Sequence record: MN850588.1
Reading direction: 5' to 3' (one strand)
DNA from: Escherichia phage sortregn
Length of the DNA: 38,200 nt
The position numbers and the translations under genes are program-made. The notes below the pieces were generated by a model. The model saw only the letters and a program-made list of their open reading frames with translations, made no database searches and was not told the DNA's origin. Below are positions 1-38,200 of the stretch, piece by piece (positions within the stretch are counted from its first letter, which is position 1; every line of letters starts with the position of its first letter).

Positions 1-1029
1 AAAATATTCTTTGTAACGTTGTTGTAAGTAGGTCGGAGTAGTCAGCGCGATCTCCTCCTGACCGTTTGCGTAGGCGGGCCACACGTCCGAGTCGCGGCAG
101 TGTTTGAACACCTGGAGCGCGGTCTTGTACTGCAAGCGCCCGATCATGATTTGCTCCGGCGTTAATCGGTTCATGAGCGCCAGCCACGGCTCGTCTTTTT
201 CCTGAACGAGGAGTTTAGTCCCCGCCGGATCCTGGTTATAGGCCAGCTTGAAACAGTCATGTTGTAAAGCCATCTTGCACCAGTAGCCCAGATCGTGAGC
301 CAGACGACCGAAGCGCTCCGGCTCCGCGCTTTGCGTGGTCTTGTAGTCGATGATCTCGCCGATGTCCGTCACGCGGTCCAGGCGGACCTTAACCGGGACG
401 CCATCGATCACGCAGAACAGCGACAACTCCGGGACGCCCGTCTCAATGATCCGGCGGTAGTTATGATTGACCAGCAACACGTCGCGCATTGAGTGAACGC
501 GGTCCCAGTCCTTCGCCGGGACGATCTCGCGACCGTTCGCCTCTTTGACGGCTTGCGCCTCGATCTCGTGCCAGATATTAAGCGTCTCGCCCGGCATTTG
601 TACGGCGCGACACATAGCGATCAATTCTTCGGCGGTTTTGTTGGAGTAGCCCTTCTGACCGCGTTCCTTTAGCCAGCTTTGCATCTTCGCTACTGACGTG
701 ATCAACTCCGGGAAGTCCTCCGGGTTAGGCAGACGGAAAAACTCGCGCTCGAAGCGTTCCGGCTCAAGTAACATCGTGTGGGAAGTGGTCCCGAATGTGA
801 GCGGCTTCTGGGCGGAGTTTAGTTTTTTGTTGGCGGCTTCCTGTGCTTTCTGGAAACGCCAGGCGGCGGGGCATTTGCTGTAAATGGTCCAGAGGCTCGA
901 CCCGGTAATGTAGATCTCGTCCTCGTGGTATTGCTCGTTTGTAAGCTGGTCGGCGCTCCGGGCGTCGATAAACATCGAAGCCGCGACGTCGTAGGACGGG
1001 AGCGCCGGGATCAATCCGTTCGTTTGCAT
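1..1029 (-). CDS. PD-(D/E)xK family exonuclease (RecB/YqaJ-like), truncated at window edge; start codon at 1029
   Basis: Own translation of minus strand from ATG 1027-1029, open to position 1 (not in ORF track because it has no stop in window); contains GEIIDYKTT motif typical of RecB-family nuclease motif III; downstream of helicase and VRR-NUC genes in same orientation. Confidence 0.55.
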   Translation of the reverse strand, partial: MQTNGLIPALPSYDVAASMFIDARSADQLTNEQYHEDEIYITGSSLWTIYSKCPAAWRFQKAQEAANKKLNSAQKPLTFGTTSHTMLLEPERFEREFFRLPNPEDFPELITSVAKMQSWLKERGQKGYSNKTAEELIAMCRAVQMPGETLNIWHEIEAQAVKEANGREIVPAKDWDRVHSMRDVLLVNHNYRRIIETGVPELSLFCVIDGVPVKVRLDRVTDIGEIIDYKTTQSAEPERFGRLAHDLGYWCKMALQHDCFKLAYNQDPAGTKLLVQEKDEPWLALMNRLTPEQIMIGRLQYKTALQVFKHCRDSDVWPAYANGQEEIALTTPTYLQQRYKEYF

Positions 1030-1068
1030 TGTTGGGACCTCTCACTGGTGAATGTGAGAGGCATTAAA

Positions 1069-1536
1069 TCATTCTTTCGTGATGTTTGCAACTGGTAAAT
1101 TGAGATAATACTCCAGCGCCGCCAGGCCAGCCTCCGCACCCCATGCGACAGCAGTCCAGCCACCACGCGCCCGCGCTCGTTCGAGGACGGTCTTTTGTTC
1201 CGGCTTTAACCGGGACTTTCCGCGATTGTTCCGCTTCAACTCGATCAGCGCGAAGCCATAGCCGCCGCGAGGCTCCAGGAAAACCCAGTCAGAGATCCCG
1301 GCGAGGCGTCCGAGCGCGTTTAACTTCGCCCCGTACCGGGGATCGCTGGAGCCGCCGCTCTCGTTTACTGGGTGGAACGCCAGAAGCGCGTCGGGATCAG
1401 TGTGGGGATCGCCGTAAATCTCCCGGATGTTACTCGCCATGTTTTGCTGTTCGACGTCCTCGTGTGGCGAGTAGGTCGGAATGTGGTCCAGGTAGAACTC
1501 GCGCCAGAACTCAGTCTTTTTGTTTAATACAGGCAT
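1069..1536 (-). CDS. VRR-NUC domain nuclease
   Basis: ORF 1069..1551, start moved to internal ATG 1536 preceded by GAGGG; GYGFALIELKR and KPEQK motifs resemble VRR-NUC; directly abuts helicase stop. Confidence 0.55.
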   Translation of the reverse strand: MPVLNKKTEFWREFYLDHIPTYSPHEDVEQQNMASNIREIYGDPHTDPDALLAFHPVNESGGSSDPRYGAKLNALGRLAGISDWVFLEPRGGYGFALIELKRNNRGKSRLKPEQKTVLERARARGGWTAVAWGAEAGLAALEYYLNLPVANITKE

Positions 1537-1537
1537 G

Positions 1538-3580
1538 TTAAAAACCCTCATTCATGAATACTTTGTTAGTGATAACGTCTTTACCCTTGCCGATCTTCCG
1601 GTGGGTAACTTTCAGTGGGGCCATGAAGTACGGCGCGAAGGCGAGGACCTCCTGGGGCGTCCGTAGCTTCTTGATGTCGGCCCGTTTCTTTCCGTCCAGT
1701 ACGTGCTTAAGGATCCCATTGTGGAGCCATTCCTTTTTCGCCTGTGGGCTATCGCTACCGGGCCAGAATACTTGCCACGCCACGAACTGATCGCCGTCCT
1801 TCTCCAACTCGTACCGGAAGGCGATCCCCCCAGTCCCTCGCGCCAATTCCAGACGGAAGCCCCTCACGTTGTAGTAGTCGTCCCTGCTGTACGTGGTCCG
1901 GCTTAAGTTCTTGTTCGGATCTACGAGCGAGTTCCCGCAGCAGCGGCAGATCCTGGCTACGATGTCGTTTTGTGCGCCGCATCCCTTCTGTACCACCTTC
2001 CGCCCGCTGGAGTCCTTCCAGTCGTCGCAGGTGATGAACTGGAAAAAGTGTTCGCAGCGTTCGCCAGTGTCGGGATCGACGTAGCGGCAGCGTCGGGCGT
2101 GTTTGCCGTTTAGCGTCGGGTGGCCCGCCTTGCGACACTTCGGACAGTCTAACTCTAATTCTCCTTTGCTCTCGTCTGCGCTGTGCTGGTATGCCTCCAG
2201 CAGCGGGGAGAAATACAGGGATCCGAGTTCGTCAAGCGTCCCGGCATAGTCGAGGACCAGGTGATCCTCCTTCGTCACCCCGGCGGCGATGTGGAACGGC
2301 TTAAGGATGCGCATACCACGGCCTAAAAGCTGGGTTAGGAGCGTGAGGGATCCGATCTTCCGCAGTATCACGGACGTGTCCCAGAACGGGACGTTAACGC
2401 CAGTCGTTAGGGCGTTAACCTGGAATATAAATTTGATCTCCCCGGTATTGGCGCGGCGCAAAATGTCCATGCGCTTCTTGCCCGTCGTGTCGTCCGTGAT
2501 GATGGCGTAAGGCGTACCAGGGGGAAGGGCCTCCGCCGCCTGTTTGCAGTGTCTCACGCCCGCACACGTCACTAACACGCCGTTCCTGTGCTGGGCGATG
2601 GCGTATACCTCCGCCATGATCTCATGCGTGAGCTTTTTGTCCTTAAGGATCGCCTTTTGCATGGCGTCCATTTCGGCGTCCGTGAACTCCTTAATGCCAT
2701 CCTCGCCGGACGATCGCCACTGGTCGAGGTTGTAGTGGAGATTGGAGATCCCGAAGTGAGTCGGAACAACCGCGCCGACGCTTACCAGGTATTCCGTCGA
2801 GATCTCGCATACCTTCTTACGCCAAAATCCGGGCTGTTCGAGGTCTGGCTGGATGATGGACTCCACGCCACGGTATGGCGTCCCGGTGTAGCCAATAATG
2901 CGGAGTTCCTTCCCGTAGACCTCGCGGGCGCGTTGCTGGAATGTGCGGATAATGATCGTATAGCTGGAGCGACCCGCCTCGATCATCTCCTCGTAAGTCT
3001 CGCCCTTGTGCTCGCCGATAATGGTCGGCTCGTCGAAGCCGTCCAGGATGATCTCCCCGGTTTTCTCGTCCCGCAGGTACTCCGGGACCACGCGCTCCTG
3101 TGAGCGGATCAGGTCCTCAATGTTGACGTGATGGCATTCATCGATCAGCAGGAACAGCGGCGCGTAATGGGCGAGTGCCTGACCTGGGCGGAGTCCTCCG
3201 ATCACTGTACCCTCGGAGCCGACCACGATCGGGAAGTGTGCAGACTTGCGGCCCAGGCTGGCGCAGTAGATCGAGGAGTTCACGCCGAAGTTTTTCAACT
3301 CCTCGAAGTCCTGATCGATGATCTCCCCCTGGCGGGACAGGATCATGGCAGGGAAACCCATATCCCTGATCCGGCGGGCCAGCATGGAGATCATGATGGT
3401 TTTACCCGCACTCACGGCGGCGTCCACAATGACCGGGCCAGGATAGCGACGGATGGCCTCCGCGCAAGCCTCATACGCGACGAACTGGTGATCGTATGGT
3501 GTAACGGGCATATCTCCCAGGGCGCGGAGAATCGCGTCCCGGTCGAGCGCTTCGATCTGTTTCTCCAATGTCATTAACAT
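1538..3580 (-). CDS. SF2 DEAH-box DNA helicase with C-terminal zinc-ribbon region
   Basis: 680 aa ORF; Walker A AAVSAGKT, motif II LLIDECHH, motif III YTGTP, motif VI QLLGRGMR; cysteine clusters CPKCRK, CRCCG. Confidence 0.8.
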   Translation of the reverse strand: MLMTLEKQIEALDRDAILRALGDMPVTPYDHQFVAYEACAEAIRRYPGPVIVDAAVSAGKTIMISMLARRIRDMGFPAMILSRQGEIIDQDFEELKNFGVNSSIYCASLGRKSAHFPIVVGSEGTVIGGLRPGQALAHYAPLFLLIDECHHVNIEDLIRSQERVVPEYLRDEKTGEIILDGFDEPTIIGEHKGETYEEMIEAGRSSYTIIIRTFQQRAREVYGKELRIIGYTGTPYRGVESIIQPDLEQPGFWRKKVCEISTEYLVSVGAVVPTHFGISNLHYNLDQWRSSGEDGIKEFTDAEMDAMQKAILKDKKLTHEIMAEVYAIAQHRNGVLVTCAGVRHCKQAAEALPPGTPYAIITDDTTGKKRMDILRRANTGEIKFIFQVNALTTGVNVPFWDTSVILRKIGSLTLLTQLLGRGMRILKPFHIAAGVTKEDHLVLDYAGTLDELGSLYFSPLLEAYQHSADESKGELELDCPKCRKAGHPTLNGKHARRCRYVDPDTGERCEHFFQFITCDDWKDSSGRKVVQKGCGAQNDIVARICRCCGNSLVDPNKNLSRTTYSRDDYYNVRGFRLELARGTGGIAFRYELEKDGDQFVAWQVFWPGSDSPQAKKEWLHNGILKHVLDGKKRADIKKLRTPQEVLAFAPYFMAPLKVTHRKIGKGKDVITNKVFMNEGF
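1823..1833 (-). repeat. CTGGGGGGATC 11-mer copy (sense strand of helicase gene)
   Basis: Exact match read on minus strand; frame-checked against helicase residues T583-G-G-I586. Confidence 0.85.
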
Positions 3581-3645
3581 TGTTTATCCCTTGTAATATC
3601 ACTAAAGCATGATTTATAGTAACCGGGAAATAACCGGAGGGCAAT
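3581..3645. promoter_or_regulatory. divergent promoter region between helicase and primase operons
   Basis: 65-bp AT-rich intergenic region between divergent genes; tandem GTAACCGG / ATAACCGG repeats just upstream of the primase SD. Confidence 0.4.
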
Positions 3646-4464
3646 ATGGCGATCTACAAAAAAGAGGACGTTCTCGCGGCGATGCCCGGCAAATGGGAAC
3701 AGGCGCTCCTCGATCTTTGTGGCTGGGACCGCAAGGCGTTTAACGGCAATCATCAACCTTGCCCGATCTGTGGCGGGACGGACCGCTTTCGCTGGGGCCA
3801 TAAGCAACAGACGAAGAAGGCGGAGGGCTTCGGCTACTGTTCCGGCTCCTGTGGCGGCGCTCGTGATGGCATGTTTTGGTTCATGACCAGCCGATCGCAG
3901 CCGTTCAACGAGGCGATCAACGACCTGGGCGACTGGATAGGCGGACTCACCCCGGAGAAGCGGGAAACCATCGTCAAGGAGGCGCGGAAGTATGCCCGCC
4001 AGCAGGATAAGCCCGCGCAGGACTGGGAACTCACCCCGGAGGACGTGGACAAGATCATGAGCAAAGGCACGATGCGCGACGGATTCCTGTATGTTCCATG
4101 CGCTCGTCCACTGGGGGGATCCCTGGGGCCGTGGTGCAACGTGGCGAAGATCGGCTCCGACAGGTCCGTGGTGTTTGCCGCTGGTGGCCCGACGTGGGGC
4201 GCGGTAGGTCTGATCCACCCAGTGCCAGACGCTCCGGTGTATCTGGTGGCGGATCCGGTCCATGCGGTGAACGTGGCGGCGCGAGGGGAGGCGGAGGTCT
4301 GGCTTACGTTCCGGCCTATGAACGCGGTCCAGGCGTCGGCGATATATGACGGCGATCGGGAGATCCGGTTCGTCTACACTGACCCGGACGAGGTTTTCCT
4401 GTACGGCTACGAGAGGACGGGGAGGCCATGCGTCGGCGGGCATCTTGCCGGGGCGTTCGGGTAA
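3646..4464 (+). CDS. DNA primase (zinc-ribbon plus TOPRIM-like region)
   Basis: HQPCPICGGTDRFRW and GYCSGSCGG match the primase zinc-binding ribbon of P4-alpha-like primases; later DGD acidic motif; GGAGGG SD upstream. Confidence 0.65.
   Translation: MAIYKKEDVLAAMPGKWEQALLDLCGWDRKAFNGNHQPCPICGGTDRFRWGHKQQTKKAEGFGYCSGSCGGARDGMFWFMTSRSQPFNEAINDLGDWIGGLTPEKRETIVKEARKYARQQDKPAQDWELTPEDVDKIMSKGTMRDGFLYVPCARPLGGSLGPWCNVAKIGSDRSVVFAAGGPTWGAVGLIHPVPDAPVYLVADPVHAVNVAARGEAEVWLTFRPMNAVQASAIYDGDREIRFVYTDPDEVFLYGYERTGRPCVGGHLAGAFG
4111..4121 (+). repeat. CTGGGGGGATC 11-mer copy
   Basis: Exact match; frame-checked against primase residues L156-G-G-S159. Confidence 0.85.
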
Positions 4465-4489
4465 AAAAAAAGGCCCCGCACGAGGGGCC
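4463..4489 (-). terminator. intrinsic terminator oriented for leftward transcription
   Basis: GGCCCC-GCACGA-GGGGCC hairpin 4472-4489 preceded on plus strand by A9, so U9 follows the hairpin on the minus transcript. Confidence 0.55.
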
Positions 4490-4542
4490 AGTGGGCGCGA
4501 CCGATACCAGCGGGCGCTAAAGCAATGGTGAACAGTCAACAA

Positions 4543-4564
4543 ATAGCACTTTTTGTTAAAACAC
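4543..4564 (+). promoter_or_regulatory. conserved promoter-like element copy 1 (ATAGCACTTTTTGTTAAAACAC)
   Basis: 22-mer shared with 6855-6876 (2 mismatches), each about 60-70 bp upstream of a rightward operon start. Confidence 0.35.
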
Positions 4565-4616
4565 AAAACAGTTAATCAATTATCGTTAGTCACCACCAAC
4601 CAAAGAAGGGCAGCAG

Positions 4617-5258
4617 ATGAAAGACGAGAAAGACACCACCACGATCGATCATGTGGACGGCATGACCGAGGCGGAACGCGCAGCGGCAGACGTGACCACT
4701 GTTAGCGGTCGCCGCTTCAACAAATCCAAGACGCCGGACGCTATCCGCCAGAAGTGGCAGACCCCGCGCTGGCTGTTCGACTGGGCCGTGAAGCGCTTCG
4801 GGCAATTCGGGATCGATGTGGCAGCAGAAAAGGCTAACGCCCTTTGTGATGTCTACCTGGACGAGAAAACGGACGCCCTCAAGGATGGCGTGGAGTGGGG
4901 AGCCGAGGGCGGGCTGGCGTGGTGTAACCCGCCATACGCGGAGCCGCTTCCGTGGATCGTGAAGGCCATCCAGCAAGCGAAGGATCGCGACGTTACGACC
5001 GTGTTTCTCCTGAACTCCGACGCGTCTACGGCGTGGTTTAAGAAGGCGCTGGACGCCGGGAGCCTGGTTATCCATATCACCAGCGACGGCGAGAACTCCG
5101 GGCGCGTGGCGTTCGTGAAGGCCGGGACCGAAGTCGCGGGCAAGAAGAACAGCAAGCCGTCCGTAATGTTCGTTATCAAGCCGAAGAAGCGCGGACCGAT
5201 CAAGACTGAATATCTGACCCAGGCGGAGATGATGTTCGAAGGCAAAACGATGATTTAA
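4617..5258 (+). CDS. DNA N6-adenine methyltransferase (phage Dam-like)
   Basis: 213 aa; WQTPRWLFDW N-terminal motif and NPPY catalytic motif (WCNPPYAEP) typical of the phage N6A methylase family. Confidence 0.8.
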   Translation: MKDEKDTTTIDHVDGMTEAERAAADVTTVSGRRFNKSKTPDAIRQKWQTPRWLFDWAVKRFGQFGIDVAAEKANALCDVYLDEKTDALKDGVEWGAEGGLAWCNPPYAEPLPWIVKAIQQAKDRDVTTVFLLNSDASTAWFKKALDAGSLVIHITSDGENSGRVAFVKAGTEVAGKKNSKPSVMFVIKPKKRGPIKTEYLTQAEMMFEGKTMI

Positions 5259-5274
5259 CCGAGAGGACCCAGAG

Positions 5275-5856
5275 ATGATTATTTATGCACCAGTAAGCGC
5301 CTTACGCGCTCACCAACTGACCAAAGGCCAGCAGGACGTCCGCTATTACCTGAACGCGATCCACTTCATCGGCAACCGGATCCGCACGTCTAACGGTCAT
5401 GTTTGCATGGAAAGCACCCATAAGCTCGTCAACGCGCCGGAGGAGGGGATCATCCTCTCAATCTCCACGCCACCGACTGGGCGGATCTTCTCCGCCGTGA
5501 TCGACACGGACGCCGGGATCGTGTACTGGCTGGACATTCCGGCAGATAAGCCGAAGGACCTCGAAGAAGTGGACCACAAAAAGGCCCGCGTCGCTGTGGG
5601 GACCGTGGACATTGTGGAGGCCAATTATCCGAACGTGGACGCACTCCTGAACAAGGCCCGCGAGAACTCGAAGGCCGTCCACGAGATCGGCGTGGCGACG
5701 CCTTACCTCGGAATGATCGAGAAGCTGGCGAAGAAGTTCGGGATCAAGATGCCTTTTGCGAAACTGAACTTTAACGGCGCAGCGGAGCCGATCCGCGTGA
5801 ACCTGACCACGCCGGACGGCGAGGCCACCCTGATCATTATGCCCGCGAGAGTGTAA
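5275..5856 (+). CDS. hypothetical protein
   Basis: 193 aa ORF in Dam operon, no recognised motif. Confidence 0.5.
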   Translation: MIIYAPVSALRAHQLTKGQQDVRYYLNAIHFIGNRIRTSNGHVCMESTHKLVNAPEEGIILSISTPPTGRIFSAVIDTDAGIVYWLDIPADKPKDLEEVDHKKARVAVGTVDIVEANYPNVDALLNKARENSKAVHEIGVATPYLGMIEKLAKKFGIKMPFAKLNFNGAAEPIRVNLTTPDGEATLIIMPARV

Positions 5857-5858
5857 GC

Positions 5859-6083
5859 ATGGGACCTTATCAGACCTACCGCTGGAAATATTTCGTCCGT
5901 TGCGTGGCGGACGAACTCATGGATCGTAAACTGGTGGCCTCCCGCGAGGAGGCCGAGCACTTCGCCGAAGATCTGGAGGATTCGTTCGCGGAGGACTACG
6001 ACCCGCGTCCGATCTCAGAATGGCGAGCTATCGCGAAGAAAGACGCAGACGACTACGAGAAGGATCTGAAACGTGAAGCATAA
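5859..6083 (+). CDS. hypothetical acidic protein
   Basis: 74 aa ORF, tightly packed after preceding gene. Confidence 0.4.
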   Translation: MGPYQTYRWKYFVRCVADELMDRKLVASREEAEHFAEDLEDSFAEDYDPRPISEWRAIAKKDADDYEKDLKREA

Positions 6084-6825
6084 GGCGATCTTTTTATTCA
6101 ACCTGACCCGGATCATGGTGGACAAGTGGCTGGACGCTGGCGTGGAATGCTGGATGTATGACGGGCAGCACGAGCCAGGGATCCACCCAGACGCCGACGA
6201 GCCGAACCTGATCCGAGTGGGCCGGATGTTCGACGCGGACAACTCAATCAGGGAAGCGGCTCGCATCGCCGAGGAAGTCGGCCCCGGCGTGATCTTCGTG
6301 GCGTCCTTCGCTGAATGCACCGATCTAACCTGTACCGGGGCGCGATGGTGGGAAGCGAAGCGCAAGAAGGATCCGCGCTTCCAGGAGAAGGCCGTGGCGC
6401 TGGCTAAGATGGTGAAGCACGTCGCGGAATTTTGCAGCGTGGAGAACGGCAGCTTTGAACCCGCTTCGACGGTCCCCTGGATGCTGGAGAATCCGAAGAT
6501 CTCCCGACTCTCCACGATGTGGCGACCTTGCGATCACTGGTTCCACCCCTACAACTTCGGCGGCTACTTGCCGGAGGATCACCAGCATAGCCTCTACCCG
6601 GAGATCTACCCGGCGCGGGACGCGTACCCGAAGCAGACGGGGATCTGGTGCGGTGGCGGCTTCAAGATGCCGGAACACAAGAACGTCCCGGCGGTTAAGG
6701 ATAATCCCGGATGGTCGAAGCTGGGCGGATCTTCGACCCGAACGAAGAACATCCGCAGCGCCACCCCCGAAGGCTTCGCCGTCGCCGTGTTTATCTACAA
6801 CGCCACCCCGATCGCTCCATTCTGA
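6073..6825 (+). CDS. hypothetical protein
   Basis: 250 aa ORF with GTG start overlapping previous stop, followed by intrinsic terminator; no confident domain call. Confidence 0.5.
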   Translation: MKHKAIFLFNLTRIMVDKWLDAGVECWMYDGQHEPGIHPDADEPNLIRVGRMFDADNSIREAARIAEEVGPGVIFVASFAECTDLTCTGARWWEAKRKKDPRFQEKAVALAKMVKHVAEFCSVENGSFEPASTVPWMLENPKISRLSTMWRPCDHWFHPYNFGGYLPEDHQHSLYPEIYPARDAYPKQTGIWCGGGFKMPEHKNVPAVKDNPGWSKLGGSSTRTKNIRSATPEGFAVAVFIYNATPIAPF

Positions 6826-6830
6826 CACAA

Positions 6831-6850
6831 GGCCCTCCGGGGCCTTTTTT
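6831..6850 (+). terminator. intrinsic terminator
   Basis: GGCCC-TCCG-GGGCC hairpin followed by TTTTTT. Confidence 0.65.
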
Positions 6851-6854
6851 GCGT

Positions 6855-6876
6855 ATAGCACTTTTTGCTAAAGCAC
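6855..6876 (+). promoter_or_regulatory. conserved promoter-like element copy 2 (ATAGCACTTTTTGCTAAAGCAC)
   Basis: See copy 1; both followed by CAATTATC and CACCAAC-like segments. Confidence 0.35.
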
Positions 6877-6927
6877 TTTCAATTATCCTTTGTTATTATT
6901 CTTTCACACCAACACGAGGACGACGAA

Positions 6928-7152
6928 ATGAAACAGACTTTACTCCCGACCAAAACAAACAAGGCTCAACTGGTTAACCCGCTGTTACTGAAACAGGCGC
7001 ACATCCTGATCGAGGTGGCGATGATTCTCCGTAATCGCCTGAAAATGTACGCCGCCGGGCCAGCAGCTACAGCAGCTTTAAAGCGCGAGGCTCGCCAGGC
7101 AGAGGACGACGCTCGCGAACTGATCCGAGGCGCTTATGGTTATCGCCCGTAA
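6928..7152 (+). CDS. hypothetical protein
   Basis: ORF 6865..7152 with start moved to ATG 6928 preceded by GAGGA. Confidence 0.45.
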   Translation: MKQTLLPTKTNKAQLVNPLLLKQAHILIEVAMILRNRLKMYAAGPAATAALKREARQAEDDARELIRGAYGYRP

Positions 7153-7411
7153 GACTTCGCGCCGGGAGTTATGGGAGGCGGCGCAAGCCGCCGAACTGGA
7201 CGGCATGATCAGCGCAGTCTCCCGCGTGTTCGGCAAGGAGGCGATCGCCGACATATCGATCGAGACGCCGGACGGCGAGATGTACCTGAACAACCCGGAC
7301 CCGCACCACTGGCGCGTCGTGCCTGGGACTAAAGGCGGAAAGAACGCTCTCAAAGACGCGATCGCCGACACCAAAAACCGGAAGCACCTCAAAGGGGGAT
7401 CTCGTGGGTAA
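7136..7411 (+). CDS. hypothetical protein
   Basis: 91 aa ORF overlapping neighbours. Confidence 0.4.
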   Translation: MVIARKTSRRELWEAAQAAELDGMISAVSRVFGKEAIADISIETPDGEMYLNNPDPHHWRVVPGTKGGKNALKDAIADTKNRKHLKGGSRG

Positions 7412-7796
7412 AGTAACAGCGAAGATTATCGGATGGACTGACGAGCAGGACGCGGAACTGGTTCGCCTGGCTGGAACCATGCCAGCGCCGGACCTGGCGA
7501 AGAAGATAAAACGCAACTTCCGCCAGATGCAGGTCCAGGCGTCGAAGCTGGGGATCTCCCTGGCGTACCGCAGGACGTACACGCAATGGACAGCGGAGGA
7601 GGACCGGAAGCTGGTCCGCTTCTGGGAGGATAAACTGACCCCGGAGGACGTGGTGGAGATCGCAGAGACTACGGGGATCTATGAAGTGACCCGCGACGAA
7701 CTGACACACGAGCACGTCGCGACCTGGCTCGACAAATCGCGCCCGGCAGTACGCGGACGCCTGGCAAAATTCAAGAAAGAGGGGAAAATAGCATGA
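7404..7796 (+). CDS. putative DNA-binding protein with two W-x-x-E-(E/Q)-D helix motifs (GcrA/Myb-like)
   Basis: GTG start after GGGGG SD; GWTDEQDAELVRLAG and QWTAEEDRKLVRFW resemble GcrA N-terminal / Myb-SANT DNA-binding repeats. Confidence 0.45.
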   Translation: MGKVTAKIIGWTDEQDAELVRLAGTMPAPDLAKKIKRNFRQMQVQASKLGISLAYRRTYTQWTAEEDRKLVRFWEDKLTPEDVVEIAETTGIYEVTRDELTHEHVATWLDKSRPAVRGRLAKFKKEGKIA

Positions 7797-7895
7797 CTGA
7801 CTTACGCGGAAGTAAATACGTTATATGGGGCGTAATCGCAGCCAGCGCCGCGCTGTGGGCTTTAATCGGTTTTGGCGTGTCGATGGTACTCTAAA
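7793..7895 (+). CDS. possible small membrane protein (33 aa)
   Basis: ATGA overlap with preceding gene, hydrophobic sequence, terminator follows; below ORF-track size cutoff. Confidence 0.25.
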
Positions 7896-7930
7896 AAAAA
7901 GGGCCGCTTAAAAAGCGGCTCCTTTCGTTT
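7894..7930. terminator. bidirectional intrinsic terminator
   Basis: A8, GCCGCTT-AAA-AAGCGGC hairpin, then T-rich tract. Confidence 0.6.
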
Positions 7931-7990
7931 AAACGCCAGAGATGATCTACAATGCCCCGGCAGTATAACCAAACAAGAGAGGACCCGACA

Positions 7991-8788
7991 ATGGGGAATT
8001 TTTGGACCTACCACGAGAACACCCAGCGCGGCGGGATCGAACTGGGCCGAGTAATCGACCCGGCGAAAGCCTCGCGCCCGGTGATCTACCTAGAATCAGA
8101 TCCGCCAGGTCTGGACGCGGCGAAGGTTTCCGCCTTCATGCCGTACTACGTTTACACTCCGATGTCCTTCACTCAGGACTTGCCGGGAGTGGCTGGTGGC
8201 GATGCCGCCGCGACCTTCGTCCCTGGGGGGAGCACGTTCTCCGCGACGGTCGAAGTCGCCGGAGGTCAAGCGCCGTTTACTTATCAGTGGTACAAGTTTA
8301 GCGGCGGAGTCGGAACGGCGATCACGCTGGCGCAGAACGCCACGGCCCAGTCGAAGGTATTCCAGATCACCAACTACACCGCAGCGGCTCAACCCGGATC
8401 CGGTAACGGTGATTGGTATGTTGTCGTAACCGACGCGACCGGGGCCACGCTCCAGTCTCAGCGCATCCGCACGAAACAGGCGATCGCCTACTCCGTCAAC
8501 CTACCGACGACCGACACCTGGACCGTCGGGACCGCCGACGCCTTAACCGTCACCGTGAACGCGGCTACGGGCCTTGCGCCGTATACTCATGAATGGTTTA
8601 AGGATGGCGTTTCTCAGGGGCCGGGGACGTCGAGCGGGACGGGGAACGCGACCTCCACGCTATCGAAGGCAAGCCCGGCAGCGGGCGACGCTGGCGTGTA
8701 TTATTGCATTTCCACCAGCGCCAACACGAACCCGCCGAAAACCATCCAGAGCATTTCTTGCACTGTAACCGTTAACCCGGCAGCATAA
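7991..8788 (+). CDS. Ig-like domain protein (two Ig-like repeats)
   Basis: ORF 7952..8788, start moved to ATG 7991 after AGAGAGGA; repeats FTYQWYKF...DWYVVVTD and YTHEWFKDG...GVYYCIS resemble Ig I-set strands. Confidence 0.6.
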   Translation: MGNFWTYHENTQRGGIELGRVIDPAKASRPVIYLESDPPGLDAAKVSAFMPYYVYTPMSFTQDLPGVAGGDAAATFVPGGSTFSATVEVAGGQAPFTYQWYKFSGGVGTAITLAQNATAQSKVFQITNYTAAAQPGSGNGDWYVVVTDATGATLQSQRIRTKQAIAYSVNLPTTDTWTVGTADALTVTVNAATGLAPYTHEWFKDGVSQGPGTSSGTGNATSTLSKASPAAGDAGVYYCISTSANTNPPKTIQSISCTVTVNPAA

Positions 8789-8798
8789 GGAGCCGACT

Positions 8799-9011
8799 AT
8801 GTTTTATCACTCGCAGGACCTACCGGAGCGCGGCGGCGTTCTACTGACGAAGATCGCGGATCCTGGTTCGGCCCAGGTACAAGCGCGGGATCTGGTCTGG
8901 CTGGATGCTGACCCGACGGGCGGATCGTGGGAGCCACTCCCGGCAGTGTTCGACAAGGTGGACGCCTCCGGGCTGGAGAATCACCTCTCCTACTTCATCC
9001 CATACGCATAA
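8799..9011 (+). CDS. hypothetical protein
   Basis: 70 aa ORF with AGGAG SD, same operon as Ig-like gene. Confidence 0.45.
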   Translation: MFYHSQDLPERGGVLLTKIADPGSAQVQARDLVWLDADPTGGSWEPLPAVFDKVDASGLENHLSYFIPYA

Positions 9012-9040
9012 AAAAGGGGGCCAATCGGCCCCCTGTTTAC
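9010..9040. terminator. bidirectional terminator between convergent genes
   Basis: A6, GGGGGCC-AATC-GGCCCCC hairpin, then TGTTTAC. Confidence 0.65.
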
Positions 9041-9558
9041 TGCTGACGCTCCACGGCGTCGTAATTCACTTCGCAGACCTCCCCGGCGGTGATCGCCTTC
9101 TCCGCTATATCAGCATACCGTCGAGCAGCTTCTCCAGTCCCTCGGAGCAAGTCGGAATACATTCGGGCGGTCTTTTCCCCTGACGCCCTTCCGAGGGCAG
9201 CGGTCTGATCAGCGGCTTCGCGTCTGGCGTTCTCTTTGGCGGCTCGTTCGAGCAACCGATCAAGGGCAGCACCAGCAGCAGCAGAAGCGGCGCGAGCTTT
9301 TGCGGCCTGTTCGTTCGCATATTTTACGGACTCCTCGCGGGCAATGGCCCGGCCTTGTTCAATGATACGGGCGGCGGCTTGTGCGTTCGCTTCCTGGGTG
9401 GATTCCTTCGCGATCCGAGCATTGTCGCGAGCGGTCCAGCCCCGGTCCGTCCAGGCCGAGCCAGCCCAGAAAGATCCCCCCAGCGCCAGCAGCACGACAA
9501 CGACGAGCAGCAGCGATCGCCAGTGAGTCGAAAGGAACACGCGGAGGGCGGCGATCAT
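9037..9558 (-). CDS. Rz-like i-spanin
   Basis: N-terminal TM segment LLLVVVVLLALGG, coiled-coil rich; start overlaps endolysin stop (ATGA); embedded lipoprotein ORF. Confidence 0.6.
   Translation of the reverse strand: MIAALRVFLSTHWRSLLLVVVVLLALGGSFWAGSAWTDRGWTARDNARIAKESTQEANAQAAARIIEQGRAIAREESVKYANEQAAKARAASAAAGAALDRLLERAAKENARREAADQTAALGRASGEKTARMYSDLLRGTGEAARRYADIAEKAITAGEVCEVNYDAVERQQ
9105..9320 (-). CDS. Rz1-like o-spanin lipoprotein, embedded out of frame within Rz
   Basis: Signal peptide with lipobox LIGC, proline-rich mature part, fully nested in Rz gene. Confidence 0.55.
   Translation of the reverse strand: MRTNRPQKLAPLLLLLVLPLIGCSNEPPKRTPDAKPLIRPLPSEGRQGKRPPECIPTCSEGLEKLLDGMLI
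9473..9483 (-). repeat. CTGGGGGGATC 11-mer copy (sense strand of Rz gene)
   Basis: Exact match on minus strand; frame-checked against Rz residues L26-G-G-S29. Confidence 0.85.
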
Positions 9559-10034
9559 TCGTCTGCAACCTTACCGCCAGCGGCGCGGAAGTAGCCCAGG
9601 AAGTCCTCGAAAGTCTCCGTTCGCTGACCGTATGGGGAGCCAGGCAGGGAGGCCCAGATGGTCCGGCATTTCTTCACGGCGTCCTTGATCCGGCCCGCGT
9701 CGATGTCGTCCAGCGCTTTACGCTCGCTGATCTGCTGGAGGGCGATCTGGTCCTGTGATGCCGGAGAGAAGTCCGGGAGTCCAAGCTGTTTTTTGTACAC
9801 GTCATAATAGCGGCTTAACAACTGGTAGCGCCCGGCGGCGGTTGAATTGATCCCCAGCTTCGGCAGCTTTACGAGGCGGTTCGGATGCTTCGAGTAGTCG
9901 CTGAACAGGGAGCCGCCCACGATCACGTCGTAGCCGTGATTGCGCGTCTGCTGGCGTCCGTTGTCTGTTCCCTCGCCTACCGCGATCGCGTCCAGGAATG
10001 CCTTACGCTGGGGCGTGACTTCAAATTTTGCCAT
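9555..10034 (-). CDS. endolysin, phage lambda R-like lytic transglycosylase
   Basis: 159 aa; QRKAFLDAIAVGEGTDNGRQQTRNHGYDVIVGG and GRYQLLSRYYD closely resemble lambda R. Confidence 0.9.
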   Translation of the reverse strand: MAKFEVTPQRKAFLDAIAVGEGTDNGRQQTRNHGYDVIVGGSLFSDYSKHPNRLVKLPKLGINSTAAGRYQLLSRYYDVYKKQLGLPDFSPASQDQIALQQISERKALDDIDAGRIKDAVKKCRTIWASLPGSPYGQRTETFEDFLGYFRAAGGKVADE

Positions 10035-10374
10035 CGGTCTGATCCTCGTGGTTAGTGTGCGCCGGAGTAGCGCGGATTTTTTTCAGGAATGGGATCTTTT
10101 CGCTGGCCCAGTCGAGCGCCGTCTCTACGCCCACGTAGCCCAGGAACACCGAAGCCAGATAGCCCCAGGTGCCATGATCGACCCCGAAGAATGATAAAAT
10201 ATTATTCATACCGAAAGCGACAGCAGCGCAGATCGCCCCGCCGCTGACAATATCGCGGAACGGGTGGCGCAATTGCCAGTGACGGAACACAGCCACCGAT
10301 GCCGCGATGAACGAATAACCTAACTCAACGCGGTATAGCTGGAACAATTGCCATAGCGTCGTATGCTCAGACAT
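10021..10374 (-). CDS. holin, lambda S-like
   Basis: ORF 10021..10440 (TTG) with start moved to ATG 10374; TM helices and ASVFLGYVGVE resemble lambda S; overlaps endolysin start. Confidence 0.7.
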   Translation of the reverse strand: MSEHTTLWQLFQLYRVELGYSFIAASVAVFRHWQLRHPFRDIVSGGAICAAVAFGMNNILSFFGVDHGTWGYLASVFLGYVGVETALDWASEKIPFLKKIRATPAHTNHEDQTDGKI

Positions 10375-10472
10375 TGGAGGGATCCCTTTTAACAAGTGAG
10401 TGAACGCTAAAAGGGTAGCATGTGGAATCAAGGGCCGCAAAGCCCCTTTTCAGATGAAAGGTTAAGTAATTG

Positions 10473-10784
10473 TTATTTGCCGGAAAGAAGGCGCAAGGCG
10501 TCCATAGGAGACTCCGCCCCGGCTAACTGTTTAGCGAAGCCCTCCGCCGCCTGGCGCAGCTTGTCCACGTCCTCGAAGCCGCGATCGCGAGCCGCTTCCG
10601 CTTCGGTGTAGGCCGCTTCCCCGTCCATCGCCTGATCGTCCGGGTGGAACACCAGGTTAAACGACAATTCCGCGCCCTGGATCTCAGTGACCAGGCAGAT
10701 CGCCGGATTGTCGTCCGAGTCCTCGCCTTTGCGGACCAGAACCTGGCGATCGTGTGCTTCAAATAAGTGTGCGAAACGTTCCAT
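10473..10784 (-). CDS. hypothetical acidic protein
   Basis: ORF 10473..10889 with start moved to ATG 10784 after AAGAGG. Confidence 0.45.
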   Translation of the reverse strand: MERFAHLFEAHDRQVLVRKGEDSDDNPAICLVTEIQGAELSFNLVFHPDDQAMDGEAAYTEAEAARDRGFEDVDKLRQAAEGFAKQLAGAESPMDALRLLSGK

Positions 10785-10789
10785 AATAT

Positions 10790-11026
10790 TTACCTCTTGC
10801 CTTTGACCTGGAGCCGCTGACGACGGCCCCGCGTTTTGTTGTTGTACTCCTCGTGGGACAGTAGATCCCACGTTTCCCCCTCGTCCCACGTCACGAGCCG
10901 CCAGCTATAGCCCACGTTGAACGCTAACACCTTGCCGAAACCCCGGAGGCGCTTCGGTGACAACTCCCGCGCATAGTACCGCGCCAGAATGTCGTCGGCC
11001 TTCCGCTGGACCTTCTCCGGGATCAT
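10790..11026 (-). CDS. hypothetical basic protein
   Basis: 78 aa ORF, ATG start, overlaps next gene. Confidence 0.45.
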   Translation of the reverse strand: MIPEKVQRKADDILARYYARELSPKRLRGFGKVLAFNVGYSWRLVTWDEGETWDLLSHEEYNNKTRGRRQRLQVKGKR

Positions 11027-11400
11027 CCCGCAGGACCGGACAGGACAGCCAGCGCGAGGCGGGCGTGTTTGATCCGGCCTTCCAGAAATTCCCGCATCTC
11101 CTCGATCGCAGCCTCAGCCGTGACCGCTTCGAACTCGTCGCGATGGTTCCCGCGAGGGCCTTCCGGCAGCGAATAACAAGCCGTGTAACGCGTGATGCTA
11201 CGGCAGACGATCGAGACTGGTCCGCATGTGAGAATGTACCCGAACCCGCCGCCCAGCTTCTCCTCGCGCTCGTATGTCTGAACGCGGATCGGCATGGACT
11301 GGACGCTGGACTGGTGGCGAATGAGCGAGGCCACGCGCTCCGCGTCCTGCTGTGCGTCGGAGGCAGTGGGCCAGCGTGTTACTACTGTTACTTTCGACAT
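11023..11400 (-). CDS. hypothetical protein
   Basis: 125 aa ORF, AGGAG SD upstream. Confidence 0.45.
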   Translation of the reverse strand: MSKVTVVTRWPTASDAQQDAERVASLIRHQSSVQSMPIRVQTYEREEKLGGGFGYILTCGPVSIVCRSITRYTACYSLPEGPRGNHRDEFEAVTAEAAIEEMREFLEGRIKHARLALAVLSGPAG

Positions 11401-11441
11401 CTTCGACTCCTGGGTGGATGGCCCCCGAAGGGGCCGGGTGA

Positions 11442-11693
11442 TTAATAATATTCGTCGGCGCGGATCTTGTTACGATGGATAATGCGACGTGCTTCGAGTT
11501 CGCCGCGTGTGGTGTACTCGTCCACGTACTCCTCGATCTCCGGCTCCTCGCCTGTGAGTTCCGGCGCTTTCCATGAGAGATAACGCTTAACTGTGCCAGT
11601 TTTAACGAACGCCGGGAGCAGGTTTTTAAAGTTACGTGACCAGTGACGCCCGCGCTCTTGATCGCCTTTTACCATGATTGTTAAGTTTGCCAT
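11442..11693 (-). CDS. hypothetical protein
   Basis: 83 aa ORF. Confidence 0.45.
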   Translation of the reverse strand: MANLTIMVKGDQERGRHWSRNFKNLLPAFVKTGTVKRYLSWKAPELTGEEPEIEEYVDEYTTRGELEARRIIHRNKIRADEYY

Positions 11694-11766
11694 CGTTATC
11701 TCTCCGGTAGTGGGCGACCCATTGCCGCCCGGTGAAAGAACTATAACAACATTTGATAAATCGCTT

Positions 11767-12420
11767 TTAGCAATTCGTGCTATTCGGATAAAGATACTCG
11801 CTCAACCGGGCCACCAGCGGCTCGTCTGGACCGAACTCAAACAGCCCGCCGTCGTTCTTGATCGAGTGGTGGATCTCCGCCAGTAACGTCTCCGCCCGCT
11901 GGAGCCTGGACGCCGCCGCGTTATCATGCCCGATCAGCTTCGTGATCTCCTCCTCCAGATCAGCGCCGAGCGCCGACGTCGCCCAGTGTTCGGCATACTC
12001 GCGATCCTTCAACAACCGGATCAGGGCCAACACGTCCGACTCGATACCGACAGTCGGGCCAGGCTGGAGCCGTGGCTGGATCTCGTCGAGCGTCTGCTGG
12101 GTAGCGTTCAACGTCCGGCGGATCTTGTCCTGTTCGGCCTTGCTCAGGTCCAGGATCAGCGGCGAAGCCGGGAGGCCATTTAACCAGGCGATCAGGTCGT
12201 CGTAAGGCATGACGGAATAAGCCTTCTCCGACGCGTACCCGGTGATCCGCCAGTCAGTGGTCGAACTGTACGCCTCGGAAATATCATCCTCCCGCAATTC
12301 GCGATAGACGATCTCAGCGCGACCGTTGTCGATCTTGCTCAGGCTCTCGATCAGCGTCTCCGGGATGTGGATCACTTCTTCGCCATTCTTAACGGCGGTT
12401 ACTGCGACATATCTGATCAT
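11767..12420 (-). CDS. hypothetical protein
   Basis: ORF 11767..12447 with start moved to ATG 12420 (GAGGAAAGAGAG upstream, ATGA overlap with upstream gene). Confidence 0.5.
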   Translation of the reverse strand: MIRYVAVTAVKNGEEVIHIPETLIESLSKIDNGRAEIVYRELREDDISEAYSSTTDWRITGYASEKAYSVMPYDDLIAWLNGLPASPLILDLSKAEQDKIRRTLNATQQTLDEIQPRLQPGPTVGIESDVLALIRLLKDREYAEHWATSALGADLEEEITKLIGHDNAAASRLQRAETLLAEIHHSIKNDGGLFEFGPDEPLVARLSEYLYPNSTNC

Positions 12421-12851
12421 CTCTCTTTCCTCATGGCTTGTTTGCATTGTAAAGCGGCGAGGGCCATCTCCGGGCCAATCTCGACGCCTGGGGGGAACCC
12501 TGTTTCCGTGGTCGCCAGCTTCGAACGATCCACCTTAAGGTCCCGTAATTGTCCGGCCCGTTCCATTTGTCCGGCGTGTCGGCAGAGATCCAGCAGCTTC
12601 TTACGATCGACGCCGGGGCAGTCCCAGAACGCCGCGAATATTTGCTCCGATGGTCGCAGGGCGCAAAAAGCATTGCGCGTTTCAACCGTCGGCAGATAAG
12701 GATCCATTCTCCCCTGTTCTATCGCCTCAATGATCGAGGGATCGGTGGAGCGGATCTTCTCCAGAATCTCCAGGCGGCGCTCCATTGCCGTCTTGCGTTT
12801 AACCGTGGCCCGAAGTGGGGCGGCAGGTTTTGAATCATCAAACAGTGACAT
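12417..12851 (-). CDS. hypothetical protein, first gene of leftward operon
   Basis: ORF 12417..12977 with start moved to ATG 12851 after GGAGGG. Confidence 0.5.
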   Translation of the reverse strand: MSLFDDSKPAAPLRATVKRKTAMERRLEILEKIRSTDPSIIEAIEQGRMDPYLPTVETRNAFCALRPSEQIFAAFWDCPGVDRKKLLDLCRHAGQMERAGQLRDLKVDRSKLATTETGFPPGVEIGPEMALAALQCKQAMRKER

Positions 12852-12991
12852 ATTGCCCTCCGTTGTGTGGAAATCAATATTACATAACGTTACCATGATG
12901 TAAAGCCCAACCGTGATAATAATTGACTTTACAGTGGTAACAAGGGCGGGTAACATTGCGACCAGTAACGCAACCATGAGGTGATTAAACA
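12852..12991. promoter_or_regulatory. divergent promoter/operator region with GGTAAC repeats
   Basis: 140-bp intergenic region between divergent operons; GGTAAC at 12936-41 and 12949-54, AGTAAC at 12964-69, GTTACC at 12888-93; sigma70-like hexamers TTGACT 12923-28 and GATAAT 12914-19. Confidence 0.45.
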
Positions 12992-14656
12992 GTGATTGAC
13001 TACGACGACGACAACCAGCCAGATCGCAGCGAGCAGGAGATCAGGGAGATGATCCGCCCAGAGCCGACGCCTCTCGAACCCGTCCCGGACTGGATGGGCC
13101 AGACCCCGGAGCCGACGGACGAGGAGGTGGCCCGGCAGATGGCGATCGAGGCTGAACGCGAAGCGGCAGAGCTGGAGTATTACCGATTCAACGACGACAA
13201 CCCGGACGATCACGCCTACGAGGTCGCGGTGAAGGATAACGAGGTGACGCTGGTCAAGCGCTCCGAAATGACCGAGGAGGAGCGGGCGGAGGCTTACCTG
13301 GCGAAGCAGCGCGAGAAGGACCGCAAGGCGATCGCCGACCTGCTGGCAGACGAGCCGGACCCCCTGCTGGAGGAACTGAACAAGGGCAACGAGATCAAGC
13401 CCGTTAATTACGTGATCCAGAACCTGATCCCGGAGCGCTCCGTGGGCTTCCTGGTCGGCGAGTCCGGCGCTAAGAAAACCTTTGCGGCCCTCCATATGGC
13501 CCTGTGCGTGGCGCGTGGCGTTCACTTCGGCGGCTTGCCAGTACGACAGGGATCCGTGATGTACTTCGCGCCGGAGGATGCGAACGGCGTCCGTGAGCGT
13601 TACGCGGGCTGGAAGTACACTCAGAACAAGAACGAGAACTTGCCTAATTTTTGGGTACTGGGCCAACAGGTCCCACTCCACCGCGAGGATCTTCTCCGCA
13701 AGTTCGGCGCGAGGATCAAGGACTCCGCATTTTTCCAGGCGAACCCCCTCTCCCTGATCGTGATCGATACCTACAGCGCCAACTCCGCCGGGCAGAAGGT
13801 CGGACAGACGCCAGTCAAGAAGGACGGGAAGATCGCGGAATGGGTAGGCGGGCGCGACTTCGACGAGAACGACAATAACGTGGCGGCGATCCTCATGAAG
13901 AACGCGGCAGACCTGGCGGACATGCTGGAGTGTGCCGTGATGATCATCCACCACACCGGGAAGGACACGGAGCGCGGCGGGCGCGGCGCGTCGGCTCTCA
14001 AGGCTAACGCAGGTTTTGAGGTCCTCGTGAAGAAATGCGCGAAGGACCGGGAGCTTTTCATCATTGAGCACTCGAAGGCGAAAGGCTGTGCGCTGTTACC
14101 GCCGCGAGCCATGCGCACGAAGGCGGCGAAACTCCCGCCGGACCTGGTGAAGATGAAGCGCGACGCGCTGGCCCGCATGACCGGACTCGACAACGAGGCG
14201 AAGAACAACCCGGCAGCGTGGGAGATCGGCGACAACCTGGGGACGCTGGTCGTCGTGAACAAGGTCGAGCCAGTCCCGACCGATAAGGCCGAGGAGAAGG
14301 ACGCGGGCGAGGAGAAAGGTCGCACCAAGCAGGAGGAACACGCGCTCCAGCTTTTGGCCTACGTGGTCGAGTACAACCACGATCGCGCCAGCAAGAACTA
14401 CAGGACGCCGAAACTCACAAAGGCGGCGCTCCGTGAGTGGGCGAAGAACTTCGCGGACCCGTCGCTGGATAAGCATCAATTCGCCCGCGCGTTCAAGTAC
14501 GCCACCGAAAAAGCGATGGTGATCAAAATGGCCGGGGATCAGACGCTAACCGCATCAACGGAAGCGCCCGCACTCCTGGGAGGGATCCGCGAACAGCAGC
14601 CACGATCCACGGACTGGAAACCAACCTCCGGCGGAGGTGATCTTGATGACTTTTGA
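12992..14656 (+). CDS. RecA-like replicative ATPase/helicase (AAA_25-type, RepA/DnaB-like)
   Basis: 554 aa; Walker A GESGAKKT, Walker B IVIDTYS, IIHHTGK motif; GTG start with GAGGTGA SD. Confidence 0.65.
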   Translation: MIDYDDDNQPDRSEQEIREMIRPEPTPLEPVPDWMGQTPEPTDEEVARQMAIEAEREAAELEYYRFNDDNPDDHAYEVAVKDNEVTLVKRSEMTEEERAEAYLAKQREKDRKAIADLLADEPDPLLEELNKGNEIKPVNYVIQNLIPERSVGFLVGESGAKKTFAALHMALCVARGVHFGGLPVRQGSVMYFAPEDANGVRERYAGWKYTQNKNENLPNFWVLGQQVPLHREDLLRKFGARIKDSAFFQANPLSLIVIDTYSANSAGQKVGQTPVKKDGKIAEWVGGRDFDENDNNVAAILMKNAADLADMLECAVMIIHHTGKDTERGGRGASALKANAGFEVLVKKCAKDRELFIIEHSKAKGCALLPPRAMRTKAAKLPPDLVKMKRDALARMTGLDNEAKNNPAAWEIGDNLGTLVVVNKVEPVPTDKAEEKDAGEEKGRTKQEEHALQLLAYVVEYNHDRASKNYRTPKLTKAALREWAKNFADPSLDKHQFARAFKYATEKAMVIKMAGDQTLTASTEAPALLGGIREQQPRSTDWKPTSGGGDLDDF

Positions 14657-14911
14657 CCGGGGCGTGTGTTGGTAACGAGTAACACCCCCCCTTATAGGGG
14701 GGGATGTAACGTGTTACCGCAACCCACAAGGCCGAAAACATAGTTTTTTATGTGTACTGTTACCGACAAGCGACCGTAATCAAATCAATCATTTATGTGT
14801 GATTCGGTAACGGGGAAAGTAGCGAATCGGTCGCGGGGAAATCGGGGGGTAAAAATCGGGGGTGACCCCCGACAAAATCCCCGCCAAATAATCATTGATA
14901 AGTGATGCGAA
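14657..14911. promoter_or_regulatory. repeat-rich non-coding region, candidate replication origin/regulatory region
   Basis: 255 bp non-coding after replicative ATPase gene: C7-TTATA-G7 hairpin 14685-14703, six (G/A/T)GTAAC sites, TTATGTGT twice, three AAATCGGGG-like repeats, GGGGG-TGA-CCCCC palindrome. Confidence 0.4.
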
Positions 14912-15100
14912 ATGAGCGACGATAACAACGTTATTTTATTCCCCAGACGGACACCGATCGGAGAGGTTCAACCAGTACGATCGAACGTCTGGATCGAGCG
15001 CTTCGGAATGTGGAATTACTTCCTGATGGTAGCGACAACCATCGGCGCGATCGTGGTCGGACTGGCGGCGATCGTGTTTAACATGCTGGGCCTGATGTGA
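14912..15100 (+). CDS. small membrane protein
   Basis: 62 aa ORF with one C-terminal hydrophobic helix. Confidence 0.4.
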   Translation: MSDDNNVILFPRRTPIGEVQPVRSNVWIERFGMWNYFLMVATTIGAIVVGLAAIVFNMLGLM

Positions 15101-15328
15101 GGCCCGTCACGACGACGAGGAAACGAGGAGATGATGATGAATGACGAACACGGCAAGAAATCCAACGTAGCGGACGTCTCGCATATGTATGTAGGCCCGA
15201 ACCAACGCGCCTCACTGCTGGAGAAGGCGTTCGAGATGTTCAGAGCGGCGGCGTCGTGATCCTGGACTCGTCCGTGGTCGAATGGTCCGAAGTGGAGGCA
15301 TACCGCCCGGCAAAGTGAGGGCCGGGAC

Positions 15329-15339
15329 CTGGGGGGATC
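15329..15339 (+). repeat. CTGGGGGGATC 11-mer copy
   Basis: Exact match, third reading frame relative to codons (T-W-G-D-R in track ORF). Confidence 0.8.
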
Positions 15340-15425
15340 GCCAGGCGGAGCGGCCTCCCTACTACGTGCAGATCAATAACCGCGTAGTGACCCCGGCGGA
15401 GTTCCACCGCCAGAAGCAGGAATTT

Positions 15426-15554
15426 ATGAGGGGCGCGGTGATTGTAGTCCCACCGGACGAACCAACGTTCCCGATCGGCGAGATATGTCGCGGGATCCTG
15501 ATGATGTTCGGGCTATTCGCCCTGCTGTGGTTCGTGCTTACCTTCTTAAGATAA
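15426..15554 (+). CDS. possible small membrane protein (42 aa)
   Basis: Internal ATG of ORF 15282..15554 preceded by AGGA; hydrophobic C-terminus; start uncertain. Confidence 0.3.
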   Translation: MRGAVIVVPPDEPTFPIGEICRGILMMFGLFALLWFVLTFLR

Positions 15555-15619
15555 CGCTTGCATGATGTACGCCCCGGCGATATGCTGGGGCCGTTTCCAC
15601 CCACGAGAGAGATCGAACA

Positions 15620-16258
15620 ATGTCAATATTCACTTTCATTAATCGCAAACTGGGCCGTTTCAAGACGTGCCGGACCTGCAAGGATAAGCACCCTTGCGGC
15701 TTCGGGGAATGGCCTTCGATGTTCTTCATGTGCGACAAGTGCCAGAACAAGACGCTGGAGGAGCTATTCGAACCGGGACGCCTTAACCGCCTGACGATGG
15801 TCCACCAGACGGAGGAACAGATGGCAGAGTCCCGCCGCCGTCTGGGGCCGTTGATCGACAGCCTGGTGAGCCAGCAGCGCCAGAGCAAACAAACCGCAGC
15901 CCAGACCCAGGCAGCGAAGGCCGCGCAGTATCGCGACCCGCGATCGGTGGCAATGGCCCGCCAGATGGCGCACGACCCACGCCCGGCGGCTCGTGGTACG
16001 CAGCAGGATCCGATCTCGGACCCGATGCACCTCCTCAACCCGTTAAACCCGCTCTCCCCAGTGTCTCCGCTCAACCCGCTGAACGACTGGGACGACAGCA
16101 GCCACCGCCACCACGTCGCGCCAGCCATGAGCGAGCCGACGGAATGCCACACCACCAGCCACTCCTCCGGCTATGAGTCCAGCAGCAGCGACTACAGCAG
16201 CAGCAGCTACGACAGCGGGAGCGACTCCTCCAGCTACTCGTCCGGGGGCTGTGACTGA
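15620..16258 (+). CDS. zinc-ribbon protein with Pro/Leu repeats and Ser/Tyr/Asp-rich C-terminal tail
   Basis: CRTCKDK...CDKCQNK four-cysteine ribbon; LNPLNPLSPVSPLNPLN; tail SSSSDYSSSSYDSGSDSSSYSS encoded by short AGC repeats. Confidence 0.55.
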   Translation: MSIFTFINRKLGRFKTCRTCKDKHPCGFGEWPSMFFMCDKCQNKTLEELFEPGRLNRLTMVHQTEEQMAESRRRLGPLIDSLVSQQRQSKQTAAQTQAAKAAQYRDPRSVAMARQMAHDPRPAARGTQQDPISDPMHLLNPLNPLSPVSPLNPLNDWDDSSHRHHVAPAMSEPTECHTTSHSSGYESSSSDYSSSSYDSGSDSSSYSSGGCD

Positions 16259-16554
16259 TGGCGATGGACAAGGACCGCAGGGTGGGCCGCACGAAGGCGG
16301 AAGCGCAACTCCTGAAACTCAAGCTGTACAAGGGGCCGGAGTGCAAGGTCCACGGCGGGAACTTCACCCGGTACACGTCAAACGGCGCTTGTGTGCTGTG
16401 CCGTAAGCTGGAGGCCGACACGACGAAGGGCAAGAGCCGGGGCTATATCGCCAAGAAGCGCGACACGCTGGCGTTTAATCACCCGGTTTCACCCTGGCCC
16501 ATAACCGCCGAGAATATGCACCTGTGCCCGGATCTCTCGTTCAAGCGAACTTGA
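16258..16554 (+). CDS. zinc-ribbon protein
   Basis: 98 aa; CKVHGG...CVLCRK four-cysteine motif; ATG overlaps previous stop. Confidence 0.5.
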   Translation: MAMDKDRRVGRTKAEAQLLKLKLYKGPECKVHGGNFTRYTSNGACVLCRKLEADTTKGKSRGYIAKKRDTLAFNHPVSPWPITAENMHLCPDLSFKRT

Positions 16555-16630
16555 TCACGCTTCCGTAACCGCCGATAATCCTCCGCGTAACCCTGTGACA
16601 CTCAGGCGATAAACGGAGGATTTTTTCATC
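16501..16630 (+). promoter_or_regulatory. candidate late-operon control region upstream of terS
   Basis: Direct repeat ATAACCGCCGAGAAT (16501) / GTAACCGCCGATAAT (16565), third CGTAACCC at 16586, GATAAT hexamer 16574-79. Confidence 0.35.
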
Positions 16631-17185
16631 ATGGCAAACGAACAGAACCTTAAGAAGGGGAACCGCTTCTCCAAAGAGAACCAGCCGGAGCGACGCGGCA
16701 GGGCGAAGCAGAACCGGACGTTACTCCTCGAAGCACTCCGCAAGGTTCGGATCAAGGAGGCCACCGGGCGCAAGGTCGAGGACATCGATCCAAACACTGG
16801 CGAGGTGAAGGTGAACAGCGAAACGGGCGAGCCGATCATGGTGGACGAGTTCGTGGAGGTCCCGCTCACGGAGGACATGTTCATCCAGCGAGCGATCCAG
16901 ATGGCCCTCGTAGACGGTTCCATGATGCGCGACATCATGAGCCGATTAATCCCCTACACCAAGCCGACCAGCCCGACCTATTGCTTTGAACTGACCGGAT
17001 CCACCCCGTCCGAGCGTATCACCGAGATCGAGGACCTGGTGGCAGCGGGAGAGCTTCCGTTCGACGCGGCGGAGTCTATGGTGAAGATGATCCGCCACGG
17101 CGCGGAAGTGTTCGAAATGTCCGAAATGGTCAAACGACTGGACGCACTGGAGGCCCGACTGAATGGCGAAGCCAAAGACGAATAA
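16631..17185 (+). CDS. terminase small subunit (P22 gp3-like)
   Basis: N-terminal KKGNRF motif as in P22 gp3; GGAGGA SD; upstream of TerL. Confidence 0.55.
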   Translation: MANEQNLKKGNRFSKENQPERRGRAKQNRTLLLEALRKVRIKEATGRKVEDIDPNTGEVKVNSETGEPIMVDEFVEVPLTEDMFIQRAIQMALVDGSMMRDIMSRLIPYTKPTSPTYCFELTGSTPSERITEIEDLVAAGELPFDAAESMVKMIRHGAEVFEMSEMVKRLDALEARLNGEAKDE

Positions 17186-17597
17186 ACTCCCGCCGGACAC
17201 TTACGGCAGACTGGAGGCGCTGGGCCTGAAATGGTTCACCGCCTCCCCTTACCCTTATTTCATCGTGTGCTTTGACCCGCAGGACGAGGAGATGGTGGCG
17301 AAGCTGGGCGAATGCTTCCCGGACTGGAACCGCGAGAAGCCGATCCAGCAAGGCGTCGCCATTGAGTACCACGCCGCCGACGTTAAGCTGGTGTTCGTAG
17401 GCGTCCGCCGGGGCCAATACTGGCGGACGACCATCGTCCACGAGATCGTCCACGTTAAGAACTACATCGGCGACACGCTGGGGATCGAGTGGGACGTGAA
17501 CAACGACGAGCCGGAGGCTTACTTCGTGGGCTGGCTGTTTAACATGATGGAGCAAACCTTCCAGGATCTGGGCTATGGCAAAAAATCGAAAGGATAA
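17163..17597 (+). CDS. hypothetical protein with HExxH motif (possible zincin-like)
   Basis: 144 aa ORF between TerS and TerL; HEIVH followed by acidic EPEAYF. Confidence 0.45.
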   Translation: MAKPKTNKLPPDTYGRLEALGLKWFTASPYPYFIVCFDPQDEEMVAKLGECFPDWNREKPIQQGVAIEYHAADVKLVFVGVRRGQYWRTTIVHEIVHVKNYIGDTLGIEWDVNNDEPEAYFVGWLFNMMEQTFQDLGYGKKSKG

Positions 17598-19197
17598 CCT
17601 CGCACGACTGGCCCGACTGGAGGGCCGGGCGTCTTACGTGGCCCGCGATGGTGGCCTGGTGTATGGCGTTTATGAGCCGGACGGGACCAGCGCCAAGCAC
17701 TGCTACAACATGAAGAAGGTTAACGGCGAATGGGTGTACACCTCCGAGCCGCACGACATCACGATCGCGGAGTGTCTGACCCCGATCCTCCTCCGTCCGA
17801 AGCGCTTTATTATCCTGGTCGGCGGGCGTGGCTCCGGGAAGTCGCTCACCGTCGGCGGGATCATCGACGCAGACGCCCACGACGAGGCGGCGAGCGCGAT
17901 GTGTCTCCGCGAATACCAGGCATCGATCAAGGATTCAGTCCACCCGCTCCTCGTCAACCGGATCGAGGAGTACGGTCTGGACGGCTTCGAGATCCTGGAG
18001 AAGGAGATCCGCCACACCAACGGCGCGATCATCCGTTTTAAGGGGATGGCGAGGGACCCAGCGGGCGTAAAATCCGCGTTCGGCTTCCGTCGCTTCTGGG
18101 GCGAGGAGGCGCAGACCTTTTCCGCCGAGTCTCTCCGCCAGTTAACGCCAACGATGCGCGAAACGGGCGGTATTATGCTGTTCACGGCGAACCCCGGCTC
18201 CAGTGAGGACGCATTCAGTCAGAGATTCCTGATCCCATTCTGGGAGGATCTCCAGCGGGACGGCATCTACGAGGACGATCTCCACCTGATAATCCGCGTC
18301 AACTGGTCGGATAACCCCTGGTTCCCCCCAGAGCTTCGATCGGAGATGGAGTTCGACCGCCAGACGCTTTCAAAGGCGCTATTCGATCACGTATGGGAAG
18401 GCCATTTTAATGACAGTGTGCCGGATGCCATTATCCCGGCGGAATGGTTCGACGCGGCGATCGACGCCCACAAGAAACTCGGATTCAAGCCGACCGGGAT
18501 CAGGATCGGCGCACTCGACCCGGCGGACGTCGGGGCGGATAACAAGGCTTACGGCGAGCGTTACGGCTCCGTGGTCACGCATATGGAGGAATGGTTCGAA
18601 GGTGACGCGAACGACTCCGTAGACAAGGCGATCAACACGGCGAAGGACCACGGGATCGAGGCGTTCGTGTGGGACCGCGCCGGACTGGGCGCTGGCTTGC
18701 GCCGCCAGGTCACGGAGGCTTACGCCGGGACGAAGGTCCTCGTAGACGGTTACAACGCCGGGGACGGCGTGAAGCACCCTGACAACCCTGTGGAGCTTGA
18801 TCACTGGCTGAACAACAAGGCCAGCGGGAACAATATCCAGAAGAACGCCGACGCGTTCGCGAACCGTGGCTCCCAGGACATCTACCTGTTACGGAAGCGC
18901 TTCGAAAGGACTTACGAGGCCGTGGTGAAGGGCGTATATCACAACCCGGACGAACTGATCGCGCTGGACAGCGAGGGGATCGGGGAGCATATGACCAAAC
19001 TCAGGGCGGAAGTGTGCCGTATTCCGCGCATTTACAACACCAACGGGAAATTTGCTAGGATGCCTAAGCCGCAGATGCGGACCAAACTCAAAATGAAGTC
19101 GCCGGGGATGGCTGACGTGCTTTGCATGTTGATGCAGCCGCCGGAGACGGTGAAAGACGAAGATTATTCCGGCTATAATGTGCCGAGCAACCGCTAA
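17575..19197 (+). CDS. terminase large subunit
   Basis: 540 aa; Walker A ILVGGRGSGKS, acidic nuclease-type C-terminal half; precedes portal. Confidence 0.85.
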   Translation: MAKNRKDNLARLARLEGRASYVARDGGLVYGVYEPDGTSAKHCYNMKKVNGEWVYTSEPHDITIAECLTPILLRPKRFIILVGGRGSGKSLTVGGIIDADAHDEAASAMCLREYQASIKDSVHPLLVNRIEEYGLDGFEILEKEIRHTNGAIIRFKGMARDPAGVKSAFGFRRFWGEEAQTFSAESLRQLTPTMRETGGIMLFTANPGSSEDAFSQRFLIPFWEDLQRDGIYEDDLHLIIRVNWSDNPWFPPELRSEMEFDRQTLSKALFDHVWEGHFNDSVPDAIIPAEWFDAAIDAHKKLGFKPTGIRIGALDPADVGADNKAYGERYGSVVTHMEEWFEGDANDSVDKAINTAKDHGIEAFVWDRAGLGAGLRRQVTEAYAGTKVLVDGYNAGDGVKHPDNPVELDHWLNNKASGNNIQKNADAFANRGSQDIYLLRKRFERTYEAVVKGVYHNPDELIALDSEGIGEHMTKLRAEVCRIPRIYNTNGKFARMPKPQMRTKLKMKSPGMADVLCMLMQPPETVKDEDYSGYNVPSNR

Positions 19198-19214
19198 ACC
19201 CCACGGAGAACATC

Positions 19215-21449
19215 ATGGCACGAGTTAAAAAATCGGTGCAGAACTGGCAGGAATGCGCCCGGAAGAAATTAAGCGCCGCGATCGGGGCGGAGGACACCAG
19301 CCGCAAGAAGATGATCGAAACGGCGCGATTTGTCCGCATTCCTGGCGCTCAGTGGGAAGGCTCCACGAACTCCGGCTTTGCGATGGATGATGAACGTTTC
19401 CAGAAATACCCGCGATTTGAGCTAAACAAGGTCGGGCGCGAGGTGGATCGCATCATTTCAGACTACCGCCTGAACCGCGTAAACGTCACGTTCCGCCCGA
19501 AGGACACCCAGGCCTCCGAAGAACTGGCGGACAAGCTGAACGGCAAGTTTCGCGCAGACTTCAACGAGTCGAACGGCTCCGAAGCCGTGGACAACACCTA
19601 CGAGGACGGCGTGACGGGCGGAATGGGCGCTTTCCGCATGGACACCGAACTGGAGGACGAGTTCGACCCGGACAACGAACAGCGTCACATTGTTTTTTAC
19701 CCGATCTATGATCCGGCCTCGTGCCTGTTTATCGATCAGGACTCCAAGATGTACGATCGCAGTGATGCTATGTGGATGGCGGAGCTATTCAGCATGACCC
19801 CGGACAAGTACGAGGAGCGCTATCCCGACGCCCTCGCCCCGGAGGACCTGATGGCGATCGATACCGGGAAACAATTCGACTGGGCCACGAAGGACGCGAT
19901 CTATCTGGCGCGTTACTACGAGGTGAAGATCGAGGACACCACCGTGATCTCCTACAAGAACCCGTTAACCGGGGAGGTGGAGGTCTACGACGAGGACGAG
20001 ATCGAGCAGATCGAGGACGAACTGGAGGCCGGAGGCTGGGAACGCCAGAAGGATCGCAAGGTCAAGCGCCGCAAGGTCTATTGCGGACTTATGACTGGTG
20101 GCGAATGGCTGGAGGAGCCGAAGCTGATCCCGTTCGAGTGGATCCCGATCTTCGTGTTCAACGCCCGCCGCTCGTTCATCGACAACATGGAACGCGTAAG
20201 CGGTCACGCGACCCAGGCCCTCGACGCGCAACGTCTGGAAAACCTGATCGTGTCCATGATGGCGGACCAGGCCGCGCAGTCTGGCGGCGATAACATCCCG
20301 ATCATGGACATTGATATGATTCCCGGAGCGCTGGCTGACGCCTGGGGGGAACGTAACACGAAGCGCCCGGCATACTTGCCCGCTAAATCGCTCCGTAACG
20401 CCGCTGGTGAGGTTGTGCAGCAAGCCGGGCCACTGGGTTACACGCCATCGACGCCGCTCTCTCCGGCGCTGGCAGCGGTCCTACAGTACACCGGGAGCAC
20501 TATCCAGCAGATCGTCGGCTCGTCCCAGGTGGAGGCGTTACCGTCGAACCTGGCGACCGAAACCGTGGAGGCCATTTTCGCCCGTATGGACGGACAGGGC
20601 GCTCTCTACATGGACAACCTGGGGAAAACGCTCCGCCACTGTGGGCGCGTGTACCTCAGCGCGGCCCGCAAGGTCTACGGCTCGGAGAATTACGTCCGCG
20701 TGAAGAACGAGGACGGGACCGACGATCTCGTGTTAATGACCGGGAAAGTGATCGATCGTGACACGGACGAGGCGATCGCGATTAACGACCTCAAGCGCGG
20801 GAAATATGAGGTCGAGGCCGACGTGGGCGAGTCCTCCCAGACGAAGCGCGTCGCAACCGTTCGCAGCCTGACGAATCTCCTCCAGTCCATGCAGCCTGGC
20901 GACCCGAACGCCGCCGTAGTGATGGGCCTGATCATCATGAACATGGACGGCGAAGGCTTGCAGGACTTCAAGGAATACAGCCGCCGCCAGCTTCTCCTGA
21001 ATGGCATCGTGAAGCCGCAGACGGACGAGGAGAAAGCGATGGTAGCCGAGGCCCAGCAAGCCGCCCAGCAGCAGCCGGACGCGCAGATGGTAGCCGCTCA
21101 GGGCGTAGCGCAGCAGGGACAGGCCGCAGTGATGGAGCAGGAGAACAAGCGTTTAGAACTGACGCTCAAGGCGCAGAGCACCGCGTCCGACGGTCAACTG
21201 AAAAACGCGCAGACGGTCAAGACGATGGCAGAGGCGGCGGCAATCCCGCAGGATCAGCTATTGAGCGCGATCGCCGTTCTCCAGAAGTACGTCTCCCAGC
21301 AGAACAGCGACGCCCACAAACAGGCGGATCTGTTCCTCAAGGCTCAGGGACAGGGCCACACCCAGCGCGAGGACCAGATGGCCCGCGAGATGGCAGAGCG
21401 CCAGGCATCGCAGAGCGCCGATCGTCAACTGGGATTAGCTGGCCTGTAA
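19215..21449 (+). CDS. portal protein (P22 gp1-like, Q/A-rich helical C-terminus)
   Basis: 744 aa, follows TerL, GGAGAA SD, intrinsic terminator after stop. Confidence 0.8.
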   Translation: MARVKKSVQNWQECARKKLSAAIGAEDTSRKKMIETARFVRIPGAQWEGSTNSGFAMDDERFQKYPRFELNKVGREVDRIISDYRLNRVNVTFRPKDTQASEELADKLNGKFRADFNESNGSEAVDNTYEDGVTGGMGAFRMDTELEDEFDPDNEQRHIVFYPIYDPASCLFIDQDSKMYDRSDAMWMAELFSMTPDKYEERYPDALAPEDLMAIDTGKQFDWATKDAIYLARYYEVKIEDTTVISYKNPLTGEVEVYDEDEIEQIEDELEAGGWERQKDRKVKRRKVYCGLMTGGEWLEEPKLIPFEWIPIFVFNARRSFIDNMERVSGHATQALDAQRLENLIVSMMADQAAQSGGDNIPIMDIDMIPGALADAWGERNTKRPAYLPAKSLRNAAGEVVQQAGPLGYTPSTPLSPALAAVLQYTGSTIQQIVGSSQVEALPSNLATETVEAIFARMDGQGALYMDNLGKTLRHCGRVYLSAARKVYGSENYVRVKNEDGTDDLVLMTGKVIDRDTDEAIAINDLKRGKYEVEADVGESSQTKRVATVRSLTNLLQSMQPGDPNAAVVMGLIIMNMDGEGLQDFKEYSRRQLLLNGIVKPQTDEEKAMVAEAQQAAQQQPDAQMVAAQGVAQQGQAAVMEQENKRLELTLKAQSTASDGQLKNAQTVKTMAEAAAIPQDQLLSAIAVLQKYVSQQNSDAHKQADLFLKAQGQGHTQREDQMAREMAERQASQSADRQLGLAGL

Positions 21450-21479
21450 CTGGTCGGACCGCACGAAAAGCTAAAGACA

Positions 21480-21505
21480 AGCCCGCTTCGGCGGGCTATT
21501 CTTTG
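21480..21505 (+). terminator. intrinsic terminator after portal gene
   Basis: AGCCCGC-TTCG-GCGGGCT hairpin followed by ATTCTTTG. Confidence 0.6.
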
Positions 21506-21508
21506 CCT

Positions 21509-21519
21509 CGACACATCAC
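21509..21519 (+). repeat. CGACACATCAC element copy 1 (after portal terminator)
   Basis: 11-mer identical to 25041-25051; 25 nt upstream of ATG 21544. Confidence 0.7.
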
Positions 21520-21543
21520 TAAACCATTACAAAGGAGTTTTGA

Positions 21544-21765
21544 ATGGCCCGATCACTGATAGCAGTCAAAGACGCCGCCGGGGAAAAGTACCTCCTCCCG
21601 GTCCGTAACATCGTGAGCGTGACGGAGTTCCCGGACAACGAGCGCCGCGTGGAGGTCAAGGTCCGCGAGCCGATCAATGGCCCAGACGGGCGGATCTGTG
21701 GGTACGAGTTAAACCTGTATTACTCGCCAATGTCGATCGCACAATTCGAAGGGGCTTACGCGTGA
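21544..21765 (+). CDS. hypothetical protein
   Basis: 73 aa ORF, AAGGAG SD, first of four coupled small genes. Confidence 0.45.
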   Translation: MARSLIAVKDAAGEKYLLPVRNIVSVTEFPDNERRVEVKVREPINGPDGRICGYELNLYYSPMSIAQFEGAYA

Positions 21766-21932
21766 AACGCTACAAATGCACCGTAGGCGACAAGCGCGGG
21801 GCGTTCGGCGACTGTATGGAGCAGGACAAGGACGGGGACTGGATGCGCGTCTCCGACCATAATCGACACATTCAGGCACTGGAGCGCCAGATCGCGGCGC
21901 TAAAGGCCAAAACCAGAGAGACGAAACAATGA
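21762..21932 (+). CDS. possible small protein (56 aa, GTG start)
   Basis: Own reading; overlaps both neighbours (GTGA and ATGA); below ORF-track cutoff. Confidence 0.3.
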   Translation: MKRYKCTVGDKRGAFGDCMEQDKDGDWMRVSDHNRHIQALERQIAALKAKTRETKQ

Positions 21933-22297
21933 AAACGACCTACAACCTCGACCAGATGGCCCTCTTTTCTGCGATCGCCGCAGCGGTAGGAAAACAGGCG
22001 CCAGGGCTTCCGGCGGATAACCGCGCTAACGTGGTGATCGAGGCCGCAAACATGATCGTAGCGGCCTATGCGCTGACCGATGCCGAATACATGGCGAAGA
22101 AGGCAGAAGCGCCGATCGCCGTTGACCTCCAGCCGACGGCGGAACAGGTGGAGGCCGGGATCGCCTCGCTGTGGGACACCATCCCCGGCGCGATGGATCA
22201 GCTATGCCAGGACGTGGCAGAGGAGGAGCAGGGCGATCTATTCTCCGACGCTGTTACTTTCGTGTGGCAAGCCATGATCGGGAAGCGTCCACAATGA
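21929..22297 (+). CDS. hypothetical protein
   Basis: 122 aa ORF, ATGA coupling. Confidence 0.45.
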   Translation: MKTTYNLDQMALFSAIAAAVGKQAPGLPADNRANVVIEAANMIVAAYALTDAEYMAKKAEAPIAVDLQPTAEQVEAGIASLWDTIPGAMDQLCQDVAEEEQGDLFSDAVTFVWQAMIGKRPQ

Positions 22298-22563
22298 GCG
22301 TAATCCATCACTACCTCGCCTTTCCGGGCGGGGGAGTGTCCGCCCTCCGCAAGCTGGGCCAGACGCTCGAAGAACGCCACGACCTCGACGGCATACTGGA
22401 GGGGCCGGAGGAGGGGGAGCGCTGGCGCATCGTAGCCAGTGAGATGATCCACGCCGCAGAAGGGCCAGACGTCGCGCTCTACTACGTGATCCCCGCTTCG
22501 GTTCCACCGCACCACGAGGCGCTCTATCTCTCGCAAGCCCTCGTAAAAGCCGCCACGAAATAA
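22294..22563 (+). CDS. hypothetical protein
   Basis: Internal ATG 22294 of ORF 22171..22563 overlapping previous stop; 89 aa. Confidence 0.4.
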   Translation: MSVIHHYLAFPGGGVSALRKLGQTLEERHDLDGILEGPEEGERWRIVASEMIHAAEGPDVALYYVIPASVPPHHEALYLSQALVKAATK

Positions 22564-22572
22564 CCCGCCACC

Positions 22573-22583
22573 CTGGGGGGATC
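22573..22583 (+). repeat. CTGGGGGGATC 11-mer copy (intergenic, part of hairpin)
   Basis: Exact match 10 nt after stop of the 89-aa gene. Confidence 0.8.
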
Positions 22584-22612
22584 GTTAATCGCGATCTCCC
22601 CTATTTGCATTT
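22575..22612 (+). terminator. hairpin with T-rich tail (possible terminator/attenuator)
   Basis: GGGGGGATCG-TTAATCG-CGATCTCCCC 10-bp stem with one G-T pair, followed by TATTTGCATTTT. Confidence 0.4.
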
Positions 22613-22690
22613 TCCCGCCGCCCTCGCTTAAACTTACTCCCGCCACCGATGGGCGAATACATCGCGTATGCAACAAAACGAGGATCTACG

Positions 22691-23689
22691 ATGAAATTCC
22701 GTGAAATGTTTTTGAAATATTATGCACCGTACACCGAGAACGACGGCGGCGCGGCGGCATATGAAGCTATGCAGAACGGCAACTCTCAGGAAGCCACGGA
22801 CGACACCCCGGACACTGACCCGAACGAGCAGGACCACGACAACGACAACGACGTGGACACCGATCTGGACGAGCAGGATCTGGACGAGAACGGCAAGCCG
22901 AAGGCGAAGGAAGGCGGCGAGAACGCGGAAACCGAGGACGAGGAGGAGGAGTTCCTGTTCGACGGTCAACCAGTTACCGCAGCGCCTACGGACGAAGATG
23001 ATCAGGAAGGCGACAGCGACCTGGTGAAACATCTCCGCGCCCAACTCCGCGAGCAGAAAAAACAATTCAAGACCTCCACCCAGGCGGCGCAGGAGCGCAA
23101 AGAGATTCCCGCAGATATGCCCCGCAAGCCAGAGATGGGCGACGAGGGGATCGACTGGGACCCGGAGAAGTACGCCGAAGCGCTGGACAAGTGGACCGAG
23201 GACAAGGCCGCTTATCAGCAGCGCGAGCAGGAGATGGCAGCGAAGCGCGAAGCGTTCGGGAAGAAATTCTCCGAAGGCCAGCAGCGCTACCAGACCGAAC
23301 GCGCTAAGGCGATCAAGAAGTATGCGGGCTTTGAGAAGGCCGAAGCCGCGATCGCAGAACTGCCGGAGCCGTTACAGGCGGGCCTGATGATCAACAGTAA
23401 GAACCCGGCGGCGCTGGTCATGGTACTGGGACGTAACGCTGATTTGCGGAAGCAAGTCGAGGATGCCTATAATAGCGACCATATCGCGCTGGGCTACCTA
23501 ATCCGCGATATTGAGGCCCGCGCAGGTTCCAAGCCGAAGGCGAAACAGAATCTCAATTCTACGCCAGAAGTTAAGGGCCAGAACGGAGTCGCAAACGTCG
23601 GACAACTGGAAGCACTTCGCAAACGAGCGGAAGCGACCGGGGATTATACGGAATACTTCGCAGCCAAGAACAAACGGGCTGAAAAGTAA
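22691..23689 (+). CDS. scaffolding protein (P22 gp8-like)
   Basis: ORF 22649..23689 with start moved to ATG 22691 after ACGAGGA; highly acidic N-terminus, C-terminal helices resemble P22 gp8 coat-binding region; precedes coat gene. Confidence 0.7.
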   Translation: MKFREMFLKYYAPYTENDGGAAAYEAMQNGNSQEATDDTPDTDPNEQDHDNDNDVDTDLDEQDLDENGKPKAKEGGENAETEDEEEEFLFDGQPVTAAPTDEDDQEGDSDLVKHLRAQLREQKKQFKTSTQAAQERKEIPADMPRKPEMGDEGIDWDPEKYAEALDKWTEDKAAYQQREQEMAAKREAFGKKFSEGQQRYQTERAKAIKKYAGFEKAEAAIAELPEPLQAGLMINSKNPAALVMVLGRNADLRKQVEDAYNSDHIALGYLIRDIEARAGSKPKAKQNLNSTPEVKGQNGVANVGQLEALRKRAEATGDYTEYFAAKNKRAEK

Positions 23690-23719
23690 AACTAACACTC
23701 TATCGGTGGAGATGGATAA

Positions 23720-24976
23720 ATGGCTAACCAGTTAGCGAAGGATCTCGAAATTGCATTCGAGAATTATGTGGCAGGCTTTGACGCGTCTTGCGTAGTATCG
23801 CAGAACGCAGCCAAATTCCGCCCGGATGATACCGCGATGCAACGCGCCGGGGACGTGATCTATCGTCCGCAGCACTACCACGCGGATATTTTGGAAGGTC
23901 TGGATCTGACTGGCAAGGCCGGGACCGATATCGTCCAGCGCCTGGTCCCGTCGGCGTTCAAAGAACCTCAGAACGTGCTCTATAAGCTGGACGCTCGCGA
24001 AATGCGCGACCCAGAGCACAAGAAAGAAATGGGCCGAGCAGCGGGCCAACGTATCGCAGCGAAGATCGACTCCGATCTGATCAACGCCGCAGCACGTTAC
24101 GCGACGCACGTCGTCCCGGTAGGCACTAACACGACCGGAACCCTGGGCCGCGACCTGTGGAACGCAGCGGCGGGCGTGGATGCCGAAATGACCGCTATCG
24201 GGATCCCGGTAGGCGTGAACCGTCGTTCCTTCTGGAACCCCTTCTCCTACAAAGACCTTGCGGGCGAACTGGGCGGACGCCAGTACGTCGCGGGCGTGAC
24301 CCTCTCCGCATACGAGAAGGCGCAGATCCCGGATGTGGCGAGCTTCGACTCCTACAAGACGGACATCTCTCCGCGTCTGGGCGCTGGCCCGACTGGAGCG
24401 ATCACCCTGACCGCAGCCCCGGCGCACAAAGTCCAGTCTAAGAACGCGAACGACATCCCGGTGGATAACCGCGAAGGCGTGATCGATGTTTCTGCTGGTC
24501 ACGGTCTGAAGGCTGGCGACGCGTTCACTATCGCGGGCGTTCACTCCGTCCACATGATCAGCAAGGACACGACTGATCAGCTTCAAGTGTTCCGTGTGCT
24601 GGCAGTGTCCGACAACAACGTAACGATCACCCCGCAGATCCTCCCGCCGGATAACGCGGATCTGCCGTCTCGTCCTTACTCCAACGTGGACGCGAACGCA
24701 GCCTCCGGCGCTGAACTGACCGTTATCAACAAGAACGCGGCGAACGCTAACTTGCTGTGGGCGGACGGCTCCGTGGAGCTTATGCTGGGTAATCTGGCGT
24801 TCCCGACTGGTCAAGGCCCGCAGGTTATGCGCGCTACCGCGAAGAACGGCGCGACGCTGATCATGTCCTACAGCTTCGACCACATCGCGGGCGTCACCAC
24901 TTGCCGCTTTACCACGCTTTACGGCGTTTCCGTCCTCGTGCCGGAATATGTCGGCCTGGTACTGCCGAACCAGTAA
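23720..24976 (+). CDS. major capsid (coat) protein, P22 gp5-like
   Basis: 418 aa; several collinear matches to P22 coat protein (MQRAGDVIYRP, LLWADGSVELM, C-terminal YGVSVLVPEYVGLVLP); strong terminator after stop. Confidence 0.85.
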   Translation: MANQLAKDLEIAFENYVAGFDASCVVSQNAAKFRPDDTAMQRAGDVIYRPQHYHADILEGLDLTGKAGTDIVQRLVPSAFKEPQNVLYKLDAREMRDPEHKKEMGRAAGQRIAAKIDSDLINAAARYATHVVPVGTNTTGTLGRDLWNAAAGVDAEMTAIGIPVGVNRRSFWNPFSYKDLAGELGGRQYVAGVTLSAYEKAQIPDVASFDSYKTDISPRLGAGPTGAITLTAAPAHKVQSKNANDIPVDNREGVIDVSAGHGLKAGDAFTIAGVHSVHMISKDTTDQLQVFRVLAVSDNNVTITPQILPPDNADLPSRPYSNVDANAASGAELTVINKNAANANLLWADGSVELMLGNLAFPTGQGPQVMRATAKNGATLIMSYSFDHIAGVTTCRFTTLYGVSVLVPEYVGLVLPNQ

Positions 24977-24996
24977 GACGCGACGCGCAGCACAAA

Positions 24997-25022
24997 GGGG
25001 AGCCATTGGCTCCTCTTTTTTT
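24997..25022 (+). terminator. strong intrinsic terminator after coat gene
   Basis: GGAGCC-ATTG-GCTCC hairpin followed by T-rich run. Confidence 0.75.
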
Positions 25023-25040
25023 ATGGCTTATACTGTTCCC

Positions 25041-25051
25041 CGACACATCAC
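25041..25051 (+). repeat. CGACACATCAC element copy 2 (after coat terminator)
   Basis: 11-mer identical to 21509-21519; 20 nt upstream of ATG 25071. Confidence 0.7.
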
Positions 25052-25070
25052 CCTATCAAGAGGATCTACC

Positions 25071-25589
25071 ATGTCACGCAATAAGACCGCGATCGCCGTA
25101 GCTATGACCATGATTTACACCCGCCCCGCTATCATCGCCGGGGAAAATATCAAAGGTCTGGAAGTCCTGACCCGCGACCACACGGACGGCCCCTACGCCC
25201 GCGCCTCGTTCCCGGATGAAGAAGCCGCCGAGCGTCTGGAGTCTGGCTTCTGGGTGGATCATCCGGTCAAACTCTCCACGCTGGACAAGGCGATCGCCGA
25301 AGCCGCTCAGAAGGAAGCGGAGCAGGACAAAAAGGACGCCGACAACCAGAAAGCCGAGCAGGTGAAGAAGGAGCAGGACGAGAAGGTGGAAGATAAGGCC
25401 CCAGAATCGACCGCTACGGCCTCCGAGCAGAAAGACGACCCGAAGGCCACCGAAGCGGAAAAAGCCGCAGAGAGCGGCGCAGAGGCTCAGGAATCCACCC
25501 AGGAAGCGAAGGCCGACGAATCCAAGCCGAAAGACGGCGAGAAGGTAGACGGCGCGAAAGTTCCGACTGATAAGAAGGCGAAGAAATAA
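25071..25589 (+). CDS. hypothetical protein with Lys/Glu/Ala/Asp-rich disordered tail
   Basis: Internal ATG 25071 of ORF 24948..25589 after AAGAGGA; roughly 75 aa ordered N-terminus then charged low-complexity tail. Confidence 0.5.
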   Translation: MSRNKTAIAVAMTMIYTRPAIIAGENIKGLEVLTRDHTDGPYARASFPDEEAAERLESGFWVDHPVKLSTLDKAIAEAAQKEAEQDKKDADNQKAEQVKKEQDEKVEDKAPESTATASEQKDDPKATEAEKAAESGAEAQESTQEAKADESKPKDGEKVDGAKVPTDKKAKK

Positions 25590-25591
25590 TT

Positions 25592-26047
25592 ATGGCGACC
25601 ATGCAGAAGATCCAGATCGTGAACCTGGCGTTACGCCGGGGCGGGATCGCGTCGTCTGCTGTTCTCATGCAACCAGATCCCCAGCAGTTAGCCGACGCGC
25701 TGGGCGATCTGGAGTCCCTTATGGCTTCGGTGATCAAGGACGGCGTGGATCTGCCGTACAACTTCACCACCAACCCGGACGGCATTCCCGACGGGAACGA
25801 GGACTCCGGTCTGGAACTTTGGACGCTGGAGGCGCTGGGCCTCAAGCTGGCACAAAGGATCCTGATCGATATGCAGCGCGACCTAACGCCGCAACAAAAC
25901 GCGGTCTTGCGCGAACAGTGGGACGTGGTGAAAGTGGCATTCTACAAAGTGCCATCACTCAAACAGCGTAACGATATGCCAACCGGGGAAGGAAATAATC
26001 CTTTCTGGGCTGACGATCGTTTCTACTATGACGGGACGGCGAAATGA
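25592..26047 (+). CDS. head-tail adaptor (P22 gp4-like)
   Basis: 151 aa; IVNLALRRGGIAS and DMPTGEGNNPF resemble P22 gp4; position after coat. Confidence 0.55.
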   Translation: MATMQKIQIVNLALRRGGIASSAVLMQPDPQQLADALGDLESLMASVIKDGVDLPYNFTTNPDGIPDGNEDSGLELWTLEALGLKLAQRILIDMQRDLTPQQNAVLREQWDVVKVAFYKVPSLKQRNDMPTGEGNNPFWADDRFYYDGTAK

Positions 26048-27480
26048 GGAACCCAGAGCGCGGGCAGGAGATTAACATCCCGTTACTGTACGGTGACGGG
26101 CGCAGTAATAAGACGCTGGACTGGACGACGCGACTCCCGGAGAACATGCTGGCGGTCGCCCGACAGGTCAAAGGCGGCAACGGCTACATGCGGATCATGC
26201 CGGGGATCGATAAGGTCGCCGACGTGGACGGGATCAGCCGTGGCTCGGAATGGAACACGGTCAAAATGGGACCTTCCCGCGTAATGGGTGGCAAGCTGTA
26301 CCTCTTAGGCTCGCCGCTGGCGGACGTGTCCGGCGTGGACCGTACTCCTATGGCGCATAGCCGCGACAGGATCGGCATTGTGACCGATAACCGCCTGTTA
26401 ATGGTCGGCTATGACGGGACTGTGACGAACTTTTCCAACTGGACGGGGGAGGACGCTCCGATCTACTCGTGGGGCGACATTAACGACGTTTGCCACCTCC
26501 GCCAGCGCTTCATCTTCTCCACGAAGGGGACGGACACCTTTTGGATCTCCGACCTGGAGGACGAGACGAAGCCGGACAAGATCGCCCCGGCGTATCGCGC
26601 TGAATCCATGCCGGACGGCATCGTGGCGATCCGCTCGTGGCATGACTATGTTGTGTGCTTCGGTAGCGCCTCGATCGAGTTCTTCGGCCTGACCGGGGAC
26701 GACCAGAACGTCTACGCGAACCAGCCCTCCTACACCGTCCAGGCCGGAACGCTGGGACGTGAAACCGTTTGCGCCTATCTGGACACGTTCGCGTTTATTA
26801 CGTCCCAATTCTCCGGGGAGTACACGATCGCCATCATGCAGCCCGGCGCGGCTCCGACGGAGATCGCCAGCGCGGAAGTTAAGAAGATGCTCGCCGGGTA
26901 CACCGTGGAGCAGCTACAGGCGGCGCGACTGGAGTCACTCAGCTATGAAACGCATAAATTGCTTATTGTCCACCTACCGGACAAAACGCTGGTTTACGAT
27001 CACCCCGTTAGCCAGGCCCAGGGCGTCCCGGTCTGGTCATTCCTCAAGACGGGGATCCTCTCGCTTAAGCCGTGGCGGGCGATTGACGTCATGAACGAGG
27101 GCAACCGGATCACCGTCGGCGACAAGACGGGGAAATGGCTCGGAGCGCTGAACAATACCCACTCCGCGCAGTACGGCGAGGACCAGGAGATCGTCCTGTA
27201 CACGCCGATCCTGTGGGCTGAAAATGCGATCCTCGCTGACTTTAGGATCGACGCTTCGACCGGGGGCGGCTCTACCACTTCCCGGATCTGGCTCTCCGCC
27301 ACCGAGGACGGGATCAACTACGGGCAGGAGCGAACGATCGCTTATAACACGCCTTACCGCTGGCTACAGAACGTTATCTTGCCCGTTGTGGGCCGCGTCC
27401 GTTCCGCCATCGGCTTTAAACTTCGCACCGTTGGCGCGACCCCGGCGACTCTCTCGCGGGCGCGTGTCCGTGTGACCTGA
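26044..27480 (+). CDS. tail hub protein (P22 gp10-like)
   Basis: 478 aa, ATGA overlap with gp4-like gene, size and position as P22 gp10. Confidence 0.55.
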   Translation: MRNPERGQEINIPLLYGDGRSNKTLDWTTRLPENMLAVARQVKGGNGYMRIMPGIDKVADVDGISRGSEWNTVKMGPSRVMGGKLYLLGSPLADVSGVDRTPMAHSRDRIGIVTDNRLLMVGYDGTVTNFSNWTGEDAPIYSWGDINDVCHLRQRFIFSTKGTDTFWISDLEDETKPDKIAPAYRAESMPDGIVAIRSWHDYVVCFGSASIEFFGLTGDDQNVYANQPSYTVQAGTLGRETVCAYLDTFAFITSQFSGEYTIAIMQPGAAPTEIASAEVKKMLAGYTVEQLQAARLESLSYETHKLLIVHLPDKTLVYDHPVSQAQGVPVWSFLKTGILSLKPWRAIDVMNEGNRITVGDKTGKWLGALNNTHSAQYGEDQEIVLYTPILWAENAILADFRIDASTGGGSTTSRIWLSATEDGINYGQERTIAYNTPYRWLQNVILPVVGRVRSAIGFKLRTVGATPATLSRARVRVT

Positions 27481-27484
27481 TGCA

Positions 27485-27495
27485 CTGGGGGGATC
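27485..27495 (+). repeat. CTGGGGGGATC 11-mer copy (immediately 5-prime of gp26-like ATG)
   Basis: Exact match ending one base before ATG 27496. Confidence 0.85.
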
Positions 27496-28092
27496 ATGGC
27501 AGTCGTTAACACTCTACAGCAGCTTAATACGGGCATTTTGCCACCCGGTACTTCTCAGGCGTTCCGGGATTATCTGGTCCGCCTGGGATCCTTCACGCAG
27601 GAAGCCGGGGACACCGCGAACAACGCCGAGGGATCGGCGTCTGACGCCTTCACGATCGCGGAACAGCAGAGGATCCGAAACGACCAGCAGGACAACGAGA
27701 TCGACAACCTGGAGGGGCAAGTCTCCAGCCTGGCGACCCGCGTCACCGAAGCGGAGAACCAGGTGGACACGCTGGCCCAGCAGGTCGAAGCGTTCGACAG
27801 TATCGTGATCAAGAACAACGTGGACACCCTCCAGATCATGGACGGGCCTCTCTCCATCGGGACGGAGATCCGCGTGAACAACGTCAAGGTAATGGGCGGA
27901 CGTCAAACTGGCTGGACCGCGCAGACCGGGACCACGAAGAAGGGCGGGATCGACGGTTCGGCGGCGTATGCCGTCGGCGGCGCATACAGCCAGGCAGAGG
28001 TCCAGGCACTGGCGGACGGCCTGGTGGAAGCCCGGCAGGTGATCGCCGCGCTGGTGGCGCTGGCGCTCTCTCACGGCTACGCGGGGACCTGA
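27496..28092 (+). CDS. tail needle protein (P22 gp26-like coiled coil)
   Basis: 198 aa with heptad-like segment NLEGQVSSLATRVTEAENQVDTLAQQVEAF; position as gp26. Confidence 0.5.
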   Translation: MAVVNTLQQLNTGILPPGTSQAFRDYLVRLGSFTQEAGDTANNAEGSASDAFTIAEQQRIRNDQQDNEIDNLEGQVSSLATRVTEAENQVDTLAQQVEAFDSIVIKNNVDTLQIMDGPLSIGTEIRVNNVKVMGGRQTGWTAQTGTTKKGGIDGSAAYAVGGAYSQAEVQALADGLVEARQVIAALVALALSHGYAGT

Positions 28093-28094
28093 TC

Positions 28095-28496
28095 GTGGAT
28101 TATGGCGAGATGATCGAACTTGTCCCGGACTCCGGCGTGGACCTCCTCCACGCCTGGGGCCTCCCGGAGTGGCCCCGCCACGTCGAGGCAAAGTATTTTC
28201 TGTGGGAAAGATGTTGCGTGTTCGCGATCATGGCGAACGACGAAGGCGGGATCGATGGACATATGGCAATGGATCCACCCATGCGCAGACGGTCCCGCGA
28301 GGCTTGCCAGGCGTTCCTCGCACACTGGGGCCACTATGCGATCCGCGTCCCGGTATTGATGGACCACCGTCACGCCCGGAACGTCGTCCGCAAAGTCGGA
28401 TTTGTTGAAAGTCCGCCCCAGCTTGTACAATTGGCGGACGGCAGAGAGGCGGAAATTATTTTCATGAGGAGAGGACCAAATGGGCGGAGCAATTAG
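28095..28496 (+). CDS. hypothetical protein (gp14 position)
   Basis: 133 aa ORF, GTG start at 28095 or ATG at 28110. Confidence 0.4.
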   Translation: MDYGEMIELVPDSGVDLLHAWGLPEWPRHVEAKYFLWERCCVFAIMANDEGGIDGHMAMDPPMRRRSREACQAFLAHWGHYAIRVPVLMDHRHARNVVRKVGFVESPPQLVQLADGREAEIIFMRRGPNGRSN

Positions 28497-29142
28497 CGGG
28501 ATCGGTGGAGCCGTCTCGTCCGTTTTAGGCGGTATCGGGACGAATAAGGCCCTTAAGCAGCAGCAGAAGGCCACCGACAAACAAATGGACTACCAGCGCG
28601 AGCTACAGGCGCAACAGGCCGAGTGGTTAAGTCCTTTCCGTGAGGCAGGGACGAACGCTATCCCCGGCCTGACTGCGATCGCGGGCCAGCCGATTGACCG
28701 GGAGGCGTTACTCTCGGACTACTACGGCGGGAACGAGTTCAAGATGGCGGAAGAACAGGCCCGACGCTCTCAGCTTGCCAGCGCGGAAGCGACCGGGGGC
28801 CTCGGATCCACGGCGACCGGGAACAGCCTCGCAGCCATCGCGCCGACGCTGGGCCAGAACTACCTGAACGCGCAGCAAGCGCAGCAGCAGGATATGTATA
28901 ACCAGCTTTTAGGCCTGGTTAACGTGGGCTTGTCCGGCGCTGGCGCTCAGTCCGCAGCGGCTACCGGGACCACTAACGCACTGACGGCGCTCGCCGGGCA
29001 GAAAGGCCAAATTCTGGGCCAGAAAGCGGCCTTGCCGTGGAATACCGCAGCAACGGCTAACAATCAGATGGCGCAGGGCGCGGCGCAGGATATGAACACG
29101 TTTACTAACATGTTCGGCGGCATGTTCGGAGGGATGATCTAA
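28480..29142 (+). CDS. ejection protein (P22 gp7-like)
   Basis: 220 aa Gly/Ala/Gln-rich, GGAISGIGGAVSS N-terminus, GAGGA SD, position as gp7. Confidence 0.55.
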   Translation: MGGAISGIGGAVSSVLGGIGTNKALKQQQKATDKQMDYQRELQAQQAEWLSPFREAGTNAIPGLTAIAGQPIDREALLSDYYGGNEFKMAEEQARRSQLASAEATGGLGSTATGNSLAAIAPTLGQNYLNAQQAQQQDMYNQLLGLVNVGLSGAGAQSAAATGTTNALTALAGQKGQILGQKAALPWNTAATANNQMAQGAAQDMNTFTNMFGGMFGGMI

Positions 29143-30464
29143 TGGCTCAATTATTAGGCGGCGGCGGTTCGGATCCGGGCGATCTGTGGAATAACCTCCA
29201 GAACATCCAGGCCGCAGGGACTAACACGCTCCAGAACATCGGGCAGATTCAGGCTAACACGGCGCAGCAGATCCAGAACCGACAGCAGGGGATGGCGATG
29301 CAAGCCGCAGCAGCCCAGCGCGACCAGATGGCGGCGTTTAATCAGGACTGGCAAGCAGCCCAGGGCGACCCGTCCAAGATTTCGGAACTGGCCTACAAAT
29401 ACCCGACCCAGATCGAAGCGCTCCAGAAGCGTCTCGGACTGGTGGATGATATTCGCCGCCAGCAGGGATCCCAGCTTGCAAGCCAGGCCGACGTCGCGAT
29501 CTCGCAGGGGCCGCAGATGGCCCAGCAATTCGTCCAGCAGAACGCCCCGGCGCTCCAGGCGCTGGGAATTGATCCGCAGGTGGCCTACCAGACGGCGGCG
29601 CAGGACCCGGAGGCGTTTAAACGCTCCGTTCAAGCGCTCCACCTGGCGAGCAATACCAGCAAGGATCAACTGGACTACTCGAAAGAGATCATGAAGAACC
29701 AGACCACGATCAGGGGCCAGGACCTCGACGCGGCGGCGAAGGCGGCAGACCGTAACCTCCGTTACATCGGGCTACAGAATGACCGCCTGAACACGCAGAT
29801 CGCGCAGGAAGGGAACGACATCAAACGCGCCCAGATGCAGCAGACGCTACAGAAGGCGCAACAGGACAGCCTGAACACGAAACGCGATTTTCTCCAGACC
29901 TACGACAAGACGGTGGCCCCGATCGACACGTCGCTGGAACTGGCGAAACAGCTATTAAACCGTAAGGATCTGGGCTTCGTGACCGGGATTAACGGCTACG
30001 GAAACCGCTTCTGGTCGGCGGCTACTGGCGGCGGCGATAACACGGCGGAGATCATGCAGACCCTGGATCAGCTTAAGAGCCAGGCGCGACTCGCCGGGAT
30101 GGAGTCCTTGCGCGGGACTGGCTCCGTCACCGAGAAGGAAGGCGAGGCGGCGGCTAATGCCCTGCTGAACGCTAACCCCGGACAAATGAGCGAGGATCAG
30201 CTTAAGGCGGTGATCCAGCGTTATGTCTCCAGCCTGGAGAAGGGCAAGGCAGCGCTGGAGAAGAACCAGGGCGGGCGAGTCCAGGCCTACCGCCAGGAGA
30301 TCGCACGAGACGACGCCAAACAGGAAGCAGTCGGGCAATTGACCGCTGGGGGGATCCCCGCGCAGAACGCGCAAGCGGCTATTAATTACCTGATGCAGAA
30401 CCCTACCCCTAGCGTTAAGGCGCAATTTAAGGAAAAATACGGTTTCTTACCGGAGGGGCTTTAA
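29142..30464 (+). CDS. ejection protein (P22 gp20-like)
   Basis: 440 aa Q-rich, overlapping stop/start with gp7-like gene. Confidence 0.55.
   Translation: MAQLLGGGGSDPGDLWNNLQNIQAAGTNTLQNIGQIQANTAQQIQNRQQGMAMQAAAAQRDQMAAFNQDWQAAQGDPSKISELAYKYPTQIEALQKRLGLVDDIRRQQGSQLASQADVAISQGPQMAQQFVQQNAPALQALGIDPQVAYQTAAQDPEAFKRSVQALHLASNTSKDQLDYSKEIMKNQTTIRGQDLDAAAKAADRNLRYIGLQNDRLNTQIAQEGNDIKRAQMQQTLQKAQQDSLNTKRDFLQTYDKTVAPIDTSLELAKQLLNRKDLGFVTGINGYGNRFWSAATGGGDNTAEIMQTLDQLKSQARLAGMESLRGTGSVTEKEGEAAANALLNANPGQMSEDQLKAVIQRYVSSLEKGKAALEKNQGGRVQAYRQEIARDDAKQEAVGQLTAGGIPAQNAQAAINYLMQNPTPSVKAQFKEKYGFLPEGL
30346..30356 (+). repeat. CTGGGGGGATC 11-mer copy
   Basis: Exact match; frame-checked against gp20-like residues A402-G-G-I405. 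Confidence 0.85.
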
Positions 30465-33400
30465 ATGGCGAACATCTTCGACCAATTTGATCAGAACATG
30501 CCGAAAAATGCGACGGCGCTCCCTAATCAGATTCCAAACCAACCCGGATCCACTGGATCCGGTTATGCTGATCTGGTGGAGAGTGCCGGGGCGAAGTGGG
30601 GGATCCCTGCTGGCCTCATGACCCAATTAGTGGGGAAAGAGTCCAGCGGCAACCCGTCCGCCGTCTCCTCGAAAGGCGCAACCGGGCTAACTCAGGTTAT
30701 GCGCGGGACCGCCGAGGATATGGGCTACAACTGGGACGCGCTGAAAAACGATCCAGCATTACAGGCAGACGCGGGGGCGCAGTACCTTTCCCGCATGTAT
30801 CAGAGGTATGGAGACTGGGGGACCGCTCTCCAGGCTTACCATGACGGCCCCGGCAACGTAGACAAACAACTGGCGGGACAGGCAGAACCTGGCCCGGAGG
30901 GGCGTCAATATGTGGATGATCGGTTTAATCAATGGACTGGGCGAGGCGCTGGCGACAATGGCAGCGGCGAACCTACTCAATACGCAACCAGCGCACGATC
31001 TCCGAGTGCTGGCGGTAATGTTTTCGACCAATTCGGGGACTACCAACCCCCAGCAGCAGCCGCAGCCGACGGAGCCGGACCAACCGGAGCCGATCAACAA
31101 GTCGCAGCCGTCGCCGCTGGCAATGCACCTAATCAAGCGGGATCTGATGGCGCACAAGGGGCGGCAGCGCCGAACGGTAACGGAGTCCAGAGCGGAGCTA
31201 ATCAGCCCGGACAAACCGATCCAAACGAAGAAGCCGCCCGAAACTGGGAACAGTTAGGCCAGACCGTTCTCCATTCGCTGGATCAGGGCGCTCGCGGCGT
31301 GGCTCAGACGGGGATCGACCTGCTGAACACGCCGATCTCGCTGGCGAACATGATCTCCAATGCCGTGACCGATGCGGGCAAATGGGCCGGAGTCGTGGAC
31401 CAGGACACCCAAGCGCCGACCATCACGCCTGGGGGGATCCCTGGTCTCGCGCCTACCGACAAATACGCGCAGATCGGGACCGTGATCGGGGATATGCTCG
31501 CGCCACTGCCTGGCCCTCGTAAGGCTCAGGCGGCGACCGAACTCCTCGGACTGGTCCGTGAATCGCCGGACGTGGCTACCTTCTCGACTCGCCTCGCTGA
31601 TGCCGTGCAGAACTGGATCGCGGCTCCGGCGGCTCGTGCCGTTCCCGGCGCGGTGGCCGCTGGACGTGGGGACCCGGAGGAGACGCTGACGAACATCGCG
31701 TTAGCTCCCGCTGGCGAGGCTGTGGGCCGCGCTGTTATCGGTGGCGCTGGTAGGCTGTGGAACGCTCTCCGGGGCGAAGCTGGGGCCGCTGGTGGCGCTG
31801 GTGCAGATGCAGCGGCAGACGCCGCAAGATCCACCCAGGCGTCCGAGGCGGGCATTTCCGACGCGGTGGCTCGTGACGCGAGCAAGTTCCGACTGACGCC
31901 GGATCGCACTGTGCAGGGCGCGAACGGTGAAACCCTCCGCGCTTCTGACGATGCGATCGATCTGGCGAACATGGCGGACGTGGACAAGAAGGTCCTCAAG
32001 ACGGCCCGCGATCTGGGACTGGAGGACCAACTGACCCCGGCGGCTTATGCGCGTGACACCAATTTCCGCAGCACGATCCAGCAGCTTGTAAGCCGTAAAG
32101 GTTCCAACCTGGAGACGCAGCAGCTAAACGGGATCGCCCGCTTAGGCGAGAAAGCCGACGAGCTGATCGACAGCATGAGCAGCATGAACGCGCAGACCAT
32201 TGATCAGGCGTTTACCGCCCGCACTCGTGCAGTGATCGACGGACTGGGCGACGAGGCGGAGAAGGCTTATAACGCGATCGCGGCGAAGATCCCGCGTAAC
32301 GCCGAAGTAAGGCCGGACAGTACCGTGGACTATCTGACGGCGAAAGCCGACGAGTTAGGCGGCGACGCGTACCTGTCAACGGCAGAGCGTAAGGCGCTGG
32401 ACTGGATGGCTCCGAAGCCTGGCAAGGTGGACCCTGTGACGGGCCTCCCGGATCAGGACGTGGCGACGATCCCGACTTACTCCCGACTGGACACGCTTCG
32501 TAAGCAGGTAGGCCAGGCGCTCAATAAAAAATCCGGCCCGTTCAAGGACGAGGAGACGGGAGCGCTTAAACAGCTTTACGCCCGCCTGACGGACGACCAG
32601 GAGAAAGTCGCGGCCCAGTACGGCGCGGCGGACGACTGGAACGTGGCTAAACAGCTTGTTAAACGCCGTAAGGACCTGGAGACGATCGCCCAGGACGCGC
32701 TCGGAAAGAACCTTACCGACTCGATCACCGGGAAAGTGCAGAACGCGATCCTGAATCTGGGTAAAAAGGGCGGCAGCGCGAAGGACTGGGACCGTCTGAT
32801 GGCTGCAACCCCGGAGAGCCTGAAACAGGACGTAGTGGCTAACGCGCTGGAGCGTACCCTGGGCGCACGTAGCGCCCGCGATACCTTCGCGATCCCCGGC
32901 TTCGTGGACTGGTACAAGACCGCCCAGGCAAACGGGACGTTAGGCAACGTCATGAAGCATTTACCCCGCGATCAGCGTGTGCGCCTGATGCAGGTTTACC
33001 GCGTGGCGAACGCCATCGACCGGGCGAAACGCTTTACCACGACGACGGGATCGATCTCCGACTTCGTGAAGCGCTTCGACGATCCTAGCGCTGGCGGCGT
33101 CTTGTCCAAGCTGTACGGCGCGGCGGGCTGGCTGGGTAAACATGCGGCGGCGTTCTATGCAGCAGGTCCGGCGGGTAATGCGGCCCTCTCAGCGGCTCAG
33201 GCAGCGCGGGGCGCTCGCGTCCCTCGTTCGGTGCTGGCGGACAATTTGCTTTCGTCCACGAACTTCTCCAAACTTATGCAAGCCGCAGCCGCGCAGAGTT
33301 CCGGGAAGCTAACCCCAGCGGGCCGGACGTTCGTCCGCGAGGCCGAGGAAGCGGCGGCAAACTCCCCAGAGTGGCGGGCCTTGTATGAGGCATTCACCCC

Positions 33401-33491
33401 GGAGGAGAAAGCCGCAGTAAACCGGGCCGGGATCGTCGGATTCTTCTCCGGCGCTGGCGGCAGGGCAGCAGCGAACGAGCAGCAGCAATAA
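30465..33491 (+). CDS. ejection protein with N-terminal lytic transglycosylase (SLT) domain (gp16 position)
   Basis: 1008 aa; GKESSGNPSAVSSKGATGLTQVM with catalytic ES and downstream AYHDGPGN typical of SLT domain; Ala/Gly-rich linkers. Confidence 0.7.
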   Translation: MANIFDQFDQNMPKNATALPNQIPNQPGSTGSGYADLVESAGAKWGIPAGLMTQLVGKESSGNPSAVSSKGATGLTQVMRGTAEDMGYNWDALKNDPALQADAGAQYLSRMYQRYGDWGTALQAYHDGPGNVDKQLAGQAEPGPEGRQYVDDRFNQWTGRGAGDNGSGEPTQYATSARSPSAGGNVFDQFGDYQPPAAAAADGAGPTGADQQVAAVAAGNAPNQAGSDGAQGAAAPNGNGVQSGANQPGQTDPNEEAARNWEQLGQTVLHSLDQGARGVAQTGIDLLNTPISLANMISNAVTDAGKWAGVVDQDTQAPTITPGGIPGLAPTDKYAQIGTVIGDMLAPLPGPRKAQAATELLGLVRESPDVATFSTRLADAVQNWIAAPAARAVPGAVAAGRGDPEETLTNIALAPAGEAVGRAVIGGAGRLWNALRGEAGAAGGAGADAAADAARSTQASEAGISDAVARDASKFRLTPDRTVQGANGETLRASDDAIDLANMADVDKKVLKTARDLGLEDQLTPAAYARDTNFRSTIQQLVSRKGSNLETQQLNGIARLGEKADELIDSMSSMNAQTIDQAFTARTRAVIDGLGDEAEKAYNAIAAKIPRNAEVRPDSTVDYLTAKADELGGDAYLSTAERKALDWMAPKPGKVDPVTGLPDQDVATIPTYSRLDTLRKQVGQALNKKSGPFKDEETGALKQLYARLTDDQEKVAAQYGAADDWNVAKQLVKRRKDLETIAQDALGKNLTDSITGKVQNAILNLGKKGGSAKDWDRLMAATPESLKQDVVANALERTLGARSARDTFAIPGFVDWYKTAQANGTLGNVMKHLPRDQRVRLMQVYRVANAIDRAKRFTTTTGSISDFVKRFDDPSAGGVLSKLYGAAGWLGKHAAAFYAAGPAGNAALSAAQAARGARVPRSVLADNLLSSTNFSKLMQAAAAQSSGKLTPAGRTFVREAEEAAANSPEWRALYEAFTPEEKAAVNRAGIVGFFSGAGGRAAANEQQQ
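31429..31439 (+). repeat. CTGGGGGGATC 11-mer copy
   Basis: Exact match; frame-checked against SLT ejection protein residues P322-G-G-I325. Confidence 0.85.
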
Positions 33492-33496
33492 CAAAC

Positions 33497-33519
33497 GGGG
33501 GCCAGGTGGCCCCCTTCTC
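33497..33519 (+). terminator. hairpin (weak terminator/attenuator) before tailspike
   Basis: GGGGGCC-AGGT-GGCCCCC followed by TTCTC, short U-tract. Confidence 0.4.
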
Positions 33520-33531
33520 ATGGAGCGCATT

Positions 33532-35925
33532 ATGTCCGACTTAGACACGCTTTCGGCGGTTTCTATGCCGTCCGTCCCATTCCTCCGCATCGATCGCTTT
33601 GCGGCGGTGGCGGACGGTGGGCTTTACGTGGGCCAACCCGACACGGACCCGACGCAGCCGGAGAACCAGGTCCCGGTCTACATCCTGAACGAGGACGGAA
33701 CCCTGACCCAGATCGAGCAGCCTGTGAAGATCGGGATCGCGGGCTATCCGGTTTATAACGGGCAAGTCGTCAAGGTCCTGACGCAGCCGGGGACCTCTCT
33801 CGACGTCCGCGACCGGAACAACGTCCAGATGTTCTACTTCGACAACCTGACGAAGTACGACCCGGAACAGATGTGGAAACTACTCCAGAGTTCGACGGGC
33901 TGGGAGTTCGTGGGGACCACTTACGGCAACGTGAAACAGGCCATTCAGGGCTATATCACGCCGTGGAACTTCGTCGGCAAGCCGGAATATGCGACCGAGA
34001 CGGAAGCGATTCAGGCCATGTTTGACTATGCGAAGGCGAATAACCTCCCGATCCGCGCTTTCAACTGGGAAGGCACGACCGCCGGGATCGTCACCGCAGA
34101 GAACATCACGATCGTCGGCGGGATCTGGAACCTGGTCGGCAATAACGCAAAGTTCACTAATTGCGTGGTTTTTGATGGGATCTGGCGTCGCCGCTCTATC
34201 TGGTCAAAAGGGACTTACTTCGAGCGTTGCCGCTTCGAACAATGCCGCATCCTTCACGCGTCGGACGACGTGCTGATCCTTAACTCCAAGTTCTCCGGCA
34301 AGGTAGGCAGGAACGTGGCCTCCATCGTCATGCAGGGGAACCAGGTCGAAGGCGACAACAACAAGGACTATTTCGGGCGTTTACGCGTCGAGAACTGCGA
34401 GTTTAATGATATTTCTGGGGGGATCTTCCAGCAGGGCGGGCACTTCAAAATCACCCGCATGATCTTGCGTAACCTGACGTTTACGAACCTGGACTCCGAC
34501 GCGATCGAGCTTAACGTGGTGAATGATGGCTCCTTTACCGAAGGATGCACGATCGAGAACATCGAGATCTATAACTCTAACGCCACGCTTGCGAACTCCA
34601 ACTTAGGGATCGGGATCGGTGTGGCTGGTGCTGGCCCGTACTCGTGGGACGCGCCGGAAACCAACTACGCGAAAAACTTCGTGATCCGCAACGTGACCGC
34701 CGTCGGCGTTCGCCAGTGTGTCCACGTCGAGGTCGGATCCGACTTCGTGATCGAGAACGTGAACGTAAACCCGGACGCCAACAAGTCGATCGGGACTGGC
34801 CTGATCGTCTCCGGCGTTTATATCGCTGGTTCGAAGAACTTCACGATCAACGGCGTAAGCGGAACCCCTGTTCCGTCCGCGACTGTGCCGATCACGGACA
34901 TTCGTATGATCTGCCTGGTGCCGGGACCTACTGACCAATCCGCCCAGCAGTACAATACGCTTTGCCGTGACTACACGATCCGAAACGTGGACGCAAAGGG
35001 CGCATGGGTGCAACTGTGGGTAGACGCTTACCCCGGCTATGGTTCGATCCAGCCACACAGCAACCACGCGACGATCGAAAACGTGGACTGTTATCGCTTC
35101 TCGTGCTTCGGCGTGGGGACCGTGACGACGCTCCGAAACATCACTTGCACCACGTCCGACTGTTTAGGCGATACCTCCACCGGGGGCGGCTATAAAAACC
35201 AGGCGGGATCCGGTACGCTGTTATATATCTTCACTAAATCGGTGCTGAATATTGACGGCTTCTACTCGGAGACTCCGGGCGAGATCTACCGCAAGCCGCG
35301 CTACATGTACACCAATGTGAAGAACTGCAACATTCAGGTAGATCAGGGCGCTAACTTCGACGGACGCGTGGGCGCTCAACTGACGCCGATCACGAAGGCT
35401 TACGCGCCGCAGATCACGGCCCACGGTGGATATGGGAACTTCTTCCCGCGTGGTCGGGAGTTCGACGTGGGCGATCAGGTCTTTGTCTACGACTACGGCA
35501 GCAACGACCCGGCTAATGGTCCTGGGGGGATTGTGGCGCTCAAGGCTTACGTGGTGACGGGCTTCGGCGCGTACTACCCGGCGAACACTGGCGCGTCCAC
35601 CCTCCGCGCAGCAGCAGCGGGCGCTAAACGCGTTTACTGTGCGCTGACGCCGACCGGGACCAGTACCGGATCGCCGTGGCTGTACACTGACACGCTGACC
35701 GCCGGGACGCGTATCAAGATCACGACCAGCGTCGGACAGGAAACCGTGACGATCACCCGCGCACCGTTCCAGCCGCTGAACGATAACGACAACACGGACA
35801 ACCCGGCGAACACGTCGTTACCTATCGCGATCGAGTTCACCCCGGCGCTACAGGGTAGCGTGGCGGCGAACGCTCGCTTTACGATGGCTTACCCCATCAC
35901 CACGCGACCGCCGATCTCCGCATAA
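33532..35925 (+). CDS. tailspike protein, P22-type head-binding N-domain plus beta-helix receptor-binding domain
   Basis: ORF 33520..35925, second ATG 33532 preferred (GGAG SD); YVGQPDTDPTQPENQVPVYILNEDG resembles P22 gp9 head-binding domain; Asn/Gly/Val-rich body. Confidence 0.8.
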   Translation: MSDLDTLSAVSMPSVPFLRIDRFAAVADGGLYVGQPDTDPTQPENQVPVYILNEDGTLTQIEQPVKIGIAGYPVYNGQVVKVLTQPGTSLDVRDRNNVQMFYFDNLTKYDPEQMWKLLQSSTGWEFVGTTYGNVKQAIQGYITPWNFVGKPEYATETEAIQAMFDYAKANNLPIRAFNWEGTTAGIVTAENITIVGGIWNLVGNNAKFTNCVVFDGIWRRRSIWSKGTYFERCRFEQCRILHASDDVLILNSKFSGKVGRNVASIVMQGNQVEGDNNKDYFGRLRVENCEFNDISGGIFQQGGHFKITRMILRNLTFTNLDSDAIELNVVNDGSFTEGCTIENIEIYNSNATLANSNLGIGIGVAGAGPYSWDAPETNYAKNFVIRNVTAVGVRQCVHVEVGSDFVIENVNVNPDANKSIGTGLIVSGVYIAGSKNFTINGVSGTPVPSATVPITDIRMICLVPGPTDQSAQQYNTLCRDYTIRNVDAKGAWVQLWVDAYPGYGSIQPHSNHATIENVDCYRFSCFGVGTVTTLRNITCTTSDCLGDTSTGGGYKNQAGSGTLLYIFTKSVLNIDGFYSETPGEIYRKPRYMYTNVKNCNIQVDQGANFDGRVGAQLTPITKAYAPQITAHGGYGNFFPRGREFDVGDQVFVYDYGSNDPANGPGGIVALKAYVVTGFGAYYPANTGASTLRAAAAGAKRVYCALTPTGTSTGSPWLYTDTLTAGTRIKITTSVGQETVTITRAPFQPLNDNDNTDNPANTSLPIAIEFTPALQGSVAANARFTMAYPITTRPPISA
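34415..34425 (+). repeat. CTGGGGGGATC 11-mer copy
   Basis: Exact match; frame-checked against tailspike residues S299-G-G-I302. Confidence 0.85.
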
Positions 35926-35930
35926 AGCAA

Positions 35931-35957
35931 AGGGGCCAATTAAGGCCCCTTTTTTTG
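35931..35957. terminator. bidirectional intrinsic terminator between tailspike and leftward operon
   Basis: AGGGGCC-AATTA-GGCCCCT hairpin followed by T7; T-rich on the other strand too. Confidence 0.7.
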
Positions 35958-35979
35958 TCTCTCGATTCGAACTTAACAT

Positions 35980-36177
35980 TTAGCGCGGCAGGTCGAGCCG
36001 AGCCTGTAAAACGCCCGCGTAAGCCTTCATCACGTCCAACTGTACGACGAGGAGACGCTGTTCCGTAGGGTTAACTTTCGCGAACCCCGGCGAGTTAAAA
36101 ATGAATTGCGACAGTGCCGTGATCTTGCCTTCGAGATCGGCCTTTTCGATGCGGACGCGTTCTAAAAAGTCAGTCAT
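35980..36177 (-). CDS. hypothetical protein, downstream partner of HTH gene
   Basis: ORF 35980..36195 (TTG) with start moved to ATG 36177 after AGGAG; 8-nt overlap with HTH gene. Confidence 0.4.
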   Translation of the reverse strand: MTDFLERVRIEKADLEGKITALSQFIFNSPGFAKVNPTEQRLLVVQLDVMKAYAGVLQARLDLPR

Positions 36178-36388
36178 GGTTAACTCCTGTTTCAATCAGA
36201 TCCGCGATCGAGACGTCGAGCGCCTTCGCGATGCGGCATAGGTTAGTAACAGATGGCAATTCATGCCCGTTTTCGTAGCGGCTCAACTGATGCGGGATCA
36301 TGCCGATTCGCTCCGCTAATTCTTTTTGCTGGATGCCTTTCGCTTCGCGGACTTGCTTCACGAGGCAAACGGCTTTTAATTCCGCCAT
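36170..36388 (-). CDS. XRE/Cro-family helix-turn-helix transcriptional regulator
   Basis: ORF 36170..36403 with start moved to ATG 36388 after AAGGAG; QQKELAERIGMIPHQLSRYENG HTH signature. Confidence 0.7.
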   Translation of the reverse strand: MAELKAVCLVKQVREAKGIQQKELAERIGMIPHQLSRYENGHELPSVTNLCRIAKALDVSIADLIETGVNHD

Positions 36389-36451
36389 GTTCGGCTCCTT
36401 CATTGGTTAACGTCTCCGTGATTATTCATTAAAGCGTTATGCAAATCAAAA
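36389..36451 (-). promoter_or_regulatory. candidate sigma70 promoter for HTH cassette
   Basis: On minus strand TTGATT, 17-bp spacer, AATAAT upstream of the HTH gene. Confidence 0.4.
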
Positions 36452-36892
36452 TTATTCTGGGTTAAGCCCTTCACCGTTAACCAGATGCCACTCTTTATGA
36501 TGCTTCTCGCAGAGCCAGCGCACATCTAACGGGCGATCGTAGTCGTCATGATGTCCCACTACCTTCTCCGCCCCGCAGACCTCACACGGCCCCCTGTGGA
36601 GTTCTCCAGTCTTTAGCGCGTAATAGACCATGCTATGAGCGCGGCGCTTCTTTGGATGCCTGGCATGATAGGCTGATTTTGTAGCGTTCGATCGCTCCCG
36701 GCCTTCTCCATGCTGATATTTTTTAGCGTGACAGATGATCCTCTCTTTTCTTTCTGGATCGCTGTGGTAATAACTCCGGTAATTCTTGTTCTTGCACTGG
36801 CGACAGCGTGGATCCCTTCCGTCCTTCCGGCGCTTGTCCTTGTGGAACTCCTCCGGCGGCTTTGATTCGTGGCAAATTGTGCATTGTTTCAT
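36452..36892 (-). CDS. HNH endonuclease
   Basis: 146 aa; CEVCGAEKVVGHHDDYDRPLDVRWLCEKHH HNH motif with flanking cysteines. Confidence 0.75.
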   Translation of the reverse strand: MKQCTICHESKPPEEFHKDKRRKDGRDPRCRQCKNKNYRSYYHSDPERKERIICHAKKYQHGEGRERSNATKSAYHARHPKKRRAHSMVYYALKTGELHRGPCEVCGAEKVVGHHDDYDRPLDVRWLCEKHHKEWHLVNGEGLNPE

Positions 36893-36935
36893 CTCGTCGT
36901 CTCCTGGGAGGATCGGCCCCGAAGGGCCTCACCCG

Positions 36936-37481
36936 TTAAAACGGAATATCATCGTCGAAATCTTGAGGCGGCTCGTTAGACGCTCCAGAAGCGCCACCAC
37001 GAGGCGCAGACCCAGACCCGCTACCCTTGCCAGGATTTTGCGAGTTCGTCGCGCCACGGCCCGGAGAATTGCGAGAATTGCCACCGCCGCCGGAGTGGGT
37101 AGGTCCACTCCCCCCAGACTGACCGCCTTCACGCTTCCCGCCTAACATTTGCATCGTGCCGCCGACGTTCACGACGACCTCCGTCGTGTACTTCTCGACG
37201 CCTTGCTGGTCCGTCCATTTGCGCGTCTGGAGCTTGCCTTCGATGTAGACCTGGGACCCCTTGCGGAGATACTCTCCGGCGACCTCCGCCAGCTTGCCCC
37301 ACAAAACGACGCGATGCCATTCCGTGATCTCCTTCATCTCGCCCGTTTGCTTATCGCGCCAGGACTCGGAGGTGGCTACGGTGATATTTGCCACCGCGCC
37401 GCCGTTCGGCATGTATTTTACTTCGGGATCCTGGCCCAGATTGCCGACCAGAATCACCTTATTAACGCCGCGTGATGCCAT
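36936..37481 (-). CDS. ssb: single-stranded DNA-binding protein
   Basis: 181 aa; N-terminal OB-fold region near-identical to E. coli SSB as recalled ([21 protein letters not shown]...), Gly-rich linker, acidic tail DFDDDIPF. Confidence 0.9.
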
Positions 37482-37483
37482 GC

Positions 37484-38164
37484 TTAGAAGTCCTCAATAT
37501 TCGGTTTATCTTCCGCCGCTGGTGCTTCCTGCTGTGGCTCTACCGGGGCGGCGGGCTGTGCTTTCGCCGTGGCATTATCGGCGGTCTTTTTCTGCTTAAC
37601 AACCGAAGCCGGGTTAAACCCTTTCGACTCGCTGGCGCGGAGTGCCGCCTTGCGGGTAATGTGCCAATCGCGGACGACCTTCACGCTCGCCGAGTCGTCC
37701 GCCAGCATGTGGACCACTTTCCCCACGGCTTCGTCCAGTTTTTCCACGTCGTCGATCGATTCGAGATCCGCGATCCACTGGCGGGCGGTTTTCTTCGTCG
37801 CGTTGCCGTCGTCGTCTGCCTGGGTGATGCCGAACAGCGCCGCCAGGTGATAGCGTCGGGCATAGGTGATCGCCGAGCCGACAGAGTGAGCCGCCGCGCC
37901 CTTACCGAAGGAGAGAGGCATCTCCATAACCGCCGTCATGAACTCGCCGGACTCGTGGAGGACCATCGTCTCCAGCGGTAACACGAGCATGTTATTTTTT
38001 TCGGTGCAGGGCATAGGCGTTTGAACGACGATCAAGCCGTTCGACTCCAGCGCCGGGCGGATCGTGGCGATGAAGGATCCCAAGTCCGCATACCAGTTAT
38101 GCAGGTGATTATTTTCCGTGTTCTTTTTGGCCTCGGACATCATAGCGATGCGGGCCTTAACCAT
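37484..38164 (-). CDS. erf: ERF-family single-strand annealing protein
   Basis: 226 aa; [20 protein letters not shown] resembles conserved P22 Erf segment; adjacent to ssb; start codon choice uncertain. Confidence 0.7.
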
Positions 38165-38200
38165 TGCCGGGACAATCGCGGCGCGTGATTCAGAAAATAA

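Follow-up and report, generated by a model that had tools for sequence, protein, structure and literature searches.

Synthesis of the P22 scaffold protein is autoregulated post-transcriptionally, as an earlier note on this DNA had stated and as is reported in the literature, with the N-terminus of the protein implicated. The literature searched describes no RNA site or target for this autoregulation, and the scaffold protein is not known to bind RNA. The leader of T4 gene 32 offers a described example of such control: a small H-type pseudoknot at its 5′ end is the autoregulatory operator, an unstructured A-rich stretch extends from there to the ribosome-binding site, and the product is needed in large, assembly-dependent amounts. 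In T7, a dedicated promoter precedes the scaffold-capsid pair and a strong terminator stands right after the capsid gene (phi9, phi10 and T-phi), an arrangement that boosts the most abundant structural proteins. Hairpins at the 5′ end of a transcript can also act through stability, as in the ompA-type stabilisers that protect E. coli mRNAs.

The window, by which we mean the whole 38,200-nt stretch of Escherichia phage sortregn DNA analysed here, is by its sequence a Murrayvirus genome. Over the 2.4 kb around the scaffold leader, megablast found 98.7% identity to Salmonella phage Lumpael (Murrayvirus), and the sortregn genome has been reported as 38,200 bp long with 97.3% identity to Lumpael (PMC7552041). 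Whole-genome alignment of the two phages revealed a circular permutation and an otherwise collinear sequence with one 3.3-kb gap. About 3.3 kb of Lumpael (1932-5235), holding the small hypothetical genes gp05-gp12, is missing from sortregn, where the junction lies at 15241-15242.

Around the leader all genes are on the + strand, in the order large terminase, portal, four small ORFs, scaffold, major capsid protein, and head-completion and tail genes (Table 1). Portal, scaffold and coat come in the same order in P22, and the sortregn scaffold protein is a homolog, about 38% identical to the CUS-3/Sf101-type scaffolds of P22-like phages. In contrast to P22, whose portal-scaffold gap is 13 bp and lacks the RNA element described below, sortregn has a gap of 127 bp between the last small ORF and the scaffold gene, and this gap holds the repeats and the hairpin that had drawn attention to the region.

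The gap is noncoding, with 1-nt indels among relatives, yet it is the most conserved DNA nearby. Only about 7 of its 127 positions differ between sortregn and IME_EC2, whereas the 2.4 kb around it is about 84% identical. By megablast, similarity to Sortsne begins exactly at the gap, and the sole megablast match to Kosakonia phage Kc237 covers 22627-22702. As the earlier note had it, the region lies upstream of the scaffold gene; it is far more conserved than its flanks. For comparison, we collected scaffold-upstream regions, drawing on annotated phages, on viral and genome contigs and on contigs that encode diverse homologs of the scaffold, which gave about 35 distinct versions. Homolog loci numbered 3 in the genome-contig scan, 17 in the scaffold-based viral scan and 80 in the capsid-based scan, the last being mostly near-identical Sf101-type prophages. 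As the protein database has just 78 scaffold clusters, the sequence diversity available is nearly exhausted.

Table 1. Features of the sortregn scaffold locus, in positions of the window
Feature	Position	Strand	Basis
Portal gene	19215-21449	+	ORF list and Lumpael annotation
Small ORF, homolog of Lumpael gp53; stop TAA 22561-22563	22294..22563	+	Mapped Lumpael annotation, ORF list
Copy 1, CCCGCCACC, right after stop codon, 5′ of hairpin	22564..22572	+	Sequence; relatives
CTGGGGGGATC, forms hairpin 5′ arm; exact copy of over-represented genome motif	22573..22583	+	Motif counts; relatives
G-run hairpin, 11 pairs (2 G.U), 5-nt loop UAAUC, terminator-like	22575..22601	+	Terminator scan, folding
T-rich tract TATTTGCATTTT, imperfect U-tract overlapping -35 hexamer	22602..22613	+	Sequence, terminator scan
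-35-like hexamer TTGCAT	22605..22610	+	TTGNNN or TTTACA there in 18/18 lytic-type leaders
Copy 2, CCCGCCGCC, within 18-nt promoter spacer 22611-22628	22614..22622	+	Sequence; spacers unrelated between lineages
-10-like hexamer TAAACT; predicted start ~22641-22643	22629..22634	+	TANNNT in 18/18 lytic-type leaders
Copy 3, CCCGCCACC; CGCC 22641-22644 is proposed 5′ strand of stem 1	22639..22647	+	Sequence; pair analysis
Conserved leader RNA element, proposed H-type pseudoknot	22641..22666	+	Covariance model, pair counts, identity
Ribosome-binding site GAGGATCTACG and scaffold start ATG 22691; GAGGA 22680-22684	22680..22693	+	Sequence, annotation, relatives
Scaffold protein gene, 332 aa, CUS-3/Sf101-type P22-like homolog	22691..23689	+	ORF list, Lumpael annotation, homology
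Major capsid protein gene	23720-24976	+	ORF list and Lumpael annotation
Strong terminator after capsid gene	24994-25018	–	Terminator scan

Repeats, hairpin and predicted promoter upstream of the scaffold gene

The earlier note had pointed out three copies of CCCGCCRCC and a hairpin between the first two, and had proposed the repeats as candidate cis elements for scaffold control. The copies do begin at 22564, 22614 and 22639, 50 and 25 bp apart. Genome-wide there are seven matches to CCCGCCRCC against 2.3 expected, with three of the seven in this 84-bp stretch. When the gap was shuffled 2000 times with dinucleotides preserved, a triple 9-mer with at most one mismatch arose 28 times (1.4%), and some such triple occurs in 53 of 952 equal-size windows of the sortregn genome (5.6%); the triple repeat is weakly to mildly unusual, and the hairpin is clearly above chance.

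Copy 1 is kept as CCC(G/A)CCAC in Murrayvirus, Sortsnevirus, L136, Kc166B and C130_2, and is absent from Kc259-type and temperate relatives. Copy 2 sits in the spacer of the predicted promoter and is absent outside Murrayvirus (Kc237/sortkaff type, type B, Skarpretter, C130_2, Kc166B, Kc259 and temperate leaders), and this lack of conservation, which the earlier note itself had named as refuting its proposal, speaks against that proposal for copy 2. Copy 3 alone overlaps the conserved element at 22641-22666; beyond the closest genera, conservation is limited to its GCC/CGCC part. Nor does the set resemble a direct-repeat operator or iterons, as not all copies are conserved and intervals of 25 and 50 bp are not helically phased. 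The three copies are not one repeat family but unrelated pieces of a putative terminator-promoter-leader cassette, placed in the hairpin flank, the promoter spacer and stem 1 of the proposed pseudoknot. By eye, copy 1 with the hairpin and copy 3 with the element share CCCGCCACC ... AUCGCG, and the former may be an old duplicate of the latter.

The hairpin with its G-run and following T-rich tract is real: it contains CTGGGGGGATC, has 11 pairs and is followed 3′ of the stem by TATTTGCATTTT. It folds at -19.9 kcal/mol (z = -3.57; none of 200 shuffles folds as well), 7 of its 11 pairs are G-C, and, starting 12 nt past the stop codon, it is the best terminator-like match of the region. Like an intrinsic terminator, it combines a GC-rich stem-loop just past a stop codon with a T-rich tract. 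Hairpins at the same position in six relatives have energies of -15 to -21 kcal/mol. Those of Skarpretter and C130_2 are canonical terminator hairpins followed by U6, with the G-run as the 3′ arm; the G-run makes up the 5′ arm in Murrayvirus, Sortsne, L140, L136 and the Kc237/sortkaff type. Because its G.U pairs can form only on the + strand, and because L136 carries one compensatory change (C-G in place of the sortregn pair G22578-C22598), we take the hairpin to work as + strand RNA. Unlike a canonical terminator, that of sortregn has an interrupted U-tract (UAUUUGCAUUUU), which passes the terminator scan rule, and the tract is missing altogether from type B leaders and L136, which keep the hairpin; termination may therefore be partial in sortregn, and its efficiency is doubtful in those relatives. 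The sequence CTGGGGGGATC is kept in relatives even where its hairpin partner differs, and copy 1 together with CTGGGNGGAT(C) is kept in most lytic lineages, even in Kc166B, which has no hairpin.

From its form and from the canonical versions at the same place, the hairpin probably behaves like an inter-gene terminator. Both copy 1 and the hairpin precede the predicted promoter, so that only transcripts reading through from upstream would carry them. What stands of the earlier proposal is that the region probably carries signals for scaffold expression, but the repeats and the hairpin are not the best candidates for them.

All 18 lytic-type leaders share a -35-like hexamer followed, after 17-18 nt, by TANNNT, from whose end it is 10-16 nt to the RNA element; the hexamers persist while the spacer sequences are unrelated. 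This arrangement is found in none of 7 temperate-type leaders. In sortregn it matches 7 of 12 consensus positions across an 18-nt spacer, and the -10 hexamer keeps the key T1, A2 and T6; a consensus promoter scan did not report TTGCAT-18 nt-TAAACT, which fell below its threshold. We infer promoter activity and a start site for this pair of hexamers from their sequence and conservation. No description of promoters in these phages was found in the literature searched.

A terminator follows the capsid gene in sortregn and in all relatives checked, and a stem-loop or terminator is annotated at the same post-capsid site in P22 and Sf6. With a predicted promoter before the scaffold gene and a terminator after the capsid gene, the scaffold-capsid pair looks like an expression unit of its own in the lytic phages. 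The layout would be that of the T7 pair, except that the putative promoter here is of the host sigma-70 type and not of the phage RNA polymerase type; no RNA polymerase gene was seen in the Lumpael annotation. Lytic relatives of P22 would differ from temperate ones in having a host-type promoter, usually with a hairpin, immediately upstream of the element, as temperate relatives have neither.

A conserved 26-nt element in the scaffold leader

The core of the element averages 0.79 identity, compared with 0.51-0.57 for flanks and coding segments. In the proposed fold, stem 1 pairs 22641-22644 (CGCC) with 22652-22655 (the loop GGCG), and stem 2 pairs 22647-22651 with 22660-22664, extended by C22646-G22666 with C22665 bulged. 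The two stems are interleaved, which is the topology of an H-type pseudoknot, and GUA stands at 22666-22668; read 3′ of copy 3, the sequence is CGAUG-GGCGAAUA-CAUCG, then CGUA. Loop 1 has 1-3 nt, loop 2 none, and loop 3 3-9 nt and is A-rich. Variation and indels among relatives are concentrated in these loops. In every lineage, 7-20 nt separate the end of the element from the Shine-Dalgarno sequence.

We counted pairs in 35 distinct sequences. Cells are paired in 95% of cases, compared with 16-42% when the partners are slid, and the pairs of stem 2 are 99.5% intact. Within stem 2, columns 21-39 are A-U in 33 sequences and U-A in 2, and columns 23-37 are G.U in 3 sequences. Base pairing, and not coding, explains the paired A-to-U/U-to-A change. 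Stem 1 has two invariant pairs, a pair that swaps (columns 13-26: G-C 31, C-G 4, never a mismatch) and a fourth pair that is half unpaired (columns 12-27: C-G 9, U-A 8, G.U 1, unpaired 17). The covariation support is modest, with about one independent double substitution per stem, each probably a single evolutionary event. Nested folding predicts stem 2 in all representatives tested; folding energies of the element are no better than those of shuffles (z of -0.3 to +1.0), a measure in which nested folding cannot evaluate a pseudoknot. We consider stem 2 likely and the chances of the pseudoknot fold about even.

A covariance model, R1, built from 21 versions of the element matched exactly once at each of 37 loci and once in each of the complete genomes of IME_EC2 and Skarpretter, every match falling upstream of the scaffold gene. 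The element precedes the scaffold gene also in Skarpretter, C130_2, Kc259, Kc166B and the Sf101/CUS-3-type Lederbergviruses, and in prophage-like contigs whose scaffolds carry the database names Citrobacter, Serratia, Providencia and Xenorhabdus. It persists before scaffolds whose proteins are just 32-45% identical, and across those scaffolds little or nothing changes in the loop GGG, in the flanking GCC or in the 3′ CG-N-GUA. In lytic phages it stands at the predicted 5′ end of the transcript, and in temperate phages in the middle of a long late transcript. R1 had no match in the first 8 kb of P22 or of Sf6, nor in four distant scaffold lineages, so that Sf6 and these lineages are, like P22, without the element. 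Among distant scaffold lineages, L130, L144 and L145 are without it, and L131/L132 show a partial resemblance only (GCCTTCCGACAGGGCG). A permissive cmscan of 21300-23000 against Rfam (E up to 10) returned no match within 22564-22700, and the literature searched contains no paper describing the element, which is apparently undescribed.

Temperate relatives carry a further conserved sequence, GGCC(T/G)GGCA-N-CCTATTGCC, just upstream of the element (for example in Sf101, L028, at about 1535-1560). The Sf101 version, TGGCAC-N4-TTGC, is one base short of the sigma-54 -24/-12 spacing, and the temperate GGCA...TGCC could form a small hairpin competing with stem 1.

Other readings of the leader were considered and rejected. 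An ATG at 22649 does not serve as the scaffold start, as one-base indels between 22649 and 22691 break the frame (Lumpael, ST231, KMB41 and IME_EC2), and the same 1-nt indels exclude a minus-strand ORF at 22524-22676 (50 aa). A leader peptide begun at the AUG of the element would have 2, 6 or 18 codons or be fused to the scaffold, depending on the phage, and lacks a Shine-Dalgarno sequence. A long-range fold of the whole gap, in which copy 2 pairs with GAUGGGCG, has a z of -0.9 and involves a copy that relatives lack. For protein P0003, from a sortkaff-like contig, the database scaffold ORF runs through the leader and gives an N-terminus of MGEYIAYATKRGST; its start is probably mis-annotated, by the same over-extension as in the ORF from 22649. 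Scaffold ORFs are over-extended in this way in several database entries, and the comparison is useful for annotation and for phage engineering.

Motif excess and shared intergenic sequences in the genome

The sequence at the 5′ arm of the hairpin recurs through the genome. Exact copies of CTGGGGGGATC number nine, at 1823(-), 4111, 9473(-), 15329, 22573, 27485, 30346, 31429 and 34415. The shorter CTGGGNGGATC occurs 18 times in sortregn, 20 times in IME_EC2 and 6 times in Skarpretter, compared with about 0.5 expected after allowing for an excess of GATC. That excess amounts to 494 GATC sites in 38.2 kb (one every 77 bp), where base composition predicts about 139; IME_EC2 has 522 sites, Skarpretter 512 and the first 8 kb of P22 12. 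Two methyltransferases, one of them Dam-like, are encoded by these phages. By the Lumpael annotation, most copies of the motif lie inside genes, and the exact CTGGGGGGATC copies that do so are all on the sense strand. Pairing of CUGGGGGGAUC with the 16S rRNA 3′ tail is predicted at -12.7 kcal/mol, within the top 0.4% of sortregn 11-mers and stronger than the real ribosome-binding sites tested; the copy at 27485 is the ribosome-binding region of the needle gene.

Two other gaps share sequences with each other or with the scaffold leader. CGACACATCAC occurs exactly twice, at 21509-21519 after the portal gene and at 25041-25051 after the capsid gene. Each copy stands 6 nt past a TANNNT (TATTCT and TATACT), and a terminator hairpin, overlapping the promoter-like spacer or -35, lies just upstream of it; in the scaffold leader, CGCCACC takes the corresponding place. 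The post-portal copy is conserved in IME_EC2 and not in more distant relatives. It falls within a 53-bp stretch, 21470-21522, with the hairpin AGCCCGC-TTCG-GCGGGCT. Escherichia phage C130_2 and Stutzerimonas phage STP9 have unannotated DNA that matches this stretch at 94% identity, and there the genes flanking it have no detectable DNA similarity to those of sortregn. The IME_EC2 version of this hairpin has another loop and a compensated stem. Finally, the gene that follows the capsid gene, at 25071, shares the ribosome-binding cassette of the scaffold gene, GAGGATCTAC(G/C)ATG (22680-22693 and 25060-25073).

Candidate control of the scaffold-capsid unit

On balance, we favour an explanation in four parts (hairpin, promoter, element and ribosome-binding site), by which the gap would be a compact control region dividing the portal/accessory-gene transcript from the scaffold-capsid expression unit. 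The stable hairpin 12 nt past the stop codon would end or attenuate incoming transcripts, or stabilise their 3′ end, and a host sigma-70-type promoter would start a new transcript at about 22641-22643. This transcript would begin almost directly with the 26-nt element, most simply a small H-type pseudoknot, and a strong ribosome-binding site with the start codon would close the region. The element would be a cis-acting site for post-transcriptional scaffold control: most likely a phage protein, such as free scaffold, would bind it and act on the ribosome-binding site 15 nt downstream, and/or the element would be a 5′ structure that protects the mRNA.

The proposal of post-transcriptional scaffold control draws on the T4 gene 32 operator and on P22 scaffold autoregulation. 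The sortregn leader resembles that of gene 32 in its short loop 1, absent loop 2, A-rich loop 3 and the CGUAUGCAACAAAAC that comes before GAGGA; it differs in that there is no sequence similarity and in that the pseudoknot here has modest covariation only. Since P22 itself is without the element, the link to its autoregulation is one of analogy and is hypothetical. In its most specific form, the proposal would make the element the RNA operator of a large P22-like clade comprising Murray-, Sortsne-, Skarpretter-, Hungario- and Kosakonia-type lytic phages and CUS-3/Sf101-type prophages of E. coli, Citrobacter, Serratia, Providencia and Xenorhabdus, with unassembled scaffold or another procapsid protein binding it and so matching translation to assembly. 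We put this forward tentatively, as a possibility suggested by analogy.

The main alternative to post-transcriptional control is a role as 5′ stabiliser. In its simplest version, stem 2 would be a 5′-proximal hairpin that stabilises the scaffold-capsid mRNA, with no pseudoknot and no dedicated regulator, and the region would then be an ordinary terminator-promoter-leader cassette. The near-complete integrity of stem 2 across the alignment, its prediction by nested folding in every representative tested and a predicted start that puts it within a few nucleotides of the 5′ end all agree with such a role. A stabiliser, however, needs structure and not sequence, whereas the loop GGG, the GCC and the CG-N-GUA stay near-invariant between scaffolds of 32-45% identity; the G-C to C-G swap at columns 13-26 ties the 5′ flank to the loop; and temperate phages keep the element in mid-transcript. 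We regard this simplest version as rather unlikely. The invariant loop and flank nucleotides, the distance of 7-20 nt from the Shine-Dalgarno sequence, and the presence of the element both at 5′ ends and within transcripts argue for recognition by a factor over mere stability.

Control could also act on the DNA, if the inverted repeat GGGGGGATCG...CGATCTCCCC, whose centre lies about 54 bp before the predicted start, were together with CCCGCCACC the site at which a phage or host transcription factor controls the scaffold promoter, with CTGGGNGGATC as the recognition sequence. A promoter that is weak alone would suit activation by such a factor, the motif exceeds its expected number in the genome about 40-fold, and lineages with a different hairpin partner still keep the sequence CCC(G/A)CCAC and then CTGGGNGGAT(C), which abuts the -35 in Kc166B, where there is no hairpin. 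Yet 14 of the 18 motif copies, mapped to the Lumpael annotation, lie inside genes and not at promoters, and the distance from motif to -35 varies from 11 to 32 nt by hand count. The G.U pairs and the compensatory change fit pairing of one RNA strand, and in Skarpretter and C130_2 a canonical terminator has the G-run as its 3′ arm. We think a transcription-factor site improbable. More doubtful still is the reading closest to the earlier note, by which the scaffold protein would regulate its own synthesis through RNA sites made up of the CCCGCCRCC copies and the G-run hairpin. In its favour, the repeats and the hairpin do exist, members of Murrayvirus conserve the gap strongly, and copies 1 and 3 are conserved beyond the genus; against it, the triple repeat is only weakly unusual, copy 2 is lacking from the leaders of type B, Skarpretter, C130_2, Kc166B, Kc259 and the temperate phages, the predicted promoter lies downstream of copy 1 and the hairpin, and temperate relatives keep the element without copy 1, copy 2 or the G-run hairpin. 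The element is the better candidate, compared with the repeats, for post-transcriptional scaffold control, a function that we propose from comparative evidence.

Scaffold and capsid proteins are needed in large, balanced amounts, and the element is a concrete candidate for a site through which scaffold expression may be controlled, being present in single copy, strongly conserved, and placed before scaffolds down to about 33% identity in lytic and temperate phages alike. If the operator proposal is true, the element would provide a defined RNA target for a regulatory loop that has been known just phenomenologically since 1985.

What the first reader, a model, noticed from the sequence alone, without database searches (positions are those of the whole stretch)
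30465..35925. Enlarged SLT-domain ejection protein and mosaic tailspike
The gp16-position protein is 1008 aa with an N-terminal lytic transglycosylase domain not present in P22 gp16 as I recall it, suggesting a peptidoglycan-degrading ejection protein. The tailspike joins a P22-type head-binding N-domain to a different beta-helix-like receptor-binding body, indicating a swapped host-range determinant.
Basis: partly seen in the sequence, partly recalled or inferred. Interest (0 to 1): 0.4.

Follow-up and report, generated by a model that had tools for sequence, protein, structure and literature searches.

The report
Cell-wall-cutting ejection protein and colanidase tailspike
These two adjacent genes of a known wastewater coliphage encode an injected protein with a cell-wall-cutting domain and a tailspike that joins a P22-type anchor to a slime-degrading (colanic acid) body; both are real, but both are already deposited, annotated and of well-known kinds.

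Summary
ORF 30465-33491 (1008 aa) has a genuine N-terminal SLT lytic-transglycosylase domain (aa 33-160, catalytic E59). A roughly 100-aa low-complexity linker joins it to a P22-gp16-type ejection-protein body. It sits in the P22 order gp4-gp10-gp26-(gp14 slot)-gp7-gp20-gp16. ORF 33520-35925 (801 aa; the real start is probably 33532) has a P22 head-binding domain (50% identical to P22 gp9 1-113). Its beta-helix body is not the P22 endorhamnosidase but is homologous to Phi92 gp150 'colanidase' (PDB 6E0V).

None of this is new. The window is almost certainly Escherichia phage sortregn. Over this region it differs at 9 of 5461 nt from Salmonella phage Lumpael, where the genes are annotated 'transglycosylase/DNA transfer protein' and 'tailspike colanidase'. 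SLT-gp16 fusions are common: they occur in 31 of the 150 best family representatives, in many enterobacterial prophages, and in the Lederbergvirus IME10. The anchor-plus-colanidase tailspike architecture is shared end to end by all Murrayvirus and Sortsnevirus relatives, so the 'swap' relative to P22 is old. Within the genus the whole tailspike gene behaves as a divergent cassette.

The likely mechanism is T7-gp16-like local peptidoglycan cutting during DNA ejection, together with colanic-acid binding and degradation for adsorption. Interest is low.

The parts
30465..33491 (+). Ejection ('DNA transfer') protein of the P22 gp16 type with an N-terminal lytic transglycosylase domain, 1008 aa
   Evidence: ORF. 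phrog_770 'DNA transfer protein' matches aa 139-960 at E=3.4e-113, and P22 gp16 hits the same profile at E=2e-266. Annotated transglycosylase / DNA transfer protein in Lumpael.
30561..30944 (+). SLT (GH23, family-1 lytic transglycosylase) domain, aa 33-160. Catalytic Glu59 is the codon at 30639-30641. Motifs: E59-S60, G74-L-T-Q77, A124-Y-H-D-G128.
   Evidence: Pfam PF01464 E=2.7e-22. Alignment to MltE and Slt70. Motif positions. AF2 pLDDT 85-95. Foldseek hits to MltE, Slt, MltD and T7 gp16 (7K5C, 7EYB), prob 1.0.
30471..30488 (+). N-terminal short motif NIFDQF (aa 3-8), first copy
   Evidence: F5 is nearly invariant in the 33-sequence alignment. The motif is present in distant homologues.
31017..31034 (+). 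Second copy of the motif, NVFDQF (aa 185-190), just after the SLT domain
   Evidence: F187 is invariant and N185 nearly invariant. An 11-nt exact DNA repeat, TTCGACCAATT, lies at 30477 and 31023.
30945..31256 (+). Low-complexity Ala/Gly/Gln/Pro-rich linker (aa 161-264), predicted disordered
   Evidence: Composition: 44 of 50 residues are AGPQSTN in aa 201-250. AF2 pLDDT 23-35.
31257..31505 (+). Segment aa 265-347, the only part directly alignable to P22 gp16 (aa 65-134)
   Evidence: BLASTP E=0.002. A bridge exists through Shimwellia prophage protein P0051, which is 86% identical to P22 gp16 72-182 and aligns with window aa 34-347 at E=2e-52.
31977..33488 (+). All-alpha C-terminal body (aa 505-1008), shared with the SLT-less gp16 of Lederbergvirus Kapi1
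   Evidence: AF2 pLDDT about 75-90, all helices. Kapi1 matches aa 500-991 at 30% identity. 830 cluster representatives at E<=1e-3.
33497..33514 (+). GC-rich hairpin between the two genes (GGGGGCC-AGGT-GGCCCCC); function unknown
   Evidence: MFE -17.2 kcal/mol, but z=-1.45 only.
33520..35925 (+). Tailspike, 801 aa as the ORF (probably 797 aa from ATG 33532)
   Evidence: phrog_6117 'colanic acid degradation' E=2e-152. Annotated 'tailspike colanidase' in Lumpael. Start-codon argument.
33532..33870 (+). P22-type head-binding (tail-hub anchoring) domain, aa 5-117
   Evidence: PF09008 E=5e-34. 50% identical to P22 gp9 1-113. Foldseek 1LKT TM 0.86.
33877..35481 (+). Neck plus right-handed beta-helix body, aa 120-654, of the Phi92 gp150 / NST1-type colanidase family. 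Invariant acidic/polar residues are D327, E330, N332 (34498-34515) and Q399, H402, E404 (34714-34731).
   Evidence: PDB 6E0V E=1.3e-35. AF2 mean pLDDT 83.8 with beta-strand ladder. Foldseek 6E0V E=7e-33, TMt 0.64. Invariant columns in 35 sequences. WcaM-like core aa 278-447 at E=5e-21.
35482..35922 (+). C-terminal beta-rich domain, aa 655-801, conserved in the clade; function not assigned
   Evidence: phrog_6117 covers residues up to 796. Alignments. AF2 pLDDT mostly 75-95.
35929..35956 (.). Palindromic intrinsic terminator, AAAGGGGCC-AATTAA-GGCCCCTTTTTTT, between the convergent tailspike and the minus-strand early genes
   Evidence: MFE -19 kcal/mol, z=-3.6 on both strands. 27-28 nt are identical in ST231, IME_EC2 and Sortsne.
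28480..30464 (+). Partner ejection proteins: gp7-like (28480-29142) and gp20-like (29142-30464)
   Evidence: PF25688 P22_gp7 E=1e-21 and PF16928 Inj_translocase E=2e-12. phrog_598 and phrog_2534.
25592..28092 (+). Tail parts that the tailspike anchor docks on or near: gp4-like (25592-26047), gp10-like (26044-27480) and needle gp26-like (27496-28092)
   Evidence: PF11650 E=9e-25. PF11134 E=1.5e-135. phrog_1219 tail needle E=6e-46.

Best explanation
These are two virion proteins of a Murrayvirus podophage with a P22-like tail and ejection module.

(1) Ejection protein. The 1008-aa protein is the gp16-type ejection protein. It is packaged in the head with gp7- and gp20-like proteins and expelled through the tail before the DNA. 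A roughly 100-aa disordered linker tethers its N-terminal SLT domain, which locally cleaves peptidoglycan glycan strands with E59 as the catalytic acid. This opens the sacculus for the trans-periplasmic conduit, which the all-alpha C-terminal body helps to build. The proposed mechanism is the one shown experimentally for the N-terminal domain of T7 gp16.

(2) Tailspike. The trimeric tailspike docks on the gp4/gp10 tail hub through its P22-type head-binding domain. Its gp150-like beta-helix binds and depolymerises a surface exopolysaccharide, most likely colanic acid, to bring the needle to the outer membrane.

Shown here: domain identities, conserved active-site motifs, folds and synteny. Inferred: virion location, enzymatic activity, substrate and timing.
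For: SLT domain. Pfam E=2.7e-22. The E59-S60, GLTQ and AYHDG motifs are present and E59 aligns with the MltE catalytic Glu. The AF2 domain is confident and matches MltE, Slt, MltD and T7 gp16-N (7K5C, 7EYB).

gp16 identity. phrog_770 E=3e-113, the same profile as P22 gp16. The gene order is gp4-gp10-gp26-x-gp7-gp20-gp16. Prophage protein P0051 links the window protein to P22 gp16.

Not the lysis enzyme. A separate holin-endolysin-spanin cassette lies at 9037-10440 on the minus strand.

Precedent. T7 gp16-N transglycosylase is needed for genome internalisation when peptidoglycan is highly cross-linked (review PMC8954989).

Tailspike. PF09008 E=5e-34, and 50% identity to the P22 gp9 N-domain. 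The body matches 6E0V 'colanidase tailspike gp150' by sequence (E=1e-35) and by fold (E=7e-33). It is 33% identical over aa 122-793 to the J8-65 tailspike, which is 87% identical to the biochemically characterised NST1 colanidase (PMC4179555). The core also resembles host WcaM from the colanic acid gene cluster.

Host evidence. A tailspike differing by only 2 aa is carried by Lumpael, isolated on Salmonella Enteritidis, while sortregn was isolated on O-antigen-less E. coli K-12 (the K-12 O-antigen status is from general knowledge). This fits a receptor common to both hosts, such as colanic acid.
Against: No experiment exists on this protein or on any Murrayvirus homologue that I could find.

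Direct similarity to P22 gp16 is weak (E=0.002 over 83 aa). No classical transmembrane helix is predicted in the body (maximum Kyte-Doolittle 19-residue mean 1.07).

Colanic-acid specificity rests on 24-35% identity to the reference enzymes. Full-length homologues occur in phages of Stutzerimonas, Kosakonia and Klebsiella. Congeneric tailspike bodies are only 33-42% identical, so specificities within the family may differ.

Whether D327, E330 and E404 are catalytic was not verified against a published active site.

The identification of the window as sortregn rests on length, GC content and nearest relative only.
Confidence: 0.78

Rival explanations
1. The tailspike body is a depolymerase for a polysaccharide other than colanic acid (for example ECA, an O-antigen or another exopolysaccharide). 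On this view the 'colanidase' label is annotation carried over from distant homologues.
For: Identity to the J8-65/NST1-type colanidase is only 33%, and only 24% (structure-based) to gp150. Full-length homologues are found in Stutzerimonas phage STP9 (37.7%) and Kosakonia phage Kc166B (45%). Body identity among Murrayvirus and Sortsnevirus tailspikes is only 33-42%, while the flanking genes are about 90% identical. That pattern is typical of specificity-diversifying receptor-binding proteins.
Against: E. coli K-12 lacks O-antigen and group capsules (general knowledge), yet sortregn, Sortsne and sortsyn were all isolated on MG1655. An almost identical spike works on Salmonella. The motifs are shared with gp150 (DAIELNVV is identical), and the core resembles WcaM.
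Confidence: 0.25
2. The SLT domain serves at the end of infection, in lysis or virion release, or is an inactive structural remnant, rather than acting during entry.
For: No experimental evidence places this protein in the virion. In T7, gp16 transglycosylase activity is dispensable under standard conditions.
Against: The phage has its own holin-endolysin-spanin cassette. The domain is fused in-frame to the ejection-protein body in the ejection-protein operon. The catalytic motifs are nearly invariant across 33 homologues down to 26% identity (K58, E59, G62, Q77, Y125, G128), which argues for retained activity. The same domain sits at the N-terminus in 31 independent family representatives.
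Confidence: 0.07
3. A recent recombination at the head-binding/body junction grafted a foreign receptor-binding body onto a resident P22-type anchor. This is the classic P22-like tailspike swap, and the strong form of the first reader's reading.
For: The body family (PF27800 in precomputed annotations) is found behind other anchors. It follows PF18668 (TSP1/gp66 N-domain) in large myoviruses and a phiKMV-type adaptor in Bonnellvirus. Module shuffling therefore did occur at some time.
Against: All relatives share the same architecture end to end. Against ST231, nucleotide identity drops from about 90% to about 60% at the start of the tailspike gene (33500) and recovers only at about 36200. The head-binding domain is itself only about 54% identical. 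The unit of recent exchange or divergence is therefore the whole gene plus the small downstream ORF, not the body alone.
Confidence: 0.1

Closest known systems
Salmonella phage Lumpael gp43 (AZF88790, 'transglycosylase' / 'DNA transfer protein') and gp42 (AZF88789, 'tailspike colanidase'), genus Murrayvirus; probably the sortregn record MN850588 itself
   Same: Nine nucleotide differences over 5461 nt. One amino-acid change in the ejection protein (A453V) and two in the tailspike (R264G, K559N). Gene order and annotations are the same.
   Different: The reported isolation host differs: Salmonella Enteritidis for Lumpael, E. coli K-12 for sortregn. The window is about 3 kb shorter than the Lumpael genome.
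T7 gp16, an internal core / ejectosome protein with an N-terminal lytic transglycosylase domain
   Same: The SLT domain sits at the extreme N-terminus of the largest ejection protein. Its fold matches 7K5C and 7EYB. The proposed role is local peptidoglycan cleavage during genome delivery.
   Different: The bodies show no detectable sequence or fold similarity. The window protein belongs to the P22 gp16 profile family (phrog_770). It also has a long disordered linker in place of T7's 'molecular tape'.
P22 gp16 (609 aa) and other P22-like gp16 proteins: Kapi1 gp58, and the unannotated gene-16 ORF of IME10
   Same: Same position after gp7 and gp20, and the same PHROG profile. Kapi1 shares the C-terminal body at 30% identity. 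IME10 shares the SLT domain at 65% identity.
   Different: P22 and Kapi1 lack the SLT domain. IME10 has the SLT domain but a P22-type body (35% to P22 gp16 143-598). The family is a mosaic of at least two body types, each with or without SLT.
Phi92 gp150 colanidase tailspike (PDB 6E0V) and the NST1 / J8-65 colanidase
   Same: Homologous beta-helix body: E=1e-35 by sequence, Foldseek E=7e-33, TMt 0.64. The GDAIELNVV and GIGIGVAG-GPY motifs are conserved. The window body is 33% identical to J8-65 over 670 aa.
   Different: The N-terminal anchors differ: P22 head-binding domain here, myovirus or phiKMV-type adaptors there. There is an extra C-terminal domain, aa 655-801, beyond the phmmer-aligned part of gp150. 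Identity is only 24-33%, so the substrate is not proven.
P22 gp9 / Sf6 gp14 tailspikes
   Same: The head-binding domain is 49-50% identical, with TM 0.75-0.86 to solved structures. Both are trimeric beta-helix tailspikes by overall design.
   Different: The receptor-binding body is not homologous at the sequence level to the P22 endorhamnosidase or the Sf6 body.

Membership tests
Family-1 lytic transglycosylase (SLT, Pfam PF01464 / GH23) | Profile score above the curated threshold | tested here: met
   79 bits against a gathering cut-off of 21.3, E=2.7e-22, aa 37-140.
Family-1 lytic transglycosylase (SLT, Pfam PF01464 / GH23) | Catalytic Glu in the E-S motif, plus the G-L-x-Q and A-Y-x-x-G motifs | tested here: met
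   E59-S60 aligns with the 'IES' of MltE. GLTQ lies at 74-77 and AYHDG at 124-128. These residues are nearly invariant in 33 homologues.
Family-1 lytic transglycosylase (SLT, Pfam PF01464 / GH23) | Goose-lysozyme-like alpha-helical fold | tested here: met
   AF2 pLDDT 85-95 for aa 33-160. Foldseek hits MltE, Slt, MltD, MltF, phiKZ gp144 and T7 gp16 at prob 1.0. E-values are only 0.02-0.1 because the query is a 1008-aa, mostly low-confidence model.
Family-1 lytic transglycosylase (SLT, Pfam PF01464 / GH23) | Muralytic activity producing 1,6-anhydroMurNAc | not testable with these tools
   Needs a zymogram or HPLC of muropeptides.
P22 gp16-type ejection (E) protein | Homology to P22 gp16 | tested here: met
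   phrog_770 E=3.4e-113 (aa 139-960), and P22 gp16 hits the same profile at E=2e-266. Direct BLASTP is weak (E=0.002). The link is bridged by P0051.
P22 gp16-type ejection (E) protein | Position in the P22 order, directly after the gp7 and gp20 homologues and downstream of gp4, gp10 and gp26 | tested here: met
P22 gp16-type ejection (E) protein | Packaged in the virion and released before the DNA | not testable with these tools
   Needs virion proteomics and ejection assays.
P22-type tailspike head-binding domain (PF09008) | Profile match and fold of the N-terminal approximately 110 aa | tested here: met
   117 bits against a cut-off of 24, E=5e-34. 50% identity to P22 gp9. TM 0.86 to 1LKT.
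P22-type tailspike head-binding domain (PF09008) | Docking partners gp4 and gp10 encoded in the same genome | tested here: met
   PF11650 P22_Tail-4 E=9e-25. PF11134 E=1.5e-135.
P22 endorhamnosidase body (P22 gp9 C-terminal part) | Sequence homology beyond the head-binding domain | tested here: not met
   No significant alignment after aa 117; the best is E=0.12.
Phi92 gp150 / NST1-type colanidase tailspike body | Sequence and fold homology of the beta-helix | tested here: met
   6E0V E=1.3e-35 over aa 120-654. Foldseek E=7e-33, TMt 0.64. phrog_6117 E=2e-152. J8-65 E=3e-78.
Phi92 gp150 / NST1-type colanidase tailspike body | Conserved catalytic carboxylates | tested here: inconclusive
   D327, E330 and E404 are invariant in 35 homologues, and the DAIELNVV motif is identical in gp150. 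I had no published active-site assignment to compare against.
Phi92 gp150 / NST1-type colanidase tailspike body | Degrades colanic acid | not testable with these tools
   Needs an enzyme assay on purified colanic acid, or halo and adsorption tests on wca mutants.
WcaM (host colanic acid cluster protein, NCBIfam TIGR04004 / NF007517) | Equivalog-level score | tested here: not met
   75 bits against cut-offs of about 800. Only the core, aa 278-447, aligns. It is a related fold or core, not a WcaM. The 'colanic acid biosynthesis protein wcaM' labels on the ST231 and IME_EC2 tailspikes are misnomers.

The most novel reading that the evidence does not exclude
A short motif, N-[PVIM]-F-[AD]-Q-[FIL], brackets the SLT domain. 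In the window it is NIFDQF at aa 3-8 and NVFDQF at aa 185-190. It is conserved in homologues as low as 34-41% identical, and it appears as two tandem NPFAQI/L copies after the SLT domain in IME10-type proteins. It could be a previously undescribed short linear motif of ejection proteins. Possible roles are a docking, packaging or processing signal that positions or releases the peptidoglycan-cutting domain, rather than a by-product of how the domain was inserted.
Probability: 0.15. Interest if true: 0.4.

Novelty: already known. Interest (0 to 1): 0.15.

Why it matters
It matters little for discovery. The genes are deposited and correctly named, and both architectures are textbook examples of phage modularity.

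Three modest points of value remain:

1. [quoted passage not shown] This needs qualifying. An SLT domain heads the gene-16 protein of the Lederbergvirus IME10, of many enterobacterial prophages, and of about one fifth of the representatives of this body family.

2. Near-identical colanidase-type tailspikes occur on phages isolated from E. coli K-12 and from Salmonella Enteritidis. This suggests a simple route to cross-genus host range through a shared exopolysaccharide, which is relevant to phage-cocktail design.

3. Several database annotations in this clade are missing or misleading: the unannotated IME10 gene 16, the 'WcaM biosynthesis protein' tailspikes, and the split Sortsne gene.

Tried and rejected
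- Direct BLASTP of the 1008-aa protein against P22 gp16 gave only E=0.002 over 83 aa. Homology had to be established through the shared PHROG profile and a bridging prophage protein.

- I looked for transmembrane helices in the gp16-type body. None reached the usual hydropathy threshold.

- Foldseek of the ejection-protein model against the PDB found nothing for the C-terminal body. BFVD gave only uncharacterised phage proteins.

- I tested whether long SLT-less family members carry another Pfam hydrolase domain. None of the 9 did. One BFVD hit is, however, named Peptidase M15B.

- I considered that the SLT domain is the phage endolysin. This was rejected because a separate lysis cassette exists.

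- I considered a recent domain-junction swap in the tailspike. This was rejected by sliding-window identity.

- I looked for long DNA direct repeats flanking the SLT module as an insertion scar. Only an 11-nt repeat encoding the FDQF motif was found.

- The intergenic hairpin at 33497-33514 is not statistically unusual (z=-1.45).

- Literature searches found no experimental work on Murrayvirus ejection proteins or tailspikes. The Phi92 paper (PMC3457257) is not held.

Full report
**What the window is.** The 38,200-bp window has about 59% GC. Over 30465-35925 it differs at only 9 of 5461 nt from Salmonella phage Lumpael (MK125141 / NC_048113, genus Murrayvirus). A published table lists Escherichia phage sortregn (MN850588) as 38,200 bp, 59.3% GC, Murrayvirus, with Lumpael as its closest relative and E. 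coli K-12 MG1655 as its isolation host (PMC7552041). The window is therefore almost certainly sortregn. That record did not appear among the hits in the searchable phage collection, so this remains an inference.

**Checking the observation.**
- The upstream genes follow the P22 virion order. They are gp4-like (PF11650), gp10-like (PF11134, E=1.5e-135), a needle (phrog_1219), a 133-aa ORF in the gp14 slot, gp7-like (PF25688) and gp20-like (PF16928). The portal is also P22-type.
- The 1008-aa protein has a clear SLT domain: PF01464, aa 37-140, E=2.7e-22, 79 bits against a cut-off of 21.3.
- P22 gp16, taken from BK000583, has no Pfam hit and does not align to that region.
- The tailspike has PF09008 Head_binding at aa 5-117 (E=5e-34) and is 50% identical to P22 gp9 residues 1-113. 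No significant similarity follows.

**The ejection protein in detail.**
- *Active site.* The SLT domain has the family-1 motifs E59-S60, G74-L-T-Q77 and A124-Y-H-D-G128. E59 aligns to the catalytic Glu of MltE. These residues are nearly invariant in an alignment of 33 homologues down to 26% identity.
- *Structure.* AlphaFold2 gives a confident SLT domain (aa 33-160, pLDDT 85-95). Residues 161-504 are low-confidence, and their first part (aa 161-264) is an Ala/Gly/Gln/Pro-rich linker. A moderately confident all-alpha body covers aa 505-1000. Foldseek against the PDB returns only lytic transglycosylases, including the T7 gp16 N-domain in the ejectosome tunnel (7K5C) and in the core (7EYB). Nothing matches the body.
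- *Homology to P22 gp16.* This rests on three lines. Both proteins hit phrog_770 (E=3e-113 here, 2e-266 for P22 gp16). The synteny matches. A Shimwellia prophage protein (P0051, 836 aa) bridges the two: its SLT region and following segment align with window aa 34-347 (E=2e-52), and its aa 211-321 are 86% identical to P22 gp16 72-182.
- *Body relatives.* The C-terminal body (aa 500-991) is 30% identical to the SLT-less gp16 of Lederbergvirus Kapi1.

**How common the fusion is.**
- The word-indexed protein search returned about 70 homologues with PF01464. Many are prophage proteins of Klebsiella aerogenes, Enterobacter and Shimwellia that NCBI names 'lytic transglycosylase domain-containing protein'.
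- The Lederbergvirus IME10 has an unannotated 797-aa ORF directly after gene 20 (L007:4992-7385). It carries SLT (E=3e-25) and a body 35% identical to P22 gp16 143-598 (E=2e-77).
- A full HMMER scan with the body alone (aa 500-1008) found 830 50%-identity cluster representatives at E<=1e-3. Of the best 150, 31 carry an N-terminal SLT domain, always within the first ~175 residues. This was detected with an HMM I built from the family.
- PHROGs already holds a fusion family, phrog_21143, which both the window protein and P22 gp16 hit in different parts.
[quoted passage not shown] That holds for P22 and Sf6 but not for the group as a whole. It is consistent with the known extreme mosaicism of P22-like E-proteins (bioRxiv 10.1101/2023.08.15.553423).

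**The tailspike in detail.**
- *Body family.* Beyond the anchor, aa 120-654 are homologous to Phi92 gp150 (PDB 6E0V, deposited as 'colanidase tailspike'; E=1.3e-35). The AlphaFold2 model has mean pLDDT 83.8, pTM 0.76 and a long beta-strand ladder. Its top Foldseek hit is 6E0V (E=7e-33, TMt 0.64). The N-domain matches P22 and Sf6 head-binding structures at TM 0.75-0.86.
- *Link to a characterised enzyme.* The protein matches phrog_6117 'colanic acid degradation' end to end (E=2e-152). It is 33% identical over aa 122-793 to the J8-65 tailspike. That tailspike is 87% identical to the experimentally characterised NST1 colanidase (PMC4179555).
- *Conserved residues.* The core, aa 278-447, also resembles host WcaM (E=5e-21), far below the equivalog cut-off. 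D327, E330, N332, Q399, H402 and E404 are invariant in 35 homologues.
- *Other anchors.* The same body family occurs behind TSP1/gp66-type N-domains in large myoviruses and a phiKMV-type adaptor in Bonnellvirus. This is ordinary tailspike modularity.

**Is it a 'swap'?**
- Relative to P22, yes. However, the tailspikes of Sortsne, ST231 and IME_EC2 align with the window's from end to end at 39-48% identity. So do about 20 metagenomic homologues, a Kosakonia phage protein and a Stutzerimonas phage. The architecture is therefore old and clade-wide.
- Sliding-window nucleotide identity to ST231 is 81-98% (mostly 87-98%) through the ejection-protein gene. It falls to about 60% at 33500, the start of the tailspike gene, and to 35-55% in the body. 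It returns to over 90% only at about 36200, after the small minus-strand ORF 35980-36195.
- The head-binding domain itself is only about 54% identical between congeners. The unit of recent replacement or rapid divergence is thus the whole tailspike gene, not the receptor-binding body alone.

**Mechanism.** The best-supported account has two parts.
- The E-protein is packaged and expelled ahead of the DNA. Its tethered SLT domain cuts glycan strands locally so that the gp7/gp20/gp16 conduit can cross the sacculus. This is as proposed, and partly shown, for T7 gp16.
- The tailspike docks on gp4/gp10 and binds and degrades colanic acid.

Three observations support this. A separate holin-endolysin-spanin cassette at 9037-10440 (minus strand) argues against a lysis role for the SLT domain. 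The tailspikes of sortregn (E. coli K-12 host) and Lumpael (Salmonella Enteritidis host) differ by only R264G and K559N. That fits a receptor common to both genera. That colanic acid is such a shared polymer, and that K-12 lacks O-antigen, comes from general knowledge and was not tested here. Virion location, activity, substrate and timing all remain inferred.

**Verdict.** The finding is ordinary and already annotated in public records. The residual points of interest are minor:
- the qualification of the 'not in P22-like phages' statement;
- a conserved NxF[AD]QF motif on both sides of the SLT domain;
- several annotation gaps in related records.

Noticed in passing
window 30471-30488 and 31017-31034: A short peptide motif, NIFDQF / NVFDQF, occurs at the extreme N-terminus and again just after the SLT domain. 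F5 is nearly invariant, F187 invariant and N185 nearly invariant in 33 homologues. Distant homologues keep it in forms such as NPFAQF, NMFGQY and NKFASQF. IME10-type proteins have two NPFAQI/L copies after the SLT domain. Kapi1's SLT-less gp16 instead starts with a different duplicated motif, LPEGFVLDNQP and LPDGFVLDSQP (differing at two positions). The function is unknown.
   Followed up: partly
window 33520-33534: The annotated tailspike start (ATG 33520) is probably wrong. ATG 33532 has a GGAG Shine-Dalgarno sequence 6 nt upstream, the P22 and Sf6 tailspike N-termini align to it, and the database cluster representative is 797 aa.
   Followed up: partly
window 35929-35956: A near-perfect palindromic GC-rich stem flanked by an A-run and a T-run lies immediately after the tailspike stop, between convergent transcription units. 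It has z=-3.6 on both strands, and 27-28 nt are identical in ST231, IME_EC2 and Sortsne even though the flanking tailspike genes are highly diverged.
   Followed up: partly
window 36452-36892 (minus strand): A 146-aa Cys/His-rich ORF matches phage endonucleases (phrog_2340, E=1e-38). Neither Lumpael record annotates it (gap at 21758-22291), and its IME_EC2 homologue is labelled 'baseplate wedge protein'.
   Followed up: partly
L007 (IME10, NC_019501) 4992-7385: The gene-16 position of this Lederbergvirus holds an unannotated 797-aa ORF with an N-terminal SLT domain and a P22-gp16-like body. RefSeq annotation stops at gene 20.
   Followed up: yes
L005 (Sortsne MK651787) 4001-7048: The Sortsne homologue of the 1008-aa protein aligns as one uninterrupted tblastn piece (aa 1-991, 80% identity). 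GenBank nevertheless annotates only a 738-aa 'putative lytic transglycosylase' plus small overlapping hypothetical ORFs, so the gene is probably mis-started or split in the annotation.
   Followed up: no
L003 7055-9277 (ST231) and L004 7064-9304 (IME_EC2): Tailspikes homologous end to end to the window's are labelled 'colanic acid biosynthesis protein WcaM'. The WcaM similarity covers only the beta-helix core and is far below the equivalog cut-off, so the labels are misnomers.
   Followed up: partly
window 35980-36195 (minus strand): A small 71-aa ORF (Pfam crAss001_48-related, E=4e-17) lies inside the same low-identity cassette as the tailspike when compared with ST231 and IME_EC2. It may travel with the tailspike.
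   Followed up: no
window 28095-28496: The 133-aa ORF in the slot of P22 gene 14 has a GTG start and overlaps gp7-like by 17 nt. It has no Pfam hit and belongs to phrog_17333 rather than to the P22 gp14 family phrog_651. It is a non-homologous occupant of the position.
   Followed up: no
window 1-25000: Only 68% of this stretch aligns to Lumpael (98.5% identity, 4 pieces), and the window is about 3 kb shorter than Lumpael. The early/replication region therefore differs by indels, while the virion module is nearly identical.
   Followed up: no
BFVD hit A0A6J5KPX8: An uncultured-phage protein whose fold matches this ejection-protein model is named 'Peptidase M15B'. This hints that the body can be fused to a different class of peptidoglycan hydrolase.
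   Followed up: no

Follow-up and report, generated by a model that had tools for sequence, protein, structure and literature searches.

Escherichia phage sortregn encodes a Sequestin-family protein at an exchangeable anti-signalling slot downstream of its conserved HTH gene

What does a pair of small overlapping genes, a putative regulator followed by an ORF of 65 aa, do in the genome of a lytic podovirus? The pair is encoded by Escherichia phage sortregn (MN850588; genus Murrayvirus), which has a GC content of 59% and was isolated on E. coli MG1655 (PMC7552041). We analyzed a stretch of 38,200 nucleotides of this phage (MN850588.1), hereafter the window. A sequence-only reading of the window had described an autonomous cassette of an XRE-family HTH regulator and an overlapping ORF, with an architecture known both from repressor modules and from HTH-antitoxin/toxin pairs. 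All elements of the cassette named in that reading were present in place on the minus strand, and our comparison of the ORFs and of related phages identified the HTH regulator and the overlapping 65-aa ORF as a real, conserved bicistronic unit.

The minus-strand gene order at the locus is Erf, SSB, a 146-aa endonuclease, the HTH gene, the 65-aa ORF, and a terminator, which the convergent tailspike gene meets from the opposite side. The window was 99.5% identical to Salmonella phage Lumpael (genus Murrayvirus) over the region compared. The layout SSB–(endonuclease)–HTH–[variable gene]–terminator–convergent tailspike was kept in Murrayvirus, Sortsnevirus, Kosakonia phages, Hungariovirus, and Skarprettervirus. 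When viral contigs were scanned with 16-mers, the matches were mostly to known genomes or probably due to chance. In the searchable literature, we failed to find a paper naming these phages that treats the HTH/65-aa locus.

The first gene of the cassette (36170..36388, minus strand) encodes an XRE-family protein of 72 aa, which matched Pfam HTH_3 with an E-value of 4.5e-17. In its maximal form, the ORF extends over 36170..36403 (77 aa, ATG at 36403); the ATG at 36388 is the likelier start because a Shine–Dalgarno sequence, AAGGAG (36400..36395), is located 6 nt upstream of it and the same start is annotated in relatives. The identity of the protein was 86–99% in Murrayviruses, about 70% in Sortsnevirus, and 41–55% in more distant relatives. 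The gene was retained together with its promoter and 5'UTR in relatives with or without a gene (cargo) behind it; on this comparison, it is a conserved core gene of the phage lineage. Its nearest solved structures were generic XRE proteins, namely SinR, C.BclI, HipB, and EDF1 (E-values of ~1e-4 to 1e-5), and a repressor-type role is plausible.

The second gene (35980..36177, minus strand) encodes 65 aa plus a stop codon. The ORF is intact and has a good Shine–Dalgarno sequence, AGGAG (36188..36184), 6 nt upstream of the ATG at 36177. Within ATGACTGA (36170..36177), the two genes share 8 nt, from this ATG to the HTH stop, exactly as had been claimed. The encoded protein is identical to sortregn_49, annotated as "hypothetical protein", and is 98.5% conserved in its Lumpael counterpart (gp41). 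The sequence-only reading had noted no recognisable motif in the protein and had proposed profile searches as a check; when these were run, the protein matched Pfam PF21825 at residues 3–62 of 65 with an E-value of 2.9e-17 and 62.7 bits, against a curated cut-off of 24.8 bits, which corrects the claim. PF21825 was also precomputed for an identical protein (P0001). The family, formerly crAss001_48, is named Sequestin in newer Pfam releases.

Sequestins have been characterized experimentally by Tal et al. (bioRxiv 10.1101/2025.07.12.664507). Purified Sequestin binds the type I Thoeris signal, 3'cADPR, and removes it from solution; 10 of the 13 tested PF21825 proteins, T4 Y16O being an active Sequestin, inhibit type I Thoeris, three did not, and none of the 13 inhibited type II Thoeris, CBASS, or Pycsar (bioRxiv 10.1101/2025.07.12.664507). 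In SequestinA, residues E12, Q47, and R61 are essential by mutagenesis and R8 contacts the phosphates; in models, the proteins form antiparallel dimers that have two pockets at the interface (bioRxiv 10.1101/2025.07.12.664507). We aligned the 13 tested sequences, taken from Table S1 of the same study, with the sortregn protein. Residues R7, E11, L15, L22, Q46, M50, Y53, L57, and R60 were invariant in all 16 aligned sequences, including the 13 tested ones; as judged by this alignment, the 65-aa protein keeps the ligand-contact set R7/E11/Q46/R60, equivalent to R8, E12, Q47, and R61 of SequestinA. Its identity was 38% to the verified SequestinB and 43% to DenB.1 of the T-even-type phage JS10, while its closest homologue, encoded in Logan contig L053, has Leu at the position of the essential Arg60 (R60L). 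Among the listed rows of Table S1 and in the other supplementary tables of that study, neither Lumpael nor a related name occurred. By its sequence, the 65-aa protein clearly belongs to the Sequestin family PF21825, and it is predicted to bind 3'cADPR and to inhibit Thoeris.

Two copies of the protein, connected through a flexible linker, were modelled with AF2 from a paired alignment comprising 28 family members. The linked dimer consisted of two helical hairpins (helices 2–28, 30–34, and 37–62 in each copy), with pLDDT of 94–98 in the structured parts and pTM of 0.77. The protein is thus modelled as a short all-alpha helical hairpin, as in Sequestins, which measure about 60–80 aa, with two hairpins packing confidently. 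The assembly expected of a Sequestin is an antiparallel homodimer or a tetramer with two symmetric pockets at the interface; the modelled pair of hairpins is compatible with the antiparallel dimer seen in the crystal structure reported for a Sequestin domain (bioRxiv 10.64898/2026.06.04.730250). A Foldseek search with the linked-dimer model returned generic four-helix bundles only, with E-values no better than 0.1, and searches of the PDB by sequence and profile revealed no solved Sequestin relative.

The position directly after the conserved HTH gene was inspected in 21 related phages or contigs. A Sequestin gene was present there in sortregn, Lumpael, and L053; Acb4 (PF13876) fused to Sequestin in L016, whose HTH protein is 99% identical to that of sortregn; an unassigned domain fused to Sequestin in Kc237; Tad2 (PF11195) in sortsyn and IME_EC2; an Acb2/Tad1-hairpin protein (PF24729) in IME279, Sortsne, and L152; a RyR-domain protein (PF02026; RyDEP-like) in sortkaff, L019, and L153; and a lipoprotein-like ORF in L021. 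The slot was empty in ST231, KMB41, Kc166B, C130_2, STP9, L022, and L024. In total, a member of a known anti-signalling family was encoded in 13 of the 21 slots, the lipoprotein-like ORF in one, and nothing in seven. Known inhibitors of nucleotide immune signalling, belonging to five unrelated families, therefore make up 13 of the 14 occupied slots, the RyR-domain proteins being counted by way of the RyDEP family, in which RyR-domain phage proteins degrade or sequester cADPR signals (PMC13232231). The three Sequestin-containing cargos share about 34–38% identity with one another and are for this reason separate acquisitions, none derived from another. The N-terminal domain of the Kc237 cargo contains the motif YEDGYVSWSP and also adjoins a Sequestin gene in L089; a likeness of this domain to Acb4 was considered and not confirmed, with no Pfam assignment obtained.

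The slot has conserved flanks: the 3' end of the HTH gene on the left, and a short conserved stretch followed by the terminator on the right. The start codon of the cargo always overlapped the HTH stop or was located one base beyond it. In Murrayviruses, the cargo starts at CATGA(C/T)T(G/A)A over the HTH stop, in the forms CATGACTGA, CATGATTAA, and CATGACTAA. The empty-slot junction reads CACGATTAA, which has no ATG; hence, the slot ATG is present only where there is a gene to start. Cargos of the Sortsnevirus type have a GTG or TTG start one base past a TAA stop. Because of these 0–1 nt junctions and several weak GTG/TTG starts, translation of the cargo is probably tied to the HTH reading frame, which points to translational coupling. 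Since the cargo start is always found at the HTH stop, the cassette can be described as a conserved regulator with an exchangeable anti-signalling slot. With its conserved flanks, variable content, and enrichment in known counter-defence genes, the position after the HTH gene is, across the genomes compared, an anti-defence accessory slot.

These data bear directly on whether the cassette is a type II toxin–antitoxin module, with the HTH protein as an autoregulating antitoxin and the 65-aa protein as the toxin that it neutralises. The cassette resembles HTH-antitoxin/toxin pairs such as HipB–HipA, MqsA–MqsR, and XRE–RES in gene order, with a small XRE HTH protein encoded first, in the 8-nt overlap, and in having its own promoter; the HTH protein also showed weak, sub-threshold similarity to MqsA (20.7 bits, below the cut-off of 30) and to HipB structures (E-value of about 5e-4). 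However, these similarities are generic XRE-fold matches, and the 65-aa protein belongs to a family of sponges and to no toxin family. In seven relatives, the HTH gene stands alone with its promoter, and in sister phages the slot is occupied by unrelated Tad2, Acb2-like, RyR-domain, and Acb4-Sequestin genes. Sequestin genes, in turn, are encoded elsewhere without an HTH partner. Within the SequestinF-like subclade, which our neighbour census covered (80 viral contigs, 63 neighbours), an HMM of the sortregn-type HTH family found no match among ORFs within 1.5 kb at 80 other Sequestin loci (0/80, with all positive controls matched), and none of the 63 distinct upstream neighbours screened against Pfam had an HTH domain; the neighbours did include two Acb4 proteins and one Acb2-like protein. 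In the T-even phage JS10, denB.1 is located between rIIB and denB, with no HTH gene. The toxin–antitoxin explanation was rejected on the Sequestin identity of the second protein and on the occurrence of each partner without the other, and we consider it extremely improbable. What stands of the architecture proposed from the sequence alone is a regulator-led unit with a plausible repressor role.

A sigma70-type promoter was predicted upstream of the HTH gene (36421..36449, minus strand), with the −35 hexamer TTGATT (36449..36444), a 17-nt spacer, and the −10 hexamer AATAAT (36426..36421). This site had 9 of 12 consensus matches, and since the scan yielded 2 sites in 2.1 kb, with 0.8 expected, a consensus match by itself counts for little. 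Both hexamers and the 17-nt spacing were kept in 10 phages of two genera, and the sequence of the spacer diverges; in Murrayvirus, Sortsnevirus, and Kosakonia phages, the −35 hexamer is TTGATT, TTGACG, or TTGACT, followed by 17 nt and AATAAT. Conservation of this kind across relatives suggests promoter function and agrees with the earlier claim that the cassette has a sigma70-like promoter of its own.

Directly after the −10 hexamer, a stretch of 15 nt, CACGGAGACGTTAAC (36406..36420, minus strand), was identical across five Murrayviruses and the Sortsnevirus-type phages and represents a candidate operator or 5'UTR element. The promoter is also bracketed by a perfect 9-nt inverted repeat (36404..36483), with TGGTTAACG at 36475–36483 and CGTTAACCA at 36404–36412 in plus-strand letters. 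Its significance is doubtful because the upstream arm falls inside the endonuclease coding sequence and is lost in KMB41 and Sortsnevirus. The 21-mer spanning the −10 hexamer and the invariant 15 nt was unique within the window, and when the promoter was compared without gaps to 23 intergenic regions of Lumpael, the best match was 12/14, equal to the shuffled null; an HTH regulon with a common operator is therefore not visible. An operator shared between genera also fits poorly with the recognition helix of the HTH protein, since the helix varies by genus (PHQLSR versus QQRLSC) while the candidate operator is invariant. The hexamer GTTAAC, enriched with 13 copies against 4.5 expected and with four copies within 412 bp, was rejected as an operator: three of the four clustered copies are in-frame Val–Asn codons, and only the 5'UTR copy (36406..36411) is conserved.

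Downstream, the cassette ends at a predicted bidirectional intrinsic terminator (35921..35952), which is shared with the convergent tailspike gene and is located just outside the span (35980–36451) that the sequence-only reading had assigned to the cassette. Its stem, AAAGGGGCC/GGCCCCTTT (35929..35952), consists of 9 bp with 6 GC pairs, and the folding energies on the two strands were −19.1 and −19.0 kcal/mol (z-scores of −2.7 and −3.6). The terminator scan flagged the plus strand only; the tail reads TTTGCTTT on the cassette strand. All relatives keep the structure, immediately behind the cargo or, where the slot is empty, behind the HTH gene. Its conservation and the predicted stability of about −19 kcal/mol on both strands support the strong bidirectional terminator described previously.

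What we observed, namely the structure of the two genes, the family assignment, the conserved residues, the variable slot content, and the conserved junctions, leads us to propose that the locus is an early immune-evasion cassette, in which a conserved HTH gene is followed by an exchangeable anti-signalling slot occupied by an anti-Thoeris Sequestin sponge; we regard this as highly probable. Host RNA polymerase would start at the conserved promoter or read through from the upstream recombination-gene operon, and a bicistronic HTH–Sequestin mRNA ending at the shared terminator would be produced. From this mRNA, the first gene would yield the small XRE HTH core protein of the lineage, and the second, translationally coupled via the stop/start overlap, would yield the Sequestin-family sponge. 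By homology, the sponge would form an antiparallel helical-hairpin dimer, with two interface pockets binding 3'cADPR from the Thoeris TIR protein ThsB. With 3'cADPR bound, the effector ThsA would never be activated and the phage would escape type I Thoeris. The slot itself accommodates a single exchangeable gene, replaced in relatives by other inhibitors of nucleotide signalling or by nothing. By analogy with Aca proteins in anti-CRISPR operons and C-proteins of restriction genes, the HTH protein would most likely repress its own promoter, limiting or timing expression of the cassette.

Two parts of this proposal have competing explanations. Regarding the sponge, the protein might use the Sequestin fold for another ligand (2'cADPR, His-ADPR, N7-cADPR, or a cyclic di- or trinucleotide) or be an inactive remnant, in either case with no action on type I Thoeris. 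The three inactive proteins among the 13 family members assayed against the tested type I Thoeris would be consistent with this, as would the broad range of other sponge families or the differing specificity of their members and the R60L substitution in the closest homologue, from L053. However, the four ligand-contact residues and the hydrophobic core are intact in the sortregn protein, the activity of the tested Sequestins did not extend to the other signalling systems assayed, and the reading frame is undamaged, well preceded by a ribosome-binding sequence, and nearly unchanged in Lumpael. We thus consider another ligand or loss of function quite improbable and retain a 3'cADPR sponge as the expected product.

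Regarding the HTH protein, either an Aca-like autorepressor or a general Cro-like regulator may be envisaged. Its own conserved promoter, the invariant 15 nt, the flanking 9-nt repeat, and the non-recurring promoter sequence would favour local autoregulation. As a general developmental regulator, responsible, for example, for early-gene shut-off, the protein would merely precede a cargo that exploits a permissive, well-expressed operon end before the terminator. The retention of the HTH gene and promoter where the slot is empty indicates that the HTH protein has a function independent of the cargo, and it is the sole annotated regulator in the Lumpael genome; the lipoprotein-like ORF in the slot of L021, which is no sponge, and the Sequestin genes of other phages that have no HTH partner point in the same direction. 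Against a general regulator, the promoter region of the HTH gene has no motif in common with other intergenic regions of the genome above the shuffled null, and the cargos, which stem from five unrelated families, all adjoin the HTH stop at 0–1 nt, several with weak starts; the latter means that cargo output is probably tied to HTH expression, whatever else the protein regulates. A Cro-like regulator is a serious possibility, albeit one that we hold to be short of probable, and repression of the cassette promoter by the HTH protein, setting the dosage of the sponge, is slightly preferred to it. The stronger claim that the HTH protein is the dedicated controller of the exchangeable anti-signalling cassette, with any gene between the stop codon and the terminator expressed by coupling at an HTH-autoregulated level, is tentative and rather unlikely. 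A dedicated Aca-like role is weighed down by the persistence of the HTH gene ahead of empty slots, the non-conserved repeat arm, the variable recognition helix, and the missing association with sponges outside the clade.

Comparison with known systems places the locus more precisely. The sortregn protein resembles the members of PF21825 (T4 Y16O, SequestinA–M) in its 65-aa size, helical hairpin, R/E/Q/R ligand and core residues, and in being phage-encoded and stand-alone; it differs in the overlapping HTH gene, a context absent at the 80 other SequestinF-like loci. The papers on Sequestin and RyDEP make no mention of an HTH context. A hot spot described for N4-like phages (Migulavirinae) is likewise a variable region near SSB/recombination genes, in which inhibitors of Thoeris and CBASS, namely Tad2, Acb4, Sequestin, and RyR-related proteins, are gathered (bioRxiv 10.64898/2026.06.04.730250). 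As described there, it is a multi-gene island, whereas the sortregn-type slot contains one gene with exact boundaries, from the HTH stop codon to the terminator, and is probably coupled to an HTH gene. The N4-type island also belongs to another lineage than the Murrayvirus and Sortsnevirus podoviruses of about 41 kb, and no HTH-type regulator is described for it in the accessible text (bioRxiv 10.64898/2026.06.04.730250).

Among regulators, the likeness to the Aca proteins of acr operons is that a gene for a small HTH protein shares an operon, under a strong early promoter, with small anti-defence genes that are rapidly replaced, the regulator serving as a conserved marker and the cargo being variable. 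In the sortregn clade, the HTH gene accordingly shares its operon with anti-defence genes of varying family (Sequestin, Tad2, Acb2-like, RyR-domain, and Acb4-Sequestin). Aca genes are usually located downstream of acr. In sortregn, by contrast, the HTH gene is upstream with the cargo probably coupled to it, and it persists in empty-slot genomes. An Aca-type link of this HTH family to anti-defence genes across unrelated mobile elements was not found at the 80 Sequestin loci (0/80), among the 63 neighbours (0/63), or in the remote HTH homologues (L025–L052), where inspection by eye revealed no recognisable sponge gene downstream. Genes of controller (C) proteins often precede or overlap the gene that they time, and they are autoregulated from an operator at their own promoter. 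C.BclI (PDB 2b5a), a small XRE HTH protein of about 75 aa, was among the nearest solved structures; the similarity is one of generic fold only (E-value of 1.3e-4), the gene downstream in sortregn encodes a sponge and no nuclease, and no C-box-like operator was identified at the cassette. The logic of the cassette may nevertheless be said to resemble both acr–aca operons and C-protein-controlled restriction genes.

By its sequence and position, the sortregn gene represents a new member of the Sequestin family in a modestly new context. For sortregn_49 and Lumpael gp41, the annotation "hypothetical protein" can be replaced by a specific prediction, an anti-Thoeris 3'cADPR sponge, and a false toxin–antitoxin lead is removed. 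In one lineage of enterobacterial podoviruses, five different families that neutralise nucleotide immune signals have been captured by a single slot with precise boundaries; the slot census is thereby independent support for anti-signalling hot spots, a concept put forward recently. The phages also form a natural near-isogenic series, with Sequestin, Acb4-Sequestin, or an empty slot behind 99%-identical HTH genes and Tad2 behind an 86%-identical one. Such a series is suited to measuring the contribution of each sponge to host range, which is relevant to the choice or engineering of therapeutic coliphages and Salmonella phages. If the HTH protein were indeed a dedicated controller, the slot could be used for guilt-by-position discovery, and new immune-evasion functions would be predicted for two candidates, the L021 lipoprotein-like ORF and the domain at the N-terminus of the Kc237 cargo. 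Sponge genes may, like anti-CRISPR genes, be under the control of an HTH protein.

The genome segment carrying the cassette also encoded a 146-aa Zn-ribbon/HNH-like endonuclease (window 36452..36892, minus strand; phrog_2340, E 1.7e-39), placed between the SSB and HTH genes. This ORF was kept, with annotation, in sister phages; in the reference record of the near-identical Salmonella phage Lumpael it was not annotated, and a gap lacking annotation was found at 21758–22291. The endonuclease ORF was absent from the related contig L053. The G+C content of the endonuclease, HTH, and Sequestin genes (window 35980..36892) was 0.52–0.54, lower than that of the genome (0.593), and the adjoining SSB and tailspike genes had higher values than these three genes (0.58–0.60). 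In Hungariovirus-type relatives, the gene immediately 5' of the HTH gene encoded a DUF4406/nucleoside 2-deoxyribosyltransferase-like protein (L013:1118–1504 in phage C130_2, plus strand; the same gene was found in L012 and L022), its end overlapping the HTH start; the HTH gene itself was not annotated in the C130_2 record.

The palindrome GTTAAC was found in 13 copies in the window versus 4.5 expected, a number reached in none of 100 shuffles; 11 of the 13 occurred as CGTTAAC in a single orientation. Four copies were located near the cassette within 412 bp (window 36070–36481), three of them being in-frame Val-Asn codons, and only the copy in the 5'UTR (36406–36411) was conserved across genera. 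A further pair, with copies at 2393 and 2414 (21 bp apart), was situated near the 5' end of a RusA-like gene.

The closest homologue of the window's Sequestin protein, P0002 (L053:3001–3204, plus strand), was 77% identical to it, and its gene had the same HTH-overlap context. P0002 has Leu at position 60 (numbering of the window's protein), where the experimentally tested SequestinA and SequestinB have an essential Arg; P0002 may be inactive or may have changed specificity. In Escherichia phage sortkaff, a RyR-domain gene (L007:1706–2080, plus strand) followed the HTH gene. Its annotated start at 1745 is internal; comparison with the counterparts in L019 and L153 points to a TTG one base past the HTH stop codon as the true start.

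In Kosakonia phage Kc237, the protein encoded in the slot between the HTH stop codon and the terminator combined a Sequestin domain with an N-terminal domain of ~55 aa containing the motif YEDGYVSWSPREVF (L009:1703–1870, plus strand). The N-terminal domain had no match in Pfam and matched phrog_32732, 9467, 872, and 11049. A related domain was encoded directly upstream of a Sequestin gene in the unrelated viral contig L089 (577–891, plus strand), and this domain is a candidate for an additional sponge-associated domain. The sole slot occupant outside the known signalling inhibitors was, in one relative, a low-complexity ORF of 169 aa (L021:2692–3201, plus strand) with a lipoprotein-type signal (MKKLIIVAIVAASLVGC...), assigned to phrog_21570 and having no match in Pfam; it could serve superinfection exclusion or another accessory function.
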